This document shows, piece after piece, positions 1-64,000 of a stretch of DNA of 64,000 nucleotides. The notes under the pieces are model-generated. The model did not search any database and was not told the DNA's origin. It was given only the letters and a program-made list of their open reading frames with translations. Every line of letters starts with the position of its first letter. The first letter of the stretch is position 1. The position numbers and the translations under genes were made by a program. The DNA is taken from the IMG/VR virus record IMGVR_UViG_3300030102_006934, positions 1 through 64,000 of that record. The stretch is one strand, 5' to 3'.

Positions 1-246
1 AATGAAGAACAAACATTAGTTTTGGAAAATCAATTAGTAGAAATAGACGGTAATAGAGATAAGTCTTTAATAAGAGATTTTGCAAATAATATGAGGGTTG
101 GTGATGCTCAGGGTCTTAGAGATTATATATCTACTATTGAGTGTGGTATAGACATGAACATTGAAGTTAGGACTCCTGGAGGTGAGTCCGTTCCCATGTT
201 TCTTCCCATTACACCAAGGTTTTTTTGGCCTAACTCCAGAATATAA
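1..246 (+). CDS. Tail assembly chaperone / baseplate-hub assembly protein (T4 gp26-like), 5'-truncated by the window edge
   Basis: Frame is open from base 1 (NEEQTLVLENQ...). C-terminus FANNMRVGDAQGLRDYI...PGGESVPMFLPITPRFFWP resembles gp26-like/TAC C-termini. Lies upstream of the tape measure gene. Confidence 0.6.
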   Translation, partial: NEEQTLVLENQLVEIDGNRDKSLIRDFANNMRVGDAQGLRDYISTIECGIDMNIEVRTPGGESVPMFLPITPRFFWPNSRI

Positions 247-499
247 GTCAGGATTACTTGAAGAAATTTATATATGTATAAAACATCTTGGTATGACGTA
301 TCAAGATGCTTTATCAACACCAACGCACGAAAGAAAATTCTTTATATTAACACTTATTAATGAAAATAACAAACAAAATGAAGAATCTCAAAAGCAAATG
401 GAAAGGCTTAGAAATAAGGGCGCTAAGGGCACTAGGTCTTCAAGAATTGGTGGTGAGCAATTAAAATCAAAAATGAGAAGTGGAGAAATACCTAACTAA
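161..499 (+). CDS. Second tail-chaperone frame (gp51/GT-like), probably reached by frameshift at T7 220-226; first ATG is at 293
   Basis: Protein-like sequence FFGLTPEYKSGLLEEIYICIKHLGMTYQDALSTPTHERKFFILTL starts exactly at the T run, 24 codons before the first ATG. The TTG at 161 gives an implausible N-terminus. Confidence 0.6.
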   Translation: MKLGLLEVSPFPCFFPLHQGFFGLTPEYKSGLLEEIYICIKHLGMTYQDALSTPTHERKFFILTLINENNKQNEESQKQMERLRNKGAKGTRSSRIGGEQLKSKMRSGEIPN

Positions 500-524
500 T
501 TAAACTTGTTAGGTATTTTTTTTT
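488..524 (+). terminator. Intrinsic terminator after the chaperone genes
   Basis: ATACCTAAC (488-496) pairs with GTTAGGTAT (508-516), followed by a T run to 524. Confidence 0.65.
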
Positions 525-530
525 ATTCTA

Positions 531-548
531 TATATTTATAATAAAAGA
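531..548 (+). promoter_or_regulatory. Putative late-promoter motif TATTTATA
   Basis: TATATTTATAATAAAAGA is identical over 18 bp to 4983-5000; both copies lie just upstream of virion-type genes. Confidence 0.55.
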
Positions 549-556
549 ATATATCT

Positions 557-2089
557 ATGAAATTAGTTATTACTGAATCACAATATAATAGGGTTTTTAA
601 CAAAATTAAAACTAAATTAGTTATCACTGAAAGTCAATATAATAAAATATTGTTGGAAAGTAATATGACTAAAACTATTAGTAAGATAGAAGAGGGTGAT
701 GCAATTAAGTTAATTGATAAGAGTAATAATGAATTATTTTTTAAAGTTTTAGAGGCTTTTAGTGGAAAAATAATCATGATTAACTGCAATGATGGAGTTA
801 TGAAGAATAACTTTTATTACATGGGTAGTGATAGTTTAATCAATAATAGTTTGAAAGTTAAATTTAGACATTTAAAAAATATAAAGGATAGTAGTAACCT
901 AGAAGGTATTAAGTCTGAAATTGACAGTTGGGCTAAATCAACTTTTAAGAACATAAAGTCATTTGAAGTTTTTGAAGGTGCTGGTAAAGATTTAAATTGT
1001 AATTTGGGTTCTAAATTAAAACCTAAATTTAATGTTAATCCAGAAACTGGTGTTATTGAGGACCCTGATAGTGGTAATGAACCTGATAATGAAGAAGAAG
1101 GTAGAATAGAAGATTATAAGAATGACTTTTTAAGTGAAGTTGGTAAATCTAATAGGGGTGAGTCATATAATATGGAATTTAAGGACGGTGGATACCTTAA
1201 TTTAATTGTCGTTAATAAAGGCGCTGGAGTTATTTCTTTTGAAATTAATGGTTCTTCTACTGGAAATGAAGGTGAAAGGTATCAAGAACTTATTGGTGAT
1301 TTAATTGAATTAAAATTACACCCAGATGAGCTAGAGGTTAAAGTTAATACTGTTAATAATAAAAATACTGGAAAACCAAATTATAATTTAGATTATTTAA
1401 ATGTTAAAGTAAAAAGATATTTAGGTGGTTCAGAAGAAGATGAAGATAAATCAAAGTCAGAAAAGATGATTATTCACGGTGTTGATAATTATGTTTCAAG
1501 TAAACTTAAAAAAGATTTAGAAAATAAAGAATCTGAAGAACTAAGTGATGAAGAATTAGAAGACCAAATAAAAAACTATACAAAAAATGATAAGATTCTT
1601 AGAAAAGCTTTATGGAACAAACCTAATTGGATTCTTGATTTACTTAGGATAAGTAAGGAGAGGGGTATTTTACCAGCTGATGATAGAATTAGTAGGTGGT
1701 ATGATAGAGCTAAAAAATATAGAAAGATTAATAGAGAATTTAAATTTAACACTAAAAAAACTTTTGAATTTACTCAATTTAGTGTCACTAATAAAGATAT
1801 TTCAAAATTACCAATGCAAGAAAATAAGAAGTATGTTGGGTTGGTTAGAAAAAAAGGTACAGATGAAATTTATCCTAGAATATCCACTAATTTCGATATA
1901 GATATAAAGACTAATGAATTTCTAAAATATAATATATTCATAACTAATTTAATTGAAGATAATGATAGATTTAAAATTTATGAGATTAAATTAAAATATA
2001 GAGACGAAAACTCCAAAAAATATACTGATGTTGGTACTGGTAAAGTACTAATAGATAATAGTAATAAAAAAGAAGATAAAAAAGATTAA
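557..2089 (+). CDS. Hypothetical protein, probable virion/head-associated, with duplicated N-terminal KLVITESQYN motif
   Basis: 510-aa ORF; KLVITESQYN at aa 2-11 and 20-29; acidic patches; late-type motif upstream. Confidence 0.75.
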   Translation: MKLVITESQYNRVFNKIKTKLVITESQYNKILLESNMTKTISKIEEGDAIKLIDKSNNELFFKVLEAFSGKIIMINCNDGVMKNNFYYMGSDSLINNSLKVKFRHLKNIKDSSNLEGIKSEIDSWAKSTFKNIKSFEVFEGAGKDLNCNLGSKLKPKFNVNPETGVIEDPDSGNEPDNEEEGRIEDYKNDFLSEVGKSNRGESYNMEFKDGGYLNLIVVNKGAGVISFEINGSSTGNEGERYQELIGDLIELKLHPDELEVKVNTVNNKNTGKPNYNLDYLNVKVKRYLGGSEEDEDKSKSEKMIIHGVDNYVSSKLKKDLENKESEELSDEELEDQIKNYTKNDKILRKALWNKPNWILDLLRISKERGILPADDRISRWYDRAKKYRKINREFKFNTKKTFEFTQFSVTNKDISKLPMQENKKYVGLVRKKGTDEIYPRISTNFDIDIKTNEFLKYNIFITNLIEDNDRFKIYEIKLKYRDENSKKYTDVGTGKVLIDNSNKKEDKKD

Positions 2090-2108
2090 TCCAAAATAGT
2101 TTATTTAA

Positions 2109-4706
2109 ATGGCTGATGATTTTGATAAATATAATGAAATGTTTGGCGAAGCCGCTAGGAATTTAGACAAAATACGTAAGGGTTCTAAAGAGGTAGAAAA
2201 AAGTATTAGTGCTTGGTATAAAGCATCAAGAGATATTGCTGAAACTCAGAAAGATATAGCTAATATTGAGAATCAGATAGAGGCTACTAAAAAAGAATTA
2301 TCAACTTTAGATGAATTAAGAAAGAAAGATGCTGCTAAATTAACCGAACAAGAAAAGAAAACATTAAGAGTATTAACAGAGCAAGAAAAATACATTAAAG
2401 GTAGATTAAAATACCTTGAAAGAGAAAATAAAGAGAAGAGAGAAGGGTTAAACAATCTAAAAGAGTCAGTTAAGGAGGCTAATAAATTAAAATCTATAGC
2501 TAGGTCAACTGGAAGCTTTGTTAAAAAGTGGGGTTGGGATAAACTAAAATCATACGGGATATTTGATATGGATAAAGCCATACGTAATGCATCTCGTAGT
2601 ATGGCTCTTGGTAATAATCAATTTGAATCTTTTTCTAAAAATTTATCAACAGCTGCGGATAGCACTGTAATGATGGGTGTTAATGTAACTCAGTTAGCTA
2701 AAATGCAACAGGGTTATAGTAAAGAAATTGGTAGAAGTGTTAGGCTTACACAAGGAGGACTTAAAGCTATGGCTGGATTGGCTGAAGGTACTGGACTTGG
2801 TGAACAATTCGCAATAGGTATGGCTTCAGCAATGGATAACTTTGGAGTTGGGGCTGAAGCTAGTGCTGATTTGGTTGAAAAGACTATGAATATTTCTGGT
2901 CAGATGGGTGTTAATGGACAGGCCGCTGCACAAGCATTACAAAAGAATTTAAAATTAGCCCAAAGATATAACTTTAAGGGTGGTGTTAAGGCTTTAGGTA
3001 AGATGTCTGCTGATGCAGTTAGGCTTAAATTAGACATGGATGGTATTGCTGGATTAGCCGATAAAGTTTTTAGACCAGAAGGGGCAATAGAAATGGCCGC
3101 ACAATTATCAGTAATGGGTGGAGAGTTCGCAAAACTAGGTGACCCTATGACACTTATGTTTAAGGCTAGAAATGACTTTGAGGGCTTTGCTAAAGATATT
3201 GGTAAGGCTACGTCTGAATTTGTTGAGTTTAATAAAGAGACGGGCTCTTTTGAGGTGATGGGTGGTCTTGCTAGAGATAGGATGAGAGAGTTATCTAAAA
3301 TTACTGGTATTAGTGTTGATAAGATGCAAGAGATGGCGGTTCAACAAAAGAAATTGGAAACTATTGGTGGTATAACACCAGTTAATTTTGAAGAAAAGGA
3401 TAAAGAATTTCTGTCTAGTATAGCCGAGTACAGTGAAGATAAAAAGGGGTTCACTATTAATTTAGGTGGTCAAGAAAAATTAATTAGTCAATTAAGGGCT
3501 AGTGATTTAGAGTCTATCAGGAGTAAAGAACAAACACTTGAAGAAAGAGCTGAAGCTTCTAGAAGTTTTGATGAAACTATTAAGGATTTAATGATGTCGC
3601 TTAAACAAATACTATTACCTGTAGCTCAAGGACTTAAGAAGTTTGTTGGTGACCCATTAATTAAACTACAAAAACAATGGAGAGATGCTGGGTTTTATGA
3701 TAGCTTAAAATCTTTTGCTAAAAGTGCAATTTCTTTAGCTGGTAGTATAGCTAAATTTATTATAGAAAATCCAATTAAGTCATTAATTGGTGTTTTAGGT
3801 GGTTGGGCAGCACTGAAAGCTGCTACTTGGATATTCAACGGAAGAATGCTTAGATTAGGATTTAACATGGGTGGACCTATGGGTGGACCTATGGGTGGTA
3901 TGGGTCCTGGAGGTGTCGTTGGTGGTGGTGGTGTAGGTGCAAGTGGTTTATTTAATACTAGAGCCACTGGTGCTGGTAGTGCAATGAGTAGAGCGGGTAT
4001 GAGTAGAATGGCTATGGTTGGTAAAAACTTTAGAGGTGCGGCTGGTTCTGCTGGTGCTATTGGTGGTGGTATTTTAGCCGCTGGGTTTGCGGGTTATAAT
4101 GAATATCAAGAGAATAAAGCAATGGGTCTAGATGGCGCAGAAAATGCTGGTAGAACCGCTACTAAAGCTATTAGTGCTGGTCTAGGTGCTTGGGGTGGAG
4201 CTGCTGCTGGAGCTGCAATCGGTAGTGTTGTCCCTGTTATCGGTACTGTTATTGGTGGGCTTATAGGTGGGGCTATTGGGGCTTATGGTGGTGGTTCGTT
4301 AGGTGAATCTATAGGTGACGCTGTTTATGGTAATGAAAGAGAGAATGCTGGTGGAAGTATGGGTTATAGTAGACTGCCAATGAACGATGGTATAATAGAA
4401 TTTAACCCTAAAGATAAATTTGCTACTATAAGTAATGTTGGTATGGGTGGTGGTATCCTTGCAGCATCAACAAGTCAAAATCAATTAAATACATTAGTTG
4501 ATAACGCCAATTCTAACGGTATTGTAAATCATAAATTTGATAAAATAGATATAAACCTTAATTTTAAGGGTAATATAAATGAATCAACAGCTAAGGAATT
4601 TCTAGATGTTCCTGGTATGAGTGAAGCACTAACAACCGCAATAAACGAACAAATAGCTGGTTCACAAAATCAAAATAAACCATCACCACAACCATTTTCG
4701 GCTTAA
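2109..4706 (+). CDS. Tail tape measure protein
   Basis: 865 aa. N-terminal coiled coil, Ala/Gly/Met-rich helical core, and a Gly-zipper hydrophobic segment (GAWGGAAAGAAIGSVVPVIGTVIGGLIGGAIG). Sits between the chaperone and baseplate genes. Confidence 0.85.
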   Translation: MADDFDKYNEMFGEAARNLDKIRKGSKEVEKSISAWYKASRDIAETQKDIANIENQIEATKKELSTLDELRKKDAAKLTEQEKKTLRVLTEQEKYIKGRLKYLERENKEKREGLNNLKESVKEANKLKSIARSTGSFVKKWGWDKLKSYGIFDMDKAIRNASRSMALGNNQFESFSKNLSTAADSTVMMGVNVTQLAKMQQGYSKEIGRSVRLTQGGLKAMAGLAEGTGLGEQFAIGMASAMDNFGVGAEASADLVEKTMNISGQMGVNGQAAAQALQKNLKLAQRYNFKGGVKALGKMSADAVRLKLDMDGIAGLADKVFRPEGAIEMAAQLSVMGGEFAKLGDPMTLMFKARNDFEGFAKDIGKATSEFVEFNKETGSFEVMGGLARDRMRELSKITGISVDKMQEMAVQQKKLETIGGITPVNFEEKDKEFLSSIAEYSEDKKGFTINLGGQEKLISQLRASDLESIRSKEQTLEERAEASRSFDETIKDLMMSLKQILLPVAQGLKKFVGDPLIKLQKQWRDAGFYDSLKSFAKSAISLAGSIAKFIIENPIKSLIGVLGGWAALKAATWIFNGRMLRLGFNMGGPMGGPMGGMGPGGVVGGGGVGASGLFNTRATGAGSAMSRAGMSRMAMVGKNFRGAAGSAGAIGGGILAAGFAGYNEYQENKAMGLDGAENAGRTATKAISAGLGAWGGAAAGAAIGSVVPVIGTVIGGLIGGAIGAYGGGSLGESIGDAVYGNERENAGGSMGYSRLPMNDGIIEFNPKDKFATISNVGMGGGILAASTSQNQLNTLVDNANSNGIVNHKFDKIDINLNFKGNINESTAKEFLDVPGMSEALTTAINEQIAGSQNQNKPSPQPFSA

Positions 4707-4731
4707 TTAAAAAAAAAATACTGATTAATAG

Positions 4732-4762
4732 TTGCTTTTTTGGTATAATGTTATTATTTTTG
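4732..4762 (+). promoter_or_regulatory. Bacteroidota sigma-A type promoter
   Basis: TTG (4732-4734), 20-nt spacer, TATTTTTG (4755-4762), matching the TTTG-N19-21-TAnnTTTG consensus. It points into the AT-rich repeat region. Confidence 0.5.
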
Positions 4763-4783
4763 TATTATATATATAATATATAG

Positions 4784-4876
4784 TATATAATTAATAATAT
4801 ATAGTTAATATAATAGTTATAATATATAATTAATAATATATAGTTAATATAATAGTTATAATATATAGTTAATATA
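4784..4876. repeat. Perfect 39-bp tandem repeat (2 copies plus a partial) in a near-pure A/T intergenic region
   Basis: TATATAATTAATAATATATAGTTAATATAATAGTTATAA at 4784-4822 and 4823-4861, then a partial TATATAGTTAATATA. No C on the + strand across the array. Confidence 0.9.
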
Positions 4877-4982
4877 TTATTCTAAATAATCACAAACTTT
4901 TTTTTTATTCAAAAACTTATATCTTAATATAATTAAGGTAAAGATTTTATATCATTTATTTTAATAAAATTTCTAGTACTTT

Positions 4983-5000
4983 TATATTTATAATAAAAGA
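4983..5000 (+). promoter_or_regulatory. Putative late-promoter motif TATTTATA
   Basis: Same 18-mer as 531-548, ending 6 nt before the ATG at 5007. Confidence 0.55.
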
Positions 5001-5006
5001 TATAAT

Positions 5007-8000
5007 ATGCCAAGTAGTATAAATAGTTTATCACCTACATTTAGAGATTTATTACTTAATAGAAATATAGTCACTGATACTATATCTAATAATGGATTAA
5101 CAACCCTACTAAACGGTATAGGTACTCCAGTTAATCCATCAACTCAACCAGAGATAATACAACCCTCAGAAGATATTGAAGTAATTGGTGTTTTTCATAG
5201 AGAAAGTGATACAATAGTTAATAAATATCAAGGTTCATTATCTGATTACGAACAATATAGTGTAAACTATTTACCAGGTAATAATAATACTACAATAGCT
5301 GGAAACCCTTGGAATAATGGTATTTATGATGTTAATGGTTCAGCCGCTGAACTATTACAAGCTAATAATGATTTTATTCAAGTAAATACATCAAATAATG
5401 CTTATTTAGATACTAGTCAACAAACAGTTTCTGATATATATACTAATCCAGTTAATTCTCAAACAGGTTCATACAATGATTCAGAAGCTGAATTAATTGA
5501 TGAAAGTAATGGTTTTTTAGAAACAAATGTCGTAAAAAACATGTATTCAGATGAGGATTCACAAATACCAACAATAGTTAGTTATAATTCATCCACACCT
5601 AAAAATGGTCCATACTCTCCAGGGGACACTAATTCTACTATAGGTGGTAGTTTAGCCGAATCAACTAGTAATATATTAGGTTCTAGTAGTGAATACTTAC
5701 AAACAAACACATCTAACAATATTTACTTAGATGTTGATAAACAAACACAGGTTAATATTGAATATAAATCAGTAACATTTCAAACTGGTTCTTATTTAGA
5801 TGAAAACAATAACGTTAACGTTGGTGGACCAGATACACAACCTTTTGATATCGCTAGTAGTTTACTAAATGGTGGTGGTGTTGGATTTGACCCTAACGGT
5901 GGTGGATTAGTTTCAAATGCTGATGTTAGAAGCTCATTAAGCGGTAGAATACTGACAGCAAGTGGCGTTATAAATGATACAAGATTAGGTCAATTGTCAG
6001 CTGGATATTTAGCAACGGCTATAGGTAATAATATAGCATTTGAACTACAAGAAAATACAATTGGTAAGGTTAATACAAATTTAACCAGTCTCATAAAAGG
6101 TGGTAATTTAATAATACCAAACTATAAAATAACTGTTGGTAGTGGTATACTAGGTAAAACTGGAGATTTATTAGAAAGAATGACTGGCGCTAAGATACCA
6201 CTTAGTTTACTAAAAACATCAATATTTGCATCTGAAAGTGGTTGGGATACAGGTAATATATCTAGAGCCAATTCAATGCTTGAAAACACTGGTAAAGGCC
6301 AAATACTACAAATGTTTAGTAATTTGAACGCCAGTACCGACCCATCACTAATTGGGGATAAAAGAAATGGTTTTACACCACCTTTAAAAAATGATAAAAC
6401 TGGTATAGGAGTTAATAAAGAAGATTCTCCAAGTGGTAGTTCATATATCTATGAAGACCAATTAGCTGATGGGACCAATATTATAAATAATGGTCCAGCA
6501 CAATTAATAGGTGGATTCAATGATGAATTTGAAGGAGATGTTTTAGCATCAACTAGCTTTGGTTTTGGTAATTTAAGTTCATCTCAATTTGGTGAGTTTG
6601 GGAGGAAGCAAGGTGTATTTTCATGGGGAGATACTAACAATAATTATGAAGCACTTTCAGGTGTTAGTTCAACAGATGGTGGAGAAGGAATAAGTTTCGC
6701 CCTTAAAACTGAAAACCCAGGAGAGAGCTCGGCTAATAACTTTAAAAACGTAAATAGTTTATTATATAAGACACAAGAGTTATTTAAAGAAGGTAGAATG
6801 AAAACACTTGTATCTGGACAAGGTGTTAAAAATGAAACCACAACACAACTACAAATATCTAGAAAAGGTCTTATATCTAAAGGTTCTGGTGTATTAAGTG
6901 CTGACGCTTTATTAGGTGGTAATTTAGAACCACATGAAGTTTTTTGTAGAACATGGTCTACATTTGATAGATATGATAATAATCTAGATTTACAAAAAAG
7001 CTCTGGACTAATAGGTGGTGAAAATGGAGAATTCCCAAATAGACCATTTGGTAGAGCTAGTTTAGACGCATCGGTATTAGATAGTACTGGATTTGTGAAT
7101 ATAGGTCCAACTACAGATGATGAAGGTAATATTAGTGATATAAAAAGATTTATGTTCTCAATAGAGAATCTAGCATGGGCAGATGATTTACAAAAATTAA
7201 TGCCTTCTGAAAAGGGGCCAGGAGACCCGTTAAGTGGTTTAAGAGGTAGAATTATGTGGTTTCCACCATATGATATAAGTTTTAATGAGAGCACTTCAGT
7301 TAATTGGGACAGAAGTAATTTTATAGGTAGAGGAGAACCACTATACACTTATAATAATACTGAAAGAACTGGTTCGCTATCTTGGAAGATAATTATTGAC
7401 CACCCAAACTATTCTAATTACTTTCCAAAAGATTGGGGTAATGATGAAATAACATCTTTTTACGCTGGTTGCCTTGAATATGAACCAATAAGAGAAGTAA
7501 TATTAACTCCAGAAGAAAATGATGAAGTTGAGATAGACCAAAATATAGAAGTTGAGGAAAAGGTTGATGAGCAAGAGCCAGAAGCTGTATTATTTAATAT
7601 GTACTTCCCTAATGATGTTGGTCTGATTAATGATAAATACGAAAATGGTCTTAGTGGTACAACAACAGCAGATACTATTAATTACTCAGTAAACCCAACT
7701 GGTGAAGGATTTGGTATAGGTGTTTATAAATCTGGACCTCAATCCAATGGTGCATATAGTAACAGAAAATATACTGATAAAACTAATTTTGGTCTTAACG
7801 GTTCTAATAATAAATTTAAAATTGGTGATAAGGAAATAAATGGATACCAAGATGATATTTTTATATCAACACTAAGTGAATATATGAAAAACGAGTGTAA
7901 GTATTGTAAGATATTCTTAAAAGGTTATGCTAGTAAACAAGGTCAAAATAGTACAAAAAATCAAAAGCTATCAGATAATAGAGCTAATGAAATAAAAGAC

Positions 8001-9458
8001 TTTCTTAAAAAAGAAGTATTAATCGGTGACACTTTAGGTGATTCTAGATTCGAATTAGTTAAAGGTTTAGGTCAAATAAGTAGTAGTTCTTGTATCGCAA
8101 ACGGAGCAACATACACCAAAGCTTGTAAAAAAGACAGATATACTGAAATTAAAATAGAATATGACCCAAGTTTAAAACCAAAAGAAGAAGCGGTTGAGGA
8201 AAAAAAACCAGAAGTTAAAAAAACAAAAACAGTATCAATACCAAAAGGTAGATTTTTTACGGAGACTCATTATTTTAAAAAGTTAAAAGAAAGTGATGAA
8301 TTTATCTATAGAGATATAAGAGATAAAATAAAATATTTTCACCCTTCATTTCACAGTATGACACCAGAAGGATTTAACTCCAGGCTTAATTTTCTACATC
8401 AATGCACTAGACAAGGACCTACAACAAATGGAGTTGGAAATCCTAATAATTTAGCCTTTGGTAGACCACCAATTTGCATACTTAGAATTGGTGATTTTTA
8501 TCATACCAAAATAGCAATTGACTCAATGACATTAGATTATGAACCATTAGTATGGGACTTAAACCCAGAAGGTGTAGGTGTTCAACCTATGATTGCTAAT
8601 GTAACAATTAGCTTTGCATTTATAGGAGGGTCTAGTTTAGAGGGTCCGATAAATAAATTACAAAATGCAATATCATATAACTTCTATGCTAATACTGAGA
8701 TATACGATGCTAGAGCAGATAGAATTACTATTAACAAAGACTTACAAGCAAATGATGAAGGTAAGGGTTATGGGGAATTAGTACCAGGAGAATCACCAAA
8801 TTCACCAGTAGTTAAGTTAAAAAATAATGAAGACAAAGAAGGGTTAAATGATATTGATAAAGACCAAGAAGCAGTTGCCGACAATGAAGCTAATAAACCA
8901 GAAGTAGCTGAAGAACCAGAAAAAAGTGAGGATTATAAACACCTTAAAGATATTGTATTAGTTAATTTTTTTAATGATGATGATAAAATAATTTCATTTA
9001 AAGCAAGTGATTTAGATTTTCTTAGTGATGGGTGGAATTATAGATTTGGTGTGAATAACGGAACTTCAAATATAGCCTTAAAAAATGGCCCTATAAAACA
9101 AGAAGATTTAACAGATAATGGTAGTCTAATAGTAAATACTGGAGTTAAAACTTTTGACATGATAAAGTCAAATAATGGAATAACATTATATGGAAAGACA
9201 TTTAAAGATTATTATGATAACAATGAAATAGACCAATCATTAACATGTTATAGTGCAAATACCTCTGAATTAAAAGTTGACGGAGCCTTACTATATGTTG
9301 AGTTCTATAAAAACGGGGAAGATAAGGTTTTTAAAAGCAAATTTGATACTGGTTATACTTACTTTTATCAATGTGATTTTGATGATGAGATAAGAGGACA
9401 TATTGCCGATGGTAAGTATTCCGTAGAACAAAATTTGTTAGGATGTTTAATGTGTTAA
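5007..9458 (+). CDS. Large baseplate / tail-tube-initiator-like protein (two gp48/gp54-like segments) with an internal OmpA-like domain
   Basis: Tube-initiator-like segments WFPPYDISFNESTSVNWDRSNFIGRGEPLYTYNNTERTGSLSW and RPPICILRIGDFYHTKIAIDSMTLDYE...MIANVTISFAFIG. OmpA-like motif YFPND...KGYAS...NQKLSDNRANEIKDFL...GLG...DRYTEI. Follows the tape measure gene. Confidence 0.6.
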   Translation: MPSSINSLSPTFRDLLLNRNIVTDTISNNGLTTLLNGIGTPVNPSTQPEIIQPSEDIEVIGVFHRESDTIVNKYQGSLSDYEQYSVNYLPGNNNTTIAGNPWNNGIYDVNGSAAELLQANNDFIQVNTSNNAYLDTSQQTVSDIYTNPVNSQTGSYNDSEAELIDESNGFLETNVVKNMYSDEDSQIPTIVSYNSSTPKNGPYSPGDTNSTIGGSLAESTSNILGSSSEYLQTNTSNNIYLDVDKQTQVNIEYKSVTFQTGSYLDENNNVNVGGPDTQPFDIASSLLNGGGVGFDPNGGGLVSNADVRSSLSGRILTASGVINDTRLGQLSAGYLATAIGNNIAFELQENTIGKVNTNLTSLIKGGNLIIPNYKITVGSGILGKTGDLLERMTGAKIPLSLLKTSIFASESGWDTGNISRANSMLENTGKGQILQMFSNLNASTDPSLIGDKRNGFTPPLKNDKTGIGVNKEDSPSGSSYIYEDQLADGTNIINNGPAQLIGGFNDEFEGDVLASTSFGFGNLSSSQFGEFGRKQGVFSWGDTNNNYEALSGVSSTDGGEGISFALKTENPGESSANNFKNVNSLLYKTQELFKEGRMKTLVSGQGVKNETTTQLQISRKGLISKGSGVLSADALLGGNLEPHEVFCRTWSTFDRYDNNLDLQKSSGLIGGENGEFPNRPFGRASLDASVLDSTGFVNIGPTTDDEGNISDIKRFMFSIENLAWADDLQKLMPSEKGPGDPLSGLRGRIMWFPPYDISFNESTSVNWDRSNFIGRGEPLYTYNNTERTGSLSWKIIIDHPNYSNYFPKDWGNDEITSFYAGCLEYEPIREVILTPEENDEVEIDQNIEVEEKVDEQEPEAVLFNMYFPNDVGLINDKYENGLSGTTTADTINYSVNPTGEGFGIGVYKSGPQSNGAYSNRKYTDKTNFGLNGSNNKFKIGDKEINGYQDDIFISTLSEYMKNECKYCKIFLKGYASKQGQNSTKNQKLSDNRANEIKDFLKKEVLIGDTLGDSRFELVKGLGQISSSSCIANGATYTKACKKDRYTEIKIEYDPSLKPKEEAVEEKKPEVKKTKTVSIPKGRFFTETHYFKKLKESDEFIYRDIRDKIKYFHPSFHSMTPEGFNSRLNFLHQCTRQGPTTNGVGNPNNLAFGRPPICILRIGDFYHTKIAIDSMTLDYEPLVWDLNPEGVGVQPMIANVTISFAFIGGSSLEGPINKLQNAISYNFYANTEIYDARADRITINKDLQANDEGKGYGELVPGESPNSPVVKLKNNEDKEGLNDIDKDQEAVADNEANKPEVAEEPEKSEDYKHLKDIVLVNFFNDDDKIISFKASDLDFLSDGWNYRFGVNNGTSNIALKNGPIKQEDLTDNGSLIVNTGVKTFDMIKSNNGITLYGKTFKDYYDNNEIDQSLTCYSANTSELKVDGALLYVEFYKNGEDKVFKSKFDTGYTYFYQCDFDDEIRGHIADGKYSVEQNLLGCLMC

Positions 9459-9472
9459 AAAATAAATAAATT

Positions 9473-9790
9473 ATGCCAAGATATTTTGATAGATATGAAG
9501 CCTTTAGGGCTGATGAAGAGATTAAACCTATACCTGGTTTAAAAATAAATTTAGGTTTAGAAGATAAATCAGTTTTATATAAGATAGGTAAAACTAGACT
9601 TGACATTTTGAGTCAAAAGTATTATAATAACCCTTACCACGGTTGGTTAATATTATTAGCAAACCCACAATATGGTGGTTTAGAATTTGAAATAAAAGAT
9701 AGAGATGTTATTAGAGTACCCTACCCATTTGAAGATGCTATAGATAGGTACATAAACTCTGTTAACATTTACAAAGAGTTATATGGCTGA
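9473..9790 (+). CDS. gp53: Baseplate wedge subunit, T4 gp53-like / LysM-type
   Basis: TRLDILSQKYYNNPYHGWLILLANP matches the LysM/gp53/P2 gpX pattern (RLD.LS..YY.....W.I..AN). Lies between the tube initiator and the hub. Confidence 0.75.
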   Translation: MPRYFDRYEAFRADEEIKPIPGLKINLGLEDKSVLYKIGKTRLDILSQKYYNNPYHGWLILLANPQYGGLEFEIKDRDVIRVPYPFEDAIDRYINSVNIYKELYG

Positions 9791-12700
9791 TAAAGATAAA
9801 AAAAATAATGGTGATAGATTATTAGTATTTGAACCGAACCCAGAAGACAATAGAATTTTTTCAAATGAAGATTTATCTATAAATGTTGAATTAAACACCT
9901 TTAAAAAAAATAGGAGTATAATAAATTCTGGAATTGTAACAAATACTTCTGACGGTGGTAAAAATGGCCCCATAAAATTTATTGGCGGTAGTAAAACTGG
10001 TGAAGATGAAAAAACTGGGAAACCTATCTATAATCTAACAACTAATTACACTAATGCAACTACATCTTTCGATAAAAAAGATAGTGGTAGGGATTTAGAA
10101 ACATTAGGTATAGAAAATATACATATTAATTTCGATACAGCTTACACTCCTAAAATAACTATAAAATTTGTAGATATAAGAGGTAACGCAATATTCCAAC
10201 AAGGAAATGACTCAAAGTATAGTGCATTCTTTGAAATGCCTTACCCTATTTTTGAGTTAAAAGTAAAGGGATTCTATGGTAAACCAGTCACATATTGTCT
10301 ACATATGTATAAATGGAATTCAAATTTTAATAGTGAAACTGGTAATTTTGAAATAAAAGCTGAATTTATAGGATACACATATGCTTTATTAACTGATATG
10401 CTATTAGGCTTAATAAGAGCTGTAATAAAAACAAATAGAGGTAAAAAAATATGGGCTGAAGAACAACAGAAAGACCCATCACTAACTAGTATTGACGAAT
10501 TCATGGATAACGTTGATAAGTTAGGTGAAGAATTTGATAAGATAAAAAACGAAGACACAAATTTAACTAGAATTGAAGAGAGTAAATTAACATTAGATTT
10601 AATACAAAGATTAGAAGATAGGTTTAATTCATTAATGAAATCAATGTTAGATGGAAAAGAGTTTATACACGATAAAAACAATGGCATAGTTGTCACAACC
10701 GCAGAAAAAGCTAAAGAACAAGCTTTAATAGACCTAATAGAATCAGACAAAAAAGGCCTTGTAATACTACTAGACGGTGATGAAAGTACTGGTGAAAAGG
10801 GAGCTAATTCTAGTATTGAAAATGATGATTTTAAAATAGATTCAAACGAAATAATAGATTTTAAAACTAATGGTATTGGACCATTTAGTGGTGGAACAGG
10901 TCAGCTAGAAGAAACTAAAATTGCTAGTAAATTAGTAGAACTAGATAACGAAAAATTCAGTGGTGAAGATAATAAGGAAACTGAAAAAATGGTAAGTTTT
11001 ATAACAGATTATGGCCAAGCAGTAGACTTTCACATATTTGATTTGACTAAACAATTTAAAATACTAAATGAATTAAAAGAAAATATTGAAAAAAGAAATA
11101 AAGAAACTACAGAAAAATTAGCTAAAGATTTAGCAAAAAGTGCTGAAAATAGTTTAAACTTTAGACCAACAGTAAGGAATATAGTAAAAATGTTAGTCAA
11201 ACATTCAGAAGTATTTTTGAAAGTATTAAAAGATGTTTCCGATGAAGCATATAAAAGCACAAGTAGAAGTAAAAAAATAATTAAGAAACTAGACTTAAAA
11301 ACTTCAAATACAGATAGTGGTATTAATCAAAACAATACTAAAACTGAAAATGCTAAAATATACCCTTGGCCAGAATACTTTGAGAAAACAACTAACTCAG
11401 ATGGTGAAACAATACAAGAAGAGTCATGGATAGGTAATAAAATTTTACCTGGCACTGGCATGATTGAAGTTGATTTTGTTGAAGAATTATTAGAATTATT
11501 ATTAAAAGATTTTCAGGAAGACGAGGAAGAGTTAAACCAAAATCTAAACTTAACAGAAGTACCAAATTATTATCCAATATCACCATTAGACACAAACATA
11601 CCACAGTCCTCATCAAAAAAAAGTTATATTACTCAAAATCCATATAAAACAGCATTATCAACTGACGAAGGTAATAAAACAATCACAGAAGAAGCCATAA
11701 AAACACTAATGTTAAGAGCTTGGCTAGGGCTATCATTTTCAAACCCAAGTAGAATTAGTGGACCAATGAAGACCGCCATGGGCCAAATTGAGGCTGAAAA
11801 TTTATATAACGCATTATTAGACATCAATAATGATAAAAAAAGACAAATAATACAACAAATACAAAATATTGAAAAAGCTGAAGACATAATAAATTCTTAC
11901 GATATATTAGGTAGTACAAATAATAAAAATATGATGTCTTCATTTAGAATAACTACAGCTGGTGCTGGCGCAAATTTAAGTTTAATAGAGAACGGTGAAG
12001 ACGTATACTATCGGTATAGATATTTAATAACAGACCCCCAAGACGCTGATGAACCTTCCACTGCTGTTGCTATTTTACCAATAAATAAAGGTTTTAATGG
12101 TAAAAAATTTAAATCATCAACAAACGAATTAAAATTAAAAAGTTTTGAAGAACTAGTAGAACTTAGAGATGATTATTTTTTTATAGACAACTCAGGTAAT
12201 AGCCAACTTAATCAAGAATTCCCACTTTGGGATAAATTTATCGAACCAGGTTGTGAATTTTTTAAAATATTACACCCAAGTGATTATAATGGTTTAATTC
12301 AACAACCAGATTTTGCACAAACAACATTTACTGAAATATCTAAAAACCTTTTAAGTTTTTTTCAAGGTACAAATTCTGTTATTAATGATTTAATGGTATT
12401 ACAACAAAGTACTTTAAAGAATCCATCATACAATGATGTTAATTATAAACCAAATTCATTAAAATTGACAGAAGACACTAAGTATAAGCCTGCTGAACCT
12501 CTTTTTACGTATGGCGGTAGGTTAAAAGCAATGGAAATATTAAACATAAATTATGATTCAACCGTTCATAATAATTCAAGTTATTTAACCCCACAGAATA
12601 AACATTATAGAAAGAGAAATATGCCAGATGGTATATCAGATGTTTTATGTGCATATTGGGCACAGCCAAAAATGGTTAATACGTCTTCGCTTATACCAAG

Positions 12701-15389
12701 TAACCCGCAAAGTGCTTGTGGAACATATTTATCTAGAGGATTTAAAGAAGGTGCTAAGAATAAGGCTATTGCTGGGGCTACTTATACATGGAAATCTAAT
12801 TTTGAATATGATATTAATAACGATAACTCTCTTATGCCAGATAACTACACACTAAGTAAAACTCAGAATCAGTATAGAATATTACCCGAAGACTACGGAA
12901 AACAAAGAGAATTATTAGGTTTAGTAAATGGTGAAGCTGCAAATTTAAATGCGAATAGTGATAATAAAGTAACATCAGCATATTTTCCATATATAGAATT
13001 TAATGTACAGGGATATACTAATACTAATTCATATGTTAACAACAATTTAAGTTTATTCGGCTCAAGATTTTATTATGAGCAAGAAACAAATAAAGCTAGA
13101 GCTTTTTTATTTCTACACACCTTTGGTTTTCAAGGAATAGTTGGGGATATTAAAGACTATAGAAGCCAAACAAATACATTCGGTGAAAGCCCTCAAGTAC
13201 AACCAGATGTAAGTTTATTTGACAGAACATATATGGATACAACTGGTACTGATGAGGAAACATCGTTTAAGAGTTATGACGAAAGTCCAACAATTAAAGG
13301 ACTATTCAATAATTATGCATCATTTATAAAAGCTCCAAGATTGTGGTGTGCATTTATAGGTGGTTTATTATCTAGATATGAAGAAAAATTTGATATTAGA
13401 TTTACCTCTAAAGTTCCAGATGCAAACTACCCATATCTTATACCATGGATGAGAGAAGATACACCCTTACCAAATAAGAATCAATACTTAATAGATGTAG
13501 GTAGTTTAGCCTATGATAATGGAAAAAACCAAAGCGGTATGAATATAGGTACCGAATATGTAGGAATGACTAGCTCAGCCGTGAAATACGCTGGAATAGA
13601 TTCCACGTTATTAAGATTACCCCAATCAGTAAAAGATGAATTTATTAGGATATTTGATGAATTTGTACTTGGTGAGCTGAGTGAAACTGGAGAAGCTGGG
13701 TTTCAAGATGTAAGGAAACAATTTGAGTTAATGTACACTAAAGACCCAAAAGATTTCAGCACTGGCGGGGCTAAAGGCTGGGAACAACTACATGATAATC
13801 TAGTTTCCGCACAACACCGCAGCAACCCTGGTGTGGCACAACCTAATTATTTACTTAGGAATCCAAACCAAACTAAATTTACTGTTGGAAAATTAAAAGA
13901 AATTTTTACCGAAACCAATACTAGCGGACCCAGAATGTCAAAAGATGGTGACGGATTAAAAAACATGACATCAATTGTGGCCATTAGAGACCTTGGAATA
14001 GGTGGACTTACAGACCAGGCAAATACATGGGGTTTTACATGGCCGCAGAAGAAGGCGTGGCAAATTAATATTGTGTATAGAAGGGAATGTAAAGGTAGTG
14101 ATTTAATGAGAGATTTAGTTTCACAATACAAATGGGTTATGAATGGAAAACCACAAGTATTTAGAAGTTCTGAATTGAGATTTGGGCTACAAGACGGCCA
14201 ATTTCTAAAGAAGGTAGATTTAATTGTTTTTTTAGATGGTTTTTTAGCAAAATTTAAAACCCTATCAAAAGACTTTGATAAACAGATAGAACAAGAGAAA
14301 GACAAACTAGAGCAACAGATTTTCAAAACAATAGATGATGACACCATTAAATTGACTATATATAGGGAGCTAAGCTCAATTTATAATAAGTGGATTGCTG
14401 GTGCTGGAGCCACATCATCAACTTCATGTGCTAAAAGTGCATCTAAAAATGGCTTATTTAATAGTTTTAAATTTATAGATAGGTCTTACAATGACATAGG
14501 TGACAAATTCTTTATAAACCCATTTACAGTTAAAGAATTAATGTTAGGAAAACCTAATACAAACTTATTTACTTTATTAGATGTAATATTCAAAGATAAT
14601 AACTTTAATTTCATACCTCTACCAACATATATTGATTACAGTAAACCAAAAGATGTTTTAGAAGTTTTTAAACCATATCCTTACAGTAAAAGTTTTGATA
14701 CTAATCAAGGACCATCATTCGTATGTATGTATGTTGGCCAAACATCGAATAGTTTAGATTTAGGTAATAATTCACAATATCCAGATGATTCATTTACAGT
14801 ATTAGATTCTGGTAATAAAGGGTACATTATGACCAATGTGCCAGATGATTTTAAAACCTCTAGAGATAAAGACGGTAGAAGTTTAAATATACCATATTTT
14901 TTAGTTAGTTACGGTAGACAAAATCAGTCAATTTTTAAGTCTTTAAAACTAGACCAAAATGAATTTACGTCTACATTAGAAAGTTTAAATGTAGTTGAAG
15001 ATTTATCTCAGCTGGGTGATAAAACAAAGCCAACTTATAAAGGACAAAACCTTTGGAATGTTTATCAAAACAGGGCATATAGTTGTGAGATAGAGATGAT
15101 GGGTAATTCAATGATACAACCATTTATGTATTTTCAATTATCAAACGTACCAATGTTTAGGGGCGCTTATAGTATATTTAAAGTAACTCATAGTATAACA
15201 CCACATAATATGAAAACTAACTTTAAGGGTGTTAGAATTAAAAAAACTAGAACTCCATTAATTACTGAAGTTGAATTATATAGTAATTTATTATCGTACC
15301 TAAATTCAACAATAGACTCTTCAAAAGAGACTAGAAATAGAAATATAAAATATACATTAATGTCTTCACCAGGAGGTATTGTGATTTAA
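9783..15389 (+). CDS. Giant baseplate hub protein (gp27/gpD/VgrG-like ends with a very large insertion)
   Basis: N-terminal IHINFDTAYTPKITIKFVDIRG...YPIFELKVKGFYG and C-terminal YSCEIEMMGNSMIQPFMYFQLSNVPMFRGAYSIFKVTHSITPHNMKTNFKG are hub-like; 1868 aa; follows the gp53-like gene. Confidence 0.65.
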   Translation: MADKDKKNNGDRLLVFEPNPEDNRIFSNEDLSINVELNTFKKNRSIINSGIVTNTSDGGKNGPIKFIGGSKTGEDEKTGKPIYNLTTNYTNATTSFDKKDSGRDLETLGIENIHINFDTAYTPKITIKFVDIRGNAIFQQGNDSKYSAFFEMPYPIFELKVKGFYGKPVTYCLHMYKWNSNFNSETGNFEIKAEFIGYTYALLTDMLLGLIRAVIKTNRGKKIWAEEQQKDPSLTSIDEFMDNVDKLGEEFDKIKNEDTNLTRIEESKLTLDLIQRLEDRFNSLMKSMLDGKEFIHDKNNGIVVTTAEKAKEQALIDLIESDKKGLVILLDGDESTGEKGANSSIENDDFKIDSNEIIDFKTNGIGPFSGGTGQLEETKIASKLVELDNEKFSGEDNKETEKMVSFITDYGQAVDFHIFDLTKQFKILNELKENIEKRNKETTEKLAKDLAKSAENSLNFRPTVRNIVKMLVKHSEVFLKVLKDVSDEAYKSTSRSKKIIKKLDLKTSNTDSGINQNNTKTENAKIYPWPEYFEKTTNSDGETIQEESWIGNKILPGTGMIEVDFVEELLELLLKDFQEDEEELNQNLNLTEVPNYYPISPLDTNIPQSSSKKSYITQNPYKTALSTDEGNKTITEEAIKTLMLRAWLGLSFSNPSRISGPMKTAMGQIEAENLYNALLDINNDKKRQIIQQIQNIEKAEDIINSYDILGSTNNKNMMSSFRITTAGAGANLSLIENGEDVYYRYRYLITDPQDADEPSTAVAILPINKGFNGKKFKSSTNELKLKSFEELVELRDDYFFIDNSGNSQLNQEFPLWDKFIEPGCEFFKILHPSDYNGLIQQPDFAQTTFTEISKNLLSFFQGTNSVINDLMVLQQSTLKNPSYNDVNYKPNSLKLTEDTKYKPAEPLFTYGGRLKAMEILNINYDSTVHNNSSYLTPQNKHYRKRNMPDGISDVLCAYWAQPKMVNTSSLIPSNPQSACGTYLSRGFKEGAKNKAIAGATYTWKSNFEYDINNDNSLMPDNYTLSKTQNQYRILPEDYGKQRELLGLVNGEAANLNANSDNKVTSAYFPYIEFNVQGYTNTNSYVNNNLSLFGSRFYYEQETNKARAFLFLHTFGFQGIVGDIKDYRSQTNTFGESPQVQPDVSLFDRTYMDTTGTDEETSFKSYDESPTIKGLFNNYASFIKAPRLWCAFIGGLLSRYEEKFDIRFTSKVPDANYPYLIPWMREDTPLPNKNQYLIDVGSLAYDNGKNQSGMNIGTEYVGMTSSAVKYAGIDSTLLRLPQSVKDEFIRIFDEFVLGELSETGEAGFQDVRKQFELMYTKDPKDFSTGGAKGWEQLHDNLVSAQHRSNPGVAQPNYLLRNPNQTKFTVGKLKEIFTETNTSGPRMSKDGDGLKNMTSIVAIRDLGIGGLTDQANTWGFTWPQKKAWQINIVYRRECKGSDLMRDLVSQYKWVMNGKPQVFRSSELRFGLQDGQFLKKVDLIVFLDGFLAKFKTLSKDFDKQIEQEKDKLEQQIFKTIDDDTIKLTIYRELSSIYNKWIAGAGATSSTSCAKSASKNGLFNSFKFIDRSYNDIGDKFFINPFTVKELMLGKPNTNLFTLLDVIFKDNNFNFIPLPTYIDYSKPKDVLEVFKPYPYSKSFDTNQGPSFVCMYVGQTSNSLDLGNNSQYPDDSFTVLDSGNKGYIMTNVPDDFKTSRDKDGRSLNIPYFLVSYGRQNQSIFKSLKLDQNEFTSTLESLNVVEDLSQLGDKTKPTYKGQNLWNVYQNRAYSCEIEMMGNSMIQPFMYFQLSNVPMFRGAYSIFKVTHSITPHNMKTNFKGVRIKKTRTPLITEVELYSNLLSYLNSTIDSSKETRNRNIKYTLMSSPGGIVI

Positions 15390-15405
15390 ATTAAAAATAA
15401 AAATT

Positions 15406-16107
15406 ATGGGACTACAACCATTCGTTAATTTATCAACCGAAAATTTCAACCTAATACAACCCTATTTTGTTGGTAGGTCTAGAAATGTTGAAAAATTAGA
15501 TACTATATGCTTACATTGGACTGCTGGTTCAAGTGTGGATAATGATATAAAAACACTTAAAAGAAAAGGTTATGGCTATCATTTCATAATAGATAAAGAG
15601 GGTAAAGTAAATCAAGGGGCTCCATTAAGTAGAAGAGTTGGTCATGCTGGAAATGCTTATGGCCCAAACAAGGGTTTAGTTAATACAACTAGTATAGGAA
15701 TTTCATTTAGCATGTTAGGCACTAAAGGTAATGATGATTTTAATCAGTCCCAACTAAATTCTTTAGAGGATTTAATATTAGACCTAAGAGAAGCAGTACC
15801 AACATTAAAATGGCTAACAGGTCATCATTGGGTATCACCAGGTAGAAAAATAGACCCATATACCTTCCCATTTGATGAATTCATTAGTAGCCCAAATCTA
15901 AAGGGTTGGTTAAAATTATGGAAAACTGGTTATGAACCATTCCCAGAGGGTTTAAGTGATTGTAAATGTATAGAAAAAAGAAGTGATGGTAGTTGTAAAA
16001 AATCTAAAGGTAGTTGTACAGGACCTGGAGATTTAAGTTATTCAGAAAGAAAATTGAGTAAAGAAGTTTCAGATTTAGGTTTTCAATCAGACCGAGACAC
16101 ACCATAA
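15406..16107 (+). CDS. N-acetylmuramoyl-L-alanine amidase (Amidase_2, T7 lysozyme/PGRP-like) with Cys-rich tail
   Basis: ICLHWTAG, GYHFII, VGHAG, NTTSIGISF and LTGHHWVSPGRKIDP give the Zn ligands H/H/D plus the T7-type Tyr. Confidence 0.88.
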   Translation: MGLQPFVNLSTENFNLIQPYFVGRSRNVEKLDTICLHWTAGSSVDNDIKTLKRKGYGYHFIIDKEGKVNQGAPLSRRVGHAGNAYGPNKGLVNTTSIGISFSMLGTKGNDDFNQSQLNSLEDLILDLREAVPTLKWLTGHHWVSPGRKIDPYTFPFDEFISSPNLKGWLKLWKTGYEPFPEGLSDCKCIEKRSDGSCKKSKGSCTGPGDLSYSERKLSKEVSDLGFQSDRDTP

Positions 16108-16138
16108 TTTGTTTTTAATATAAAAATTATTATATTTG
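16108..16138 (+). promoter_or_regulatory. Bacteroidota sigma-A type early promoter
   Basis: TTTG (16108-16111), 19-nt spacer, TATATTTG (16131-16138). ATG follows at 16144. Confidence 0.75.
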
Positions 16139-16143
16139 CATTA

Positions 16144-16740
16144 ATGATTGGTAATATAGTAACTTTAGATAATATAAAAGTAGATGATAACTTTAACATA
16201 GTTAATTCATTTAACGATATTATACAAGATATACCTACATTAGTAGTTGGAATTGATGATGCTAAAAAATCATATGGTAAGTTAAATTATATTGATAGAA
16301 AAATAGACGATTTAAATTATTGGACATTTAGTAAAAAAGAAAAAAGACTACTATTTGAAGAAGACTTATTTTATTTTATTGAAAATTCATATAAAAACCT
16401 AACTAATAGAATAGAGTATATATTTGTTGATGTTATATTATATGATGATGAAAAAGTAAAAAATATTATTAAAAAAATAAAAAGTTTTAATAGTAATATT
16501 TCTTTTTTAACAGATAAAATGCTATATATTTATTCTGATAAATACATATTTGGTTTTGATATTAAACAAATAGAGTATGTAAAAGGAGATATAGATAAAT
16601 TCATATCAAAAATGAAAAGCTTATCAAAAGACTTTTTATTAAATAATGAGATACTTATAGAATATAAGAATAACTTGGGAATGCTTGAGGACGACCTTAA
16701 ATACATCCCAGTTTTATATTCTATGAGAAGAAATGGATAA
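16144..16740 (+). CDS. Hypothetical protein
   Basis: 198-aa ORF directly behind a consensus promoter; overlaps the next gene. Confidence 0.75.
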   Translation: MIGNIVTLDNIKVDDNFNIVNSFNDIIQDIPTLVVGIDDAKKSYGKLNYIDRKIDDLNYWTFSKKEKRLLFEEDLFYFIENSYKNLTNRIEYIFVDVILYDDEKVKNIIKKIKSFNSNISFLTDKMLYIYSDKYIFGFDIKQIEYVKGDIDKFISKMKSLSKDFLLNNEILIEYKNNLGMLEDDLKYIPVLYSMRRNG

Positions 16741-17134
16741 AACAATATTATTAGCATCATTTATTTTTCCAGAAAGATTAGATTGGTTTCTGGATTATTT
16801 AGAGAATAGATTTAATATACCTAAAGACAGAGTTTTTGTTTATAAAAACCTAGAAGACGAATCAAAAGTTATAGTTACATTTAAATTCGTAATAAAAGAG
16901 GGTAGAAAATTGAACCTTAAAAATTTATTTCCAAACGCAATACCTATACATAAGAAAGGAAATTGCATATACACAATAAATGCACTTAATAAATTAATTG
17001 AATTACAAAGTGAAGGTGATTTAGGTAATATAGATTATAAATCAGTAAAAATTAACTGGGACGATTATCAAGGTAAGCTATTACTATACAGTAATAACAA
17101 CCTTAATATATCGCCTATGAAGCGGATTTTTTAG
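16733..17134 (+). CDS. Hypothetical protein
   Basis: 133-aa ORF overlapping the upstream gene by 8 nt, suggesting coupling. Confidence 0.75.
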   Translation: MDKTILLASFIFPERLDWFLDYLENRFNIPKDRVFVYKNLEDESKVIVTFKFVIKEGRKLNLKNLFPNAIPIHKKGNCIYTINALNKLIELQSEGDLGNIDYKSVKINWDDYQGKLLLYSNNNLNISPMKRIF

Positions 17135-17144
17135 TATTTCTATA

Positions 17145-17152
17145 TATTTATT
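17145..17152 (+). promoter_or_regulatory. Putative late-promoter motif TATTTATT
   Basis: Same core motif upstream of the 17182/17386 genes; chance occurrence in AT-rich DNA is not excluded. Confidence 0.4.
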
Positions 17153-17181
17153 AATATAACTTATTTACAAACGTAATAGAT

Positions 17182-17367
17182 ATGGAAGACAAGAATTTAA
17201 AAAAAGGTTTAAATGACTTTTTAACAGATGAAGATACAGAAAAGTTAAGCGAAGAACATGAGTTAGATTGTAGCTCTGGAACATGTGTTGTTAAAAATGA
17301 TAAAAGCATTGTAGAAAGAATCAATAAAAAAATAATTACAGAAGATGGTAGACAACTTCTTTTCTAG
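17182..17367 (+). CDS. Small hypothetical protein (CxxxxC motif)
   Basis: 61 aa; LDCSSGTCVV and IITEDGRQLL; A-rich start context. Confidence 0.65.
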   Translation: MEDKNLKKGLNDFLTDEDTEKLSEEHELDCSSGTCVVKNDKSIVERINKKIITEDGRQLLF

Positions 17368-17385
17368 TAAAAAAAGTTTTTTAAT

Positions 17386-18084
17386 ATGAAAAATAAAATA
17401 AAAAAAGAATTACTTAACGAGGAAATAAAAAAGTTTAAGTTAATGTCCGAGTATGCGTTTTATGAAGATAGAGACGAAAAAGAAGAATTAATACTAGGGA
17501 TGAATGAGGAAGATGAGGACACATCTGAAGAAGCCCCTGAAGAAGAATCAGAAGAATTAGGACTTGGTGACGAAGATGGAACATCTGAGGAAGCCCCTGA
17601 AGAAGAACCTGAAGAATTAGGATTTGGTGACGAAGAAGTTCCAGAAGAAGAATCAAATGAAGACGAGGTTGAACTAGATGTCACTGAATTAGTTAAAGGT
17701 TCTGAAGAAGCAAAAGCTTCAGCCGATTCAGCAAATGAAAAAATAGACCAATTAATGAACATGGTTGGTAATCTTGAAGGACAATTAAAATCTATGGAAG
17801 AAATTTCAGATAAAATTGAATCACTAGAAGGTGAATTAGAAAAAAGAGCCCCAACTCCAGAAGAAAAAATAGAAATGCGCTCTCTTGATTCTTATCCATA
17901 TAATTTAAAGCTAACTGATTTTTGGGGTGACCAAGAGGGTAAGTATGATGTTTTAAACAAAGATGAAGAAGGAAACAAAGAAAAAGAATATGTTTTAACT
18001 AAAGATGATGTTGATTATGATTATAATGATATTCATGTTAAAACATCACTAGATGACAACGATTACGTTGAAGACGAAATATAA
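17386..18084 (+). CDS. Highly acidic hypothetical protein, possible head scaffold/internal protein
   Basis: MKNKIKKELLNEEIKKFKLMSEY leader, Glu-rich linker, and coiled coil (ANEKIDQLMNMVGNLEGQLKSMEEISDKIESLEGELEK). Confidence 0.75.
   Translation: MKNKIKKELLNEEIKKFKLMSEYAFYEDRDEKEELILGMNEEDEDTSEEAPEEESEELGLGDEDGTSEEAPEEEPEELGFGDEEVPEEESNEDEVELDVTELVKGSEEAKASADSANEKIDQLMNMVGNLEGQLKSMEEISDKIESLEGELEKRAPTPEEKIEMRSLDSYPYNLKLTDFWGDQEGKYDVLNKDEEGNKEKEYVLTKDDVDYDYNDIHVKTSLDDNDYVEDEI
17521..17636 (+). repeat. 60-bp (20-aa) in-frame tandem duplication
   Basis: TSEEAPEEESEELGLGDEDG and TSEEAPEEEPEELGFGDEE start at 17521 and 17581. Confidence 0.9.
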
Positions 18085-18108
18085 AATTAAAAAAAAAATA
18101 TAAAAAAT

Positions 18109-18140
18109 ATGAGAACACATAAAATGTTCTCATTTTTTTT
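18109..18140 (+). terminator. Intrinsic terminator, possibly bidirectional
   Basis: ATGAGAACA (18109-18117), 7-nt loop, TGTTCTCAT (18125-18133), then T7; an A run also lies upstream. Confidence 0.8.
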
Positions 18141-18148
18141 ACCTAAAA

Positions 18149-18180
18149 GTTGCATAACTAAATAGTGTGTATTATATTTG
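18149..18180 (+). promoter_or_regulatory. Bacteroidota sigma-A type early promoter
   Basis: TTG (18150-18152), 20-nt spacer, TATATTTG (18173-18180). Confidence 0.7.
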
Positions 18181-18209
18181 CTAACGAATTTAAAAAAATC
18201 TTAAAGTAC

Positions 18210-18239
18210 TTTACTTTTTATAAAGTTTTAGTATATTTA
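18210..18239 (+). promoter_or_regulatory. Second promoter class TTTACT-N16-TATATT upstream of SSB
   Basis: TTTACT 18210-18215 and TATATTTA 18232-18239; the same spacing recurs at 29151, 41227, 51298 and 59491. Confidence 0.45.
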
Positions 18240-18286
18240 AGATAACAAAAATGTGCATAATAATGCAAAATATTATTAACTAAGAA

Positions 18287-18348
18287 TATTACTATTAAAA
18301 TTATTACAAATACAAATATTACGACTTATAAATATTACGCCTTATTAC
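18287..18348 (+). repeat. Five TATTAC direct repeats in the SSB leader
   Basis: TATTAC at 18287, 18302, 18317, 18333 and 18343 (spacings 15, 15, 16, 10); three are followed by G. Confidence 0.7.
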
Positions 18349-18397
18349 GACAGACTATTAAATAACACAATTAAAAACAAAACAAAAAACAATTATT

Positions 18398-19336
18398 ATG
18401 AGCAACGTTTTTGAAGCAATGATGAAGCAGTACGAAAATTCCCACAATGGAAGAACATCCACAACTGCAAAAAAGTATGATTTAAAGAATTATTTCAGTA
18501 CTTACTTACCAAAGGGTGTAAATCAAGAAACAAAAAGAATTAGAATTCTACCTCCAGCTGAAGGCGAAACAACACCCTTCACTGTTTTTTGGGGACATAA
18601 AGCCCAAGTGGAAGGTGAATGGAAAACATTTCCATGTCTTAAATTAGAAGACGATGAGGCATGCCCATTCTGTGAAGCTAGACAAGCTTTATTATCAACG
18701 GGTAAAGAGAGCGATAAGGAATTAGCTAAAAAATATTCTCCAAGAATGATGTATGTGGTTAAGATTATCGATAGAGATAATGAATCTGACGGTGTAAAAT
18801 TCTGGAGATTCAACCACGATTACAGAAAAACTGGAACTATGGATAAAATTATGGGGGCAATAAAAGCAGTTCAGCATGACATTACAGACACTGAAACTGG
18901 CAGAGATTTATTAATTAACATCGCAAGAGACCAAAACAATAGACCAGTTGTACAATCAATTACATATCCAATTGAATCAACACCTTTGAGTTCAGATGAG
19001 AATACTGTAAAAGAATGGGTTTCTGACACAAGAACCTGGAGAGATGTTTACAGTACTAGAAAGTATGATTATTTAGCAATTGTAGTTGGTGGTGAAACTC
19101 CAGTATGGGACAAACAGAAAGAAAAGTATGTTTCTAAGGAAAGTAGAGAATCAGAAGCTAATCAAAATGAAATTGATAGTCTAGACTCTGAATTAAGAAT
19201 GGGTTCCGAAACCAATGATAATGCTAATCATACTTTAGATTCAGTTAAAAATGAAAATGCATCAGTTGAAACTAAAGTTGTTGAAACTACATCAGCAAAT
19301 AGTTACGATGATGAAGATGATGATTTACCATTTTAA
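18398..19336 (+). CDS. gp32: Single-stranded DNA-binding protein, T4 gp32-like
   Basis: KRIRILPP...PFTVFWGH...FPCLK...ACPFCE (Zn ligands), VKFWRF, and acidic tail YDDEDDDLPF. Confidence 0.88.
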   Translation: MSNVFEAMMKQYENSHNGRTSTTAKKYDLKNYFSTYLPKGVNQETKRIRILPPAEGETTPFTVFWGHKAQVEGEWKTFPCLKLEDDEACPFCEARQALLSTGKESDKELAKKYSPRMMYVVKIIDRDNESDGVKFWRFNHDYRKTGTMDKIMGAIKAVQHDITDTETGRDLLINIARDQNNRPVVQSITYPIESTPLSSDENTVKEWVSDTRTWRDVYSTRKYDYLAIVVGGETPVWDKQKEKYVSKESRESEANQNEIDSLDSELRMGSETNDNANHTLDSVKNENASVETKVVETTSANSYDDEDDDLPF

Positions 19337-19356
19337 TGGTTATTAAAATAATAAAT

Positions 19357-19382
19357 GGGTGGTTTTTAGCCACCCTTTTTTT
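19357..19382 (+). terminator. Intrinsic terminator after SSB
   Basis: GGGTGGT, loop TTTTA, GCCACCC, then T7. Confidence 0.85.
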
Positions 19383-19399
19383 ACTAAAAATTAATTAAT

Positions 19400-20506
19400 A
19401 TGAATATGGCTAAAAAAGCACCTAAAAAAACTATTGGAAAAAAGAACTTTGATTTATCAAGTTTTAAAAAAAGTAACGGTATGGATATTACCGTAAAAGA
19501 AAAAGATTTAACGTGGATACCCATGTCAGATTCTTTTCATGAAGCATTAAAGATACCAGGATTAGCCAGAGGTTATTTTACATCATTCAGAGGTTATTCA
19601 AATACAGGAAAGTCTACAGCTATATATGAAGCAGTTGCTGGGGCTCAAAAAATTGGTGACTTACCAGTTATTATAGAGACTGAAGGCAATTGGTCTTGGG
19701 AACACGCCAAAAATATTGGTGTTAAGTTTGAAGAGATTATAGATGAAGACACTGGTGAAATTATTGATTACGAGGGTGATTTTATCTTTATGAATGGTGA
19801 TGATTTACTACAAAGATATAAATTTATAGACTATTCTAACGGTAAAGAGGGTACCAAACAATTAAGAGGTGAACCAGTTATTGAAGACGTTGCTAGAATA
19901 ATTAGTGACTTATTAGATGCACAGGATGAAGGTGATTTACCAAGAAACCTATGTTTTTTATGGGATTCAGTTGGTTCTATTAATGGGTTTAAATCAGTAA
20001 TGTCCAAGTCTAATAATAATCAATGGAACGCTGGCTCAATGGAGACAGCATTCAAGTCATTAACAAATCATAGAATACCAGCATCTAGAAAAATGGGTAA
20101 ACCATATACAAATACATTTGCTGTTGTACAAAAGATTTGGTTAGATAATGAGAACAAGGTTATTAAACACAAGGGTGGTGAAGCATTCTTCTACTCACCT
20201 AGAGTAATTGTTCATTTTGGTGGAATACTTTCACACTCTACAGTTAAATTGAAAGCAACATCTGCTGGAGAAACTTACCAGTTCGGCATTGAGACCAAAG
20301 TTAGATGTGAGAAAAATCAAGTTAATGGTATAGAGGAACATGGTAAATTAGCATCTACACCACATGGTTATTGGAATCCAGGAAAAATTGACCAGTACAA
20401 AAAAGAACATAAAGATTATATATTGAAAAGATTGAATACAACTCTTGACGATTTCGTAATCGAAAAAGAAGAACAAGGCTTCGGGATGGATGACCTTGGA
20501 GAGTAA
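19400..20506 (+). CDS. uvsX: RecA/UvsX-like recombinase
   Basis: Walker A RGYSNTGKST, PVIIETE, Walker B FLWDSVGS, and HKGGEAFFYS corresponding to RecA TGGNALKFYA. Confidence 0.88.
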   Translation: MNMAKKAPKKTIGKKNFDLSSFKKSNGMDITVKEKDLTWIPMSDSFHEALKIPGLARGYFTSFRGYSNTGKSTAIYEAVAGAQKIGDLPVIIETEGNWSWEHAKNIGVKFEEIIDEDTGEIIDYEGDFIFMNGDDLLQRYKFIDYSNGKEGTKQLRGEPVIEDVARIISDLLDAQDEGDLPRNLCFLWDSVGSINGFKSVMSKSNNNQWNAGSMETAFKSLTNHRIPASRKMGKPYTNTFAVVQKIWLDNENKVIKHKGGEAFFYSPRVIVHFGGILSHSTVKLKATSAGETYQFGIETKVRCEKNQVNGIEEHGKLASTPHGYWNPGKIDQYKKEHKDYILKRLNTTLDDFVIEKEEQGFGMDDLGE

Positions 20507-20535
20507 ACTATTTATTAACATTCTAATTAACATGA

Positions 20536-21594
20536 ATGAAAAGAAGACCACCTAAGCATGAAAGGGTAGTACAGAGTAAAAATGTTTTATTGGTAGATGG
20601 TAATGCCCTTTATAAAAGGGGCTTTATGGGTGCCAAAAACGAATACAATAGACATGGCCAACACATTGGCGGTATATATCAATTCATTACAGTATTAAGA
20701 AAATTAATTGACGAAAATCTTTATCATAAGGTTTTCGTTTTTTGGGATGGCGAGTTCTCTGGTAAATTAAGATGGGAAATATATAAAGATTATAAAAGTG
20801 GTAGAGGTAAAGACTATGTAAATGGTACTAAGCCAGAAGATTTAGAAGAGGTAGCTCAGAGAGGTACGGTATTTAATTACTTAGAGGAATTATATATTCG
20901 ACAATTAGTTGATGAAAAAGTTGAAGCGGACGATTTTATTGCTTATATTTGTAATACAAAAAAACAAAACGAAAAAATAACCATAGCTACAAGTGATAGA
21001 GATTTGTGTCAGCTAGTTAATGATGAAGTTAGAATGTATTTACTAGATTTAAAAAAATATATCACAACAGATAACTTCAAAAATTACTTTAAATATCACT
21101 ATGAAAATGTTGCTTTAGTTAAGATACTTACGGGAGATGTAAGTGATAGCATAAAAGGTGTTAAACGTTTGGGTGAAGAAACACTAATCAAATTATTTCC
21201 AGAAATAACTTATAAGAAAGTTAAACTAAATGATATAATTGAAAAAGCCAAAAAATTACAAGAAAGTAGGTTAGCTGAAAATAAAAAACCTTTAGCTGTG
21301 TTAACTAATATAATCAACGGAATAACCGATGGTATTCAGGGTGACAAACTATATAATATAAATGAAAAATTAGTTGACCTGAAAACCCCACTTTTAACTG
21401 ATAGTGCTATTAATAATGTTAAAGAATTGATAGACACCCCACTAAGTGATGATAGAAGTATAAAGAATGTCTATAGGATGCTAAAAAATGATGGTATTGA
21501 TTCCATTTTAGGTGAAAATAGATATGAAAATTACCTTTTACCTTTTAAAAAATTGATAGAAAGGGAAAAGAAGAATAATGAAATTTTAAGTTAA
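20536..21594 (+). CDS. 5'-3' exonuclease / RNase H (T4 rnh, Pol I N-terminal family)
   Basis: LLVDGNAL, VFWDG, VEADDFIA, TSDRDLCQL and helix-3-turn-helix LTGDVSDSIKGVKRLGEET. Confidence 0.92.
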   Translation: MKRRPPKHERVVQSKNVLLVDGNALYKRGFMGAKNEYNRHGQHIGGIYQFITVLRKLIDENLYHKVFVFWDGEFSGKLRWEIYKDYKSGRGKDYVNGTKPEDLEEVAQRGTVFNYLEELYIRQLVDEKVEADDFIAYICNTKKQNEKITIATSDRDLCQLVNDEVRMYLLDLKKYITTDNFKNYFKYHYENVALVKILTGDVSDSIKGVKRLGEETLIKLFPEITYKKVKLNDIIEKAKKLQESRLAENKKPLAVLTNIINGITDGIQGDKLYNINEKLVDLKTPLLTDSAINNVKELIDTPLSDDRSIKNVYRMLKNDGIDSILGENRYENYLLPFKKLIEREKKNNEILS

Positions 21595-21604
21595 ATTAAT
21601 ATTT

Positions 21605-22162
21605 ATGAAAAATCAAAAAAATAAAAGACGAAACTTTTGGGAAGACTTTAGATTCGAGTTTGTCCTATACATTAATAATGGTAGGAGAGAGGAAAGTGAC
21701 CACATAATATGCCAAAGGTTATTTGATGTTAAAAACTACAATGAAGAAGTTCTACATTCAATGGAATTAAAGGAAGTTATGGATGAAATAGCTGGTGTTA
21801 ATAACGGTATGTTTGGTGAAATGGGTATCATACCTAAATTCTTCAAAGAACAATCTAAAGAGGTTTGTTGGAAGCTATACAGACCATATCTAATTAATAA
21901 AACTGATGGTAATAGAAACTTATTTGAGAATGAAGACTTATTTACTTTTGAAATTAAGGTTGACAAAAAGACAATAGCTAAATCAGTCTTTTCTGGAAAT
22001 TGGTTTCAAACAGATGTTAGGTATGCTGTCAATATTAGAAAAATAATACCTAAAATTATTGAAGAAATTCAAAATACTTTTTCTAAAAAAGCTTATACGA
22101 CAACGTATGAGGGGTATGACTTAAAAAAGGTAATTGAAGACGTAGACTTTAAAGTTGATTAA
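21605..22162 (+). CDS. Hypothetical protein
   Basis: 185-aa ORF within the replication operon with an A-rich start context. Confidence 0.75.
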   Translation: MKNQKNKRRNFWEDFRFEFVLYINNGRREESDHIICQRLFDVKNYNEEVLHSMELKEVMDEIAGVNNGMFGEMGIIPKFFKEQSKEVCWKLYRPYLINKTDGNRNLFENEDLFTFEIKVDKKTIAKSVFSGNWFQTDVRYAVNIRKIIPKIIEEIQNTFSKKAYTTTYEGYDLKKVIEDVDFKVD

Positions 22163-22188
22163 TATATTTATTAAATACAAGTTTTAAA

Positions 22189-23625
22189 ATGAGCAAAATA
22201 AACAAAGACAATCTAGGTTATTTAGGTAAAGATTTTCAGTATAGATTAATACAACAAATAATAGTTGACCCAAAATTTGGAGAATCTATTATTGATATAC
22301 TTAAACCAAATTATTTCGATGACAGCTTCCTAAGAGCATTATCTAGTGAGATAGTAAATAACTATGATGAGTATGGCACAATTCCAGATATTAACAACTT
22401 AGAGTCCATAATATTATCAACAGCCAATGACGATATAGATAAGAAAATGTATGAAGACCATTTAGATATGGTTAAAAATGCTAATTTAAACAATGGTTTA
22501 AGAACACAGGATACAGCGATGAAATTCTGCAAACAACAAGAGTTAAAAAAATCTGTTGTTGAAATACAAAAAATAATCGATAAAGGTGATTTAGAAGATT
22601 ATATAAAGTGTGAAGAAATATTAAAAAAAGCGCTAGAAGTAGGTGAAAACAAGGATAGTGGTATTGATGTTTTTGAAGATATAGAATCTGTATTAGAAGA
22701 TGATTTTAGAGACCCCATAGCTACTGGTATTAATGGGTTAGACAGTTATATGGATGGTGGTTTATCTAAGACTGAGTTGGGCGTTATTTTAGCACCATTT
22801 GGGGTGGGTAAAACAACAATGATGACTAAACTGGGTAACCATGCTAAGAATATTGGTAAAAATGTAGTACAAATATTTTTTGAAGACAACCCAAAAGTTA
22901 TACAAAAGAAACATTTAGCTTGCTGGGTTAACCTTGAAGAAGACGTTGATTTAACTCTTAATGAATTAAATGAAAACACTGAAGAGGTTTTTAGAATTAA
23001 AGATAAGAGATATGGACAACCAGGGAAGATACAACTTAAAAAGTTTCCTAGTGACGGAACTACGATACCTCACATTAAACAATACATTAAAAAGTTAATA
23101 TCTCAAGGGTTCATACCAGATGTTGTACTTTTAGATTATATTGATTGTGTTCAATCCACAAAACAATATAAAGAAAGTTGGGATGCCGAGGGCAATGTCA
23201 TGAGGCAATTTGAAACAATGTTATCAGAAATGAATTTAGCTGGATGGACAGCTGTACAGGGTAATAGAAGCTCAATAGGTGCCGATAAAGTAGATTCAAC
23301 AATGATAGGGGGCTCTATAAAAAAAGGTCAAATAGGACATTTTATTGTCTCAATAGCTAAAACACTAGAACAAAAAGAAAGTGGACATGCTACCATGGCA
23401 ATACTAAAATCAAGATTTGGTAAAGATGGTATTATTTTCGAAGATATAGTATTCGATAATGGTAGAATAAAAATTGATATGACCGAAGGTGGTGAGCAAG
23501 GAAAAACATTCTTACAAACCGATGAAATGAATAAAAAAAGAGAGGTTGAAAGAGCTAATTCACTTAGGATTGCTATGTTAAATAGAACTGTAGGTGAAGT
23601 AGAAAATAATAATAATAATAATTAA
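22189..23625 (+). CDS. dnaB: Replicative DNA helicase, DnaB/T4 gp41 family (SF4)
   Basis: Walker A APFGVGKT, QIFFED, Walker B VLLDYIDC, AVQGNRSS, and arginine-finger region ILKSRFG. Confidence 0.92.
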   Translation: MSKINKDNLGYLGKDFQYRLIQQIIVDPKFGESIIDILKPNYFDDSFLRALSSEIVNNYDEYGTIPDINNLESIILSTANDDIDKKMYEDHLDMVKNANLNNGLRTQDTAMKFCKQQELKKSVVEIQKIIDKGDLEDYIKCEEILKKALEVGENKDSGIDVFEDIESVLEDDFRDPIATGINGLDSYMDGGLSKTELGVILAPFGVGKTTMMTKLGNHAKNIGKNVVQIFFEDNPKVIQKKHLACWVNLEEDVDLTLNELNENTEEVFRIKDKRYGQPGKIQLKKFPSDGTTIPHIKQYIKKLISQGFIPDVVLLDYIDCVQSTKQYKESWDAEGNVMRQFETMLSEMNLAGWTAVQGNRSSIGADKVDSTMIGGSIKKGQIGHFIVSIAKTLEQKESGHATMAILKSRFGKDGIIFEDIVFDNGRIKIDMTEGGEQGKTFLQTDEMNKKREVERANSLRIAMLNRTVGEVENNNNNN

Positions 23626-23640
23626 ATAATTATACGTAAT

Positions 23641-24600
23641 ATGTATTTAAAAAATTCAGACACGGAAAAAAGATATTCTATTTTTCCAATTAAAAATCAA
23701 GATTTATGGGATGCTTATAAAGCAGCCGAAAAACAAACATGGGTTGCTGAAGAAGTCAACCTCGCACAAGACGATTATGAATCACTAACAGAAGGTGAAA
23801 AGTTTTATTTAAAAAATATTTTAGCATTTTTTACAATATCAGATGGATTGGTTATTGATAATCTATGTGATAATGTTATTGATAATGTTGAGATAGCAGA
23901 AGCTAAGTATTATTATAATCACCAGATGTTTATGGAGCAAGTTCATGCAAATGGATATGCACTACTAATAGATACATACATTGAAGACCCACAAGAGAAG
24001 TCTGAATTATTTAATTCAATGTTAACGAATAGAGCCGTAAAATCAAAAGCGTCTTGGGCTGAATTTTGGTTAACTAACGGTACATTTGTTGAAAAATTAA
24101 TTGCTTTTGCATGTGTTGAGGGTATCGCATTTTCATCTGTATTTGCTGGAGTATTTTGGTTTAGAAGTAGAAATAAAATGCCTGGCTTAGCAGAGATGAA
24201 TGAACTCATATTAAGAGATGAATCATTTCACTATGAATTTGCTTTACAGATGTTTAAAAATTACATTAAAGACGAGTACAAACCAAATAAAGACAGAATC
24301 AGAGAAGTTATAATGTCTTGTTTTGAAACTGAAAAAAGATTTGTTGAAGAAAGTTTACCAGATGGGTTACAGGGAATGACCAAAGAAATGATGATTGAGT
24401 ATGTTGAATTTGTAACTGACATAGTATTAAATGATTTCATTGGTGAAACAGAATTCAACACAAAAAACCCACTTGATTTCATGAAGAAAATAGGGTTATC
24501 ATCAAAAAATAATTTCTTTGAAAGAAGAACTGGCGGTGGATATACCAGAGTTGATATACCTACAAGTAATGTTGGTATTTTTGATGATGCAGATTTTTAA
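23641..24600 (+). CDS. nrdB: Ribonucleotide reductase class Ia beta subunit
   Basis: WVAEEV, ISDGLV, EQVHANGY (radical Tyr present), VEGIAF, RDESFH, NFFERR. Confidence 0.95.
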   Translation: MYLKNSDTEKRYSIFPIKNQDLWDAYKAAEKQTWVAEEVNLAQDDYESLTEGEKFYLKNILAFFTISDGLVIDNLCDNVIDNVEIAEAKYYYNHQMFMEQVHANGYALLIDTYIEDPQEKSELFNSMLTNRAVKSKASWAEFWLTNGTFVEKLIAFACVEGIAFSSVFAGVFWFRSRNKMPGLAEMNELILRDESFHYEFALQMFKNYIKDEYKPNKDRIREVIMSCFETEKRFVEESLPDGLQGMTKEMMIEYVEFVTDIVLNDFIGETEFNTKNPLDFMKKIGLSSKNNFFERRTGGGYTRVDIPTSNVGIFDDADF

Positions 24601-24624
24601 TATTAACTAATAAAAAAAATATTT

Positions 24625-26793
24625 ATGAAAATTATTAAAAGAGATGGAAGTAGACAATCTTTCATGCCTAATAAAATATTGACTAGAATAAAGCAACAAT
24701 CTAAAGATTTAAACATTAAAGCGGATAAATTATTTCAAAAAGTTGTTCCTCATGTTAAAGATGAGATGACTGCAACTGATATAGATGAGATAATTGCATT
24801 TCAATGTGCTGATTTACAGATTGAGCATCCAGATTATGCAATACTTGGTGGTAGAATACTAATATCTAGACAAGCTAAGTTATTAGAGGTTGAAACAAAG
24901 GCTGTAGATGAAAAATTTGATTCATTTGCCGCATCTACATTTTTAAAAAAATACTCAAAAAAAGATGATAACAAAAAACCATTAGAGATACCATCAATGA
25001 TGCACAACAGGGTTGCAAATCACTTATACCCAGACTCATTCAAAGAGAGGAGAAAACTATTAAATGAGTTGTATAATAAAAAAGTTAATTTTGCCACACC
25101 CATTTTATCTAATTCTGGTATTGAAGGTAGGAACGGACTAATTAGCTGTAATTTAACTACACTAATGGACGATAGTATAGAAGGTATAAATCAAACATTA
25201 GATAAGATTGCACATGGCTCAAAGGAGGGTTCTGGAATAGGACTATGTATTGATAGATTAAGGAGTGCAAAGAGTATGGTTAGCAGCTTCAAGGGTCAGG
25301 CTGGTGGCGTTGTAAGATTTGCAGATATGGTACAATCTAAAATGAGATTTTTCAAACAAGGTAATAGGTCTGGAAGTTGTGCGTTATACTTGTCAACATG
25401 GCATAAAGATATTATACCTTTTCTAGAATTAAGATTACCAATTGGCGAGGAGTTAAATAGAGCCAGAGACTTATTCACAGCTGTAACAATAGATGATGTT
25501 TTTATGAATTGTTTAACAAGTGGCGAAAAGTATTATTTATTTTGTCCCAACGATATTAAAAAGGCTGGACTAAAACCTTTCTATGAAATACATGGTGAAG
25601 AATTTAAAGAAGAATATAATAAGGCAGTTGAGTTAGGTATAGGTGAAGCAATTGAACCTAAAAAAGTTTGGGACGCAATTGTTCGTTCACAAGTTGAGAG
25701 CGGAACACCATATACATTTTTTAAGGATAATGCCAACAAGATAAATATGCAAGATAATATAGGTATTGTTAATCAGTCAAACCTTTGTATTGAAATTATG
25801 CAAGCCAGCAAGCCAACCTATACACCTCAATGTACACTAGCCTCGGTTAATCTAGCTGAACATGAAAATCTTAAAAGTATTTCTAAATCGGTTAGAGTTT
25901 TAGTTAGGGCATTAAATAGAGTAATTGACAATAATAAATGGTCTGATGAATGGAGTAAAAATGCTGGTGAAGACCAAAGGGCCGTAGCAATAGGTGTTGC
26001 TGGGTTGGCAGATTTCTTCGCAAAGAAAAAGATTTCGTTTGAAAGTGAAGAGGCTAAAAAATGGAATCATGATATTTTTGAAACAATGTATAAGTCTGCT
26101 GTTGAAGAGAGCATGATTCTAGCTAATGAAGAAGGTGAAAATTACCCAGCATGGGAAGGTAGTAAATACTCTAAAGGAGAAACATATATTGATGGATGGT
26201 CACCATTAGAAAAGGGTGAACCAATACCCATGAGAAACTCATTATTAATAGGTTTAATGCCAACAGCCTCTAGTGCAATATTATTAGGCGCTTTTGAATG
26301 TTTTGAACCAGTAACATCAAATATATTTACAAGAATGGTTGGTGATGGTGAGTTTATTGTAGTGAATAAATACTTAGCTAGAGAGTTAGATGAATTAGAT
26401 TTATGGACTGAAGAAATAAGAGACCAAATTATAGCTAATGAAGGTAGTATTCAAGATATACAAGAAATACCACAAGACATTAGGTATAGATATAAAACAG
26501 TCTGGGAGATACCACAAAAAGTTTTATTAGAACTTTCCATAATTAGAAATAAGTTTGTGGACCAATCTCAAAGCTTAAATGTTTACCATAAAGATGCTAA
26601 ATATAGTAAAATATCAAGCGCATTAGTATTTGCCTGGAAAAAAGGCCTTAAGACTGGTTCTTACTATACTAGAACAGAGTCTAAATTAGGTAAAAATAAA
26701 AAACTATCAGCATCTGAAAACGCTATAACAAATACACCTAAAAAACCAGAAAATTCAATGTTCGTTTGTGCTGGTGGTGGATGTGACGCTTAG
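24625..26793 (+). CDS. nrdA: Ribonucleotide reductase class Ia alpha subunit with ATP cone
   Basis: MKIIKRDG ATP cone, ATPILSN, ISCNL, QSNLCIEI active site, LMPTASS, TGSYYTR, and C-terminal CAGGGC. Confidence 0.95.
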   Translation: MKIIKRDGSRQSFMPNKILTRIKQQSKDLNIKADKLFQKVVPHVKDEMTATDIDEIIAFQCADLQIEHPDYAILGGRILISRQAKLLEVETKAVDEKFDSFAASTFLKKYSKKDDNKKPLEIPSMMHNRVANHLYPDSFKERRKLLNELYNKKVNFATPILSNSGIEGRNGLISCNLTTLMDDSIEGINQTLDKIAHGSKEGSGIGLCIDRLRSAKSMVSSFKGQAGGVVRFADMVQSKMRFFKQGNRSGSCALYLSTWHKDIIPFLELRLPIGEELNRARDLFTAVTIDDVFMNCLTSGEKYYLFCPNDIKKAGLKPFYEIHGEEFKEEYNKAVELGIGEAIEPKKVWDAIVRSQVESGTPYTFFKDNANKINMQDNIGIVNQSNLCIEIMQASKPTYTPQCTLASVNLAEHENLKSISKSVRVLVRALNRVIDNNKWSDEWSKNAGEDQRAVAIGVAGLADFFAKKKISFESEEAKKWNHDIFETMYKSAVEESMILANEEGENYPAWEGSKYSKGETYIDGWSPLEKGEPIPMRNSLLIGLMPTASSAILLGAFECFEPVTSNIFTRMVGDGEFIVVNKYLARELDELDLWTEEIRDQIIANEGSIQDIQEIPQDIRYRYKTVWEIPQKVLLELSIIRNKFVDQSQSLNVYHKDAKYSKISSALVFAWKKGLKTGSYYTRTESKLGKNKKLSASENAITNTPKKPENSMFVCAGGGCDA

Positions 26794-26826
26794 CATTATA
26801 TAATATAGCATATATTATATTAAATT

Positions 26827-26854
26827 GGGGATTTCGAAAGATTTCCCCTTTTTT
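26827..26854 (+). terminator. Intrinsic terminator ending the replication block
   Basis: GGGGA...TC-GAAA-GA...TCCCC (GNRA loop with a 2x2 U-U internal loop), followed by a T run. Confidence 0.8.
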
Positions 26855-26896
26855 ATTTTTATAACTCTATTTATTTTACAAAAATTTTTATTATCA

Positions 26897-26904
26897 TATT
26901 TATC
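26897..26904 (+). promoter_or_regulatory. Putative late-promoter motif TATTTATC
   Basis: Lies after the terminator and 15 nt before the gp25-like ATG, where a new structural operon must start. Confidence 0.5.
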
Positions 26905-26919
26905 TATAAAGCAATTGTT

Positions 26920-27309
26920 ATGGCAGAAAGAGGTAAATTCATTAATATAGCGTTTCCATTCCAGCAAAGTAGTAGGGGTGATTTAATATTACTTAATGAT
27001 GATGATAATAAAGCAATTAAGTCTGATTTAATGCATTTAATATTAACCAAAAAAGGTGAAAGATTATACCTACCAGAGTTTGGTACTAACTTATTAAAAT
27101 TTATATACGAGCCAAATGACACTTTGACTAGGGACGATATAAAAAAAGAAATAACAGATACTGTTAAAAAATATCTACCTAATTTACAAATAAATGAAGT
27201 CACTGTAGAAGAAAGTGAAGATAGTGTATATCATGCTAAAGTTAGGATTGATTATACAGTAACAGAGGGAGTATTTCAAGAAAAAGACTTTATTATTATA
27301 GAACTTTAA
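26920..27309 (+). CDS. gp25: Baseplate wedge subunit gp25-like (GPW/gp25)
   Basis: IKSDLMHLILTKKGERLYLPEFGTNLLKFIYEP...IKKEITDTVKKYLP is the classic gp25 signature. Confidence 0.92.
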   Translation: MAERGKFINIAFPFQQSSRGDLILLNDDDNKAIKSDLMHLILTKKGERLYLPEFGTNLLKFIYEPNDTLTRDDIKKEITDTVKKYLPNLQINEVTVEESEDSVYHAKVRIDYTVTEGVFQEKDFIIIEL

Positions 27310-27319
27310 AATACTTAGT

Positions 27320-29137
27320 ATGGCTAAAAAAATTAATTATTATAGTAGAAACTTTGCTGACGTAAGAACAGAATTAGTAAATTTTGTAAAAGAATATTAT
27401 CCAGATATATTCAATGACTTTAATGATGCATCAGTTGGTATGATGTTATTAGAATTAAATGCTGCTGTTGGGGATATGTTATCATTTAACACAGATAGAA
27501 TGTTTCAAGAAACACAAATAGACTTTGCGCAAGAAAGAAGTTCAATATTATCAATGGCAAGGACTTTCGGTTTAAAAGTTCCAGGTAAAAAACCATCAGT
27601 TACCATAGTAGATTTTTCAGTTACAGTACCAGTTGGGGGTGATACATTTGACTTTTCATATTGCCCATTAATATCCATTGGGGCTCAAGTTAGTGGCGGT
27701 GGTAAAGTATTTGAAACTATTGATGAAATTGATTTTTCTTCCCCATTCACAACTGGGGGTATACAAAATAGATTAATCATACCAAATGAAGATAATAATG
27801 GCAACATATTAAATTATACGATAACAAAAAGAGAAATGGTTGTAAATGGTGTAACAAAAATATTTAGTAGAACACTAAGTAGTGCTGATGTTAGACCATT
27901 TTTTGAGGTAATATTACCAGATAATGATATTTTATCAATAAATTCTATAGTAACTTTAGATGGTACAAATTACACGACTACACCAACTAATGGTCAATTT
28001 TATGATGAAGACCTCAGATGGTACGAGGTCAACGCATTAGCGGATGATATAGTCTTTATAGAAGACCTCACAGGATTAAGCGATAATTCAACAGTTAAAC
28101 CTGGTAAATATAAGAGAGTAAATCAAAGATTTATCAGTGAATATACTGACAATGGATTTACTAAAGTAATTTTTGGTGGAGGTTCTGAAGACATTTCATC
28201 ACTTTGCGATTTTGATGTTAATAAACAACTAGTTAATAGAGTAGGAGATTTTATAAATAACACATCTCTAGGTCTAACTGTTAGCGCAAATAAAACAATG
28301 TTTATATCTTATAGAGTGGGTGGAGGCTCAACATCTAATCTAGGTCCAAATACTATAGATGCCGTAACCAAAAAAGAAATGTTTGTTAATGGGTCAAATC
28401 AAACTATAAATCAGAAGGTTAAGAATTCACTTAAAGTAAATAATCCATTACCAGCTATAGGTGGTAGAGATGAACCTAGTGTTGAAGAATTAAGAAACCT
28501 TGTTAGGTATAATTTTGCATCACAAGAAAGATGTGTAACAATAGAAGATTATAAAACTAGAATATCTTTAATGCCAGGCAAATTTGGAATACCTTTTAGA
28601 AATAACATAGTCGAACAACAAAATAAAATTAAAATATATACTTTAACTCTAGATGAAGATGGTAAATTAAGTACACAATCAACATCAACATTAAACCAGA
28701 ACTTGGCAACTTACCTTTCAGATTATAGAATGATTAATGATTACATAGAGGTAGACAATGGAACTGTGTATAATTTAGGTTTTGAAGTTGATTTATTTAT
28801 AGATAAACAATTTTCTCAATCAGAAGTTATAACTGAAACAATATCTAACATAACAGACTATTTCGATATAACTAAATGGGATATGGGTAATAATATTTAT
28901 ATGGCCCAACTAATTGAAAATATAAATAACGTTCCTGGAGTTTTGAATGTAATAGACTTAAGAGTTTACAATAAAGTAGGTCAGGGCAGATATTCATCTA
29001 ATGAAATAGCCCAGCCATATATTGATGATGCGACAAGACAAGTCGACCTATTAGGTGAATATACACTCTATGGAGACCCAATAGGTATGTTTGAAATAAA
29101 ATATCCAGAAACGGATATTAAAGTTAGGGTTAAGTAA
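27320..29137 (+). CDS. gp6: Baseplate wedge subunit gp6 / baseplate J-like
   Basis: INYYSRNFADVRTEL...DFNDASVGMMLLELNAAVGDMLSF...AQERSSILSMARTFG and AIGGRDEPSVEELR...NFASQERCVTIEDY. Confidence 0.9.
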   Translation: MAKKINYYSRNFADVRTELVNFVKEYYPDIFNDFNDASVGMMLLELNAAVGDMLSFNTDRMFQETQIDFAQERSSILSMARTFGLKVPGKKPSVTIVDFSVTVPVGGDTFDFSYCPLISIGAQVSGGGKVFETIDEIDFSSPFTTGGIQNRLIIPNEDNNGNILNYTITKREMVVNGVTKIFSRTLSSADVRPFFEVILPDNDILSINSIVTLDGTNYTTTPTNGQFYDEDLRWYEVNALADDIVFIEDLTGLSDNSTVKPGKYKRVNQRFISEYTDNGFTKVIFGGGSEDISSLCDFDVNKQLVNRVGDFINNTSLGLTVSANKTMFISYRVGGGSTSNLGPNTIDAVTKKEMFVNGSNQTINQKVKNSLKVNNPLPAIGGRDEPSVEELRNLVRYNFASQERCVTIEDYKTRISLMPGKFGIPFRNNIVEQQNKIKIYTLTLDEDGKLSTQSTSTLNQNLATYLSDYRMINDYIEVDNGTVYNLGFEVDLFIDKQFSQSEVITETISNITDYFDITKWDMGNNIYMAQLIENINNVPGVLNVIDLRVYNKVGQGRYSSNEIAQPYIDDATRQVDLLGEYTLYGDPIGMFEIKYPETDIKVRVK

Positions 29138-29150
29138 TAACTTTTAATTA

Positions 29151-29180
29151 TTCACTTTTATGTTAAAAATGTTATAATTA
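29151..29180 (+). promoter_or_regulatory. Possible second-class promoter TTCACT-N16-TATAAT
   Basis: TTCACT 29151-29156 and TATAAT 29173-29178, upstream of the 29212 gene. Confidence 0.4.
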
Positions 29181-29211
29181 GTTATATAATTAAAAGTAAA
29201 AAAAAAAAGTT

Positions 29212-29586
29212 ATGGGTTGTAATTGTAAAAGTAAAAATAGTTCTATTGGTGATATACCAGTTATTAGTTTTGATAATATAAAGGATAAATACCCATTAAT
29301 TGGTAATTCGATTTTATTTATTACTAAGATAATATTATTTATAATGGCAACTATTATTTCAATAATAATTGTTTTACCAGCTAGCTTATACATTTCTTTT
29401 AAAATATCTTTCATTAAGAAAGGTAATGAATTAGACTTAACTAAAAATATATTAAAGTTTGCTAAATTTTACAGTAAATTTAAAAATAATAGAGATGACG
29501 ATGATGACGATGATGATGACGATGATGACGATTCATTCGATTATTCAGACGTTGAGTTATTAGATGTCGAAGATATTAAAACTTAA
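29212..29586 (+). CDS. Small membrane protein with N-terminal CxC and poly-Asp tract
   Basis: MGCNCK start; long hydrophobic stretch ILFITKIILFIMATIISIIIVLPASLYISF; 13 consecutive Asp codons (29494-29532). Confidence 0.75.
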   Translation: MGCNCKSKNSSIGDIPVISFDNIKDKYPLIGNSILFITKIILFIMATIISIIIVLPASLYISFKISFIKKGNELDLTKNILKFAKFYSKFKNNRDDDDDDDDDDDDDSFDYSDVELLDVEDIKT

Positions 29587-29588
29587 AT

Positions 29589-32500
29589 ATGTCTAATAGT
29601 ATCAGGTTAAAAACCACACCTGGCGGTGATAATAAAAATATAAACGTATCAATAAATCAAGATTTTGATTTTATTGAGATATTATCATTAAAAATATCTC
29701 AAGATGAGGCCTATAGGAGATTTAGTTCGGACTATGGCTGTGTTGTTGGTAGAGTAATAATAAATAATGGTGTTGGGGTACCAAATGCTAAGGTATCCAT
29801 ATTTGTACCTGTAGAAGAGATAGACAAACTAGACCCAGAGATTTTTGGTCTATACCCATATGAAACGATATCAGACAAAAATTCAGACGGAATGCCATAC
29901 AGCTTACTACCATCAAATACAAATGGGGGTGACGAGTGTGCGGTAACAGTTGGTAGATTTGATACTAAAAGACAAATACAGGATAACCCAGAAAGCGAAG
30001 AAATTTATTGTAAATATTATAAATTTACGACAACAACAAATAACTCTGGTGATTATATGATATTTGGGGCACCAATTGGGGCACACAATGTACATGTTGA
30101 AGTTGATTTATCAGACATGGGGGTTTTAAGTCAAAAACCATATAATATGATAAATGAAGGGTCTAGCCCAAATTTATTTAAATCCCCAAATCAATTTAAA
30201 GGTACAAAGGAAAATATAGCGCCTATACAAAATAAAAAAGTGTCTCCAGTTGCGGTAAATGTAATCCCATTTTGGGGTGACAAAGAACAGTTTGAAGTTG
30301 GTATAACAAGACTAGACGTAGACTTATTAATGAATATAACGCCAACAGCAATATTTATGGGTTCAGTATTTACTGATACCGAAAAAAATAGTTTAAATAA
30401 AAAATGTAGACCTAGAAAAAAACTAGGCAAAATGGGTGAACTAATAACTGGGCCTGGAACTATAGAGATGATTAGAAAGGCATCTGATGGTGCTGTTGAA
30501 TTCTTAGATGTTGATGGGGGTCAATTAATAGACGAAAACGGAACTTGGTGTTATCAAGTACCTATGAATCTAGATTTAATGGTTACTTCTGAAAAAGGTG
30601 ATTTAGTTAAATCATTAGACGGTAAAAGTGGAATACCAACTAGAGCCGATGTTAGGTTTAGGGTGGGCATGGAAGTGAACGGAAATGAAGGTAGGGTAAG
30701 AACAAGAGCAAAATACCTAATACCAAATAATCCAACTAGCTATGCTGATTCCGACTATAGCTTTGACACAACAACACAAGCCCAAAGCTTTAAAACATTG
30801 CATTGGAATAAAATATATACTGTTAAAAATTATATAGCTAGAGTACAACCAAATAAGTCAGTTGAGAATAGAAATTTTATTGGCATAAAAAACTGTGATG
30901 ATGAACAGGGAAACAGCCCATTCCCATTTAATAGAATGGACTCAAAGGGTAATCCACTATTCAGTATTTTAATGGCCGTCATTGGAACCTTAGCCTTTTT
31001 ATGTTGGTTCATAAATATATCTATACTCTTAGTATTAAACACTATTTTAATGGGTATACAACAGTTAGTTTGGGGTATTCAGAAGGCTGTTTGTTTGTTA
31101 AAACACCCATTAAGCCCTAAAAAAGTGAGACAATGTAGGTGTTGTAAATTAATAGAGCTAACCGATGGCCTTCAAGGAAACCAATCTTGTTGTAACAACA
31201 AAAACAATTGTAGCTCTGGTGCATGTAAAAAATATAAACCACAAGCAGTTATACCATATATTAAACTTAGTTGTGACGGTGAAAAATATTTCTTGTGGAA
31301 TATTGGAACAAGCCCAGAAGCGCATGCAAAAACATGTCTAGACCTAGAAAATTTTGCTGGTCAGCAAATAGATTGCTTATATAGTGAACCAACAAACACC
31401 AATAAATCGATATCTGTTGGTAAATATTTAGAGTGTAATGCTATATTATTAGCTGACGCACTTAATGTATTTAAATTTGACTTTTATAATGACTGGATTA
31501 ATGGGACACTATATTTATTCTTGCTAAAATTTAAATATAAAAGGAATGGTAAACAAAAATTCTGTGATGTTGATTGTGATGATGACGTTTTAGGCGACTC
31601 AAACGGTGATAATAAAGCAGATAATAATTGTAAAAAGAATTATATACTTGATACTGCAACCAAACCAGAACCACAAGAGCAAAATCAAAATTCTGTGGGT
31701 AACATTAACATGATTAATAGTAAGCAGCACGATGAAATTGAGGAGGGTTATATAAAGAGAGGTACTGATGGAACACTATATTACTCAGCAATATCTAAAA
31801 GAACAGACAAACTTATATTTGCAACTGACATAATTAATCTAGGTTCTATAAATGAACGTGATTGGCAAGGCTCCCCTCAAATATATAAATCTCTAATTGA
31901 TACAACATTTAAAATACCACCAACCGTTGATGAAAACGATGAAGATAACCCATCACAGATAAATGTATCTGGATTTAATGGAGCAAATGATTTGATTTTC
32001 ACTTTTTCGATTAACGCTTTCCTACAGGTAACAGTTAAAAGCAACGATAGACAATGTAATAACATTAGACGTATTTGTGAATTAGGTATTGGCCTAGATG
32101 AAGATAGAACTGATTCTGGCCCAAATCCTGTTGACCTTGGAGAAGCTGATGGTAAGATAGCCAATAATGATGTTGAAAACCCATTTATAAGAGGTTTATT
32201 TACATATGTTAATTCAACCAATTTCCCTCAAAATATAAATTCAAGTATAAGTTTAGTTTATATTGATAGTAGTAACAACATTGAAACCAGTAATGGTTTC
32301 TCGAATTACAAAGACCCATTTTATGAGCCATTTAGAGGTTCTGAAAATTGGGCAAACTACTCAGGTGTTTACCAGTTTAAAAACTCATATTATTTTTATT
32401 TCGGTTTAGTTCCTGGTAAAAGCGCCTTAGTAAAATTAATTAGAGAATATCTAACACCTTGCTCTATAGAAGTCGATAATAGCTTTCAATGTGTTACAAA

Positions 32501-34055
32501 TACAATAATACCAGATGGTGATGAGGACGAACCAACAGGGTCAATAATAGCAGACGTTATAGGCGGTGTACCCCCACTAACATACACATGGACTGGACCA
32601 GAAATAAATGGTATAAATTACCCCCAATCAGGAAATATAATTAATAATGATTCAAGTTCAGAAATAATAGAATTATATTCTGGGGGTTATGAATTAACAG
32701 TTAGTGACGATGCTGGAAATATAACATCTTGTGCATTTCAAGTAGGTGGACCAGCTGGAGTATCATGTAGTGTAGATTTTGATGAGCCAAGTATTTCTGG
32801 TGGAGACGATGGGTCAATTGATTTAAACATAACTGATGGTTTACCGCCTTATAGCTGCACCCTAACACGAATAGACCCATCAACGCAGCAACCCACTGGT
32901 AACCCATCAACACAGCAAATAAATACTAGTTCTACTACTTTTGATGATTTAGAATCTGGATTTTACCTACTAGAAGTTTCTGATAGCTCAACTGTAGTAA
33001 GTACTTGTAGTCAGTATATCACACTTACTGAACCATCTTTACCTGAAGTAATTTTAACTGGGTCTAGCATTTCTTGTCTTGGTGGAGATGATGGACAGTT
33101 ACAGGCAATTATAGCTGACTCAAATGGAGGTTCACCAACAAAAGAATGGGGATTTCATAGCACATCACCAAGCGGACCATTCAGCTGGCCCCCAAATAAT
33201 TCACAAATATATAATTTCACAAATGGGCAGAATCAAACACCAACCGTCATTAATAATGTGGATGAATCTGGATATTATAAAATAACCTACACTGACGATT
33301 TAAACCAAACAGATTCTGATATTTACCAGGTTACAGAACCATCAACTTCACCGTATATAAAATTTGTTAAACCAAATAGTTATGATTTAGTTTACTGGTA
33401 TTTAGCACAAGCACCTACGAATAACAGCGGACCAATAATTAATACATTATCGATTGGTACTCCAAATATAGAGGGAGGGTATTCTGGAGTATATGTCGAA
33501 TGGCCCTACAATCCAGCAACACCAACTGTGTATTCTTATGAACATATTGAATTAGTACCATATACTGAGACAGGAGAGCTTGTAGATTCGTATACAGGTG
33601 TTGAAGGTGGAGATACTGGAAGCGGTGATGTACCAGGATATATTTTCCATTTCAAAGTAGATGGTGGTACACCACCATACACAGTAGTAGTGGAGGACGT
33701 TAATCTTGCTGCTAGTACCATAACTGAAATTGAAGAGTGGACAAACGTACAACCTAACACGGATTATAGTAGTAGGAATAATCTTACTTTCCACCATTAT
33801 ATTTATGGTGCTCTAGGCTACCCCTCCCGTTTTTTTAGATTTAAAGTTACAGATGCTAATGGGTGCTCCTCATACATTAGAGAGAACGAATCGGGTGTTC
33901 TAACTCCATCATCGACAATTAATTACGTTGGTCTCGGAAGTCCTGGTGATACGGATAATAACTCATGTAAATGGCACTCATCTCCATCAGTAGCGACTCC
34001 AACTGAAGTAACACTCGGGCCTAATAATTACACTATTTGGGTATTAAATTGTTAA
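29589..34055 (+). CDS. Large virion structural protein (baseplate/fibre) with carboxypeptidase-regulatory-like N-domain, hydrophobic plus Cys-rich middle, and SprB-like repeats
   Basis: VVGRVIINNGVGVPNAKVSIF; hydrophobic segment at about 30950-31100; repeats GSIIADVIGGVPPLTYTWTG, DDGSIDLNITDGLPPYSC, SCLGGDDGQLQA and DGGTPPYTV...KVTDANGCS. Confidence 0.7.
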   Translation: MSNSIRLKTTPGGDNKNINVSINQDFDFIEILSLKISQDEAYRRFSSDYGCVVGRVIINNGVGVPNAKVSIFVPVEEIDKLDPEIFGLYPYETISDKNSDGMPYSLLPSNTNGGDECAVTVGRFDTKRQIQDNPESEEIYCKYYKFTTTTNNSGDYMIFGAPIGAHNVHVEVDLSDMGVLSQKPYNMINEGSSPNLFKSPNQFKGTKENIAPIQNKKVSPVAVNVIPFWGDKEQFEVGITRLDVDLLMNITPTAIFMGSVFTDTEKNSLNKKCRPRKKLGKMGELITGPGTIEMIRKASDGAVEFLDVDGGQLIDENGTWCYQVPMNLDLMVTSEKGDLVKSLDGKSGIPTRADVRFRVGMEVNGNEGRVRTRAKYLIPNNPTSYADSDYSFDTTTQAQSFKTLHWNKIYTVKNYIARVQPNKSVENRNFIGIKNCDDEQGNSPFPFNRMDSKGNPLFSILMAVIGTLAFLCWFINISILLVLNTILMGIQQLVWGIQKAVCLLKHPLSPKKVRQCRCCKLIELTDGLQGNQSCCNNKNNCSSGACKKYKPQAVIPYIKLSCDGEKYFLWNIGTSPEAHAKTCLDLENFAGQQIDCLYSEPTNTNKSISVGKYLECNAILLADALNVFKFDFYNDWINGTLYLFLLKFKYKRNGKQKFCDVDCDDDVLGDSNGDNKADNNCKKNYILDTATKPEPQEQNQNSVGNINMINSKQHDEIEEGYIKRGTDGTLYYSAISKRTDKLIFATDIINLGSINERDWQGSPQIYKSLIDTTFKIPPTVDENDEDNPSQINVSGFNGANDLIFTFSINAFLQVTVKSNDRQCNNIRRICELGIGLDEDRTDSGPNPVDLGEADGKIANNDVENPFIRGLFTYVNSTNFPQNINSSISLVYIDSSNNIETSNGFSNYKDPFYEPFRGSENWANYSGVYQFKNSYYFYFGLVPGKSALVKLIREYLTPCSIEVDNSFQCVTNTIIPDGDEDEPTGSIIADVIGGVPPLTYTWTGPEINGINYPQSGNIINNDSSSEIIELYSGGYELTVSDDAGNITSCAFQVGGPAGVSCSVDFDEPSISGGDDGSIDLNITDGLPPYSCTLTRIDPSTQQPTGNPSTQQINTSSTTFDDLESGFYLLEVSDSSTVVSTCSQYITLTEPSLPEVILTGSSISCLGGDDGQLQAIIADSNGGSPTKEWGFHSTSPSGPFSWPPNNSQIYNFTNGQNQTPTVINNVDESGYYKITYTDDLNQTDSDIYQVTEPSTSPYIKFVKPNSYDLVYWYLAQAPTNNSGPIINTLSIGTPNIEGGYSGVYVEWPYNPATPTVYSYEHIELVPYTETGELVDSYTGVEGGDTGSGDVPGYIFHFKVDGGTPPYTVVVEDVNLAASTITEIEEWTNVQPNTDYSSRNNLTFHHYIYGALGYPSRFFRFKVTDANGCSSYIRENESGVLTPSSTINYVGLGSPGDTDNNSCKWHSSPSVATPTEVTLGPNNYTIWVLNC

Positions 34056-34073
34056 TATAATATATATATAATT

Positions 34074-35840
34074 GTGGATAGAAAAAAAATAAAACTAAAT
34101 AAAGCTACTTCTAAATCTGAAGTTAACATTAATAATTTTGGTTGTGTTAATTTTGTTGGTAACAATAGGGAGTTACCTCCAGGAGAAATAAACCATATTT
34201 TAGATGTTGGGGAACAATTTAATGTGGAAAGAAGAGCATGTCATGATTATAGGTTTATATTTACGATAACACCAATATTTAGTAATCCATTACACAACCC
34301 ATACGGGAAGGAACCTCAAGATGTCTTTGTTGGTGGAACACCCGATGCCGCTATTGGAAATGGGTTGAATATTTTTGATAACATTTTATTTAAAAGTAAA
34401 GCGTTTGCAAACCCACAATTTCAATTTAGTGTTACTAATTTAGATTATGTTGAAGCAGTTGATGAATTTTTTATTGAAAGGGATGGTTGGTTTGGTTTTA
34501 ATGACCCAGATGTAACAGCTACAGGTATAACTAGATTTTACGACATAGAACCATCAAGGGCCAGGTTTAGTCTTAATTCAGATATAAAAAAAAACTGGGA
34601 CATATGCATTACATATCCAGAATCTAGTGACAATAATCATCATTTAGTAAATAATGGGTTACTAGTAGTAAATATAGAAACAGATATTGAGGTTGGTGGT
34701 AGAAAAATGTTAGCCCTTGGTACAGCAACAAGGCACGGATTATCTAGAGGTGATAAAGTTATATTAACCTCATTACCTACTGGAATTTCAGGTAAACACA
34801 CAGTTAGGAGATTGGGTTTAGATAATGGTGATTTACCTCAAAATTATTTCGTGATAGATGTAAACCCAGATGATAATAATATTGATTCGCAAGTCTGTGA
34901 GGGTAGAATGAAGAGAGTTTTAAATGGTTACGAATCCGAATATTATGTTAGAATGTTTAAGAAATTTGAAAACATTGATTATTCTATATACCCATTAGCA
35001 TTTAGTAAAACAATATATAATGATAAAAACCACCAATTAACATTTAATAAAAATATAAATGTGGAAGGTATAAAAGATAATCTAGGTAGACCACTAAGTG
35101 AAGTATTTTTAACTTTTGTCAAAACAAAAGACCAATTTACAGTTGGCGATATAAACCTAAATTATATGTCAGAAATAAAATCGGGTTTTGATTTAGAATT
35201 ATTAAGTGGTAATATTTTAGATACAAACTTATCAAACATAAGAAGAATTCACAATGGGGGTTCAACACCATTTCAATCCCACATACCATTAGAATCAGAC
35301 CTAGTAATGGGTTCATTAAATGAACCAGATACATTTTATGGTGATATTGTAGAATACAACAAAACCGAATTAAAAGAAAATGTGCTTAGTGATGTTTTAC
35401 ACAGATACAACACTAGCTTTAGAGATATGTCTACCCAATCCTTTGAACTAGCAAAAGGACCAAGATATGAAGGTTATATGTACAAAGCACACCATAGAGT
35501 GAAAATTAGGTTATACTCTATATTTATAGAAGAAGGTTATTTAGAAACTACTGGTAATATACCAGATTATGCAGAGATACTCGATGGCAATAAATATGTA
35601 TGGAGAGATTTTTTAAGTATTGGTGTATCTAGAGCTGATGGTGAAACTTTAGATTATCCTTTTACTAATAATTCACATTACGTTTATGACAACATATGTT
35701 TTATTGGTAAAAGACAAGACCCATTTAATCAATACGGTTTATATTATAGTGGAGATTTAACAAATAATGACCCACCAGACGCCAGAGGAGAAACTATAAC
35801 GGATAAATTCATAACTAAGGGTGGCGATGAGATATGTTAA
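34074..35840 (+). CDS. Putative virion structural protein
   Basis: 588 aa with GTG start; beta-rich composition; within the baseplate cluster. Confidence 0.65.
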   Translation: MDRKKIKLNKATSKSEVNINNFGCVNFVGNNRELPPGEINHILDVGEQFNVERRACHDYRFIFTITPIFSNPLHNPYGKEPQDVFVGGTPDAAIGNGLNIFDNILFKSKAFANPQFQFSVTNLDYVEAVDEFFIERDGWFGFNDPDVTATGITRFYDIEPSRARFSLNSDIKKNWDICITYPESSDNNHHLVNNGLLVVNIETDIEVGGRKMLALGTATRHGLSRGDKVILTSLPTGISGKHTVRRLGLDNGDLPQNYFVIDVNPDDNNIDSQVCEGRMKRVLNGYESEYYVRMFKKFENIDYSIYPLAFSKTIYNDKNHQLTFNKNINVEGIKDNLGRPLSEVFLTFVKTKDQFTVGDINLNYMSEIKSGFDLELLSGNILDTNLSNIRRIHNGGSTPFQSHIPLESDLVMGSLNEPDTFYGDIVEYNKTELKENVLSDVLHRYNTSFRDMSTQSFELAKGPRYEGYMYKAHHRVKIRLYSIFIEEGYLETTGNIPDYAEILDGNKYVWRDFLSIGVSRADGETLDYPFTNNSHYVYDNICFIGKRQDPFNQYGLYYSGDLTNNDPPDARGETITDKFITKGGDEIC

Positions 35841-36633
35841 TAAGTATAAGATTATTAGACCAGATTTAAAAACTGATGGTATATTTATAAACACACCCAT
35901 AAGTAATCTACCAAATTTAGCTGGACAAAGCGAAATAGTTCATAAAAAATTTGTTGACGTAGAAGTTGAAAAATCTATAAATGATATATTAGATTATGAA
36001 TCAACAAGATTTTTTCCAATAGATGTAAAAAGAGATATAATAGGTTCTATAATATATAGAGTTCATTTACTTGATAATAATTTGAATTATTATTCACCAA
36101 GTACAAAATGGTCAGATGCTGATTTTATATTAAGTGATATAAAAAACCAAAAAAACTCTTTCTTAAAAAGTTTTGTTAGGTTATCATTTTATGATAGAGA
36201 CATAAATTCAAATCAAAACCTATTATTTATTGTAACGTTATTCCCAGAAGATATTGCTGGACTAGAAGAACCAGAAAGTAAAACAATAGAATTTAATTTG
36301 GGTAATTCTATTATAGACCCAGATAGAAATTGTGAAGGATATTTTTTGTACTATAATAAAAATGAAGTGATACCGACAGTAAGTAAGGAAATATATATGA
36401 GAGCAACATTCTTCAATGCAAAAAACGGTAAAGCTATAAATTTTATGGCAACAAGTACAAGTTTAAATATTGATGATTTAATAGCTCCAGGTCAAGGAAA
36501 TCTATATACTAAATACAACTTAAGTAGGGACAGCTCTGGTTATAAATACAACATTGATGATACATATAGTAATAATGTAACGTACGGAACCAATGAAGTA
36601 CTAATAGACTTATATCAAATAAAAGTTAACTAA
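35821..36633 (+). CDS. Putative virion structural protein (ATG at 35827 likely)
   Basis: 270 aa; overlaps its neighbours; baseplate cluster. Confidence 0.65.
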   Translation: MAMRYVNKYKIIRPDLKTDGIFINTPISNLPNLAGQSEIVHKKFVDVEVEKSINDILDYESTRFFPIDVKRDIIGSIIYRVHLLDNNLNYYSPSTKWSDADFILSDIKNQKNSFLKSFVRLSFYDRDINSNQNLLFIVTLFPEDIAGLEEPESKTIEFNLGNSIIDPDRNCEGYFLYYNKNEVIPTVSKEIYMRATFFNAKNGKAINFMATSTSLNIDDLIAPGQGNLYTKYNLSRDSSGYKYNIDDTYSNNVTYGTNEVLIDLYQIKVN

Positions 36634-37475
36634 TGGAGATTATAAAAAGAAAAATATCGTTAGAAGATTATACAAGTAGAGCCCCAAGTACCTGGGGTGA
36701 ATTTATTTGGAATATAGAGTCACAAAAAGAAGACTTTATTTTAGGTATAGATTCAAACGGAAATAAAGAAACACCATCTTTAATGTTAAATGTTTTTATA
36801 AAACAAAATATGGATGATATGGGTATTGGAACTAATCTTGATTTCATTGAAAATTTAACTGCAACAACAGTTATGAATGAATACACTCCAGATGTCAGGT
36901 ACGAAAATAAAACATTAATTGATTATTTTAGCCCAACAATTTTTATAACAGGGACAACTTCAAGTAGAACTAATTTGGTTAAATCATATTCATTTACTCA
37001 AAAGTATCAAAACAGTTTAAACATGTTAAAAGAAACTAATATTTCTTCACCAAATTATGCTGGCAACCCATACACCTCAACAAATGAAGTGATTTCTAAC
37101 GATAATGAAATGCCAATAACATACATTATTAATGGAGACGAGTCTGAAATATCTAATATAGATTTAAGTAATCCAAGTCAAGAAGTTGGTATATTATTTA
37201 AAACATTTAGTGGAATAACAAATGATTCTGAAGGTGAATTAACAGAAATGTATTATAAAGGTCAAGGGTTTAATGAGAGCAATACTACATTATCAGCGAT
37301 AACCAAAGACGAATATCTATTTGGTATAACATCAAGCCCAACAGTTTTTGACGATGTAAATATAGATAGAGGTATAAATTCAGCATTTCAAAGCCACCTA
37401 CAATTAGGAGAAATTAGAAATATGAGACAATTAATAAAATATGGTAATGGTTATTATAAAATACAAAAGTTATAA
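36633..37475 (+). CDS. Putative virion structural protein
   Basis: 280 aa; TAATG stop/start overlap with the upstream gene. Confidence 0.65.
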   Translation: MEIIKRKISLEDYTSRAPSTWGEFIWNIESQKEDFILGIDSNGNKETPSLMLNVFIKQNMDDMGIGTNLDFIENLTATTVMNEYTPDVRYENKTLIDYFSPTIFITGTTSSRTNLVKSYSFTQKYQNSLNMLKETNISSPNYAGNPYTSTNEVISNDNEMPITYIINGDESEISNIDLSNPSQEVGILFKTFSGITNDSEGELTEMYYKGQGFNESNTTLSAITKDEYLFGITSSPTVFDDVNIDRGINSAFQSHLQLGEIRNMRQLIKYGNGYYKIQKL

Positions 37476-37483
37476 TATTTATA
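37476..37483 (+). promoter_or_regulatory. Putative late-promoter motif TATTTATA
   Basis: Exact TATTTATA in a short intergenic gap before 37508. Confidence 0.45.
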
Positions 37484-37507
37484 TAATATAGTTAAAAAAT
37501 AAAAAAA

Positions 37508-38422
37508 ATGGCAACAGGAATTTACGGAACGGTTAGACCAGCAGATATGTCACCAGAAGATGTTGATATAAACGTGTTTTATGCACCAAATAGAGGTAGT
37601 CAAAATAGTAGAACATTTAAATTAGATTCTGGTAATCTAATACCAATAAACAACCCAAACAATACATCATCAAATTTTGAAATATTTGGTGGACTTTATA
37701 CGCTAAGACTACCAGTTAGTGATTTTTCAAATAAGGGTATATATACGATAGTATTTAAATCTGTTGAAATTAGAACTAAAATTATTGATTGCGGTGTTTT
37801 ATCATCATTTCCAGATATAAAAGGTGTTGTTTTTGACATCACAAAACCAGGTGTTGCACCATTTATAAATAAATTCCAAAATAATCAATTAATAGGTTAT
37901 AGAATTGAGTACCTAGCAAATGAAGGTTCTTCAGAAGATAGAAAAATAAAAAATACCTTTAGAATAATAACATCAAATAATAAGGCAGAGCCAGTTAATC
38001 AGAATCTTTCAGACACAAGTCAAAAAGCAATAAGATATAGATTTGACGATAATTCTAATCTAGTATTTTGTACTGTCTCCCCATCATCCCCAACAAACGT
38101 TAAACCAAATATACTACCATTTATAGGTACACCAAATCAAGATGTTATAATTACAAATACATATTTCACACCATTTGCGCTGGAGATTGAGATGGTTGAA
38201 TACGATATAGAGACATTAGCAGTTGGTTTATTTGGAAACCAAACCAAAAGTCTTGAAGATGGGATATACACTATATACAATTTCCAAAACGAAATATACA
38301 AACAATTTAATTTATTTGAAATTAAAGATAGATTTGATGGTAAACCACTGTTTGAAGTTAAGGAAAATAGATTTAATAATATTGATTTCACCAAAGGATT
38401 CGATGATATAGCAAACGTATAA
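37508..38422 (+). CDS. Putative baseplate structural protein
   Basis: 304 aa (MATGIYGTVRPAD...); structural cluster. Confidence 0.65.
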   Translation: MATGIYGTVRPADMSPEDVDINVFYAPNRGSQNSRTFKLDSGNLIPINNPNNTSSNFEIFGGLYTLRLPVSDFSNKGIYTIVFKSVEIRTKIIDCGVLSSFPDIKGVVFDITKPGVAPFINKFQNNQLIGYRIEYLANEGSSEDRKIKNTFRIITSNNKAEPVNQNLSDTSQKAIRYRFDDNSNLVFCTVSPSSPTNVKPNILPFIGTPNQDVIITNTYFTPFALEIEMVEYDIETLAVGLFGNQTKSLEDGIYTIYNFQNEIYKQFNLFEIKDRFDGKPLFEVKENRFNNIDFTKGFDDIANV

Positions 38423-38427
38423 ACCTA

Positions 38428-41220
38428 ATGAGCAATTCAAATGATAGAATAAAAGTAATAGGTTACGCACAAAGAGTTTTTTACGATAACGGAATCGAAT
38501 ATAGAAACTTTAGTGATGATTTAGTTGGTAATCAACTAACTAGTGATGGTGATGGCGAAAATTCTTTATTCACATTTGGTAACTTTGTAACAACTATAAA
38601 TGATAGTGGTAGGTTAAGTAGATTATATAGTAGTAAAAAATTTACCGCTTTTTATGATTTAGAAACTTTAGAGTTAAACAACGAAAGTGCAAAAATATTA
38701 TTAAACAATAATATAAAAACAACATTAAATTTAGACTCATCAAACCTATCTACTTTTGCTTATTTTGGTTCATCAACAGAGTACATAAGAGTTAGTTTAG
38801 AAAAAATAATAACAAATTGGCCAGCATCACTTTACCTGAACCCATTAAGGGAATCACAAATGCAAACAATTGCTGGTAATACATTTGAAAATTATATTTA
38901 TGATGATGTAACTGACTCTGCATCATTTAAGGTTGATACAAATTTTATAATTAATAACTATAATATTAATTATAAATCAAACGGAACAATATTAAATACC
39001 TTTAATGAAACCAACTCAATTAGAAACTTGTCAGATTCTTTTGAAAGTTATAGTATATTAATAAATTCTAAAGAATATGAAGTTATAGGTTTCAGTGGTT
39101 CAACAAATAACTTAGATGACCATATATTCTTTAAGGTCATTGGCGACCCATTTAGTGGTCTAACAAGCGGTTCTAACGAGTATCATATAAAACCAAAAGA
39201 ATTATTAGAAGAAAAATACTTTAACTCATTAAGTGAATTTGAAAGCAATCTATTAAATAGATTAACAACGCCAAAGTACACATCAAAATACAAATACAAA
39301 TTTGAAAATGATTTGGGTGAAATAGTCAACGGTAAAAAAACTCTAACATGGCCAGTATCTGACGGATATAATTTAGACTTTGATACACCTCAGTATATCA
39401 ACTATGTTAGTGATTTATTAGATGTTACTAGAAGTAAAGACGAAACACAAACAAATTTAATAGTTAGATTTTTAGTTGCAGAATCAATAACATCATTCGA
39501 TACAGCACCAACATGTGAAGGCGATATAACTGAAAACTTTGGTGAAAAAATTACCAGGACATTAAAAATATATGGTAGAGAATTTGATGAGATAAGAAGA
39601 TATATTACAGGTATAAAATATTCAAATGTCGTAAGTTATGATAAAAACAATAACATACCAGACCAATTAATAAAGTATTTAGCTAGAACTTTGGGGTGGG
39701 AACTAACATCTTCTTTAGTTGGTAACGATTTAATAACTAATTATTTAAAAGTCGGAACCTCTACATATCCAGGTTTCAGTAGGGGTTACACACCACAAGA
39801 AGCTGAGGTAGAATTATGGCGAAGACTCATACTAAATTCAGCTCATATTTGGAAAAGTAAGGGTAATAGAAACCCTATTGAGTTCTTTTTTAAAATGATA
39901 GGTACTCCAGATGGATTAATAAACTTTAATGAATATATTTACAAGGTTAAAAAACCCATAGATATGGATTTATTCTATAAAGTTCTAGAATATAATGATT
40001 TAGATACCGATTTAGAATATTATAACTTAGATAGTGAAGGATACCCAAAGTTTTTTAGAGATACACCAAACATGTACTTCCAAAAAGGTGGGGGCTGGTA
40101 TAGAGAAACAGCTGGCCCATCAGCAACTCAATACACACTAGTTGGTAACAATCCACATGTTGGCCCATATGACAGCGGTAAGGAATATATCGCACAATTA
40201 GAAAATATAATACCTAATTTTTCAGCTTTTACCATAACATCAACAACAGTAACTACAGGTACTACAAATTTATTTACCAATTATAATAATGGTATAATTA
40301 ATCAATATGACGGACAAACATATGTTGAGGCTCAGAGTACCGAAGGTGTAAATTTAGATGATGTAGTTCTATTGGAGACAAGTATAAAACCAGATGAATG
40401 TCCAGAACCAGAATTAACCGATTGTGGTTGTGATGTGCCAGAAGATGATGAGGCATTAGTAATAGGCGTGACAATGCCAGATGTTAAAGATGAAATAAAT
40501 TGTGATAACACCGATTTGATTCCAAATAAAGAATACGATGATATTGAAAATGTTTATCAATTCACCACTACCATAGACCAGCCAGGCGGGACTCCAATTA
40601 ATTTTAATTCAATATTTGTAAACCCATATTGTTGTGAAACTAAAGCCAACGGATACCCATACTTATATACGTCTTACAGTAGAAACATACCAAATATTCC
40701 AGAAAATCCAGCAGACGCAATAAGAATAATTCTAGATTCAGATGTGCCTTTAACTGAATTTAATAAAGGTTACATATGTTGTAAATCTCCAGGGATTATT
40801 AATGATATCGGTAAAAATGGTTGTGGATGTAAGTTATCATGTAATTGGAAATTAAAAGGTCCAAGATTAGTGGACATGTATAGGAGTAATAATAATAGTT
40901 ATTACCTATCTTTTATTGATGAAGAGGGTAATCAAAGGGTAGTTAATGAATCAGATTCATGTTTTTGCCCACTAACTTATACTTCTCCAGAAATAATAAC
41001 TGACCCATATACAAATAAACAAGGTTACGCATGTAAATTAAATAAAAATGCTGAAGATATAATGACAAGAGACCCAATAAGTAACAAAATATATCTTACG
41101 TTTAAGTTTAGGAACTGGGGTATAAATGAAATGGGTGCACCGTTTGGTTGTGATGAAGAGATAATCACAGTAGTTGGCGGTGACGATAACGACACCATTG
41201 GTGATATGGATAATAGTTAA
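38428..41220 (+). CDS. Baseplate wedge protein with P2 gpI / T4 gp7-like domain and Cys-rich C-terminus
   Basis: TLKIYGREFDEIRRYITGI...IPDQLIKYLARTLGW...LWRRLILNSAHIWKSKGNRNPIEFFFKMIG resembles the tail-I/gp7 pattern (L...LG.....KGT..GI). Confidence 0.65.
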   Translation: MSNSNDRIKVIGYAQRVFYDNGIEYRNFSDDLVGNQLTSDGDGENSLFTFGNFVTTINDSGRLSRLYSSKKFTAFYDLETLELNNESAKILLNNNIKTTLNLDSSNLSTFAYFGSSTEYIRVSLEKIITNWPASLYLNPLRESQMQTIAGNTFENYIYDDVTDSASFKVDTNFIINNYNINYKSNGTILNTFNETNSIRNLSDSFESYSILINSKEYEVIGFSGSTNNLDDHIFFKVIGDPFSGLTSGSNEYHIKPKELLEEKYFNSLSEFESNLLNRLTTPKYTSKYKYKFENDLGEIVNGKKTLTWPVSDGYNLDFDTPQYINYVSDLLDVTRSKDETQTNLIVRFLVAESITSFDTAPTCEGDITENFGEKITRTLKIYGREFDEIRRYITGIKYSNVVSYDKNNNIPDQLIKYLARTLGWELTSSLVGNDLITNYLKVGTSTYPGFSRGYTPQEAEVELWRRLILNSAHIWKSKGNRNPIEFFFKMIGTPDGLINFNEYIYKVKKPIDMDLFYKVLEYNDLDTDLEYYNLDSEGYPKFFRDTPNMYFQKGGGWYRETAGPSATQYTLVGNNPHVGPYDSGKEYIAQLENIIPNFSAFTITSTTVTTGTTNLFTNYNNGIINQYDGQTYVEAQSTEGVNLDDVVLLETSIKPDECPEPELTDCGCDVPEDDEALVIGVTMPDVKDEINCDNTDLIPNKEYDDIENVYQFTTTIDQPGGTPINFNSIFVNPYCCETKANGYPYLYTSYSRNIPNIPENPADAIRIILDSDVPLTEFNKGYICCKSPGIINDIGKNGCGCKLSCNWKLKGPRLVDMYRSNNNSYYLSFIDEEGNQRVVNESDSCFCPLTYTSPEIITDPYTNKQGYACKLNKNAEDIMTRDPISNKIYLTFKFRNWGINEMGAPFGCDEEIITVVGGDDNDTIGDMDNS

Positions 41221-41226
41221 AATATG

Positions 41227-41256
41227 TTTACTAATTTTAGTTACAAACTATATTAA
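41227..41256 (+). promoter_or_regulatory. Possible second-class promoter TTTACT-N16-TATATT
   Basis: TTTACT 41227-41232 and TATATT 41249-41254, upstream of 41284. Confidence 0.4.
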
Positions 41257-41283
41257 ATGATAATTATATAATAAAAAAGAATA

Positions 41284-41964
41284 ATGTTTAGATTCGACTG
41301 TTTTAAATCAAAAGATGAATATACACAAAAGGGTTATAATTTAGTTGAGAACCCCAATGGAACCGTATCTTTGTTTACACCAGAGGGCGTAAACTATACC
41401 AGCTTATTAATGAACAAGAGCTGCTGTGAAGCTATAGGTTACACTTTTGATATTGAAAACCAAAATTGTTTATGGAAAAGCCTTGATGGTGCCAGTGAAG
41501 ACGAAGGATTTAAAATAATATTAAACCCAGAAGGTAACAATGGTGCGCTATTTGGTGTTGATGATAATGAAACCTGTTGTCTAGATATTTCATTTGATTA
41601 TATGTTTAAGTTTGATTGCTCTGATTTAATTAATGCAACAACTGATACAACAGTAGTAACTAGCGGTGGTAATGAGGAAGAAATATCTAAACTTAAAGAA
41701 GCATTAAATCAAAATAACCAGCTAATAGAACAGTATCAAAACCTAATAAATACGTACAATGAAGTTCCTTACGTTATTGAATGTAGAGAAAATGGTGATA
41801 TTTCAGCAACAATAGATAGCGGAACAAGTCTATATGACGGTAGAAATTCTAGTAGCGCATATATGAATACAGGCACAATAAACAAAAGTAATCAAAGCAC
41901 AAGAAGGGGCAGCACTAGTAGTAGTAATTCAAATAACGGAAATATAAACTTACCAGGTTACTAA
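41284..41964 (+). CDS. Cys-rich putative structural protein
   Basis: 226 aa; KSCCEAIGY, TCCLDISFDY, a short coiled coil, and a Ser/Asn-rich tail. Confidence 0.7.
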   Translation: MFRFDCFKSKDEYTQKGYNLVENPNGTVSLFTPEGVNYTSLLMNKSCCEAIGYTFDIENQNCLWKSLDGASEDEGFKIILNPEGNNGALFGVDDNETCCLDISFDYMFKFDCSDLINATTDTTVVTSGGNEEEISKLKEALNQNNQLIEQYQNLINTYNEVPYVIECRENGDISATIDSGTSLYDGRNSSSAYMNTGTINKSNQSTRRGSTSSSNSNNGNINLPGY

Positions 41965-41965
41965 T

Positions 41966-44866
41966 ATGGGTGAAACAATAACACAAAATCCAGGATGCTT
42001 AACACTAGGTGACACTTGTTACGGGGCCAGACAAGACCCCAATAAACCAATTGATTACCATGATGGTCTATATTGTTGTGGCGTTATAATAAAAGACGAT
42101 GATGATGGTAATACTGAATTAGTGGGAGACGTTAAGGGTGACGGAAAAAACCCAAATACTGGTCAGTCAATATATAAAAAGCTATGTTTAACAGAACTAG
42201 GCTTAACGTATTGGGCTCAAATTTTAGGGCAAGACTATAATGCTTGGTTTAATAGCGGTGGGGCAGATACAACACTATATGGTTGTGAGGAAATATCTCA
42301 ACTAGAAGAAATTCAAAATAATGTTGGCCAACCCCTTTACACAGATGACTGTGACTATAAAGTATCCGAAAAGGGAAAAGCTTTAACAGAAATACAACAA
42401 TACGGTAAACTTATTCAACAATTAACTAAACAAAACGCAAATATAAAAAATCAAATAGCAGAATTAGAGAGCCAGACAACTACTACCACCATAAAAGCGG
42501 CATGTACATCATATGTTGATTTATTCGAAAATTTTAACGTATCATTTGCCTTAGAGGTTTTGTCTGGTAACACGTATACACCAGTATATGAAGAAACAAT
42601 TTTTAATATAGGTGCTGGAAACCTTTGGAATTATATAGTTGAAAGTAGTGGTAATACTGGAATTATAATAGGGGATTCAAACATAACATTAGGTGAGGAA
42701 ACCGATTTAGAAACAGATTGTAATGACAAACTAATAAATAACATTATAAGTGAAGTGGGTAGATTAATACCACAAGGAGACACTAAAGAGCCAGTAGAGC
42801 CGACAGACGGAATAGAAACAATAGACGGAAGAACACCAACAGATACAAGAGTACCAATAGACGGAAGAACACCAACAGATACAAGAGTGCCATCGTCATT
42901 AAAACCAGTCACACCGTATAGACCAGATGGTTTACCTTTTGAACCAATAGACCCAGTTAAACCAGTTAAACCAGATTTTAAAGAAATATTATTTGGTTGG
43001 TGGGATTCATGCTGGTTAAAATTCAAAGCAGATATATGTGATAGGGAAACTATTAATAAGATAATAAATCAGAAAATAAACATGGTTTTTTATATTAATA
43101 ATAGCTGTGTTGATTTCCAAATAATGTTAGATAGGGTAAAACTAACAAAAACATGTCAAAAAACAATAAATGAGGAAACATTCATATCCGAACCACCTAA
43201 ATTTGAAATAACTAAAGTTATTGATAACAAAAAATCATGGGTAGCCTTAGATAGTAAAGATGAAAGGTTTTACGATTTAAAATATAGGCCAACGGAGTAT
43301 GACGTTAACCACCATAAGTTAGTTATAAATACAAAAGAAATTGACTTAAATTTATCGCCAGCCAGAGCTGTTGAACAAGACGTTTGGTGCTATATGAATG
43401 ATAACGATATTCTAGCCTGTAGTGGCACATCTAATCCTCAAATTAATTGTATTTTCAAGTGGGCACCTTATCAGATAAACAGTCCACTACCAGAAATAAC
43501 TAATGTATGGGATTACAATTCAAGCACTAATGCAAGTACAAGTTATAATAACTCAGTCCAGAATCAAATTAACATTGTAAAGTTATCAGATGGAGATTTA
43601 GTTATTCCAACGATAATTATTCTTGACCCAGATGGAAATCCATTAGTGGACGGGGGTACTTATACTTTTGAATTTTATTTAAGTAGGAATACCAGTTATC
43701 AAAATGTTTTCCCTAACGACAGTTTCACGATTCAGTTTGGTAATGGCCCTGATGCCACTATAATTACTATTGATGAAAATACATCAGAAGGATTGTATCA
43801 ATTTGAAGTTACTGCTTCACAAGGAAGTCTTGGGGCCAATCAAATGATTATAACTATAATTAATGATAATCTAGGTACGATTAGTTCAGCTTATACAATA
43901 GAAGATTTTAGAATTGGAGCTGAGGATTGTTCCAATGAAGAAGATTGCGGGGACAATTGTATAGACCTTAGTGGAAAACTAACAACCGATTTGGTTGAAG
44001 TTGATTCAGTGGAAGAATTTACAAATATAATATATTCAGAATTAATAGATGCTAAGAACAGACAAACAATTAGTGCTTACCCAACACTTAAATTATTGTA
44101 TGAAAGATATAACTATAACTCATTAGATTTTTCAAATTTTCAAAGTAGTCAATATGATTATTTTGATATGGATAATTTTGGTTTAAATGTTAACAACTAT
44201 TGGGTAGACCTAATAGAACAAGTAGTTCCAGCAACCACAATATGGGAATCAACTTATGAATATAGAAATACTGTATTTGATACCCAGAAATACAAATATA
44301 GACATAATAATATATATTGGGGTAGAGACCCATCAGGTCAGTTTCCATTTAGCGCTGTATCATCTGACAACTCAGTTAGTGTAATAGTTGAAGAGTTACC
44401 ACCTGTAGATATAAATGAAACTAAACCATTACCAATCACTTCACCAGTTATTGGTGATGATGGGGAGATAATAGTTAGACCAAACGAACCAGCCGAACCA
44501 GTTAGCCCAGTCGAACCAGTTAGACCAGTTGAACCAGTAGAGCCAGTTAGACCAGTCGAACCAGTAGGTGAAAGTTCATCAAGAAATAAAAGAAGTGAGG
44601 AAGAAAAAATAAAAGAACAAAAAGAATTAAAAGATAAATACGAATTAGAGAGCCAGTACGATTCAGTAATTGTAAAACCACTCAAACCAGTGGTAATGGA
44701 GGTAAGTGGCGTTTGGGAAATGCAACACACATGTTCGCCAGAATTTTTAGGTACGGTTAATATTATTAGCGACATTAAAGACCCAGACATTAAAGACCCA
44801 AATACTGGGGTTGGTGTAATAACGATAGGTAATGGAGGTATAAAAGTACCCCCATCAAATTCATAA
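41966..44866 (+). CDS. Large putative baseplate/tail structural protein with Pro-rich repeats
   Basis: 966 aa; ATG 1 nt after the upstream stop; Pro-rich repeat inserts; C-terminal YWVDLIEQVVPATTIW...YRNTVFD segment. Confidence 0.7.
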   Translation: MGETITQNPGCLTLGDTCYGARQDPNKPIDYHDGLYCCGVIIKDDDDGNTELVGDVKGDGKNPNTGQSIYKKLCLTELGLTYWAQILGQDYNAWFNSGGADTTLYGCEEISQLEEIQNNVGQPLYTDDCDYKVSEKGKALTEIQQYGKLIQQLTKQNANIKNQIAELESQTTTTTIKAACTSYVDLFENFNVSFALEVLSGNTYTPVYEETIFNIGAGNLWNYIVESSGNTGIIIGDSNITLGEETDLETDCNDKLINNIISEVGRLIPQGDTKEPVEPTDGIETIDGRTPTDTRVPIDGRTPTDTRVPSSLKPVTPYRPDGLPFEPIDPVKPVKPDFKEILFGWWDSCWLKFKADICDRETINKIINQKINMVFYINNSCVDFQIMLDRVKLTKTCQKTINEETFISEPPKFEITKVIDNKKSWVALDSKDERFYDLKYRPTEYDVNHHKLVINTKEIDLNLSPARAVEQDVWCYMNDNDILACSGTSNPQINCIFKWAPYQINSPLPEITNVWDYNSSTNASTSYNNSVQNQINIVKLSDGDLVIPTIIILDPDGNPLVDGGTYTFEFYLSRNTSYQNVFPNDSFTIQFGNGPDATIITIDENTSEGLYQFEVTASQGSLGANQMIITIINDNLGTISSAYTIEDFRIGAEDCSNEEDCGDNCIDLSGKLTTDLVEVDSVEEFTNIIYSELIDAKNRQTISAYPTLKLLYERYNYNSLDFSNFQSSQYDYFDMDNFGLNVNNYWVDLIEQVVPATTIWESTYEYRNTVFDTQKYKYRHNNIYWGRDPSGQFPFSAVSSDNSVSVIVEELPPVDINETKPLPITSPVIGDDGEIIVRPNEPAEPVSPVEPVRPVEPVEPVRPVEPVGESSSRNKRSEEEKIKEQKELKDKYELESQYDSVIVKPLKPVVMEVSGVWEMQHTCSPEFLGTVNIISDIKDPDIKDPNTGVGVITIGNGGIKVPPSNS
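42819..42888 (+). repeat. 36-bp-period tandem duplication (IDGRTPTDTRVP x2)
   Basis: CAATAGACGGAAGAACACCAACAGATACAAGAGT at 42819 and 42855. Confidence 0.9.
44486..44566 (+). repeat. 9-bp-period (E/R/S)PV tripeptide repeat
   Basis: EPAEPVSPVEPVRPVEPVEPVRPVEPV, encoded by gaaccagt/agaccagt units. Confidence 0.85.
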
Positions 44867-44879
44867 AAAAAATTATAAA

Positions 44880-44887
44880 TATTTATA
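44880..44887 (+). promoter_or_regulatory. Putative late-promoter motif TATTTATA
   Basis: Exact motif ending 5 nt before the ATG at 44893. Confidence 0.4.
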
Positions 44888-44892
44888 TATAA

Positions 44893-45150
44893 ATGCCAAA
44901 ATTTATACAAAATATAAGCGGAAGTCTAGTACAAAACTTAAAAGATACAATACACACAATAAATTTTATTGAGTCCAAGTTTGGGTATGGAGATTATTTT
45001 GAATTAGGTTATTATGAAGCCTTTCTACAAGATTTAAGAAAAGTTAATAGTAGTGAGGATTTAAATATAAATAGTGATTTTGGCGTTGCAAGAAATAGAA
45101 ACAAAGTATTTGAAACTATAGAGGTTTCAGAAAAATTAAATGTTACTTAA
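44893..45150 (+). CDS. Small hypothetical protein
   Basis: 85-aa ORF filling the gap between structural genes. Confidence 0.65.
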   Translation: MPKFIQNISGSLVQNLKDTIHTINFIESKFGYGDYFELGYYEAFLQDLRKVNSSEDLNINSDFGVARNRNKVFETIEVSEKLNVT

Positions 45151-45151
45151 C

Positions 45152-47851
45152 ATGAGATATCAAGATAGAATATATAATCAAAATGGAAACAATATTAGGA
45201 ATCGCACAATAGCGTTACCTAACACTAGTTCAGATATCTCCACATTTGAGATACCATTATTTACTATGAGCGGTGCTAGTAAGATAGATTGTAGCGAAGT
45301 AATATGTGATTTAAGCGGTGTTTCATATACAAATATTTTAACAGCGACAACTGATTGTTTCATATCTAACGGATTAGACGGTAGCTGTTTTAATAATATT
45401 AATTGGAATACTAATATATATGAGGATGATAATTTAGTTTATTCAGAGCAGTTCTATAAATCTTCACACATTGGAGATATAGCTAATGAATCATCATTCA
45501 CTGGTTCAGTAGTTACTGCATTTAAAGATTTAAAGTATGACTACTCAATGAGTGGTTCACAATACACACTAAGTCAAAAAGGTTTTAACAACTTAAAAAT
45601 AGAAATTGAAACAGAAATAAAATATGATAATAACTGCTTAATAACTGGTGGTACTGCAACAGGGGAAACATATTGTTATTGTCCAAGTGGATACGACTTA
45701 ACACCAGCAAATGACGCATGTCAAAAAATAATAACAACTGCTGCAACATTTAACGGAGCTGGTATATCAGTCTCGCCTGGAGATACTTCAATAGCATATT
45801 CTTTTGATGGTGCTTATTTTTACCAAGACATAACCAATATAACCGATTTACCAATAACTAGAAGTGCTGATGTTATTGATTTAGAAACACAAAGTGGCGG
45901 GACAATAACATGGACAGATAGAAACAATAACCCAGCCAATACCTTTTGGAAGAACGCCTCAACAACAACAGACGGACGATTAAATAATGTTGGTATAACA
46001 GCATCCACAAGTGAATTTTTAGGATTTTCGGATTGTATAGACATAAATACTGGTGGGTTATATTATGTGGCATTAGCCGCAGATAACTTATTTAAGTTTA
46101 GTATAGACGGAGAATTAATATTAGAATTCAATATAGACCACACCAAAAATTTTAAAATATGGCATGTATTTCCATACACCTTTAGTTCTGGAAAACACAT
46201 TATAGAAATGCAAGGTAAAAATGATAGTTTAGACGCTTCTTTTGGCGCTGAAATATATAACCCAACAGACTTTGCCACATTAACTGGTGCTACAACAACT
46301 GGTGATACTGGTTTAATATTTAGTACGTTTGATAGAATAGGCACTAATTTTGATGTTGGAGACACAATGGGATATTCATGTCCCACAGGTTATGCGTTAG
46401 ATTTTTGTGACACAACACCTAAGTGTTCAAAAATACTAAATACTGGAACAACATGTGTGTTCACTGGCACATGTAGTGGAGATACAGAAGTTGTTTGTGA
46501 TTTAGAATTTAGTGGTTTAACTAGTGGTGATACAAACGTACACATAATAACAGGTCAAACAGATATAGAACTAAATTTCACATTTACTGAAAATCTACAA
46601 AACCTTAGCGGTAATACGGTTTTTAAATATGATATTCATAAATACAACAATAGTGTTAATAAATTTTTCAAAAACCCAGTATATACTTCTGAGGAGTTTT
46701 ACTGGAAAGATTTTAGCGGAACCAGTGCATTTTCTGCAACAGTTAAAGTTGACGATATAGATGTTGATGGTGACTATCTAGTTAGAGGTTATTACATACA
46801 CGATGCCCTTACTCAATATCAATCATTATTAGGCACTAAACTAGTGAGCCCTAAAATAAGTATGGGTAGTGAATACTCAATATACCAACCATATAAAGAT
46901 TTTTATTTTACCTCATTTACACCAGCAGAAAAACCGAAACTAAATGATTTTAGTACAGACACGGGTTCTAATTTAGGTGCATTAACTGTTAATAGCCAAA
47001 TATTAGATGGAAGTACAAATTCATTTGTTATTGGTAACTCATATGGTAGATATATAGTTTCACTAAACGGAATTACATTAGGTGAAACTTTAGATTATAC
47101 TTTGGAGGAAATTAATACGGAAGACGTAAATTCTACAGGCACTACAACCTACCCAACAGTAGTACTAAATCTGAGCGGAGACACTAAAAAAGGGGACATA
47201 TTAACTATTGGTAGAGTTGGTAAAGAAACCACTGGAAGAAGCATAATATATGATAATCACATAATTGATAAACCAATCATTAGTGGAGATACAAATAACC
47301 AAGGAGATGAGTTTATTTACTATAATACAACAACCAGTAAATATGAAATGTATACAAAATATGAAATATCAGAAAGTAATGATGTTATTGTTACTTTAAA
47401 TGGTGTTAAATTAGCAAACAACATTGATTATTTTAAATCAACATCAGACCCTAGGAGAATAATATTTATGGGTGAAATATTAGTTGGTGATATAGTTAAT
47501 ATTTTTTACAATTCAGACGGTTCATTAGTTGGTAATATTAATACAACAACACTTGGTGTTTCATGGAACCTAGATAAAACACCAAAAGACACTAATGGGC
47601 TTTTTACCCTTGAATTAAGTGATGAAAAAGATTTCATTAATATATTATCGTCTGAAGACGTCAATTATATTACTAATATTTCTACATATCAAGCTACAAT
47701 ACCATTAAATGGTTCGGCTGGAGACGTAAGGTATTATAGAGTTAAAAATAAAAAAAGCTATATAGATATGTGCGGAAACCCTATAATTACTATAGCACAC
47801 AGTAAAGTTAATGAAATAACAATACAAACAAATGCAGATAATTCATACTAA
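45152..47851 (+). CDS. Tail fibre / receptor-binding-like protein with PA14-like domain and CxCPxGY Cys modules (ORF track start 45140)
   Basis: CYCPSGYDLTPANDAC and SCPTGYALDFC flank GLYYVALAADNLFKFSIDGELI...FSSGKHIIEMQG (PA14-like). Repeated LNGITLGETLDY / LNGVKLANNIDY units. Thr/Gly-rich. Confidence 0.6.
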   Translation: MRYQDRIYNQNGNNIRNRTIALPNTSSDISTFEIPLFTMSGASKIDCSEVICDLSGVSYTNILTATTDCFISNGLDGSCFNNINWNTNIYEDDNLVYSEQFYKSSHIGDIANESSFTGSVVTAFKDLKYDYSMSGSQYTLSQKGFNNLKIEIETEIKYDNNCLITGGTATGETYCYCPSGYDLTPANDACQKIITTAATFNGAGISVSPGDTSIAYSFDGAYFYQDITNITDLPITRSADVIDLETQSGGTITWTDRNNNPANTFWKNASTTTDGRLNNVGITASTSEFLGFSDCIDINTGGLYYVALAADNLFKFSIDGELILEFNIDHTKNFKIWHVFPYTFSSGKHIIEMQGKNDSLDASFGAEIYNPTDFATLTGATTTGDTGLIFSTFDRIGTNFDVGDTMGYSCPTGYALDFCDTTPKCSKILNTGTTCVFTGTCSGDTEVVCDLEFSGLTSGDTNVHIITGQTDIELNFTFTENLQNLSGNTVFKYDIHKYNNSVNKFFKNPVYTSEEFYWKDFSGTSAFSATVKVDDIDVDGDYLVRGYYIHDALTQYQSLLGTKLVSPKISMGSEYSIYQPYKDFYFTSFTPAEKPKLNDFSTDTGSNLGALTVNSQILDGSTNSFVIGNSYGRYIVSLNGITLGETLDYTLEEINTEDVNSTGTTTYPTVVLNLSGDTKKGDILTIGRVGKETTGRSIIYDNHIIDKPIISGDTNNQGDEFIYYNTTTSKYEMYTKYEISESNDVIVTLNGVKLANNIDYFKSTSDPRRIIFMGEILVGDIVNIFYNSDGSLVGNINTTTLGVSWNLDKTPKDTNGLFTLELSDEKDFINILSSEDVNYITNISTYQATIPLNGSAGDVRYYRVKNKKSYIDMCGNPIITIAHSKVNEITIQTNADNSY

Positions 47852-47866
47852 ATCTTTATTTTTTAG

Positions 47867-47904
47867 TATTTATTATTAAAATAAGGTAAAAGAGAATATT
47901 TATA
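47867..47904 (+). promoter_or_regulatory. Tandem putative late-promoter motifs
   Basis: TATTTATT 47867-47874 and TATTTATA 47897-47904, before the ATG at 47909. Confidence 0.45.
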
Positions 47905-47908
47905 AGAT

Positions 47909-50089
47909 ATGAGTTACATTATAAACAATACAAGCGCTTTCGTTAATATAAAATTAACTGAAGTTGGTAGACAAAAACTAGCACAAGGACAACTTAATTT
48001 TAATTTTTGGGCCATTGGTGATTCTGAAATTAATTATGATAGAGAAGATAATTATGACTTAGCACCAGCACAACCATTTAGTGAAGCACTAAGTGGTACT
48101 TCTAAAATACTTAGACCTGTAGACCAACAACCAGATATTAAGCATTTTATTACTTCTAATAGTAATAATAACTCAAATTTAAACTCATTAGACTCAAATC
48201 AAATAAAAACAATAAAAGCAATTGTTAATAATGTGGCTACTGAACGAGGGTTTTTTAGCGGAAATAGCACTCATACAGAATTCACGACTAAAGATAGTAA
48301 CGATTATATAAAATACTCTGGAACAATACTAGGTTCAAGTATAGCTGGTGGAAATACACTAGTTATAGATACAGCAACAGAATATTCTGTTGGTGATTTC
48401 ATATTATTAAAAATTGGTAATGATACTATTGGAAACCAAGTTTCTAATGGAAATACGATACCGACACCACATTTATGGTATAAGATTCAATCTAGCGGAA
48501 CAACATCAAGTCCTGGTGACACAATAACACTAGATAGGGAATTACCAAACATAAATTCAACAACTGCAACAACAGAATATATTATATACACTAGTAGTGA
48601 AGTTTATGAAGGATTTGGACATGAAAACACAACACCATATTGGAACTCTAACACATTAGATTTTGCCGCATGTTGTGACGTTTCTTGTGCTGATGTGCCA
48701 GTATGGAACATGAACAATGTTTGGTGTGAAAACCTAGCTGGAATGACTGGTGCTAGTATATATAATACAGTATCAACACCAAATGAGTCTTACGAAAAAT
48801 TTGGCTCCAATGAATATATGGGGCAAAAATTTCCATATTTTGAATACAAGTGTGTTGGTGACTCTGAGAATGATTCAGACCCATGTGCCAATCCAGGTGA
48901 CTCTGTAATTGACAGTGTTTGTAAGTCAATATCAATACTACATTATACTAATAACACAATATCAAATTACTACGGTGAATATCTATACATTGATGGTGAT
49001 AATGATAAAAACGTAAAAATACATTTACCAGATTTAATGTATCACAGGAGAAATTTTTCAACTGAAAGTGGTACAACAATGGGTATGACATTTATAGCTA
49101 GTGGTGAAACAAAATTAATGGGTTATAATAATGACATGAAATGTGTAGACTTAATAGAGGACCCAACAATGGTCTCAGATACACCAAGAGTTGTTGGTAA
49201 GGTGTATACTCAATTAAAAACAGTTGTATTTGACGAAGATGAAATTGTTGCAGCCATGTCTTATAAATCAAACAGAAACTGGACACTACCACATTTATCT
49301 GCAAATATGGTTAGCTCTTCAAATGGAGCGTCAAATGGTATCTTACAAAGTAACGAAACCATGTATCTAACATATACTTTTGAGAATAGTAGTGGAAATG
49401 GTTTAACAACAACACTACCTTGTCAATACTATACCAAAATAACTAACAACACCTCACAAAGTAAAGACGTAGAATTTAGACTATCTGATATAGATATGTT
49501 ACCGTACATGAGAAAAGAAGAGAAACCAACGTATGACGGTATGGGATTTTCAGCTAGAGAATTCAAAGTTCTATACCAAATAGTTTCGGATATTAATGAA
49601 AGACCAATACCCGATAATTGGAGCGTGTGTGATTTTACCAGCAGTGGTATAACAACAAATGTTGGTGAAACCATAGACCCTAAAGCGTTAGAGAACCAAA
49701 ATCCATTAGTTAATAACTTTATTATAGATTTTGACGCAACTACTGGAGCTACAACTTTCAGTATAATTAACTCATTAAATATGGCACCAAATAATAATAC
49801 TGACCTACTACAATTTGGGGACGAAAGATTCTTTTATGGTAATTTAGAAACATGTATTGGTGCTACAATATTTAAAACTATATTTAATTTAGATATTGAT
49901 GGTGATGATTTTAAAACAACTGGAAACCCAACAATGGATAATTCATTAACCAATTCACCAGATATTAGAGTTAGTGAAATAGGTATATATGATACTACAG
50001 GTTCATTAGTTATGATTGGTAAATTAAGCAAACCTGTCACTTTAGAATCTGGTAAAACAATAATGCTAGAACTTGCAATGGATTTTTAA
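47909..50089 (+). CDS. Tail-collar/fibre-attachment-type structural protein (P2 gpH N-terminal-like fold split by an insertion)
   Basis: N-terminal KLTEVGRQKLAQGQLNFNFWAIGDSE and C-terminal IRVSEIGIYDTTGSLVMIGKLSKPV. Confidence 0.6.
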   Translation: MSYIINNTSAFVNIKLTEVGRQKLAQGQLNFNFWAIGDSEINYDREDNYDLAPAQPFSEALSGTSKILRPVDQQPDIKHFITSNSNNNSNLNSLDSNQIKTIKAIVNNVATERGFFSGNSTHTEFTTKDSNDYIKYSGTILGSSIAGGNTLVIDTATEYSVGDFILLKIGNDTIGNQVSNGNTIPTPHLWYKIQSSGTTSSPGDTITLDRELPNINSTTATTEYIIYTSSEVYEGFGHENTTPYWNSNTLDFAACCDVSCADVPVWNMNNVWCENLAGMTGASIYNTVSTPNESYEKFGSNEYMGQKFPYFEYKCVGDSENDSDPCANPGDSVIDSVCKSISILHYTNNTISNYYGEYLYIDGDNDKNVKIHLPDLMYHRRNFSTESGTTMGMTFIASGETKLMGYNNDMKCVDLIEDPTMVSDTPRVVGKVYTQLKTVVFDEDEIVAAMSYKSNRNWTLPHLSANMVSSSNGASNGILQSNETMYLTYTFENSSGNGLTTTLPCQYYTKITNNTSQSKDVEFRLSDIDMLPYMRKEEKPTYDGMGFSAREFKVLYQIVSDINERPIPDNWSVCDFTSSGITTNVGETIDPKALENQNPLVNNFIIDFDATTGATTFSIINSLNMAPNNNTDLLQFGDERFFYGNLETCIGATIFKTIFNLDIDGDDFKTTGNPTMDNSLTNSPDIRVSEIGIYDTTGSLVMIGKLSKPVTLESGKTIMLELAMDF

Positions 50090-50090
50090 G

Positions 50091-51293
50091 ATGGGATATT
50101 TAACAGGAACAACAATAGAACTTACAGCTAAACTAACTCCAACAGGTAGGAGAAAACTAATTAGCAATGATAATTCACTAATAACAAATTTTGGTTTAGG
50201 TGATTCAGATAGTTACTACGGTGCATATACTGGCCTAACTATGGGGCAAGTACCAGGTATGGGAGGTAATAACAATGGAATTGATATTAATAACGGTGGT
50301 ATAGGATATACCATGAGAAGTCTTTTAGTGGCATCTCCGTCATCAACATTAAAACCAGTAGACCCATCATCAATTAGTGTTGATACAAAATTCAAAAACT
50401 TAGGTTATAAATTTTTAGATTATAGTGGTGGTAGTATAACACAAGATATTGTATCTTTAAATGATAAGAATGTAGATTCATTAACAAATTTATATCATTC
50501 ATTCGATTTGGCCATAACTAATTCAGACTTCAATTTATTTACTGGTAAAACACTAAACGTTGGTGGTTACTTAGACACAGCATATAGCGGATTAGGTCAA
50601 ACTAAAATACTAGTCATTGGTATAGATAACAATGAATATTCTGAGGTTATAGATGGAAAATCAATAAAATTAGATATTACAAGTACGGCATCAACTTTTA
50701 CCGTTTACAGTACATATGAAAACAATAATAGAGCATCTACATCATTGGATTCAGATATAAAAGAAATGTCTGCAAATATAAATACATTTGGACCGAACAG
50801 AGCATTATTATTTTCAGATGATATAGTTAAACCAAATGGTGGAGACCCAACAAAAAGCTGGTCTACTGGTTATGCAACAAATAAACCATTCAGTATTAAC
50901 GGTAAAAATAGGTATAATTTCACTACAAATACTAACTTAAGTTTAAGTGCTGACACACCAGTTGGAATCGCTTACTTAGATAAAGGTTTCTTAGTTATAA
51001 CGGAACCAACAATAGTAAATGATTTTGACCTATCAGACCCATCATCTACGGCAACAACAATTAACTTTAATCACTCAAGAGCTTCTGTATCTCAGTCAAT
51101 AACTTGTATAGCAAAGAGAGGTGAATTTGGAGTTACAACAAATAAAACCTGGAAAAATGGTGATACACCTAGAATTACAGAACTAGGTTTATTTGATAAT
51201 TCAAACCAATTAATAGCCATTGCCAAATTAAATGAGACTTATTATAAATCTTTAGATGATATGGTTGCGTTTAATGTTAAAATAGAATATTAA
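50091..51293 (+). CDS. Paralog of the 47909 protein (ORF track start 50073)
   Basis: KLTPTGRRKLISNDNSLITNFGLGDSD and PRITELGLFDNSNQLIAIAKLNETY; ATG 1 nt after the upstream stop. Confidence 0.6.
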   Translation: MGYLTGTTIELTAKLTPTGRRKLISNDNSLITNFGLGDSDSYYGAYTGLTMGQVPGMGGNNNGIDINNGGIGYTMRSLLVASPSSTLKPVDPSSISVDTKFKNLGYKFLDYSGGSITQDIVSLNDKNVDSLTNLYHSFDLAITNSDFNLFTGKTLNVGGYLDTAYSGLGQTKILVIGIDNNEYSEVIDGKSIKLDITSTASTFTVYSTYENNNRASTSLDSDIKEMSANINTFGPNRALLFSDDIVKPNGGDPTKSWSTGYATNKPFSINGKNRYNFTTNTNLSLSADTPVGIAYLDKGFLVITEPTIVNDFDLSDPSSTATTINFNHSRASVSQSITCIAKRGEFGVTTNKTWKNGDTPRITELGLFDNSNQLIAIAKLNETYYKSLDDMVAFNVKIEY

Positions 51294-51297
51294 AGAC

Positions 51298-51327
51298 TTT
51301 ACATTTATTAATCTTAAGTTATTTTTA
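51298..51327 (+). promoter_or_regulatory. Possible second-class promoter TTTACA-N16-TATTTT
   Basis: TTTACA 51298-51303 and TATTTTTA 51320-51327, upstream of RuvC. Confidence 0.4.
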
Positions 51328-51346
51328 AGTATAAATTAAATTTTAA

Positions 51347-52015
51347 ATGGAACTAAAAGATAACAAAAATGGTCTAATATTAGGTTTAGACGTTTCAACA
51401 AAGACTATAGGTATAGCTTTATTCGAAGACACTGGGGATGGTGGTAAATTAAGGTTATTACATCATGTATCACCAAAAATAAAACCAAAACCAGAAGATA
51501 AATTACAAGAACTTTTTGAGAAAGCAAATATATTTGAAGAGGAATTTTTAAATAAATACACTGACGTTGGTATAACAAGAGTAATAATAGAGGAACCATT
51601 ATTACGTTCAAACAACGTAAATACTGTTGCAACACTATTAAGATTTAATGGAATGATATCTAGGTCGGTTTATGACACATTAGGTATAGTACCAGAATTT
51701 ATATCATCATATGACTCTAGAAAATTTGCATTTCCAGAACTAATGCAAATTAGAAGAATTAATAAAAAAGGCCAACCATACAGCGAAAGAGAAATTTCTA
51801 AGAAAAACCCAGTACTATTTGGCGGTTATGATTGGGATGTTGATAAAAAAATAATAGTTTGGGAAAAAGTTGCAGATTTAGAACCTCAAGTAACTTGGTT
51901 ATACACTAGAACAAAAACTCTAAAAAAAGAGAACTTTGACATGACCGATGCATACTGTGCAGTTAAGGGTCACATGGCTAAAACTGGTGAATGGTCAAGT
52001 GAACTAGCCCATTAG
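51347..52015 (+). CDS. ruvC: RuvC-like Holliday junction resolvase
   Basis: ILGLDVSTKTIGIA, VIIEEP and FDMTDAYCA give the RNase H-fold D/E/D/D catalytic set. Confidence 0.85.
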   Translation: MELKDNKNGLILGLDVSTKTIGIALFEDTGDGGKLRLLHHVSPKIKPKPEDKLQELFEKANIFEEEFLNKYTDVGITRVIIEEPLLRSNNVNTVATLLRFNGMISRSVYDTLGIVPEFISSYDSRKFAFPELMQIRRINKKGQPYSEREISKKNPVLFGGYDWDVDKKIIVWEKVADLEPQVTWLYTRTKTLKKENFDMTDAYCAVKGHMAKTGEWSSELAH

Positions 52016-52016
52016 A

Positions 52017-52048
52017 TTTGTTTTTATAAAAAAAAGTTTATATATTTG
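52017..52048 (+). promoter_or_regulatory. Bacteroidota sigma-A type early promoter
   Basis: TTTG 52017-52020, 20-nt spacer, TATATTTG 52041-52048. Confidence 0.75.
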
Positions 52049-52053
52049 TGGCT

Positions 52054-52998
52054 ATGTCAATCATAGCAAACATATTTAAACGCTTTTTAGGTGACCCACA
52101 CGAACACAATGAAGAATCTGGTCAGATGTCATTTGATTGCCCCTCTTGTGCCGAAATGGGCAAAGGAAAGGGTAAGCATAAGTTAGCATTAAATTACAAA
52201 AAAAATATATTTAGATGTTGGGTTTGTGGGTTTGAAAACAACATGCATGGTAAAATACCTTATTTAATCAAGAGGTATGGTAATAAAAATATACTTAAGG
52301 ACTATATTTTATTAAAACCAGATGATGATTATAAAAAAGACTTTAGGGAAAGAACCGCAACCAAGATAGAACTACCAAAAGGTTTTACAAAATTAACACA
52401 AAACAACTCAGATAAATTCAAGTTTGATTCAGCCTATAAATATATAAAAAATAGGGGTATAACTGATGAAATGATAGAATATTATAACATTGGTTATACG
52501 GTGGTAGGTAAATATCATGATAGAGTTATATTACCTTCATATGATGAGTTTGGTGACGTGAATTATTTTGTTGCTAGAGCGTGGGATAAATGGAAAAGCC
52601 CAAAGTATCTAAATCCAGTGGCCGAAAAAGAATTAATAGTATTTAATGAAGACAAAATAAATTGGGACTCTACAATATATCTTGTTGAAGGGGCATTTGA
52701 CCACATAACAGTACCAAATTCAATAGCTTTATTAGGTAAAATGTTACCAGAAAAACTAAAGTACTTACTACACACCAAAGCCAAATCAAAGGTGGTGGTT
52801 TTACTAGATGAAGATGCACATGAAAATGCTATTAAAATTTATAGAGACTTAAATTGTGGTAATTTATATAATAAGATTATGATTTGTGTTCCACCAAATA
52901 GGTATGACCCATCATTAATATTTGAAAAATTGGGTTCTGATGGTGTGATAAAATTACTTAGGAACTCATACAAGATACCAGAAAGTAAATTGTATTAA
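52054..52998 (+). CDS. dnaG: DNA primase (Zn finger plus TOPRIM); ORF track start 52048
   Basis: FDCPSC...FRCWVCG, YIKNRGI, RVILPSY, YFVARA, KYLNP, YLVEGAFD and VLLDED. Confidence 0.9.
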   Translation: MSIIANIFKRFLGDPHEHNEESGQMSFDCPSCAEMGKGKGKHKLALNYKKNIFRCWVCGFENNMHGKIPYLIKRYGNKNILKDYILLKPDDDYKKDFRERTATKIELPKGFTKLTQNNSDKFKFDSAYKYIKNRGITDEMIEYYNIGYTVVGKYHDRVILPSYDEFGDVNYFVARAWDKWKSPKYLNPVAEKELIVFNEDKINWDSTIYLVEGAFDHITVPNSIALLGKMLPEKLKYLLHTKAKSKVVVLLDEDAHENAIKIYRDLNCGNLYNKIMICVPPNRYDPSLIFEKLGSDGVIKLLRNSYKIPESKLY

Positions 52999-53315
52999 TT
53001 ATCTTTTTCTTCATAAGACTCACTATTAGGTAAGTCTTTTTCTATTTGTAATGACCAAAGTGATTTATTTGGAACGATTAGCTTCCTACCAGAGCCATAA
53101 ACATAGAATGTAGTTTTCCAAATTGTCTGTCTAACTATCCTAGCTTTTTTAGTTCCTTTAATATAAACTATATCATCAATGTCAAAATCACTACCCATTA
53201 GAAACTGAAACCCCTTAAAGAAATTACTCATAGTATCTTTAAAAAATAAACCAACGATAGCGGTAATAACCAACCAACCCCATTCACCAATATATTCAGA
53301 TAAAATATCCTCCAC
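52995..53315 (-). CDS. Minimal MscS-like membrane protein (pore helix TM3 plus beta domain only)
   Basis: VGLFFKDTMSNFFKG...FDIDDIVYI...TIWKTTF...LIVPN aligns by eye to the MscS pattern VGLALQGSLSNLAAG...FRAGEYVDL...QIFSTTM...IVIPN. GTG start overlaps the TAG of the upstream minus-strand gene. Confidence 0.7.
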   Translation of the reverse strand: MEDILSEYIGEWGWLVITAIVGLFFKDTMSNFFKGFQFLMGSDFDIDDIVYIKGTKKARIVRQTIWKTTFYVYGSGRKLIVPNKSLWSLQIEKDLPNSESYEEKDN

Positions 53316-53866
53316 TAACTCATTGATTTTATTAATTCTTCTTTATTAGGAGCTATGTTGGCGACACACATATCAGCAATATTATTTGAAACACATGTTA
53401 TACCTGGCTCGTTATTTAATTTAGACCAAATTCTAGGCACTTGATTTAAATTTTGTCTTCTACCCTTACCAGAATATACATGACCAAACTCCATAATCAT
53501 AGCCATATATATTTTATAACCTAGACCTAAACCCCTCAATGACTCATCTAATGAAATATGTATTTGATAAAATATATCACCAACTAATTGTATATCTAAA
53601 GCAATACCATGACTAAAATCTTTATCTAATGGTAAAGATACTTTAATTTTAACTGGTGAAGACTCATTTTTTGGTTCCAAAATTATATCTTTATAAGATA
53701 AACTTTTAATTTTTTCTTTATCTAACTCACTAACATGAACACTTTTAGTTAAAGACAATGTGGGTGAATCATATTCAGATAACTCATATTCATCTTTAGA
53801 TGCATCACCTATAACATGACTGTATTTTAAACTTTCCCTAACCCTGTTTCTTATAAATTCCTTCAT
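53315..53866 (-). CDS. Hypothetical protein with GNAT-like acetyl-CoA-binding motif
   Basis: QIHISLDESLRGLGLGYKIYMAMI fits GNAT motif A (R/QxxGxG); later VPRIWSKL helix; N-terminal MKEFIRNRVRESL leader. Confidence 0.55.
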   Translation of the reverse strand: MKEFIRNRVRESLKYSHVIGDASKDEYELSEYDSPTLSLTKSVHVSELDKEKIKSLSYKDIILEPKNESSPVKIKVSLPLDKDFSHGIALDIQLVGDIFYQIHISLDESLRGLGLGYKIYMAMIMEFGHVYSGKGRRQNLNQVPRIWSKLNNEPGITCVSNNIADMCVANIAPNKEELIKSMS

Positions 53867-53879
53867 AACTTTGTTTTAT

Positions 53880-53887
53880 AATAAATA
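53880..53887 (-). promoter_or_regulatory. Putative late-promoter motif TATTTATT on the minus strand
   Basis: Reverse complement of AATAAATA, 13 nt upstream of the minus-strand ATG at 53866. Confidence 0.5.
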
Positions 53888-53888
53888 C

Positions 53889-53919
53889 TTGTTTTTTAAG
53901 TAAAAAAATGTTATATTAG
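53889..53919 (+). promoter_or_regulatory. Bacteroidota-type early promoter (variant)
   Basis: TTG 53889-53891, 20-nt spacer, TATATTAG 53912-53919; back-to-back with the minus-strand motif. Confidence 0.55.
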
Positions 53920-53957
53920 TGAGAATTAATAAAGTTTTATAAAATACACATTTCATT

Positions 53958-54905
53958 TTGGATAACAAAGACGAATTAAATAAAATAGCTAAAGAAATTA
54001 GGGATGTAATTGCTAATAGACAAAAGGAACTGGACCTTTCTTTTGTTGAAGACACCCATACTTACTATATGAAAGATTTAAACGGTGTACTTAAATCCGA
54101 CTACCCAAGTGTGTCAACAGTGATTAAACAATTTTATACAGAATTCCCAGAATTAAATAAATCATGGCAGATGTGCAATGGTGATTTAATTGAACAAGAC
54201 GAATTACTAAAAAAATGGAGAGCCACAGCTGATTATGCTAATAGTAAAGGTTCCAGAGTACACTACCTACTAGAGAAAGACCTATTAGATATGTACGGCT
54301 CATATAAAGATGTCAGAAAACCCATATTTGATTGTGACGAACAACAAGTGTCTGATGGTAACGCAATGATTGATGCTGGTCACGATTTTATCAGACTAAT
54401 GCACAGGAGAGGCTGGGTGTTACTAGACACTGAGATGGTATTGGGTAGTCCAGAACTGGCTTATACAGGACAACCAGATAAGGTTTGGATTAAGGTTATT
54501 GATGGGACCTTAGGATTTCTAATAACTGACTGGAAAACAAATAAACCAAAGAACTTTGAAGTTCACGCATATACCGAACCAATGTTAGAACCTTTTGAAG
54601 ATTATATGGACACAGCCTTAAGTCATTACATGATACAATTACCACTATATGGTAGATTAATATTAGATATGTTAAAAGGTACTAAATTTAACGATATTAA
54701 ATTTTTTGGTTGTACTATTGTTCACTTAACTTCAGGTGGTAATCATAAAGAATACATTGTTGATGATAATTTTATGGAAAGGGTTTTAACAATGGACCCA
54801 TTACCTAGGATAAAAGAAGTTATGGAATATAAAAAGTTACAGATTAATAGAAATAAAAAAAGAATGCGTTTAGTCGAACAAGAATTGAAAAAAATAAATG
54901 ATTAA
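53958..54905 (+). CDS. PD-(D/E)XK (RecB/Cas4-superfamily) exonuclease
   Basis: YPSVSTVI, KGSRVHYLLE, DTEMVL, GQPDKV, ITDWKTNK and HYMIQLPLYG; TTG start. Confidence 0.85.
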   Translation: MDNKDELNKIAKEIRDVIANRQKELDLSFVEDTHTYYMKDLNGVLKSDYPSVSTVIKQFYTEFPELNKSWQMCNGDLIEQDELLKKWRATADYANSKGSRVHYLLEKDLLDMYGSYKDVRKPIFDCDEQQVSDGNAMIDAGHDFIRLMHRRGWVLLDTEMVLGSPELAYTGQPDKVWIKVIDGTLGFLITDWKTNKPKNFEVHAYTEPMLEPFEDYMDTALSHYMIQLPLYGRLILDMLKGTKFNDIKFFGCTIVHLTSGGNHKEYIVDDNFMERVLTMDPLPRIKEVMEYKKLQINRNKKRMRLVEQELKKIND

Positions 54906-55719
54906 TATGGTAAAAAAAGTCATACATTTAGCTGATATACATATTAGAACTTATAGAATGCACGATGAATACGGTGAAGCATTCAAATCCACATTAAAGA
55001 AGATAAGAGAACTGGTTTCTGATTATAAAAGAGAAGAAATTAGAATAGTAATTGCTGGCGATTATGTTCATCAAAAGATTACAATTTCAAATGAATTATT
55101 AATATTAGGTACTTGGTTCTTAAGGAAGTTAGAAAAAATAGCCCCAGTTATTATTATAGCTGGAAATCATGATTTATTAGAGAATAATAAAGATAGAATG
55201 GATTCCATAACACCAATGGTTAAGTTACTACCAGACCTAGATATAAGGTATTATAAAAACTCAGAATGTATTATGGATGATAATATTGTTTGGTGTGTCT
55301 ATTCTATCTTTGATGACAACTCTAGACCAGATATTGAAACAGCCAGAATAGAGTATGGAGATGATAAGTCATATATAGGTCTATATCATGCTCCAATAGT
55401 TGGTGCAACAACTGACATTGGATATGAGTTTACCGAATCAACATCCCTGGAACACTTTGAAGGCTGTGACATGGTAATGCTTGGTGATATACATAAAAGA
55501 CAATCATTTAACTATAAGGGAACACCAATAGCTTATTCATCTTCACTGGTACAGCAAAACTTTGGTGAGTCAGTAGATAAACACGGATTTTTATTGTGGG
55601 ACTTACAATCAAAGACATTTGATGAATACGACATAGAAACTAACTATGGGTTTTATCAATTCAAAATTAATTCGTTAGAAGAATTAGCTAACGGAGAAGA
55701 GAGATTAACAAATAAATAA
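54898..55719 (+). CDS. sbcD: SbcD/Mre11/gp47-like metallophosphoesterase nuclease (short form)
   Basis: HLADIH, AGDYVH, AGNHD, LYHAP and MLGDIHKRQ, followed by YSSSLVQQNFGE. Confidence 0.92.
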   Translation: MINMVKKVIHLADIHIRTYRMHDEYGEAFKSTLKKIRELVSDYKREEIRIVIAGDYVHQKITISNELLILGTWFLRKLEKIAPVIIIAGNHDLLENNKDRMDSITPMVKLLPDLDIRYYKNSECIMDDNIVWCVYSIFDDNSRPDIETARIEYGDDKSYIGLYHAPIVGATTDIGYEFTESTSLEHFEGCDMVMLGDIHKRQSFNYKGTPIAYSSSLVQQNFGESVDKHGFLLWDLQSKTFDEYDIETNYGFYQFKINSLEELANGEERLTNK

Positions 55720-56519
55720 TGAAACTACCCAAGGACATAAAAGATGAAATATGGCAATACTGCAAATCCAATAACATTACTAATGTTGATGAATTTATAA
55801 CCAGTATGTTAAGTAGGGGGTTTACTGCCGAGAAATTTGGTTCGGTTCCATGGGAAAAACCAGCTAAGATTAAAGAGGTTGAAAAGGTGGTTGAAAAAGA
55901 GGTTATTAAGGAGGTACCCGTTGAGGTCATTAAAGAAGTTGAAAAGATAGTTGAGAAAAAAGTTGAGGTACCTGTAGAAGTGATTAAGGAGGTTGTAGTC
56001 GAGAAAGAAGTACCAGTTGAGGTTATTAAAGAGATAGAAAAAATTGTTGAAAAAGAAGTTTATGTGACAGATGACGAGGCCGTAAAGTCCTTACAGAAAG
56101 AATTAGATGATATGGTAAAAACACATAAAAAAAATGTGGATAATTTAATAAAAGAAGTTGAAAATAATAATAATGTTTTAAGTTTAAAAGAAGATAAAAT
56201 AAAAACTTTAGAAGAAAATATAGAGGATAAAAAATCAGAAATATCTAAATTAAATGGTAGTTTGGGGACATTAAAAATAATGTTAAATGACACTAGTAAA
56301 GATGAAGAAATTAAGAAACTAAACGATAATTTACTATTATTTAAAAATGAATCTAAAGAAAGGGGTAAGAAAATTAACGAGTTGAATAAAAAAATTAAAT
56401 CTTTAGAAAATTCAATAGCCCCTAAAACTGAAGAAGAAGATAAGGGTGATATTTACGGTGACAATAAAAAGGGTTTATTTGGTTCAAATATTAGCGATGT
56501 ATGGAACAAGAAGAAATGA
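55719..56519 (+). CDS. Hypothetical protein with E/K/V/P (alveolin/articulin-like) repeats and coiled coil
   Basis: EKVVEKEVIKEVPVEVIKEVEKIVEKKVEVPVEVIKEVVVEKEVPVEVIKEIEKIVEKEV, then a long heptad region; overlaps both sbcD and sbcC. Confidence 0.8.
   Translation: MKLPKDIKDEIWQYCKSNNITNVDEFITSMLSRGFTAEKFGSVPWEKPAKIKEVEKVVEKEVIKEVPVEVIKEVEKIVEKKVEVPVEVIKEVVVEKEVPVEVIKEIEKIVEKEVYVTDDEAVKSLQKELDDMVKTHKKNVDNLIKEVENNNNVLSLKEDKIKTLEENIEDKKSEISKLNGSLGTLKIMLNDTSKDEEIKKLNDNLLLFKNESKERGKKINELNKKIKSLENSIAPKTEEEDKGDIYGDNKKGLFGSNISDVWNKKK
55867..56060 (+). repeat. Imperfect repeats encoding EVIKEVPV / VEKIVEKEV
   Basis: About 65 aa made almost entirely of E, K, V, I and P. Confidence 0.85.
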
Positions 56520-58870
56520 TATTAAAAGACGTGGTTAAAATACCACCTTATGCTAAAATTAAGGTTTATTGGGACGATAAACCTGAAAACTATTCTAGAG
56601 AATCTAGAGCTAGAGTTAAGAAATATTTCTCTAAAAAGTATGGTATAGCCCCACAAAATGTAAATGTTGTTTATAGACCAGTTAAGTTAAACAAGGACGG
56701 TAAACTAATCGAAGTTGATGGGGCAAACATAAATAATATAATGAGTATCCCATACCAAAGAAACTTATTCAAAGAGTGGTTAGATAGAGAAGCTAAAGAA
56801 GTCGACTTTAATAGGATAATTTCACTAGATAACAAAGTTAATGGTGAGTTAACACTTGAACTAGAAGAAAAACTACATAAGAAATACAAACTATCCTGGT
56901 TATTAATAAATAATTTTCTTTCATTTGGGCCTAATAATTATTTACCTATAGAAAATTATGGTGGCTTTACCGTTGTTAATTCGGAACCAGCTAATCAAGG
57001 TGGTAAAACCACACTAACAGTTGATGCCATTAAATTTCTTTTTTTTGGTAAAACAACTAAAACTGATAAGAATGAAGAGGTGTTTAATCAGTTTAATGAA
57101 GAAACTACTTTAGTCGTTAGAGGAATGATTAACATTGAAGGTGAGGATGATTTTATAATAGAGAGAAAACTAGATAGAAAACCAAAGAGAAAGGGTGGGT
57201 GGAACATAACAAATAAATTAACCTATTATAGAATTTTACCAGATGGTGAAGAAGAAGAACTAAACGATGAGGATGCAAAAAAAACAACTGAAGTTATAAA
57301 AGAAACTGTAGGTACCGAGAAAGATTTTGATTTAGTTGTTTTAGCAACATCTAAAAACTTAGACGACCTAGTGGATTCAACAGCTGGTGAGAGTGGTAAA
57401 TTATTAACCAGATTTATAGGTTTAGAAATACTATCCTTAAAAGAAGGTGTGGTCAGGAAAATGCATAATGATTTTACTAAAAAAATGAAATCTAATTTAT
57501 ACGACACAGAAACACTTAAAGAAGAAATAGAAGAGCATAATACCGAACTAGAAGAGTTAAACATAGATAAAGATAAAAACAATAAAGACTTATCATTAGA
57601 AAAAAAATTAAATAAGAGTTTACAAGATAAAAAAATTAAGTTAGTTGAATCTAAAATTAAAATTGATGACGATGTTTTATCTTTAAACCCCAAAACACTA
57701 GAAAGTGAAATAGAAAGTATAACTAAATTAGGTAAATCACACAAAGAGTCCATAAAAAAATACAATGAAGAGATAAAGTCAATTGGTGTTATAAAATTCG
57801 ATGAAGACTTACATTTTAATTTAACAAATTCAAAAACAACTATGCTTGGGGATATTGCGGTTAAGGAATCTGAAATTAATAGAATTAAAGCAATTGTGGA
57901 AGACTTAGTTATGGGTGGAACATGTCAAGCATGTAATAGACCTTTAGATAATGTAGACAATACTAATCATATAAATAAGCATAATAGTGAAATTAATAAC
58001 CTTAATAGGGAAAAAGAAACTATAACCAGGAAATTAACAAATATTAACAAAAAAATAGAGTCAATGTCAGAGTCTAAGAAACTTATTGACAATAAAAACA
58101 AAATTGAATTAAAAAAAGACAGACTAGAGGTAGAAATTGACGGATTAAGGGTAGATATTAAGAATAAAATGTCTGATTTATCTAAATATAAATTAAATTT
58201 AGATGGAATAGATAAAAATAAATCTATAGATAGTGAAATAACCTCTATTGATACTAAAATAGTCGTTTCAGATAAACAAATAGACGATATTAATGAAAAA
58301 TTAAGAGATATAGCAATAAAAATAGATAGTAATAGTAAAGATATAAAACTTAAAGAAGGGCTTATAAATACAATCTCTAAAGAGAAAGAAATTGAGACTA
58401 TTTTTAAACTTTATATAGATATGATTGGTAAAAAGGGAATATCTAAATTAATATTAAGGTCTGTTTTACCAATAATTAATGGCGAACTACAGAGATTATT
58501 AGAGGATATAACTGATTTTGAAGTTGAAGTTTACATTGATGATAAAAACGAAGTTAGATATTTAATAATAAAGGATGGTGTTGAGAAGCCCCTTAAGTCT
58601 GGTAGTGGTTACGAGTTAACTACATCTAGCATAGCTTTAAGATGTGTATTGGGTAAAATGTCATCACTACCAACACCTAACTTTATAGTATTTGATGAAG
58701 TAATGGGTAGAGTTGCCGCTGAAAATTTATCTAAAATGAAACCACTATTTGATAGAATATCTGATATGTATGATATTGTTTTTTTTATAACTCAGAATGA
58801 TACCGTAAAAGATTGGTCAAATAAAATAATTACGGTCATAAAAGAAAATAACATATCTAGACTTAAATAA
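56516..58870 (+). CDS. sbcC: SbcC/Rad50/gp46-like SMC ATPase with an extra N-terminal domain (ORF track start 56501; ATGA overlap at 56516)
   Basis: LINNFLSFG, Walker A ANQGGKTT, long coiled coil with Zn hook CQAC, signature variant KSGSGYE, Walker B/D-loop IVFDEVMG, and FFITQ. Confidence 0.92.
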   Translation: MILKDVVKIPPYAKIKVYWDDKPENYSRESRARVKKYFSKKYGIAPQNVNVVYRPVKLNKDGKLIEVDGANINNIMSIPYQRNLFKEWLDREAKEVDFNRIISLDNKVNGELTLELEEKLHKKYKLSWLLINNFLSFGPNNYLPIENYGGFTVVNSEPANQGGKTTLTVDAIKFLFFGKTTKTDKNEEVFNQFNEETTLVVRGMINIEGEDDFIIERKLDRKPKRKGGWNITNKLTYYRILPDGEEEELNDEDAKKTTEVIKETVGTEKDFDLVVLATSKNLDDLVDSTAGESGKLLTRFIGLEILSLKEGVVRKMHNDFTKKMKSNLYDTETLKEEIEEHNTELEELNIDKDKNNKDLSLEKKLNKSLQDKKIKLVESKIKIDDDVLSLNPKTLESEIESITKLGKSHKESIKKYNEEIKSIGVIKFDEDLHFNLTNSKTTMLGDIAVKESEINRIKAIVEDLVMGGTCQACNRPLDNVDNTNHINKHNSEINNLNREKETITRKLTNINKKIESMSESKKLIDNKNKIELKKDRLEVEIDGLRVDIKNKMSDLSKYKLNLDGIDKNKSIDSEITSIDTKIVVSDKQIDDINEKLRDIAIKIDSNSKDIKLKEGLINTISKEKEIETIFKLYIDMIGKKGISKLILRSVLPIINGELQRLLEDITDFEVEVYIDDKNEVRYLIIKDGVEKPLKSGSGYELTTSSIALRCVLGKMSSLPTPNFIVFDEVMGRVAAENLSKMKPLFDRISDMYDIVFFITQNDTVKDWSNKIITVIKENNISRLK

Positions 58871-58902
58871 TTTGGAAATATCAAGTAATTATTATATATT
58901 TG
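58871..58902 (+). promoter_or_regulatory. Bacteroidota sigma-A type early promoter
   Basis: TTTG 58871-58874, 20-nt spacer, TATATTTG 58895-58902. Confidence 0.75.
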
Positions 58903-58921
58903 AATAAATAAAAAAAATAAG

Positions 58922-59485
58922 ATGGAAATGAAATTTAGAAATTACTGTATTGTTTTACTAGGTAAAACAAAAGGAGTTAAAATGGAAATAGCTAAAATAG
59001 CGGACGGGGACCCAAGATTTTTAGATGCTAAAGGATTAACAATCAGTACGTTTATTAGTGTAGCTGAACCAAAAGAATTATCTGATTATTTTAAATCATT
59101 AAATAGAAATTTTATGTTGTTCGATATGAATACCAATTTTTCTGGTTATAATCTAGAAAATGAAAAACTACATGAGACTTTATTTTCAGATATAATCGAA
59201 AATAATAGTAACAATAATTTAGAGGACATGTCAAATAGATTAATAGATGATATTAATGAATCTATAATTATAAACCCAATTAGTGGTTCTAGTAAACACT
59301 TTAATGAAAAATTGAGAAGAGTTGTTGAAGATATAAACTTTGAACCCAAAGCTGTTAAATTAGACCTAAATAACTTATCAAAGACTGATAGAGAAACAAT
59401 GATTAATAAAATTTTGGATAAAGGTTATGAAAATTTCAGTGAAAATGATAAAAAAATATTAAAAAAAATAGGTATGTCTTTCTAA
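58922..59485 (+). CDS. Hypothetical protein with a DUF6576-like C-terminal helical motif
   Basis: C-terminal MINKILDKGYENFSENDKKILKK resembles the ID.ILDK...G..SLT..EK..L motif. Confidence 0.7.
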   Translation: MEMKFRNYCIVLLGKTKGVKMEIAKIADGDPRFLDAKGLTISTFISVAEPKELSDYFKSLNRNFMLFDMNTNFSGYNLENEKLHETLFSDIIENNSNNNLEDMSNRLIDDINESIIINPISGSSKHFNEKLRRVVEDINFEPKAVKLDLNNLSKTDRETMINKILDKGYENFSENDKKILKKIGMSF

Positions 59486-59490
59486 AAAAC

Positions 59491-59520
59491 TTTACTTTTT
59501 CAATAAATTACGTATAATAA
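59491..59520 (+). promoter_or_regulatory. Possible second-class promoter TTTACT-N16-TATAAT upstream of the sigma gene
   Basis: TTTACT 59491-59496 and TATAAT 59513-59518. Confidence 0.5.
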
Positions 59521-59573
59521 TATGTCGACCTAACCAGTGACAACGCATAACGATTTTTATGAATTAAAAATTA

Positions 59574-60407
59574 ATGAGTAAGACATACGTAAATTCAAAC
59601 GGTGACGATAGCATATCAAAATACTTTAAAGAAATCAGAAAAAGCGACCTACTTAGCCCAGACGAAGAGGTTGAATTAGCAAAAAGAATACAAAAAGGTG
59701 ATAAATTAGCAACAGACAAGTTAGTAAATTCTAATTTGAAGTTTGTTATATCAATTGCAAAAGAATACCAAGGTCAAGGCTTATCCCTTAGCGACCTAAT
59801 AAGTGAGGGTAATCTAGGTCTAGTAAAAGCAGCTAGTAGATTCGACCACACAAGGGGTTTTAGGTTTATATCATATGCTGTTTGGTGGATAAAACAATCT
59901 ATAATACAGAGCTTAAATGATAATGCAAGAATAATTAGATTACCAGCCAATGTTATTGCTAAGATTTCTAATATGAAAAAAGAAATCGAAAAAGAACAAT
60001 CTATTAGAGATAGAGATATTTCCATAGAGGAAATGAGGAGCTCAGAAAACTTCGTTGACTTATCAAAAATACCATCTTGTGGTTCTATAAATGAAGTTAT
60101 AAATGATGAAGGGGATGAATTACATGAACTTATTGAAGATAAAAGTAATTTAAAAGATGATGGGATATATGATATAGATGATAGAGTTAAAAAAGAAATT
60201 GGTGTTGCACTAAATAAACTAAATAACAGAGAAAAAGACATTATAATCTCTTATTTTGGCTTAAATAGTGACATTGAGTGCATGACACTTGAAGCTATAG
60301 GTGATAAATTTGGTATTACTAAAGAGAGAGTAAGACAATTAAAAGAGAAGGCCATTCGAAAAATGAGGCACAATGCAAGTGATATTTTTGATGCTTTAAA
60401 TGAATAA
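59574..60407 (+). CDS. Phage-encoded sigma70-family factor (RpoD/Bacteroidota SigA-like, no region 1.1)
   Basis: Region 1.2 DSISKYFKEI...LLSPDEEVELA; region 2 NLKFVISIAKEY...DLISEGNLGLVKAASRFDHTRGFRFISYAVWWIKQSI; region 4.2 MTLEAIGDKFGITKERVRQLKEKA. Confidence 0.95.
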   Translation: MSKTYVNSNGDDSISKYFKEIRKSDLLSPDEEVELAKRIQKGDKLATDKLVNSNLKFVISIAKEYQGQGLSLSDLISEGNLGLVKAASRFDHTRGFRFISYAVWWIKQSIIQSLNDNARIIRLPANVIAKISNMKKEIEKEQSIRDRDISIEEMRSSENFVDLSKIPSCGSINEVINDEGDELHELIEDKSNLKDDGIYDIDDRVKKEIGVALNKLNNREKDIIISYFGLNSDIECMTLEAIGDKFGITKERVRQLKEKAIRKMRHNASDIFDALNE

Positions 60408-60412
60408 TTAAG

Positions 60413-60420
60413 TATTTATT
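60413..60420 (+). promoter_or_regulatory. Putative late-promoter motif TATTTATT
   Basis: Ends 7 nt before the ATG at 60428, heading the membrane/lysis-like module. Confidence 0.5.
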
Positions 60421-60427
60421 TAATACT

Positions 60428-61633
60428 ATGAAGAAAATATTATCGTACTTAATACTCGTAATGGCACTAGGTATGGCAACTACAGTTGCCTACGTGTCAA
60501 TTAGTGGGCTTTTGAAAGTATTTGCTGGAGCTGGATTAGTCGGCCTAATACTATTCAGCTCAATAGAAGCAGCTAAAATAGTTGCAACATCCGCAATACA
60601 TACCTATGGTAAAAAAATTGGTTGGTTATACAATTCAATACTATCATTATTCATTTTTATTGCAATGGTAATTACCTCTATGGGTATATATGGTTTTTTA
60701 GCATCAAGCTATAAAGAAACATTTACTAAATTTGAAAATCTAGAAACCACTATCGAACTATTAGATAAAAAGCGAGATGGTTATCAAAAACAACTAGAAA
60801 TCGTTAATGATGAAAAAGAGTCTTTAAATAAAACAATAAGTGAGTTATCTAAAGGGTTATCAAATAATGTAATACAGTATAAAGATAAAGAAACTGGTCA
60901 AATAATAACAACCACATCATCTTCAACAAGAAGAGTATTACAAAAACAATTAGATAGGCAGATTGAGAGACAAGACGAACTCAATAAAAAATCTGAAAAT
61001 TTAAGTGATAAAGTATTTGAAACGGATAGCGAAATTACTGATGTTAAACTAAATAATGACGTTGGCTCCGAACTAGGCCCCCTTAGATACCTATCTGACA
61101 TTACAGGCATGTCAATGGATGAAGTCATGAAGTACTTCATAATTTTATTAATTATTATAGGAGACCCAATGGCGGTGGTTATGGTTATTGTGTTTAACAA
61201 AATAGTTAAGCGTGATGATGAAGATGAGTCATATGAAGTATTAAATGTTAAAACTAAAAAAGTTGAGTCAAATAAAAAAACAAAAAGTGATATAAACTCT
61301 GAAGACATTACTGAAGAGCTTGAAAATGTTTTGGGGAATGATGATTTAACTGATTATGATACCGACATTGAAATAGAATATGAAGATGAAATAGAAGAAC
61401 CAAATGAAGAATTAAGTCAAATTAAGACTGAAATAGTTAAAGAGCCTAAGGATAAAGAAACAAAATCAACTATAAATATAGAGGACATAAAAGAGATAAA
61501 GGAAAAGGGTTTGATAGCACCCACAATAAAAAAATACAAGAACGAGATTAATAGAATTGGTTCAAATAAAGAAGTCAGAAACGGAGATACCAATAAATTA
61601 TACTTTAAGAAGAGAAAAGATGACAAGTCTTAA
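60428..61633 (+). CDS. Multi-pass membrane protein with long coiled coil (DUF4407-like)
   Basis: Three N-terminal hydrophobic helices, about 130 aa of coiled coil, ELGPLRYL, a fourth TM (FIILLIIIGDPMAVVMVIVF), and an acidic tail. Confidence 0.75.
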   Translation: MKKILSYLILVMALGMATTVAYVSISGLLKVFAGAGLVGLILFSSIEAAKIVATSAIHTYGKKIGWLYNSILSLFIFIAMVITSMGIYGFLASSYKETFTKFENLETTIELLDKKRDGYQKQLEIVNDEKESLNKTISELSKGLSNNVIQYKDKETGQIITTTSSSTRRVLQKQLDRQIERQDELNKKSENLSDKVFETDSEITDVKLNNDVGSELGPLRYLSDITGMSMDEVMKYFIILLIIIGDPMAVVMVIVFNKIVKRDDEDESYEVLNVKTKKVESNKKTKSDINSEDITEELENVLGNDDLTDYDTDIEIEYEDEIEEPNEELSQIKTEIVKEPKDKETKSTINIEDIKEIKEKGLIAPTIKKYKNEINRIGSNKEVRNGDTNKLYFKKRKDDKS

Positions 61634-62255
61634 AATAAATAAAAAAGATTTTAAGTTAAAAAAAACAAACTTCATAAAAGAAGTCACCGATAAAGATAGA
61701 ATTATTATTGGGAACACATATGCCATAGATATGAATCATTTCACAGGTTGGGAACTTAGACTTGGCGGTCTTTATAAAAAAACATCTATGTTTACAGTAA
61801 GATTAGACGGAACGATACACCAACACTTTTCACCAAAATATTATTCAAAAGCTTTTGAAGATAGAATAATTAATGAAACATCTATAACTATTCTATTAGA
61901 AAATGAGGGGTGGTTAGAACTTTACAATAATGAAAGAAATGAGTATATTAACTCAATGGGCTATATTTATAATAGAAACGATTCTGTTATAAATAAAAAA
62001 TGGAGGAACAAGATATATTGGGCCCCATATAGTGATGAGCAGTTAAAATCTGTATACGTTTTATGTGAAAAATTATGTGGCGAATTTAATATACCACTTA
62101 AAGCAATAAGTCATAATACTAATATAGATAAACCAAACAACTATTATGGCGTGCTTTATAAAAGTAACTTTAATAAAAACCAAACAGACGTAAACCCAAA
62201 TTGGGATTGCAAATGGATAAAAAGTAAATTAGAAAATATTGATTATGAAAATTAA
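61620..62255 (+). CDS. Amidase_2-fold protein with degenerate active site (ORF track start 61557)
   Basis: Scaffold motifs RIIIGNT / MFTVRLDGTIHQ / NETSITILLEN / YSDEQLKSVYVLCEKLCGEFNIP / TDVNP parallel Amidase_2, but the His ligands are missing. Confidence 0.6.
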   Translation: MTSLKINKKDFKLKKTNFIKEVTDKDRIIIGNTYAIDMNHFTGWELRLGGLYKKTSMFTVRLDGTIHQHFSPKYYSKAFEDRIINETSITILLENEGWLELYNNERNEYINSMGYIYNRNDSVINKKWRNKIYWAPYSDEQLKSVYVLCEKLCGEFNIPLKAISHNTNIDKPNNYYGVLYKSNFNKNQTDVNPNWDCKWIKSKLENIDYEN

Positions 62256-62688
62256 TGAACACGACATGACAAAACAAATGCTTGGTAAAATCAGAAGTAA
62301 ATCAAGCAATGTTAAAAACTTAATTAAAGAGGAAAACGAATCTGAAATGAGTGGTGATTTTGAATCATCTCTAGATGATGTTGAAAAAGACTATTTAGAT
62401 AAAGATAAAAGCTCATTTATTGAAAAAGTTGACCCAGGGGCCAAAATTACTAATTATGCTGTAGATAAAGAAACTGAAAACGTAACCATGGGTGGAACCT
62501 TAGCCAATACTATGGAGTGGTCCTATTCAAAAGGTAACGGAGTCGAACTAGGAACGCCTGTTGGTTCTAGATACGTTAATTTTACAAAAGATGATTTAAA
62601 AGTACTTAACACATTAGTTAATTATTACGACCTGTGGAAGAATGAATGGTTTAAAAGATTCAATGAAGACACTATGTTAAAAAAATAA
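62245..62688 (+). CDS. Hypothetical protein (ORF track start 62239)
   Basis: MKINEHDMTKQML...LIKEE leader; acidic. Confidence 0.7.
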   Translation: MKINEHDMTKQMLGKIRSKSSNVKNLIKEENESEMSGDFESSLDDVEKDYLDKDKSSFIEKVDPGAKITNYAVDKETENVTMGGTLANTMEWSYSKGNGVELGTPVGSRYVNFTKDDLKVLNTLVNYYDLWKNEWFKRFNEDTMLKK

Positions 62689-62691
62689 CTT

Positions 62692-63075
62692 ATGAGTAAA
62701 AATAATATAAATATTAATATTGATATGAAAATTATTTTTATAATAATACTAGGTGGTCTACTTATTTTTCAGTTTATGTTTAAAGATGGTACTGTTATTG
62801 AAAAATATGAAAAAGAAATTGAAGACTTAAGAGTTAAAAATAATGAATTAACGATAAGCAATAAAAAATTGTTAAGCGTTAATAAAGAGTTGATAAGGGA
62901 AATTGATAGTTTGTACTACTCCATAGATAGTACAGTTGCTGAAATTATGGAGAAGGATAGAAAAATTGATAGTTTAGAATATGAAAAAGGTAAAGTTACT
63001 GGTTTTGTTAACAAGCTTAATGCTAATGGCGTTACAAGTGAAATCTCAAAATACCTTAACAGAAGAGACAAATAG
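62692..63075 (+). CDS. Inner-membrane spanin-like protein (N-terminal TM plus periplasmic coiled coil)
   Basis: IIFIIILGGLLIFQFMF followed by about 90 aa of heptad repeats; the Rz-like role is inferred from topology. Confidence 0.55.
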   Translation: MSKNNININIDMKIIFIIILGGLLIFQFMFKDGTVIEKYEKEIEDLRVKNNELTISNKKLLSVNKELIREIDSLYYSIDSTVAEIMEKDRKIDSLEYEKGKVTGFVNKLNANGVTSEISKYLNRRDK

Positions 63076-63457
63076 AGTCTTTACTTACGTTAATGATTTT
63101 GGGGACACAATGGTAAGCATGAATATTGAAGATGCTAAAACACTTTTAGAAGACGTTTTACATTATGAATATGCTGATAGTTTATTAAAAGTCTATATAG
63201 CTAAAGATAGCCTTAACAATGAGAGATTTGAAATGCAAAAAAGTACAATACTAAAGCTTAGTAAGGTTCAAAGTAATCAAGATGAAATCATTAATAACCT
63301 AGAAGAAATGGTTAAAAATAAAGATACCGAAAACAACCTTAAGGACGATATAATAGAACAACAGGATAAGGAAATTAAGAAACAAAAAATACTAAAAAAA
63401 TTAGGTTTTAGTGGTTCGGTTATATTACCCATAATTGTATTACTAATTTTAATTTAA
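62981..63457 (+). CDS. Exported coiled-coil protein with signal peptide and C-terminal TM (spanin-partner-like)
   Basis: MKKVKLLVLLTSLMLMALQVKS|Q signal peptide, coiled coil, and C-terminal GFSGSVILPIIVLLILI; overlaps the previous gene by 95 nt in another frame. Confidence 0.6.
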   Translation: MKKVKLLVLLTSLMLMALQVKSQNTLTEETNRVFTYVNDFGDTMVSMNIEDAKTLLEDVLHYEYADSLLKVYIAKDSLNNERFEMQKSTILKLSKVQSNQDEIINNLEEMVKNKDTENNLKDDIIEQQDKEIKKQKILKKLGFSGSVILPIIVLLILI

Positions 63458-63458
63458 T

Positions 63459-63617
63459 ATGAAACAAGTAATTCCAACACACGACCCACAAACTGGTGAG
63501 CTAAACCCTTACTACGAAGAACTAACTGGTGAAAAAAATCCATTAGAAATCCAAGACAAAACAGTTAAATTAACTAAGTTAGAAAAAATTATAGGTAAAA
63601 TAAAGAAAAGCTTATGA
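63459..63617 (+). CDS. Small hypothetical protein not in the ORF track (52 aa)
   Basis: MKQVIPTHDPQTGELNPYYEELTGEKNPLEIQDKTVKLTKLEKIIGKIKKSL; ATG 1 nt after the upstream stop; ATGA overlap with 63614. Confidence 0.7.
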   Translation: MKQVIPTHDPQTGELNPYYEELTGEKNPLEIQDKTVKLTKLEKIIGKIKKSL

Positions 63618-63988
63618 ATATGTTAGAAATCAATTGGTGGTATAAAAATCCTGTTGATTTTGAACATAAAAAATGGACATTAATGGCCTACTTAAAAAGT
63701 ATGGACGAGTCATTTCATAAGAAAAAATTTTCACCATGGTTATTACACTCTGAAGGCTTATTATTTGATATGCTAGACTCAAAACGAAGAATATTAAAAC
63801 TTACTGATGACTTAACCGAGAATGTTCTTATTTTTGAAAACAATTATATTTATAACGATATTAGAAAACCAAAAATGGGTGAACTAAGAACTTACTTAAA
63901 TATATTAAATTATTCAATACCCTTATTGAGTAATAAGATTGATTTTGGTTGGCAATTATGGAAAGATAACCCATCAATACTATTTTAA
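63614..63988 (+). CDS. Hypothetical protein
   Basis: 124 aa; WWYKNPVDFEHKKWTLMAYL; coupled to the upstream small ORF. Confidence 0.7.
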   Translation: MNMLEINWWYKNPVDFEHKKWTLMAYLKSMDESFHKKKFSPWLLHSEGLLFDMLDSKRRILKLTDDLTENVLIFENNYIYNDIRKPKMGELRTYLNILNYSIPLLSNKIDFGWQLWKDNPSILF

Positions 63989-64000
63989 ATTAAAGGTAAG

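Follow-up and report, generated by a model that had tools for sequence, protein, structure and literature searches.

The window analysed here, a 64-kb stretch (64,000 nt) at the start of a 380,343-bp IMG/VR virus record with a GC content of 31%, begins inside a gene. The missing upstream part of this gene is provided by the IMG/VR contig L001, which is 100% identical to window positions 1-2583 and places the gene behind those for the tail sheath and the tail tube (Table 1). The gene comprises a long zero-frame ORF, whose 3' end lies inside the window, and a second, overlapping ORF in the +1 frame. Downstream follow a 510-aa ORF, for which neither a Pfam nor a PHROG match was found, the tape-measure protein and a further ORF encoding a 1483-aa protein. 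The order sheath, tube, frameshifted gene and tape measure was found in L001, the Microcystis phage Mel-JY01, immuto, LIS04, L086, L089 and L091.

Table 1. Features of the locus. Coordinates refer to the window unless the contig L001 is named.
Feature	Coordinates	Strand	Remarks
Tail sheath gene	L001:1262-4108		
Tail tube gene	L001:4279-4767		
Frameshifted gene (putative), both frames	L001:4905-6285		
Zero-frame ORF, full length, 375 codons	L001:4905-6032		3' end inside the window
Zero-frame ORF, 3' end, 81 codons	1..246	+	PF12322 / PHROG 150 'baseplate hub' (T4 gp26/gp51-like); cut by contig start
Shift site and conserved context, TTT TTT TGG CCT AAC	220..234	+	Invariant in 67 contexts
+1-frame ORF, 92 codons and stop	221..499	+	TAA at 497-499; FFGLTPEYKSGLLEEIY...GEIPN; helical Gp51_C-like domain; no usable start codon ahead of the conserved part
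510-aa ORF separating the frameshifted and tape-measure genes	557..2089	+	Function unknown
Tail length tape-measure protein, 865 aa	2109..4706	+	phrog_167, E 7.8e-18
Strong hairpin followed by a U run	482..524	+	Overlaps the stop codon of the +1 ORF; intrinsic terminator-like

The same 380-kb record contains a second copy of the frameshift locus (copy B), with the site TTT CTT TGG, and resembles a scaffold of two related phages; the frameshift finding is unaffected by this. It is doubtful that the window forms part of one 380-kb genome, and the record may be chimeric. When the contig end was joined to its start, a second +1 break seemed to appear at an A7 run; this candidate was dropped. The identical contig L001 continues upstream with different DNA, which shows that the record does not close into a circle at that junction.

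Two reading frames at the proposed slip site

A run of seven T occupies positions 220-226, with CCAAGG on its 5' side and GGCCTAAC on its 3' side. Frame 1 reads ACA CCA AGG TTT TTT TGG CCT AAC TCC AGA ATA TAA, corresponding to ITPRFFWPNSRI, and ends at the stop codon at 244-246. Frame 2 reads TTT TTT GGC CTA ACT CCA GAA TAT AAG (FFGLTPEYK...) across the same run and remains open up to the end of the +1 ORF. The first ATG of this +1 frame is found at 293-295, a TTG at 161 is not conserved, and the -1 frame meets a TAA at 231-233. An earlier note, made from the sequence alone, had described the T7 run, the two frames, the stop codon and the ATG at 293 in this way, and all of these held when the sequence was read again.

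With 121 T7 runs on the + strand of this 31% GC genome, such a run alone is not rare, and the significance of the site rests on its conservation. The first two codons read after the Phe codons in the +1 frame are both rare in the genome, accounting for 5% of its Gly codons (GGC) and 16% of its Leu codons (CTA). The T7 was found without gaps in Logan contigs from two DNA runs of different studies and in one metatranscriptome contig spanning 111-399; Logan contigs lose rare variants, and RNA libraries may include DNA.

Conservation of the two-frame layout

With the +1-frame peptide as query, at least 400 related loci were obtained from IMG/VR, of which 80 were kept. The two-frame layout is present in all 80 of these loci, which had been found with the C-terminal peptide. 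Their zero frame comprises 240-450 open codons and is shut 6 or 8 codons past the run, and their +1 frame is shut 1-36 codons upstream and stays open for 62-97 codons downstream. In many loci the +1 frame opens only 1-9 codons ahead of the run. Among the 67 distinct contexts contained in the 80 loci, site positions 1-12, TTT(T/C)TTTGGCCT, are invariant and position 13 is a purine throughout; positions 16 and 19, which are wobble positions in the +1 frame, vary freely. A perfect T7 is kept in 66 of the 67 contexts of the window's clade.

This first search was partly seeded on FFGLTPEY. It was repeated with patterns from the N-terminal domain only, which are independent of the site, and yielded 76 distinct contexts; 70 of the 75 usable ones share the +1 layout. 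The commonest class, TTT TTT CGN CCN, accounts for 59 of the 76 contexts and the class of the window, TTT TTT TGG CCT, for 10, both with the C-terminal domain in the +1 frame, as is also seen for a single context with TTC TTT CGC (L142). Three contexts carry a T9 with the C-terminal domain in the -1 frame and one carries a T8 with the domain in frame; one more is unclear or belongs to another class, and one runs off its locus. Runs of T9 or T8 were seen in L088, L126, L130, L139 and L170, and the site TTT CTT TGG in the Flavobacterium phage immuto, in L058 and in copy B. Of the 160 IMG/VR loci retrieved, 150 show the same frame break, which was additionally seen in cultured phage genomes. A tblastn search with the window's own C-terminal part gave no match in 50,697 phage records, and more distant family members used as queries matched Mel-JY01, immuto phages and LR756508. 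The loci come from metagenomes and many of them are mutually related; all of the evidence is comparative.

In the CGN class the zero-frame wobble position is free (CGT, CGG, CGC and CGA), while the +1 residue shifts among V, G, A and D. This indicates that the zero-frame tail FF(W/R)P is selected as protein, and such selection probably means that both products matter. It also follows that the invariant GGCCT of the window's clade may reflect dual coding, with FFWP encoded in frame 0 and FFGL in frame +1, and needs no stimulatory signal; the invariance is not proof of a stimulator.

The upstream part and its paralogues

The upstream part, referred to here as the N part, matches PHROG 150 'baseplate hub' with an E-value of 2e-7. 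Against PF12322 (T4_baseplate, T4 gp26/gp51), the phage's own full-length N part, taken from L001, reaches 17.5 bits (E 0.0035), which is below the curated cut-off of 24.5 bits, and the 81 N-part residues inside the window give no PF12322 match. A PF12322 match was obtained for 48 of the 58 aligned relatives of the N part, with a best E-value of 6.5e-19. The predicted structure of the N part (pLDDT 88) aligns with an Atlas PF12322 cluster at a TM score of 0.75, and hhalign relates the N part to the gp51 family with an E-value of 4.5e-4. By its relatives, by profiles and by predicted structure, the N part belongs to PF12322.

T4 gp26 and gp51 each match PF12322 from end to end; gp26 ends with the domain, and gp51 runs 48 residues further. 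Like T4, the lineages L085 and L091 encode the short and the long form as two genes: a short PF12322/PHROG 150 paralogue ending ...FFYPN/T.. is positioned directly upstream of an in-frame fused paralogue, and the pair sits downstream of the tube gene. Two-gene lineages of this kind are expected if the frameshift exists to make both forms. Judged by homology, the short product most likely corresponds to T4 gp26 and the long product to full-length T4 gp51.

The downstream part as a probable extension

FFGLTPEY, residues 1-8 of the +1 ORF, are its most conserved residues and lie at the site itself, so that conservation begins 24 codons upstream of the ATG at 293. An upstream ATG in the +1 frame is missing in 62 of the 67 contexts, ATG, GTG and TTG are all missing there in 44, and in 10 not a single ATG occurs in the +1 ORF. 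A search of protein libraries with the downstream part, the C part, found 95 homologues, 94 of which are orphan ORFs of 47-117 aa that begin wherever the gene caller found a start codon. The only other homologue, P0086 (293 aa), is a fusion of N and C part in one frame, and P0190 is a second natural in-frame fusion.

Structure prediction gives the C part as a small helical domain (pLDDT 84). In hhalign, its family (A6) aligns with gp51 of Prochlorococcus phage P-HM1, a protein of 53 aa, with 91% probability and an E-value of 1.1e-6, and this gp51 in turn aligns with the T4 gp51 family at residues 211-250 with 95% probability and an E-value of 3e-8. The direct match between the C part and the T4 gp51 family is correctly placed but weak (E 0.003), and the link to T4 gp51 therefore passes through one intermediate, the cyanophage gp51. 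By way of this intermediate, the +1-frame domain is homologous to the C-terminal module of gp51. In BFVD the C part superimposes on P-HM1 Gp51 with a TM score of 0.77 by target, with an E-value that is not significant, and fold searches of the C domain in BFVD and the PDB gave no significant match. PF28602 is a newer Pfam label on gp51 homologues, named Gp51_C in the Atlas, and the Atlas record of the C part begins with the Met encoded at 293. To DUF6760 the C part shows weak similarity: 16 of 55 members match, all with E-values of at least 3.3e-5, and the window's own C part reaches 17.3 bits where the cut-off is 27 bits. When the fusion was aligned jointly in MAFFT with N and C pieces kept separate (A4), the C pieces were misplaced, and this alignment was excluded from folding.

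A putative +1 ribosomal frameshift

What the comparisons establish is the two-frame layout, the site together with its variants, the homologies, the syntenic gene order and the existence of natural fusions. On this comparative evidence, without protein or reporter data, the locus is likely to be a real recoding site at which one gene gives two products by a ribosomal +1 shift; the ribosomal nature of the shift, its direction and its efficiency are inferred. In this model most ribosomes would read frame 1 through TTT TTT TGG CCT AAC up to the stop at 244-246, giving a short PF12322 (T4 gp26-like) protein that ends FFWPN.... In a fraction of ribosomes, the peptidyl-tRNA-Phe on UUU at 223-225, possibly also that at 220-222, would re-pair one base in the 3' direction (UUU to UUU/UUC) while UGG (226-228) waits in the A site. 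These ribosomes would resume at GGC (227-229) and add the 90-residue helical Gp51_C-like domain, and the long product would carry the junction ...ITPRFF-GLTPEYK....

In agreement with such a slip, re-pairing in the P site is possible in every +1 locus, on UUU_U, UUU_C or CUU_U. TTC TTT CGC, as in L142, leaves only the re-pairing of UUU to UUC on the second Phe codon, and TTT CTT TGG allows either UUU to UUC or CUU to UUU. The broken T runs (TTTCTTT, TTC TTT CGC and T6-C) argue against slippage of RNA polymerase and for slippage of the ribosome. A UUU followed by a pyrimidine is known as a +1-prone context in E. coli.

Stimulatory elements were looked for on both sides of the site. Downstream, an alignment of 33 relatives yielded no consensus structure, and the 60 nt following the site fold with a mean z of -0.47 in the 67 contexts. 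The earlier note had pointed to a weak hairpin just behind the run, formed by CCTAACT (229-235) and AGTCAGG (246-252). The two arms are present, with one mismatch, and the hairpin failed as a feature: the MFE fold lacks it, its region in the window has z = -0.07, and it shows neither conservation nor stability. Upstream, no conserved Shine-Dalgarno-like element was found at a distance of 3 nt in the window's clade. The window itself has an AAGG 3 nt ahead of the P-site codon, at a position that is not conserved in its clade, and in the T6-CGN clade a GGGG located 8 nt upstream is conserved. The A-site codon, UGG or any CGN, is a sense codon and neither the stop nor the rare codon of classic +1 sites. 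Neither the sense codons nor any structure found thus explains why the ribosome should pause at UGG or CGN. In a study of pheL, +1 shifting could be stimulated by a nascent peptide whose penultimate residue is Phe (PMC3082878). By analogy, an effect of the nascent peptide may be relevant here, since FF and the residues preceding it are conserved.

Alternative explanations

The same fusion could arise if RNA polymerase dropped one U, or added two, on the T7 run, so that an edited mRNA encodes the long protein. The uninterrupted T7 of the window, kept in all but one of the contexts of its clade, and the T9 or T8 runs of a few relatives speak for such transcriptional slippage, and slippage on homopolymers is documented in AT-rich genomes. 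It would call for a long uninterrupted run that is conserved as a homopolymer, and across the relatives this is not met. In 59 of the 76 contexts only T6 followed by C is present with the same two-frame layout, and the layout is also retained where the run is broken, by TTTCTTT on three independent occasions and by TTC TTT C once. Moreover, the only RNA-library contig over the site reads T7 without a gap. We consider transcriptional slippage unlikely as the general explanation; a minor contribution of the polymerase in the window's perfect-T7 clade cannot be excluded. Still less favoured is a ribosomal -2 shift on the T run, which would lead to the same frame with one extra Phe (...PRFFFGL...). 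Both T7 and T6C would let the tRNA-Phe on the second UUU re-pair two bases back, and shifts by -2 are known in some phage tail chaperone genes (Mu, according to the earlier note). In TTC TTT CGC and TTT CTT TGG, however, such re-pairing would hit TCT or TTC with the wrong tRNA, whereas re-pairing at +1 stays cognate in these same variants (L142; immuto, L058 and copy B). In addition, two hydrophobic residues, and not three, precede G/x-L in the natural fusions and in the family alignment.

A reading without any recoding, in which a separate small gene starts at the ATG at 293 or the TTG at 161 as annotated by gene callers, is very unlikely. It is supported by the databases, which carry the orphan ORF (the 94 short ORFs and the Atlas record from the Met of 293), and by the gp51 of T4-like cyanophages, which has its own ATG with a GAGG upstream. 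Against it stand the peak of conservation 24 codons ahead of the ATG at 293, the lack of an earlier start codon in most relatives, the 10 of 67 ORFs without any ATG and the existence of in-frame fusions. A sequencing or assembly indel in one continuous gene, or a decaying pseudogene, is all but ruled out. Homopolymers are error-prone, and L170 (T8) is in frame, unlike its nearest relatives (T9), which would fit an indel. The frame break nevertheless recurs in 150 of 160 IMG/VR loci, in the genomes of cultured phages and in copy B of this record, the T7 is read alike in contigs from different studies, and purifying selection on both frames speaks against a pseudogene.

Most claims of the earlier note are borne out by these comparisons. 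Its main proposal, a shift into the +1 frame that joins a gp26-like to a gp51-like part, is supported by the conserved layout, and the two variants of it that it had allowed for, slippage of RNA polymerase and a -2 shift, are disfavoured by the variants of the site. It had suggested looking in homologues for the T run and for coding conservation upstream of the ATG at 293; both are retained, and the conservation starts at the T run. Of the observations that it named as able to refute it, a normal ATG-initiated gp51-like gene without a conserved T run in homologues is not borne out, with most of them lacking an upstream start codon, and an explanation of the T7 as a sequencing indel is contradicted by independent contigs and by the relatives.

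Comparison with known systems

The arrangement resembles the chaperone frameshift of the lambda gpG/gpGT type (Levin 1993; Xu, Hendrix & Duda 2004; summarised in PMC5009743). As in lambda, the gene lies between the tube (major tail) and tape-measure genes, its products would share their N-terminal part, and the arrangement is conserved despite low sequence similarity. In contrast to the -1 shift on an X_XXY_YYZ heptamer in lambda, the shift proposed here is +1 on UUU_UUY. The requirements of a -1 heptamer are not fulfilled, as the target frame is +1 and UGG is unable to re-pair at -1; a minority of relatives, those with T9, use the -1 frame. Further differences are the family, PF12322 and not Phage_TAC, and the 510-aa ORF that separates the gene from the tape-measure gene.

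No kinship with tail chaperones was detected at the level of sequence or fold. A Pfam search of the N part gave no match to a chaperone family (Phage_TAC_*), a Foldseek search of the N domain against the PDB returned nothing at E <= 0.001, and its fold searches in the Swiss-Prot AFDB and by a wide VIA-align comparison gave no significant match. The only chaperone seen for this domain was the YqbN/XkdN-like 3klu, with a Z of 5.3, which is at noise level. What is met of the features of a G/GT system, on comparative evidence only, is the location between tube and tape measure, with one extra ORF, and the overlapping ORFs with a conserved shift. The chaperone context upstream of the tape-measure gene that the earlier note had assumed thus held in part, with the 510-aa ORF intervening, and so did the kinship to chaperones, which is confined to genome position and two-product logic and does not extend to membership by sequence or fold. 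By analogy of position and of this logic, the protein, a member of the gp26/gp51 family, probably acts like G/GT; its function in assembly is inferred.

With T4 the locus shares the PF12322 N part, and the C part is similar to the 48-residue extension that gp51 has and gp26 lacks. The two T4 proteins, gp26 (baseplate hub) and gp51 (hub assembly catalyst), differ from the case described here in that they are separate, divergently transcribed paralogues without a frameshift. In T4-like cyanophages such as P-HM1, a PF12322 ORF ending ..DFFV precedes a Gp51_C ORF of 53 aa that is read in a different frame, with a T6-C run at the FF codons. The frame of this small ORF, however, is -1, it begins at an ATG of its own and counts as an independent gene in the annotation, and the heptamer U_UUU_UUC would support -1, not +1.

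The proposed slip itself is comparable to those at the CUU UGA C of prfB (RF2), the CCC UGA of Listeria phage PSA and pheL, where a P-site tRNA likewise re-pairs in the 3' direction, and the CUU UGG C of immuto, L058 and copy B is one base off the RF2 site. The site described here differs from the RF2 type by its sense codon in the A site, by the absence of a conserved SD-like stimulator 3 nt upstream and by the absence of an autoregulatory logic.

Implications for gp26 and gp51

Textbooks cite the tail-chaperone frameshift as an example of recoding. T4 and its relatives have been regarded as the exception, and what gp26 and gp51 of T4 do during hub assembly has remained vague. According to a review from 2016 in NAR, G-T frameshift chaperones are conserved in long-tailed phages "except T4" (PMC5009743). 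We regard it as likely that the locus represents a new variant of the G/GT-type tail-chaperone frameshift, in the +1 direction and in the gp26/gp51 family, with efficiency and function being inferred. A link between gp26/gp51 and frameshifting was not found in the open-access literature that was searched, nor was anything relevant on DUF6760 and PF12322; most subscription journals lie outside this search, which makes it weak evidence for novelty.

A bolder reading, which at present could as well be wrong as right, is that PF12322 and Gp51_C constitute the G/GT-type chaperone system that had long been missing for T4-like phages and their relatives with contractile tails, with the FF codons as an ancient recoding hotspot. 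The hotspot would be used for a +1 shift (UUU_UUY before UGG or CGN) in the form commonest among environmental phages and for a -1 shift in others (T9; possibly U_UUU_UUC in cyanophages), and would have been replaced by gene duplication in T4 (gp26 and gp51), L085 and L091. If true, this would explain the status of T4 as an exception and would give gp26 and gp51 a concrete role. The locus and its hundreds of environmental relatives in any case lead to a testable hypothesis for the two T4 proteins, and they offer a large natural series of +1 sites, with UUU_UUY before a sense codon, for studies of the mechanism.

For annotation, the consequence is that small "hypothetical" or "gp51" ORFs should be joined to the "baseplate hub" genes upstream of them. 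In the records of Mel-JY01, immuto, LIS04 and P-HM1 no frameshift is annotated, and the small ORF is either listed separately or not annotated.

The hairpin at the 3' end of the +1 ORF (Table 1) has a folding energy of -15.4 kcal/mol (z = -4.8). It was not caught by the consensus scan because its loop comprises 11 nt, and 0 of 200 shuffled sequences fold equally well.

Variant shift sites among relatives

In the clade of relatives with TTT TTT CGN at the shift site, 55 of 57 contexts have GGG as the glycine codon 8 nt upstream of the T run (loci L093-L172, from the N-domain-pattern search; positions -8 to -5, counted from the T run). As the wobble base of this codon falls where the zero frame alone is coding, the conserved GGGG is not explained by coding, and may act as a Shine-Dalgarno-like stimulator. 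In a minority lineage (L088, L126, L130, L139), nine T occur in GAT TTT TTT TTC CCA and the -1 frame holds the C domain. L170, a member of this lineage with eight T, has the C domain in frame; it represents a natural fusion, a genuine polymorphism or an error in the homopolymer.

T4-like cyanophages and Listeria phage LIS04

In T4-like cyanophages, gp51 was found in the -1 frame relative to gp26 in 54/54 distinct contexts, drawn from the Prochlorococcus phage P-HM1 locus (L092:8677-9557) and from L177-L256, and in these 54 the gp51 frame is open already 5' of the gp26 stop codon. The sequence GAT TTT TTC, which contains the heptamer U_UUU_UUC, is present at the gp26 C terminus in all but one (53/54). 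In these phages a -1 shift that joins gp26 and gp51 into one product may operate, although gp51 has its own ATG, with GAGG upstream.

The PF12322 'baseplate hub' gene of Listeria phage LIS04 (Thornevirus; E 5e-24) ends with GAG TTT TTT AGT..TAA. In the +1 frame, 5' of the tape-measure gene, there follow about 80 residues, in which a ...FER..LY..LL motif can be recognised. This ORF suggests that the module and the +1 arrangement could reach as far as SP15-like phages of Firmicutes, a possibility rather than an established extension.

Region between the +1 ORF and the tape-measure gene

In the window, a hairpin with a U run on its 3' side overlaps the +1-ORF stop codon. It lies between the chaperone-like gene and the following ORF, and resembles an intrinsic terminator or attenuator. 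That following ORF, of 510 aa, has no match in Pfam or PHROG, and the majority of relatives lack such a gene at this place.

A complete second copy of the module (copy B) is present in the same record, outside the window. Here a 535-aa ORF occupies the equivalent position, with no similarity to the 510-aa ORF at E <= 1e-10.

Features of the window and of the 380,343-bp record (G000 C1), with the LIS04 locus
Feature	Location	Details
Hairpin	window 482-524	15-bp stem, then U run; -15.4 kcal/mol, z = -4.8
510-aa ORF	window 557-2089	inserted between frameshifted gene and tape-measure gene
Copy B module	G000 C1:225,942-226,917	
Copy B N part		257 aa; C-terminal end ..GPDFLWPEFGV
Copy B shift site		TTT CTT TGG CCT GAG
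Copy B Gp51_C-like ORF		+1 frame
3' of copy B module		in order: 535-aa ORF, 803-aa tape-measure-like protein, 1768-aa protein
Collinear regions	window 2,000-64,000, on to about 83 kb; G000 229-308 kb	~40 ORF pairs
Scaffold gap	90,703-90,712	10 N
tRNA genes	G000 C1:317,985-321,616 and 350,953-351,025	eight predicted (ARAGORN)
Repeated short A-rich string	G000 C1:377,300-380,343 (far end of record)	ending ...AAAACAAAGATGAGT; 5' of several genes
LIS04 locus	L083:3680-3945	

Composition of the record

The collinear ORF pairs of the two regions share 25-72% amino-acid identity, and the scaffold gap lies between these regions. CheckV scores the 380-kb record at 100%. Two diverged structural modules within a single phage would be extraordinary; the record probably represents two related phages joined as a scaffold or chimera, rather than one jumbo phage.

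The predicted tRNA set comprises Glu, Asp, Ser, Met, Leu-TAA, Arg-TCT, Ala and Gly-TCC; tRNA-Phe, tRNA-Trp and tRNA Gly-GCC, which act at the shift site, are not among these eight ARAGORN predictions. The A-rich string translates as recurring TKTKMS / NQNKDE, and its repetition before several genes suggests that it might be a recurrent promoter or translation-initiation motif.

What the first reader, a model, noticed from the sequence alone, without database searches (positions are those of the whole stretch)
52995..53315. Phage-encoded 'pore-only' mini-MscS channel
Seen: a 106-aa protein with a single hydrophobic helix leading into GLFFKDTMSNFFKG, FDIDDIVYI, TIWKTTF and LIVPN. This matches MscS TM3a/TM3b and the beta (Sm-like) domain in order and spacing. 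The TM1-TM2 tension-sensing paddle and the C-terminal alpha/beta cage are absent. Known: MscS is a heptamer whose TM3 lines the pore. Inference: it could (i) form a tension-independent pore (holin-like timing or depolarisation for superinfection exclusion), or (ii) co-assemble with and poison or retune host MscS to control turgor during infection. It lies in the only minus-strand operon, behind a late-type motif and coupled to a GNAT-like gene. This is the strongest candidate here for an undescribed system.
Basis: partly seen in the sequence, partly recalled or inferred. Interest (0 to 1): 0.8.

Follow-up and report, generated by a model that had tools for sequence, protein, structure and literature searches.

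The report
Phage one-helix mini-MscS channel homologue
A marine jumbo phage carries an intact 106-residue relative of the bacterial pressure-relief channel MscS that keeps only the pore helix and the ring-forming beta domain; it belongs to a large, conserved, almost virus-only family whose function nobody has tested.

Summary
It aligns with the TM3a/TM3b helix plus beta-domain of YnaI and MscS. Its AlphaFold model (pLDDT 88.7) finds only MscS-family channels in the PDB.

It is not a decayed fragment:
- About 170 clusters at 50% identity, nearly all 80-165 aa, share the architecture.
- Synonymous sites are saturated while pN is 0.2-0.4.
- Atlas clusters are 83-100% viral.
- More than 360 IMG/VR contigs carry it.

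The proposed two-gene system is not supported. The upstream 183-aa gene does have a GNAT-like fold, but related jumbo phages keep that gene in the same slot without the mini-MscS. Elsewhere the mini-MscS follows PAP2, an amidase endolysin, PhoH or other genes. It behaves as a mobile stand-alone accessory gene, and 25 of 123 loci hold two paralogues.

Most likely it assembles by itself into a minimal MscS-type pore, expressed late. Whether it vents turgor or depolarises the membrane for lysis is open, and no channel activity has been shown. The closest characterised relative is the 165-aa TcMscS. One cultured phage, PANV1 (gp51), has a distant member mentioned in a single sentence. I class it as a new variant of a known kind, of moderately high interest.

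The parts
52995..53315 (-). CDS of the 106-aa mini-MscS (GTG start, TAA stop)
   Evidence: identical protein P0001 on contigs up to 380 kb
53241..53291 (-). Residues 9-25: short hydrophobic helix homologous to the pore-lining TM3a. It has an aromatic belt [YW]12-G13-W14, a uniformly hydrophobic core at 15-25, and L/F23 at the position of the EcMscS gate residue L109.
53196..53240 (-). Residues 26-40: amphipathic TM3b-like helix with conserved K26, N31 (=N117) and G35 (=G121 hinge)
53028..53177 (-). Residues 47-96: MscS beta (Sm-like) domain. It carries the DD-IVYI, KKARIVRQ, KTTFY, VPN and EKxLP motifs, and its net charge in the family is about +6.
53315..53866 (-). Upstream 183-aa gene with a GNAT-like fold. 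Its stop overlaps the mini-MscS start by 1 nt. It has its own family of 49 clusters with a near-invariant RGLGLG motif.
53874..53887 (-). Promoter-like 14-mer TATTTATTATAAAA, ending 7 nt (6 intervening bases) before the ATG of the 183-aa gene. The same 14-mer class lies at 533-546 and 4985-4998 (+) ahead of tail-module genes.
   Evidence: variants in relatives:
53867..53957 (.). 91-bp divergent intergenic region between the minus-strand pair and the plus-strand exonuclease gene

Best explanation
The gene encodes a stand-alone, self-assembling minimal MscS-type pore subunit.

Proposed mechanism (inferred unless marked as shown):
- The acidic, amphipathic N-terminal 11 residues are placed outside the membrane. 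An 11-14-residue hydrophobic helix homologous to the pore-lining TM3a sits in the inner membrane.
- The TM3b-like amphipathic helix lies at the cytoplasmic interface, followed by a basic beta domain in the cytoplasm. This N-out/C-in topology is the same as TM3 of MscS.
- Seven copies are expected to form the TM3 bundle and beta-domain ring that make up the core of every solved MscS channel. In phages with two paralogues the ring may be mixed.
- The sensor paddle and cage are absent and the hydrophobic span is short. Opening would therefore be governed directly by the surrounding lipids, as shown for the miniature TcMscS.
- The pore would let ions and small solutes cross the host inner membrane late in infection. 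It would either vent turgor or dissipate the membrane potential as a heptameric 'pinhole' that helps time lysis.

Shown here: the homology, the fold, the architecture, purifying selection, the restriction to viruses and the variable gene neighbourhood. The gene is a mobile accessory gene, not half of a fixed pair with the GNAT-like gene.

Inferred: oligomeric state, pore activity, gating, timing of expression and physiological role.
For: Homology and fold:
- Pfam, PDB sequence and structure matches cover exactly the TM3 and beta-domain parts.
- The hinge residues N31 and G35 and the hydrophobic L/F at the L109 position are conserved across 89 diverse members.
- The acidic N-terminus and the +6 beta domain fit an N-out/C-in topology.

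Selection and distribution:
- Among the 150 best of 170 clusters at 50% identity, almost all are 80-165 aa. Full-length MscS proteins appear only at E of about 1e-4.
- pS is 0.6-0.9 against pN of 0.2-0.4. Median dN/dS is 0.24 over the 169 unsaturated pairs.
- Atlas clusters are 83-100% viral.
- Only 3 hits appear among 185,579 species genomes, all on contigs of metagenome-assembled genomes.
- 37 and 325 IMG/VR contigs carry the family in the two scans.

Self-sufficiency:
- At least six different upstream partners are seen.
- The gene is absent from the same slot in related jumbo phages.
- 25 of 123 loci hold two paralogues.

Precedent:
- TcMscS (N helix, TM2, TM3, beta domain; no cage) is a working heptameric mechanosensitive channel gated by pore lipids (PMC12334622).

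Late or envelope context:
- The promoter-like 14-mer is shared with tail-module genes.
- PANV1 gp51 is a lone antisense gene with a perfect TATAAATA 24 nt upstream of its ATG.
- In clade-I phages an Amidase_2 endolysin lies 0.9-2.3 kb upstream in 11 loci, and it overlaps the mini-MscS start in L026. A TM-anchored glucosaminidase follows the gene in 6 loci. A PAP2 lipid phosphatase overlaps its start in 14-15 loci.
Against: - No experiment of any kind exists, and no multimer model could be run.
- The hydrophobic core is short. It scores below a standard TM threshold (Kyte-Doolittle 19-residue maximum 1.39). PANV1 gp51 likewise had only about 0.6 TMHMM probability (PMC9239159).
- The Gly/Ala packing pattern of EcMscS TM3a is only partly kept.
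- No MscS lacking TM2 has been shown to work.
- No metatranscriptome run listed holds the operon, so late expression rests on motifs alone.
- TATAAATA is not enriched in the PANV1 stretch (7 found, 5.9 expected).
- The link to peptidoglycan hydrolases is confined to one syntenic phage lineage. It is absent in the window (replication genes) and in the PhoH/sigma-factor lineage.
Confidence: 0.45

Rival explanations
1. Host-channel modulator. The subunit co-assembles with the host's own MscS-family channels through the shared TM3 and beta-domain interfaces. It then blocks, locks open or retunes them (a dominant-negative or poisoning effect).
For: It keeps exactly the parts that make the inter-subunit contacts in solved MscS heptamers. 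Phages commonly use truncated mimics of host proteins (general knowledge, not tested here).
Against: - Identity to cellular MscS proteins is only 16-27%, and full-length proteins score E of about 1e-4 to 1e-5. It is therefore not a recent copy of any host channel.
- The family has its own invariant residues that MscS lacks: the G-E-[WY]-G-W belt, D47, R59, R62, K78, E92 and K93.
- It occurs in phage lineages whose neighbouring genes hint at different host groups: Flavobacteriaceae-type relatives, a Paraglaciecola phage, and loci with DUF1559/N_methyl genes.
- Paralogue pairs within one phage point to partners supplied by the phage itself.
Confidence: 0.12
2. Not a pore. It is a membrane-tethered basic beta-domain that recruits or regulates other proteins or lipids at the inner membrane, such as the PAP2 phosphatase or the hydrolases encoded next to it. 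In this reading the MscS-derived helix serves only as an anchor.
For: The beta domain carries about +6 net charge and has family-specific invariant charged residues. The hydrophobic segment is weak and short. The gene's start overlaps the stop of various upstream enzyme genes.
Against: Conservation is as strong in the TM3b hinge (K26, N31, G35) and at the gate-equivalent position as in the beta domain, which an anchor would not need. The partners vary, so there is no single client.
Confidence: 0.2
3. A two-gene system in which the GNAT-like acetyltransferase and the mini-MscS work together.
For: The stop and start overlap by 1 nt and the two genes share a promoter-like motif in the window. The pair is kept in near-identical contigs.
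Against: The 183-aa family occurs alone in the same slot in L046 (289-kb contig) and L048 (214-kb contig). No other mini-MscS locus out of about 120 has this neighbour. In the tree the window's copy sits among copies from a different phage lineage, which suggests recent insertion.
Confidence: 0.05
4. A decayed fragment of a full-length MscS gene, or a chance ORF.
For: None beyond its small size.
Against: Hundreds of full-length homologues share the same boundaries, synonymous sites are saturated with low pN, and the model is confident.
Confidence: 0.01

Closest known systems
TcMscS, the miniature MscS of Trypanosoma cruzi (165 aa; PDB 9bgq/9bgu; PMC12334622, PMC8282336)
   Same: Both lack TM1 and the C-terminal alpha/beta cage. 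Both keep TM3a/TM3b and the beta domain, and both have a hydrophobic span too short for a flat bilayer. TcMscS appears among the Foldseek hits (TM 0.59-0.60). It is a working heptameric mechanosensitive channel and was called the minimal functional unit.
   Different: TcMscS still has an N helix and TM2. The phage protein has a single helix and is about 60 residues shorter. TcMscS is eukaryotic and cellular, whereas the phage family is viral. Activity has been shown only for TcMscS.
Bacterial MscS family (EcMscS, H. pylori MscS, YnaI, MscK, MscM) and plant MSL10/FLYC1
   Same: Pfam PF00924 beta domain, the TM3b hinge (N117/G121 equivalents), the PN motif, and the fold. An L/F sits at the gate position, as in the MscS L109 and FLYC1/MSL10 Phe gates.
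   Different: The phage protein has no TM1-TM2 paddle, no cage and no side portals. An Ala/Gly replaces L105, and the Gly/Ala packing is weaker. A family-specific aromatic belt and charged residues are present. Identity is 16-27%.
PANV1 gp51 (Paraglaciecola Antarctic GD virus 1, MW805361; PMC9239159)
   Same: It is 102 aa with the same one-helix plus beta-domain layout, and it matches the family HMM end to end (46.8 bits). It is also a lone antisense gene in an early/replication region.
   Different: It is only 22% identical to the window protein and sits in a T4-like myovirus of a gammaproteobacterium. It was only annotated and mentioned in one sentence, and has never been studied.
Viral MscS/MscL-like genes of large eukaryotic DNA viruses (AaV 261 aa, Sylvanvirus 651 aa; PMC6163359)
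   Same: They are virus-encoded MscS homologues of unknown role. They rank 4th and 5th among BFVD fold hits.
   Different: They keep several TM helices and a cage, infect eukaryotes, and are unrelated in origin. Phage one-helix forms are not covered in that survey.
Pinholins (phage 21 S21 68) and class III holins
   Same: Both are small phage membrane proteins with a charged cytoplasmic end. Pinholins form roughly heptameric nanometre pores that depolarise the membrane (recalled from the literature, not tested here). Some relatives sit beside peptidoglycan hydrolases.
   Different: There is no sequence or profile relationship (no Pfam or PHROG holin hit). The topology and fold differ, and the window copy is not near any lysis gene.

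Membership tests
MscS superfamily | Beta (Sm-like) domain matching Pfam PF00924 above the gathering score | tested here: met
   32.5 bits against a 20.2 cut-off, E=9.3e-8, residues 27-91
MscS superfamily | Pore-lining TM3a helix running into an amphipathic TM3b with the conserved hinge, directly before the beta domain | tested here: met
   Alignments to YnaI, HpMscS and EcMscS. N31=N117 and G35=G121 are conserved in 52 and 73 of 89 members respectively.
MscS superfamily | Three-dimensional fold of the TM3 plus beta-domain core | tested here: met
   AF2 pLDDT 88.7. The top 50 Foldseek PDB hits are all MscS-family chains, with probability 1.00 and TM 0.52-0.65.
MscS superfamily | TM1-TM2 tension-sensing paddle | tested here: not met
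   Only about 8-11 residues precede the single helix
MscS superfamily | C-terminal alpha/beta cage with side portals | tested here: not met
   The protein ends about 10 residues after the beta domain. The last conserved residue is P96.
MscS superfamily | Heptameric assembly and tension-gated conductance | not testable with these tools
   No multimer prediction or experiment was available
TcMscS-type miniature MscS | N helix, TM2, TM3 and beta domain, without a cage | tested here: not met
   The cage is absent, as in TcMscS, but TM2 and the N helix are also absent
Holin / pinholin | Membership of a described holin family | tested here: not met
   No holin hit in Pfam or PHROGs at E<=10 / E<=1
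Holin / pinholin | Small protein with at least one TM helix and a charged C-terminus, encoded next to the endolysin | tested here: inconclusive
   Size, helix and charge fit. It lies adjacent or close to peptidoglycan hydrolases in one phage lineage, but not in the window or other lineages.
GNAT acetyltransferases (for the 183-aa neighbour) | GNAT fold with the R/Q-x-x-G-x-G/A acetyl-CoA loop | tested here: inconclusive
   Foldseek top hits are all GNAT domains but with TM of only 0.31-0.43. The RGLGLG motif is near-invariant. Atlas leads point to Acetyltransf_1. There is no Pfam hit.
Known anti-phage defence proteins | Match to a PADLOC model | tested here: not met
   No hit for either gene of the pair

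The most novel reading that the evidence does not exclude
A single TM3 helix plus the beta domain is enough to build a working, lipid- or tension-gated heptameric channel. That would make it the smallest MscS known, smaller than the TcMscS 'minimal functional unit'. Marine phages of several lineages would then deploy it late in infection as a new class of membrane-permeabilising lysis or turgor-control protein, in some phages as mixed rings of two paralogues.
Probability: 0.3. Interest if true: 0.8.

Novelty: new variant of a known kind. Interest (0 to 1): 0.62.

Why it matters
For channel biophysics, a natural, abundant and strongly conserved TM3-plus-beta-domain protein would test directly which parts of MscS are needed for assembly, conduction and force-from-lipid gating. 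It goes one step beyond TcMscS.

For phage biology, it would add an ion or solute pore of cellular origin to the known set of small phage membrane proteins. It is carried by many uncultured marine phages, including a 380-kb jumbo phage found in at least eight marine metagenome samples.

A cultured phage, PANV1, carries a distant member, so the question can be tested now.

Tried and rejected
- **Expression evidence.** Two run searches and one read-laying run found no metatranscriptome that holds the operon. The single RNA contig maps to the RuvC-like gene at 51861-52013.
- **GenBank phages by tblastn.** The window protein and three diverse relatives gave nothing, even at E<=10 for the window protein. 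The tool does work on short queries, so BLAST-level relatives are absent from isolates. PANV1 gp51 was found only through a paper.
- **PHROGs.** No family matched the mini-MscS.
- **PADLOC.** No hit.
- **Broad alignment A1 for locus fetching.** A2 and A4 were used instead.
- **Lysis-cassette reading as a general rule.** Rejected, because the link to endolysins holds only in one syntenic lineage.
- **Sigma-70 promoter and terminator scans.** Not above chance.
- **Exact 14-mer motif upstream of the GNAT-like homologues in relatives.** Not found. Only variants occur.
- **First ORF-clustering pass on lineage 2.** It wrongly merged PhoH with the mini-MscS family. This was corrected with an HMM scan of all six frames.
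Full report
**1. The observation**

window:52995-53315 on the minus strand is an open reading frame of 106 codons. It starts at GTG, and that start shares one base with the TAG stop of the upstream 183-codon ORF, 53315-53866.

Pfam places residues 27-91 in PF00924 (MS_channel_2nd, the MscS beta domain) at E=9.3e-8 and 32.5 bits, above the curated 20.2-bit cut-off. A plain sequence search of the PDB aligns residues 19-93 with YnaI 154-228, which is TM3a, TM3b and the beta domain. A profile of 89 family members aligns the same span with H. pylori and E. coli MscS. This gives the following equivalences:

| Window protein | EcMscS |
|---|---|
| K26 | Q112 |
| L23 | L109 |
| A19 | L105 |
| N31 | N117 |
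| G35 | G121 |
| P82-N83 | P166-N167 |

An AlphaFold2 model built on that alignment is confident (mean pLDDT 88.7). It shows one long helix (2-40) followed by a five-strand beta domain. Its 50 best Foldseek matches in the PDB are all MscS-family chains: EcMscS, HpMscS, YnaI, MscK, MSL1, MSL10, Flycatcher1 and TcMscS. The probability is 1.00 and the TM-score normalised to the query is 0.52-0.65. The protein has no room for TM1-TM2 or the alpha/beta cage.

**2. It is a family, not a fragment**

- A word-indexed search found 91 clusters of 66-128 aa at 50-99% identity, from marine metagenomes.
- An exhaustive HMMER search of 1.84 billion representatives found 170 clusters at 50% identity. Nearly all are 80-165 aa. 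Full-length MscS proteins of 560-600 aa appear only at E of about 1e-4.
- The close relatives share 18 invariant columns.
- Over 41 coding sequences, synonymous sites are saturated (pS 0.6-0.9) while pN is 0.2-0.4. Median dN/dS is 0.24 over the 169 unsaturated pairs.
- The ESM Atlas holds several clusters of 105-114 aa 'MS channel beta-domain' proteins that are 83-100% viral.
- A scan of one genome for each of 185,579 prokaryotic species found three hits, all on contigs of metagenome-assembled genomes.
- IMG/VR scans found 37 contigs with close relatives and 325 with a second subfamily.
- BFVD contains three unnamed proteins of 104-138 aa with the same fold, TM 0.68-0.80.

The refutation condition 'homologues are full-length and this copy is decayed' is therefore not met.

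**3. The genome**

The window is part of IMGVR_UViG_3300030102_006934, 380,343 bp. It has about 30% G+C and almost every gene on the plus strand.

It encodes a tape-measure protein, baseplate wedge, tail-fibre-like proteins, SSB, UvsX-like recombinase, DnaB-like helicase, ribonucleotide reductase, RuvC-like resolvase, primase, an exonuclease and SbcCD. Its DNA is in at least eight marine metagenome samples.

Distant protein matches point to Tenacibaculum jumbo phages and to huge uncultured phages. A 77%-identical copy sits on a contig binned as Flavobacteriaceae. A Flavobacteriaceae host is therefore a reasonable guess, not a finding.

**4. The neighbour and the 'system'**

The 183-aa protein has no Pfam hit but has its own family of 49 clusters with a near-invariant RGLGLG motif. 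Its model (pLDDT 85.7) matches only GNAT domains, though weakly (TM 0.31-0.43). 'GNAT-like' is therefore fair.

The pairing is not conserved:

- In two related jumbo phages (L046, 289-kb contig; L048, 214-kb contig) the same antisense slot between exonuclease and primase holds the GNAT-like gene alone. An HMM scan of all six frames finds no mini-MscS there.
- A variant of the promoter-like motif sits before the GNAT-like gene in those phages too. The motif therefore belongs to that slot.
- A third relative, L027, has two mini-MscS genes near its primase and no GNAT-like gene.
- In a tree, the window's copy groups with copies from a different phage lineage, while L027's copies fall in the other main clade. 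This suggests transfer between phages.

**5. Neighbourhoods elsewhere**

*One lineage of roughly 150-200-kb genomes.* The mini-MscS start overlaps the stop of a PAP2 lipid phosphatase (14-15 loci), of a 95-aa protein (9 loci), or of a PG_binding_1+Amidase_2 endolysin (L026). That endolysin lies 0.9-2.3 kb upstream in 11 loci and up to 7.6 kb upstream in others. A glucosaminidase with an N-terminal hydrophobic anchor follows the gene in six loci. Thymidylate synthase, a HAD-like phosphatase, a CCA/poly(A) polymerase and a non-specific endonuclease are also nearby.

*The second, more abundant lineage.* The gene sits at a divergent junction next to PhoH, a sigma-70-like factor and a zinc-ribbon protein.

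*Other groups.* The gene lies beside PurN-like, fatty-acid-hydroxylase-like or GroEL-like genes.

Of the 123 loci with a hit, 25 hold two paralogues, mostly adjacent and divergent. The gene therefore behaves as a stand-alone accessory gene. Its association with envelope and lysis genes is real but confined to one lineage.

**6. Anatomy and likely mechanism**

Across 89 members, the best-conserved positions fall into three groups:

- an aromatic belt (G10, [YW]12, G13, W14);
- F25, K26, N31 and G35 in the TM3b-like helix;
- D47, D48, G54, R59, R62, T68, F70, K78, P82, N83, E92, K93 and P96 in the beta domain.

Residues 1-11 form an acidic amphipathic helix (hydrophobic moment 1.31, net charge -2). 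Residues 15-25 are uniformly hydrophobic. Residues 26-40 are amphipathic. The beta domain carries about +6. This predicts an N-out/C-in topology, like TM3 of MscS.

The hydrophobic core is only 11-14 residues and falls below a standard TM threshold. That recalls TcMscS, whose two short helices cannot span a flat bilayer and whose pore is plugged by lipids that leave under tension (PMC12334622). TcMscS shows that TM1 and the cage are dispensable for a heptameric mechanosensitive channel.

I therefore infer a self-assembling heptameric TM3/beta-domain pore gated by the surrounding lipids, with L/F23 as the hydrophobic constriction. None of this was tested.

**7. Timing**

The 14-mer TATTTAT[AT]ATAAAA occurs exactly three times in the window (0.06 expected; 0 of 100 shuffles reach 3). 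Each copy lies 6-10 nt before a start codon. One precedes the operon that contains the tape-measure gene, one precedes the following 1483-codon gene, and one precedes the 183-codon gene.

In the cultured T4-like phage PANV1, the 102-aa family member gp51 matches the family HMM at 46.8 bits. It is a lone antisense gene among early and replication genes. It has a perfect T4 late-promoter box, TATAAATA, 24 nt upstream of its ATG, and that is the only minus-strand copy in 35 kb. The box is not enriched overall in that stretch.

Late expression is thus suggested twice, independently, but not shown. No listed metatranscriptome holds the operon.

**8. Role**

A late, small, self-assembling pore could vent turgor so that the cell does not burst early. 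Alternatively, it could depolarise the membrane like a pinholin and so time lysis.

The proximity to peptidoglycan hydrolases and to PAP2 in one lineage favours an envelope or lysis-stage role. The replication and PhoH contexts elsewhere do not. I cannot choose between the two on present evidence.

Co-assembly with host MscS is less likely. Identity to cellular channels is low, the family has its own invariant residues, the neighbouring genes hint at several host groups, and phages often bring their own second paralogue.

**9. What is known**

Literature searches found:

- MscS- and MscL-like genes in large eukaryotic viruses (PMC6163359);
- viral MS-channel genes counted in a salinity survey (PMC13288924);
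- one sentence on PANV1 gp51 (PMC9239159).

No description or test of a one-helix phage MscS family turned up in the held library. Some JGI records already name members 'small-conductance mechanosensitive channel'.

**Verdict**

This is a real feature and a new architectural variant of a known superfamily. It is widespread in marine phages and experimentally untouched. The 'system' with the GNAT-like gene is not supported.

Noticed in passing
L052, L055-L061, L064-L067, L069, L070, L072, L075, L076, L082, L086, L089 and others; L027:7302-7616 and 7977-8306: 25 of 123 phage loci carry two mini-MscS paralogues. The usual arrangement is an adjacent divergent pair: one of about 104 aa, and one of about 125-150 aa with a C-terminal extension. 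This raises the possibility of mixed rings.
   Followed up: partly
L130:12996-13304 (-), MW805361 27995-28303: The cultured Paraglaciecola myovirus PANV1 has a 102-aa family member, gp51. It is the only minus-strand gene in its neighbourhood and has a perfect T4-type late promoter box, TATAAATA, 24 nt upstream of its ATG.
   Followed up: partly
L001-L003:5285-6001, and L007, L008, L012, L014, L019-L025, L028: A phage-encoded PAP2-family lipid phosphatase ends 1-29 nt inside the mini-MscS start in 14-15 loci. Its substrate and its reason for being in a phage are unknown.
   Followed up: no
L019-L024, e.g. L021:8703-9272: A 189-aa glucosaminidase (PF01832) with an N-terminal, weakly hydrophobic anchor lies one or two genes after the mini-MscS. 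It is a candidate signal-anchor-release endolysin. These phages also have a soluble Amidase_2 endolysin 5-6 kb upstream.
   Followed up: partly
L046:4001-4567, L048:4001-4495: Related jumbo phages keep the GNAT-like gene as a lone antisense gene between exonuclease and primase. A variant of the TATTTAT..AAA motif sits at the same distance from the start. The conserved antisense slot itself is unexplained.
   Followed up: partly
window 533-546, 4985-4998, 53874-53887: An exact 14-mer class, TATTTAT[AT]ATAAAA, lies 6-10 nt before three start codons (0.06 expected). It is a candidate phage promoter with almost no leader. That would fit a host without Shine-Dalgarno use.
   Followed up: partly
window 5007-9458, 9783-15389, 29589-34055: Three very large ORFs (1483, 1868 and 1488 codons) sit among tail and replication genes. 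The first has no PHROG hit; the other two were not examined.
   Followed up: no
L068:6420-7367 and 7367-8347; L058:7805-9343; L053:6426-6740: Phages of the second lineage encode tandem prepilin-type N_methyl/DUF1559 proteins, a 512-aa ankyrin-repeat protein and a small HMA (heavy-metal-associated) protein next to the mini-MscS. The DUF1559 pair may hint at a Planctomycetota-type host.
   Followed up: no
L043 (PAUJ01000025.1), L044, L045: The only three prokaryotic 'genome' hits are contigs of metagenome-assembled genomes labelled Flavobacteriaceae, Woesearchaeota and Thermoplasmatales. They are probably mis-binned phage contigs. The Flavobacteriaceae one is 77% identical to the window protein.
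   Followed up: no
window 51861-52013: The only metatranscriptome contig laid on the 4-kb stretch covers the 3' end of the RuvC-like resolvase gene. It may be carried-over DNA.
   Followed up: no
window 52995-53315: tblastn of the window protein against 50,697 GenBank phage records returned nothing even at E<=10. This is odd for a database of that size. The tool does find PANV1 gp51 when gp51 itself is the query.
   Followed up: partly

What the first reader, a model, noticed from the sequence alone, without database searches (positions are those of the whole stretch)
54898..56880. Rearranged Mre11-Rad50: SbcD stops after its nuclease domain and its C-terminal part appears fused to the front of SbcC
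Seen: SbcD is only about 270 aa and ends soon after the last phosphoesterase motif. SbcC has about 120 extra residues (YAKIKVYWDDKPENYSRE...NIMSIPYQRNLFKEWLDRE...VDFNRIISLDNKVN) before the usual start (KYKLSWLLINNFLSFG). Known: Mre11/SbcD/gp47 carry a capping domain and a helix-loop-helix that binds the Rad50 coiled coil. Inference: those elements moved onto Rad50, so the nuclease domain is a detachable subunit, with a foreign gene sitting at the split point. The ABC signature is also atypical (KSGSGYE instead of LSGG).
Basis: partly seen in the sequence, partly recalled or inferred. Interest (0 to 1): 0.65.

Follow-up and report, generated by a model that had tools for sequence, protein, structure and literature searches.

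The report
Phage Mre11-Rad50 split inside capping domain
In this marine jumbo phage and hundreds of relatives, the DNA-end nuclease Mre11/SbcD is cut short inside its capping domain, and the missing piece plus the Rad50-binding helices sit at the front of Rad50/SbcC; this shifted subunit boundary seems not to have been described, though single-chain Mre11-Rad50 fusions are known.

Summary
SbcD (54898-55719, 273 aa) has all phosphoesterase motifs but ends one strand into the capping domain. SbcC (56501-58870, 789 aa) carries about 130 conserved extra residues before its ABC head.

The nearest relatives, including cultured phages Mel-JY01 and pT24 and a 735-kb megaphage, encode one fused SbcD-SbcC chain. 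The window's two proteins align to it colinearly, and the break falls in a loop of about 17 residues.

An AlphaFold model of a fused homologue matches solved Mre11/SbcD structures through the capping domain, and matches E. coli SbcD through its Rad50-binding helix-loop-helix. So the extension is the rest of the capping domain plus the helix-loop-helix.

A complex prediction pairs the last SbcD strand with the first strand of the extension (ipSAE 0.78; best control 0.01).

The arrangement is conserved: 80 of 80 viral loci, and 300 clusters at 50% identity.

- The intervening gene is a conserved clade-specific gene, not foreign cargo. One distant lineage is split without it.
- The odd signature, SG[FLYM]E, is family-wide.
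- The state most likely arose by fission of a known Mre11-Rad50 fusion class.

All structural evidence is predicted. This is a new variant of a known kind, of moderate interest.

The parts
53958..54905 (+). Upstream PD-(D/E)XK-type exonuclease gene (315 aa). It overlaps the SbcD start by 8 nt and is the first gene of the conserved module.
   Evidence: phrog_298 exonuclease, E 5.8e-18. It lies in the same position in related loci L012, L097 and L098.
54898..55647 (+). SbcD/Mre11 phosphoesterase core, residues 1-250, with motifs I-V intact (D13, H15, D55, N90, H91, H164, D197, H199).
   Evidence: Pfam Metallophos and phrog_100. Invariant columns in A1. Motif alignment. The model has pLDDT 84.9 and matches Mre11/SbcD structures at Z 21-23, while plain metallophosphatases align only to 1..245-251.
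55651..55719 (+). Orphan first strand of the capping domain (residues 252-257, FYQFKI), a 16-residue tail (258-273) and the stop codon.
   Evidence: Maps to strand 239-244 of the fused homologue model. It has low confidence when SbcD is folded alone (pLDDT about 50 for residues 251-270). It is predicted to pair with SbcC residues 19-25.
55719..56519 (+). ORF2 (266 aa), a conserved clade-specific protein of unknown function. It has an N-terminal globular domain of about 45 aa, a variable EKIVEV-type repeat, a variable coiled coil and a conserved D-I-Y-G-E motif near the C-terminus.
   Evidence: No significant Pfam, PHROG, phage-record or Atlas match. Homologues lie directly upstream of SbcC in about 78 of 80 loci. 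Alignment A3.
56549..56716 (+). SbcC residues 17-72: the remainder of the Mre11 capping domain (strand 19-25, helix 33-47, strands 53-63 and 69-71).
   Evidence: Colinear with residues 269 onward of the fused megaphage protein. Maps to elements 270-318 of the fused model, which solved nuclease-plus-capping structures cover up to about 307-314. Forms the interface with SbcD 248-260.
56726..56845 (+). SbcC residues 76-115: helices equivalent to the Mre11/SbcD helix-loop-helix Rad50-binding domain, here covalently upstream of Rad50.
   Evidence: Maps to helices 321-360 of the fused model. Only full-length E. coli SbcD chains from SbcCD complexes (6s6v_B, 7yzo_B, 7yzp_B, 6s85_B) extend the alignment to model residues 362-376, chain residues 390-395.
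56846..56890 (+). Linker of about 15 residues between the HLH and the first strand of the ABC head.
   Evidence: Low-confidence stretch 363-376 in the fused model. Variable columns in A2.
56891..58870 (+). Rad50/SbcC proper. Walker A is PANQGGKT (K169, 57005-57007). The zinc hook is C475-Q-A-C478 (57923-57934). The signature is S702-G-Y-E705 (58604-58615). Walker B is D732-E733 (58694-58699). The H-loop position is Q765 (58793-58795).
   Evidence: phrog_77, E 3.9e-47. tblastn to Herelleviridae SbcC from residue 133. Motif census over 207 sequences.

Best explanation
This is a working phage Mre11-Rad50 (SbcCD) DNA-end-processing machine whose subunit boundary has been shifted.

The nuclease chain (273 aa) keeps the full phosphoesterase core and only the first strand of the capping domain. 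The rest of the capping domain (strand-helix-strand, SbcC residues about 17-72) and the helix-loop-helix (HLH, residues about 76-115) are encoded as an N-terminal extension of Rad50/SbcC. In ordinary Mre11, that HLH grips the base of the Rad50 coiled coil.

Inferred mechanism: the HLH binds the coiled-coil root of its own chain in cis. The nuclease is recruited non-covalently when its orphan strand (residues 252-257) adds to the sheet supplied by SbcC residues 19-25, and the helix 33-47 packs on the nuclease. This rebuilds an intact capping domain and hence the usual M2R2 head.

Inferred history: canonical two genes, then a single-chain SbcD-SbcC fusion (a known class), then fission at a surface loop inside the capping domain. 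Fusion and fission recurred at the same loop. ORF2 and other cargo genes later settled in the gap.

Shown: the ORFs, motifs, conservation, colinearity with fused relatives and distribution. Predicted only: the folds, the strand complementation and the cis HLH contact.
For: - **Colinearity.** The window's SbcD residues 4-258 match residues 1-251, and its SbcC residues 17 onward match residues 269 onward, of one 1202-aa fused ORF in megaphage LR756501. Fused ORFs also occur in Microcystis phage Mel-JY01 (1066 aa), Tenacibaculum phage pT24 (1310 aa) and P0347, P0391-P0395.
- **Fold.** The AF2 model of fused P0347:1-410 has pLDDT 83.7. Nuclease-plus-capping structures (3tho_B Z 25.3, 7dog_A 25.1, 4lty_B 23.8, 1ii7_B 22.2) align to model residues 1..307-314. 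Plain metallophosphatases stop at 234-236. Full E. coli SbcD chains reach 362-376, which is the HLH. The mapping puts the break between model strands 253-255 and 270-276.
- **SbcD alone.** The window's own SbcD model gives 224-244 aligned residues, against 271-286 for the fused model. Its last strand has low confidence when folded alone.
- **Complex prediction** of SbcD with SbcC residues 1-145: ipSAE 0.78 (runs 0.78, 0.78, 0.80), best of 3 controls 0.01. The mark was reached by 58 of 80 solved complexes and 2 of 110 mismatched pairs; these counts hold only roughly because my own alignments were used. The runs agree in at least 67% of contacts and the partner's pLDDT is at least 57. The lowest-error contacts are 253:20, 255:22 and 257:24, a strand-strand register.
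- **Purifying selection and spread.** The extension has 25 invariant columns. All 80 of 80 IMG/VR loci have a short SbcD plus an extended SbcC. The best 120 SbcD hits are all 263-289 aa, out of 1499 hits. There are 300 clusters at 50% identity, with the domain N-terminal in nearly all of the best 150.
- **Shared ancestry with fusions.** Split and fused forms make one clade against E. coli, T4 and Herelleviridae SbcD (95/92*), and all share GDIH instead of GHxH in motif V. The same substitution is reported for Mimivirus R555 (PMC3175470).
- **Catalytic sites.** The catalytic and ATPase motifs and the zinc hook are present.
Against: - No sequence-level similarity links the extension to any solved Mre11/SbcD C-terminus (PDB profile search best E 0.06; hhalign against E. 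coli SbcD probability 0.3). The homology call rests on one AlphaFold model of a homologue 26-36% identical in this region.
- The extension's own confidence in the complex run is modest (pLDDT 57-59). The tool warns that a pass can reflect memory of solved intact capping domains.
- The HLH match has high rmsd (4.3-6.0 A) and the cis contact with the coiled coil was not modelled.
- The window copy has Q, not H, at the H-loop (Q765) and P at the first Walker A position, so ATPase kinetics may differ.
- The direction of evolution is not resolved. The tree interleaves split and fused forms and has long branches.
Confidence: 0.75

Rival explanations
1. The extension is an unrelated accessory domain of SbcC, for example an extra DNA-binding or regulatory module. 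The short SbcD works as a minimal nuclease without a capping domain and binds Rad50 some other way.
For: No sequence similarity to the Mre11 capping domain or HLH. No Pfam family covers the extension. The extension has only middling pLDDT in the complex run.
Against: The extension is colinear with the stretch between the nuclease and the ABC head in every fused relative. The predicted fold of that stretch aligns with solved capping domains and with the E. coli SbcD HLH. Strand pairing with the SbcD tail is predicted with controls at 0.01. Short SbcD and extended SbcC co-occur in 80 of 80 loci.
Confidence: 0.1
2. The split was caused by insertion of ORF2, a mobile or foreign gene, into an ancestral fused gene. 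ORF2 is therefore the reason for the rearrangement.
For: ORF2 sits exactly at the break in both copies of the record and in about 78 of 80 relatives. The same slot also collects other cargo: an AAA ATPase, a Macro domain, T5orf172 and endonuclease-like ORFs. Mobile-element interruptions of SbcD and SbcC are frequent in relatives.
Against: ORF2 has no nuclease, integrase or other mobility signature and no homologue outside this module. Its N-terminal domain and DIYGE motif are conserved like those of a working partner. Lineage L096 has the same split with TAATG-overlapping genes and no ORF2. T4 also has two small ORFs between genes 47 and 46 without any split domain.
Confidence: 0.25
3. The two parts are rejoined at RNA or protein level (intron splicing, ribosomal bypass or frameshift, or a split intein), so the cell actually makes a fused protein.
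For: Relatives do carry an in-frame intein in the Walker A loop (P0261) and intron- or homing-endonuclease-like interruptions. Fused natural homologues exist.
Against: There is no Rfam intron or other RNA family in 54000-59500. The intervening DNA varies from 0 to 2.9 kb and encodes conserved proteins in other frames. The terminal pieces are only about 15 residues each, far too short for split-intein halves. Each ORF has its own start codon overlapping the preceding stop.
Confidence: 0.03
4. Artefact or decay: a sequencing or assembly frameshift, or a pseudogenised fused gene.
For: The record is a metagenomic scaffold that may be chimeric.
Against: The same ORF lengths recur in hundreds of independent assemblies from many studies. 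All catalytic motifs are intact. Both parts are under strong conservation.
Confidence: 0.01

Closest known systems
Single-chain Mre11/Rad50 (SbcD/SbcC) fusion proteins: Mimivirus R555 class (Yoshida, Claverie and Ogata 2011, PMC3175470), phrog_35725, Microcystis phage Mel-JY01, Tenacibaculum phage pT24 and megaphage LR756501
   Same: They belong to the same sequence lineage. Split and fused forms make one clade, 95/92*, against canonical SbcD. They share the GDIH motif V (reported for R555). They share the compact capping domain, HLH and short linker in front of the ABC head, and the same SG[FLYM]E signature.
   Different: Here the chain is broken by a stop and a new start in a loop inside the capping domain, usually with one or more genes in between. 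The nuclease is therefore a separate polypeptide, and part of its capping domain stays on Rad50.
Canonical two-gene Mre11-Rad50: E. coli SbcD (400 aa)/SbcC, T4 gp47 (339 aa)/gp46, Herelleviridae exonuclease II/I
   Same: The domains are the same overall: phosphoesterase core, capping domain, HLH, ABC head, coiled coil and CxxC zinc hook. The gene order is the same, nuclease first. T4 likewise has small ORFs (46.2, 46.1) between the two genes.
   Different: The canonical boundary lies after the HLH, so the non-covalent interface is HLH to coiled coil. Here the boundary lies after the first capping strand, so the inferred non-covalent interface is within the capping domain and the HLH is covalently part of Rad50. 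Motif V is GHxH in canonical forms and GDIH here.
Phage genes fragmented by mobile elements, such as homing-endonuclease or intein interruptions of T-even-type genes (from general knowledge, not tested here)
   Same: Relatives of this module show such interruptions. SbcD is broken at about residue 205 by an endonuclease-like ORF of about 300 aa. There is an intein, or its remnant, in the SbcC Walker A loop.
   Different: The split studied here has no recognisable mobile element. It is fixed across a very large clade, and both products are conserved as functional halves.

Membership tests
Mre11/SbcD nuclease (calcineurin-like phosphoesterase, COG0420) | Phosphoesterase motifs I-V (DxH, GD, GNH[DE], H, GHxH) | tested here: met
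   D13-I-H15, G54-D55, G89-N-H-D92, H164 and G196-D-I-H199 are present. Motif V has D for the first H, as in all fused and split relatives. Pfam Metallophos E 4.8e-10, phrog_100 E 6.8e-23.
Mre11/SbcD nuclease (calcineurin-like phosphoesterase, COG0420) | Mre11-type fold of the nuclease domain | tested here: met
   The predicted model (pLDDT 84.9) has Mre11/SbcD structures as best matches: Foldseek E 3.5e-11, VIA Z 21-23. This is a prediction, not a solved structure.
Mre11/SbcD nuclease (calcineurin-like phosphoesterase, COG0420) | Complete capping domain on the same chain as the nuclease | tested here: not met
   Only about 23 residues (one strand plus a tail) follow the core. The rest maps to SbcC residues 17-72.
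Mre11/SbcD nuclease (calcineurin-like phosphoesterase, COG0420) | C-terminal helix-loop-helix that binds the Rad50 coiled-coil base | tested here: not met
   It is absent from the 273-aa chain. Equivalent helices are SbcC residues 76-115.
Mre11/SbcD nuclease (calcineurin-like phosphoesterase, COG0420) | Mn2+-dependent exo/endonuclease activity stimulated by Rad50 and ATP | not testable with these tools
   Needs biochemistry.
Rad50/SbcC ABC ATPase (SMC-like) | Walker A, Walker B and signature motifs | tested here: met
   Walker A is PANQGGKT (K169). Walker B is D732-E733, in 207 of 207 sequences. The signature S702-G-Y-E has S, G and E invariant and a hydrophobic third residue, F, L, Y or M, family-wide in place of the usual G. 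phrog_77 E 3.9e-47. No Pfam model reaches threshold.
Rad50/SbcC ABC ATPase (SMC-like) | H-loop histidine | tested here: not met
   The window copy has Q765. 56 of 207 relatives have Q and 148 have H, including the second copy in the same record.
Rad50/SbcC ABC ATPase (SMC-like) | CxxC zinc hook in the middle of a long coiled coil | tested here: met
   C475-Q-A-C478. CxxC is found in 103 of 105 full-length relatives. The coiled coil itself was not tested with a dedicated predictor.
Mre11-Rad50 fusion proteins (PMC3175470; phrog_35725) | Nuclease and ATPase on one polypeptide | tested here: not met
   Separate ORFs in three different frames with an 801-nt gene (stop included) between them.
Mre11-Rad50 fusion proteins (PMC3175470; phrog_35725) | Sequence kinship with fused members (clade and diagnostic substitutions) | tested here: met
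   37% identity of the nuclease to the megaphage fusion. One clade at 95/92*. Shared GDIH. Weaker second-rank hits to phrog_35725, E 1.5e-15 and 6.4e-8.

The most novel reading that the evidence does not exclude
The split is not neutral bookkeeping but creates a regulated three-part machine. ORF2, always wedged against and translationally coupled to SbcC, would be a third subunit or adaptor of this phage MR complex. It has a small globular head, an extensible EKIVEV repeat, a coiled coil and a terminal DIYGE peptide. In this reading it plays a functional role like that of eukaryotic Nbs1/Xrs2 or CtIP-type partners. The detachable nuclease would let the phage control when and where Mre11 is docked onto Rad50 through the split capping domain.
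Probability: 0.12. Interest if true: 0.75.

Novelty: new variant of a known kind. Interest (0 to 1): 0.5.

Why it matters
Mre11-Rad50 is universal, and its mechanism depends on how the nuclease dimer is tethered to Rad50 and repositioned on it. The tether is the HLH on the coiled coil, with a flexible link to the capping domain.

This very large natural clade appears to have moved the non-covalent joint from the HLH/coiled-coil contact into the middle of the capping domain, while making the HLH part of Rad50. That is a ready-made natural experiment on which connections must be covalent.

It also gives a compact, separable nuclease and a minimal capping domain for structural work. It is a clean example of a gene boundary relocated by fusion followed by fission inside a domain.

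For annotation, it explains why the SbcD of these phages looks truncated and why their SbcC has an unassigned N-terminal domain. The conserved ORF2 is a candidate new partner of a phage MR complex.

Tried and rejected
- **Sequence routes to the identity of the extension gave nothing.** Pfam found no family. A profile search of PDB sequences had a best E of 0.06, on unrelated proteins. hhalign of the extension profile against E. coli SbcD gave probability 0.3. tblastn of the extension against phage records hit only the megaphage fusion, at E 0.03.
- **No close DNA relative** in cultured phage records (megablast).
- **The megaphage fusion could not be found in IMG/VR** for folding. The fused representative P0347 from the profile search was folded instead.
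- **A first mixed alignment (A4) was discarded.** It misplaced the SbcD C-termini. A6, with fused rows as bridges, was checked by eye before use.
- **ORF2 stays unassigned.** There were no significant Pfam or PHROG hits, no phage-record hit for its N-terminal 51 aa, and the best Atlas hit scored 0.76, which is only a lead.
- **Intron or recoding idea:** no Rfam match, and no excess of promoters or terminators.
- **Direction of evolution was not resolved.** The tree was meant to show fission from a fused ancestor, but split and fused forms interleave and long branches meet.
- **My first idea about the record is wrong as stated.** I thought the N10 gap at 90.7 kb was the chimeric joint. Contigs of four runs bridge the gap. 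The suspect point is the 340-nt repeat just after it.

Full report
**What is there.**
The window is the first 64 kb of a 380,343-bp IMG/VR virus record with about 30% G+C. At the flagged place four + strand genes are packed head to tail:
- a PD-(D/E)XK-type exonuclease (53958-54905, phrog_298);
- a short SbcD/Mre11 (54898-55719, 273 aa);
- ORF2 (55719-56519, 266 aa);
- SbcC/Rad50 (56501-58870, 789 aa).

The SbcD stop shares a base with the ORF2 start (TAATG). The ORF2 stop overlaps the SbcC start region. Promoter-like and terminator-like sites are not above chance, so the genes read as one operon.

SbcD hits Pfam Metallophos (residues 7-200) and phrog_100. SbcC hits phrog_77 over residues 80-788 but no Pfam model. 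Canonical phage SbcC proteins (Herelleviridae) align only from SbcC residue 133.

**It is conserved, not an accident.**
- A word search with SbcC residues 1-140 found 283 proteins. The best 120 are almost all 782-815 aa.
- The SbcD search found 1499 proteins. The best 120 are all 263-289 aa.
- The extension is strongly conserved, with 25 invariant columns among 17 sequences that are 41-77% identical to the window's.
- A profile of it, run against 1.84 billion cluster representatives, gave 300 hits at E <= 0.001. In the best 150 the domain sits at the N-terminus of SbcC proteins of about 770-930 aa, or of fragments. One hit has it internal in a 1065-aa fused protein. None has it at the C-terminus of a stand-alone SbcD of about 400 aa.
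- In 80 of 80 IMG/VR loci a short SbcD lies 0.3-2.9 kb upstream of the extended SbcC.
- The same module occurs on a contig binned with a Methanobacterium MAG and on a contig of a Prochlorococcus single-cell assembly.
- The stretch is held by marine metagenomes of several studies.

**What the extension is.**
The key clue came from relatives that encode one fused chain. These are:
- a 1202-aa ORF in the 735-kb megaphage LR756501;
- a 1066-aa ORF in Microcystis phage Mel-JY01 and a 1310-aa ORF in Tenacibaculum phage pT24;
- P0347 and P0391-P0395 from metagenomes.

The window's SbcD residues 4-258 align with residues 1-251 of the megaphage protein. Its SbcC residues 17 onward align with residues 269 onward. 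So the two window proteins are colinear with one chain, and the break falls in a loop of about 17 residues.

I folded the first 410 residues of fused P0347 with an alignment in which fused rows bridge the SbcD and extension rows (A6, checked). The mean pLDDT was 83.7. A VIA second look at the Foldseek hits gave three tiers:
- Structures that hold nuclease plus capping domain cover model residues 1 to about 307-314. Examples are T. maritima Mre11 3tho_B (Z 25.3, rmsd 3.3, 271 aligned), S. aureus SbcD 7dog_A (Z 25.1), E. coli SbcD 4lty_B (Z 23.8) and P. furiosus Mre11 1ii7_B (Z 22.2).
- Plain metallophosphatases stop at 234-236.
- Only full-length E. coli SbcD chains from SbcCD complexes (6s6v_B, 7yzo_B, 7yzp_B, 6s85_B) carry the alignment on, to model residues 362-376 and chain residues 390-395. 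That is the helix-loop-helix.

Mapping through A6 gives these elements. The window's SbcD holds strands 230-235 and 240-245 and the first capping strand 252-257, then a 16-residue tail. SbcC supplies strand 19-25, helix 33-47, strands 53-63 and 69-71, helices 76-80, 83-96 and 103-115, and a linker of about 15 residues. The ABC head starts near residue 131.

The window's own SbcD model (pLDDT 84.9) agrees with this. The phosphoesterase core ends near residue 250. Fewer residues align to Mre11 structures (224-244, against 271-286 for the fused model). The last strand is poorly predicted on its own. No sequence-level similarity to solved Mre11/SbcD C-termini was found, so this identification is structural and predicted.

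**Do the halves fit?**
I ran one complex prediction of SbcD against SbcC residues 1-145.
- The ipSAE was 0.78 (runs 0.78, 0.78, 0.80). The best of three controls was 0.01.
- That mark was reached by 58 of 80 solved complexes and 2 of 110 mismatched pairs. These counts hold only roughly, because my own alignments were used.
- The runs agree in at least 67% of contacts, and the partner's pLDDT is at least 57.
- The most confident contacts are SbcD 253, 255 and 257 with SbcC 20, 22 and 24. This is a strand-to-strand register, plus SbcD 222/226 and 263-273 with SbcC 30-47.

This is what a capping domain rebuilt from two chains would look like. The tool's caveat applies: the pass may reflect memory of intact capping domains, and it is not a measurement.

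**Are the enzymes intact?**
SbcD has motifs I-V.

Motif V reads GDIH in every split and fused member, against GHxH in E. coli, T4 and Herelleviridae. Yoshida et al. reported the same replacement for Mimivirus R555.

SbcC has Walker A (K169), Walker B (D732-E733) and a CxxC hook (475-478). Its signature is S702-G-Y-E. The census is 207 of 207 S, 205 of 207 G and 204 of 207 E, with the third residue always F, L, Y, M or C. The odd signature is therefore a family trait shared with the fusions.

One real oddity: the H-loop residue is Q765 in the window copy and in 55 relatives, while 148 relatives have H.

**The gene in the gap.**
ORF2 is not foreign cargo. Homologues sit directly upstream of SbcC, usually overlapping its start, in about 78 of 80 loci. 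They share four features:
- an N-terminal domain of about 45 residues;
- an EKIVEV-type repeat of variable length;
- a variable coiled coil;
- a conserved D-I-Y-G-E motif.

No library explains it. Between SbcD and ORF2 the relatives carry varying extras: a small ORF of about 76 aa, an AAA ATPase, a Macro domain, T5orf172 and endonuclease-like ORFs.

A distant lineage (L096) has the same split with a 261-aa SbcD and a 910-aa SbcC that overlap by TAATG, with nothing in between. So the split does not need ORF2. T4 also keeps two small ORFs between genes 47 and 46.

**History.**
On a tree of the nuclease domain, split and fused forms make one clade (95/92*) apart from E. coli SbcD, T4 gp47 and a Herelleviridae SbcD. 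Inside that clade the two states interleave. For example, the record's second SbcD pairs with fused P0347 at 97/99*.

Starred branches force at least two changes of state. Long branches (L096, pT24 and the outgroups) make the details unsafe, and the direction cannot be read from this tree.

A boundary inside a domain cannot be reached from the canonical boundary without a fused intermediate, and fusions are the nearest relatives. So the most economical history is canonical, then fused, then fission at the capping loop, with repeated re-fusion or re-fission. Mre11/Rad50 fusions and their recurrent origin were described in 2011 (PMC3175470). I found no description of this split in the papers searched.

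**Second copy and the record.**
The record holds a second, diverged copy of the whole module:
- SbcD' at 284977-285786, 47% identical to the window's;
- three small ORFs;
- ORF2' at 286892-287524;
- SbcC' at 287861-290236, 39% identical to the window's.

This second copy is part of a colinear block. About 45 genes at 1-83 kb have counterparts at 226-310 kb with 25-70% identity.

The N10 gap at 90,703 is bridged by contigs in four runs. A 340-nt repeat just after it (90,791-91,130) recurs at 95% identity just before the record's end, and it shows doubled depth or a drop in depth in some runs.

I therefore suspect that the record joins a 91-kb piece of one phage to a complete genome of about 289 kb from a related phage. 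This is not proven. Either way, it gives two independent examples of the split.

**Verdict.**
This is a real, widespread and apparently undescribed variant of a known system. Its account of the intervening gene and of the signature needs correcting. Confidence in the split-capping-domain model is about 0.75, because all structural evidence is computational.

Noticed in passing
Whole record G000:C1. Blocks 1-83 kb (inside the window up to 64 kb) and 225.9-310 kb; repeat 90,791-91,130 and 379,897-380,236.: About 45 genes, structural and replication, occur twice in colinear order at 25-70% aa identity. A 340-nt repeat (95% identical) lies just after the N10 gap and again about 100 nt before the record's end. 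The gap itself is bridged by contigs in 4 runs, but depth changes at the repeat. The 380-kb record may be a 91-kb fragment of one phage joined to a complete genome of about 289 kb from a related phage.
   Followed up: partly
window 58793-58795 (SbcC Q765): The H-loop histidine of the ABC ATPase is glutamine in this copy and in 55 close relatives; 148 relatives and the record's second copy keep histidine. The first Walker A position is P rather than G or A in most of the clade.
   Followed up: partly
window 55719-56519 (ORF2); A3: A conserved orphan protein family is tied to the SbcC start. It has an invariant Y14, N18, G34, E38-K39, G41 and P44 head, an EKIVEV repeat whose copy number varies (98 to 384 aa total length), a coiled coil and a terminal DIYGE motif. 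Its function is unknown; it could be a partner of the complex.
   Followed up: partly
L012/L013/L060 2546-4415; also L018, L046, L047, L076, L082, L083: In some relatives SbcD is itself broken after GDIHKR (about residue 205) by an ORF of about 300 aa. That ORF has CxxC pairs and a weak Vsr/PD-(D/E)XK endonuclease likeness (DUF7487). The rest of SbcD follows as a 75-aa ORF. It looks like a homing-endonuclease or intron insertion.
   Followed up: partly
P0261 (931 aa); L046/L047/L073/L075 SbcC of 933-936 aa; L012 5001-5582: An insertion right after the Walker A GGK begins with Cys and ends with HN followed by Ser in P0261, so it is intein-like. In other loci the SbcC ORF stops about 190-206 aa in at the same site, which suggests a degenerate intein or another element.
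   Followed up: no
window 58922-59485 and 59574-60407: A 187-aa ORF (MEMKFRNYCIV...) and a sigma-70-type factor follow SbcC. The same two genes follow it in the second copy and in L097 and L098. The module exonuclease-SbcD-ORF2-SbcC-ORF-sigma is therefore syntenic across the clade.
   Followed up: no
L098 (QCKH01000004.1, Prochlorococcus sp. AG-409-L21, 84-kb contig) and L097 (contig binned as a Methanobacterium MAG, 170 kb): Phage-like contigs carrying this module sit in a single-cell Prochlorococcus assembly and in an archaeal MAG bin. The first may hint at a host or an infected cell. The second is probably a binning error.
   Followed up: no
L091 (Staphylococcus phage qdsa001) 1-4535: In this cultured Herelleviridae phage the annotated exonuclease genes around SbcC are interrupted by a transposase gene. 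This is another case of a fragmented MR module.
   Followed up: no
window 1-64000: ARAGORN finds no tRNA gene in the whole 64-kb window. GC skew is positive throughout and nearly all long ORFs lie on the + strand.
   Followed up: no
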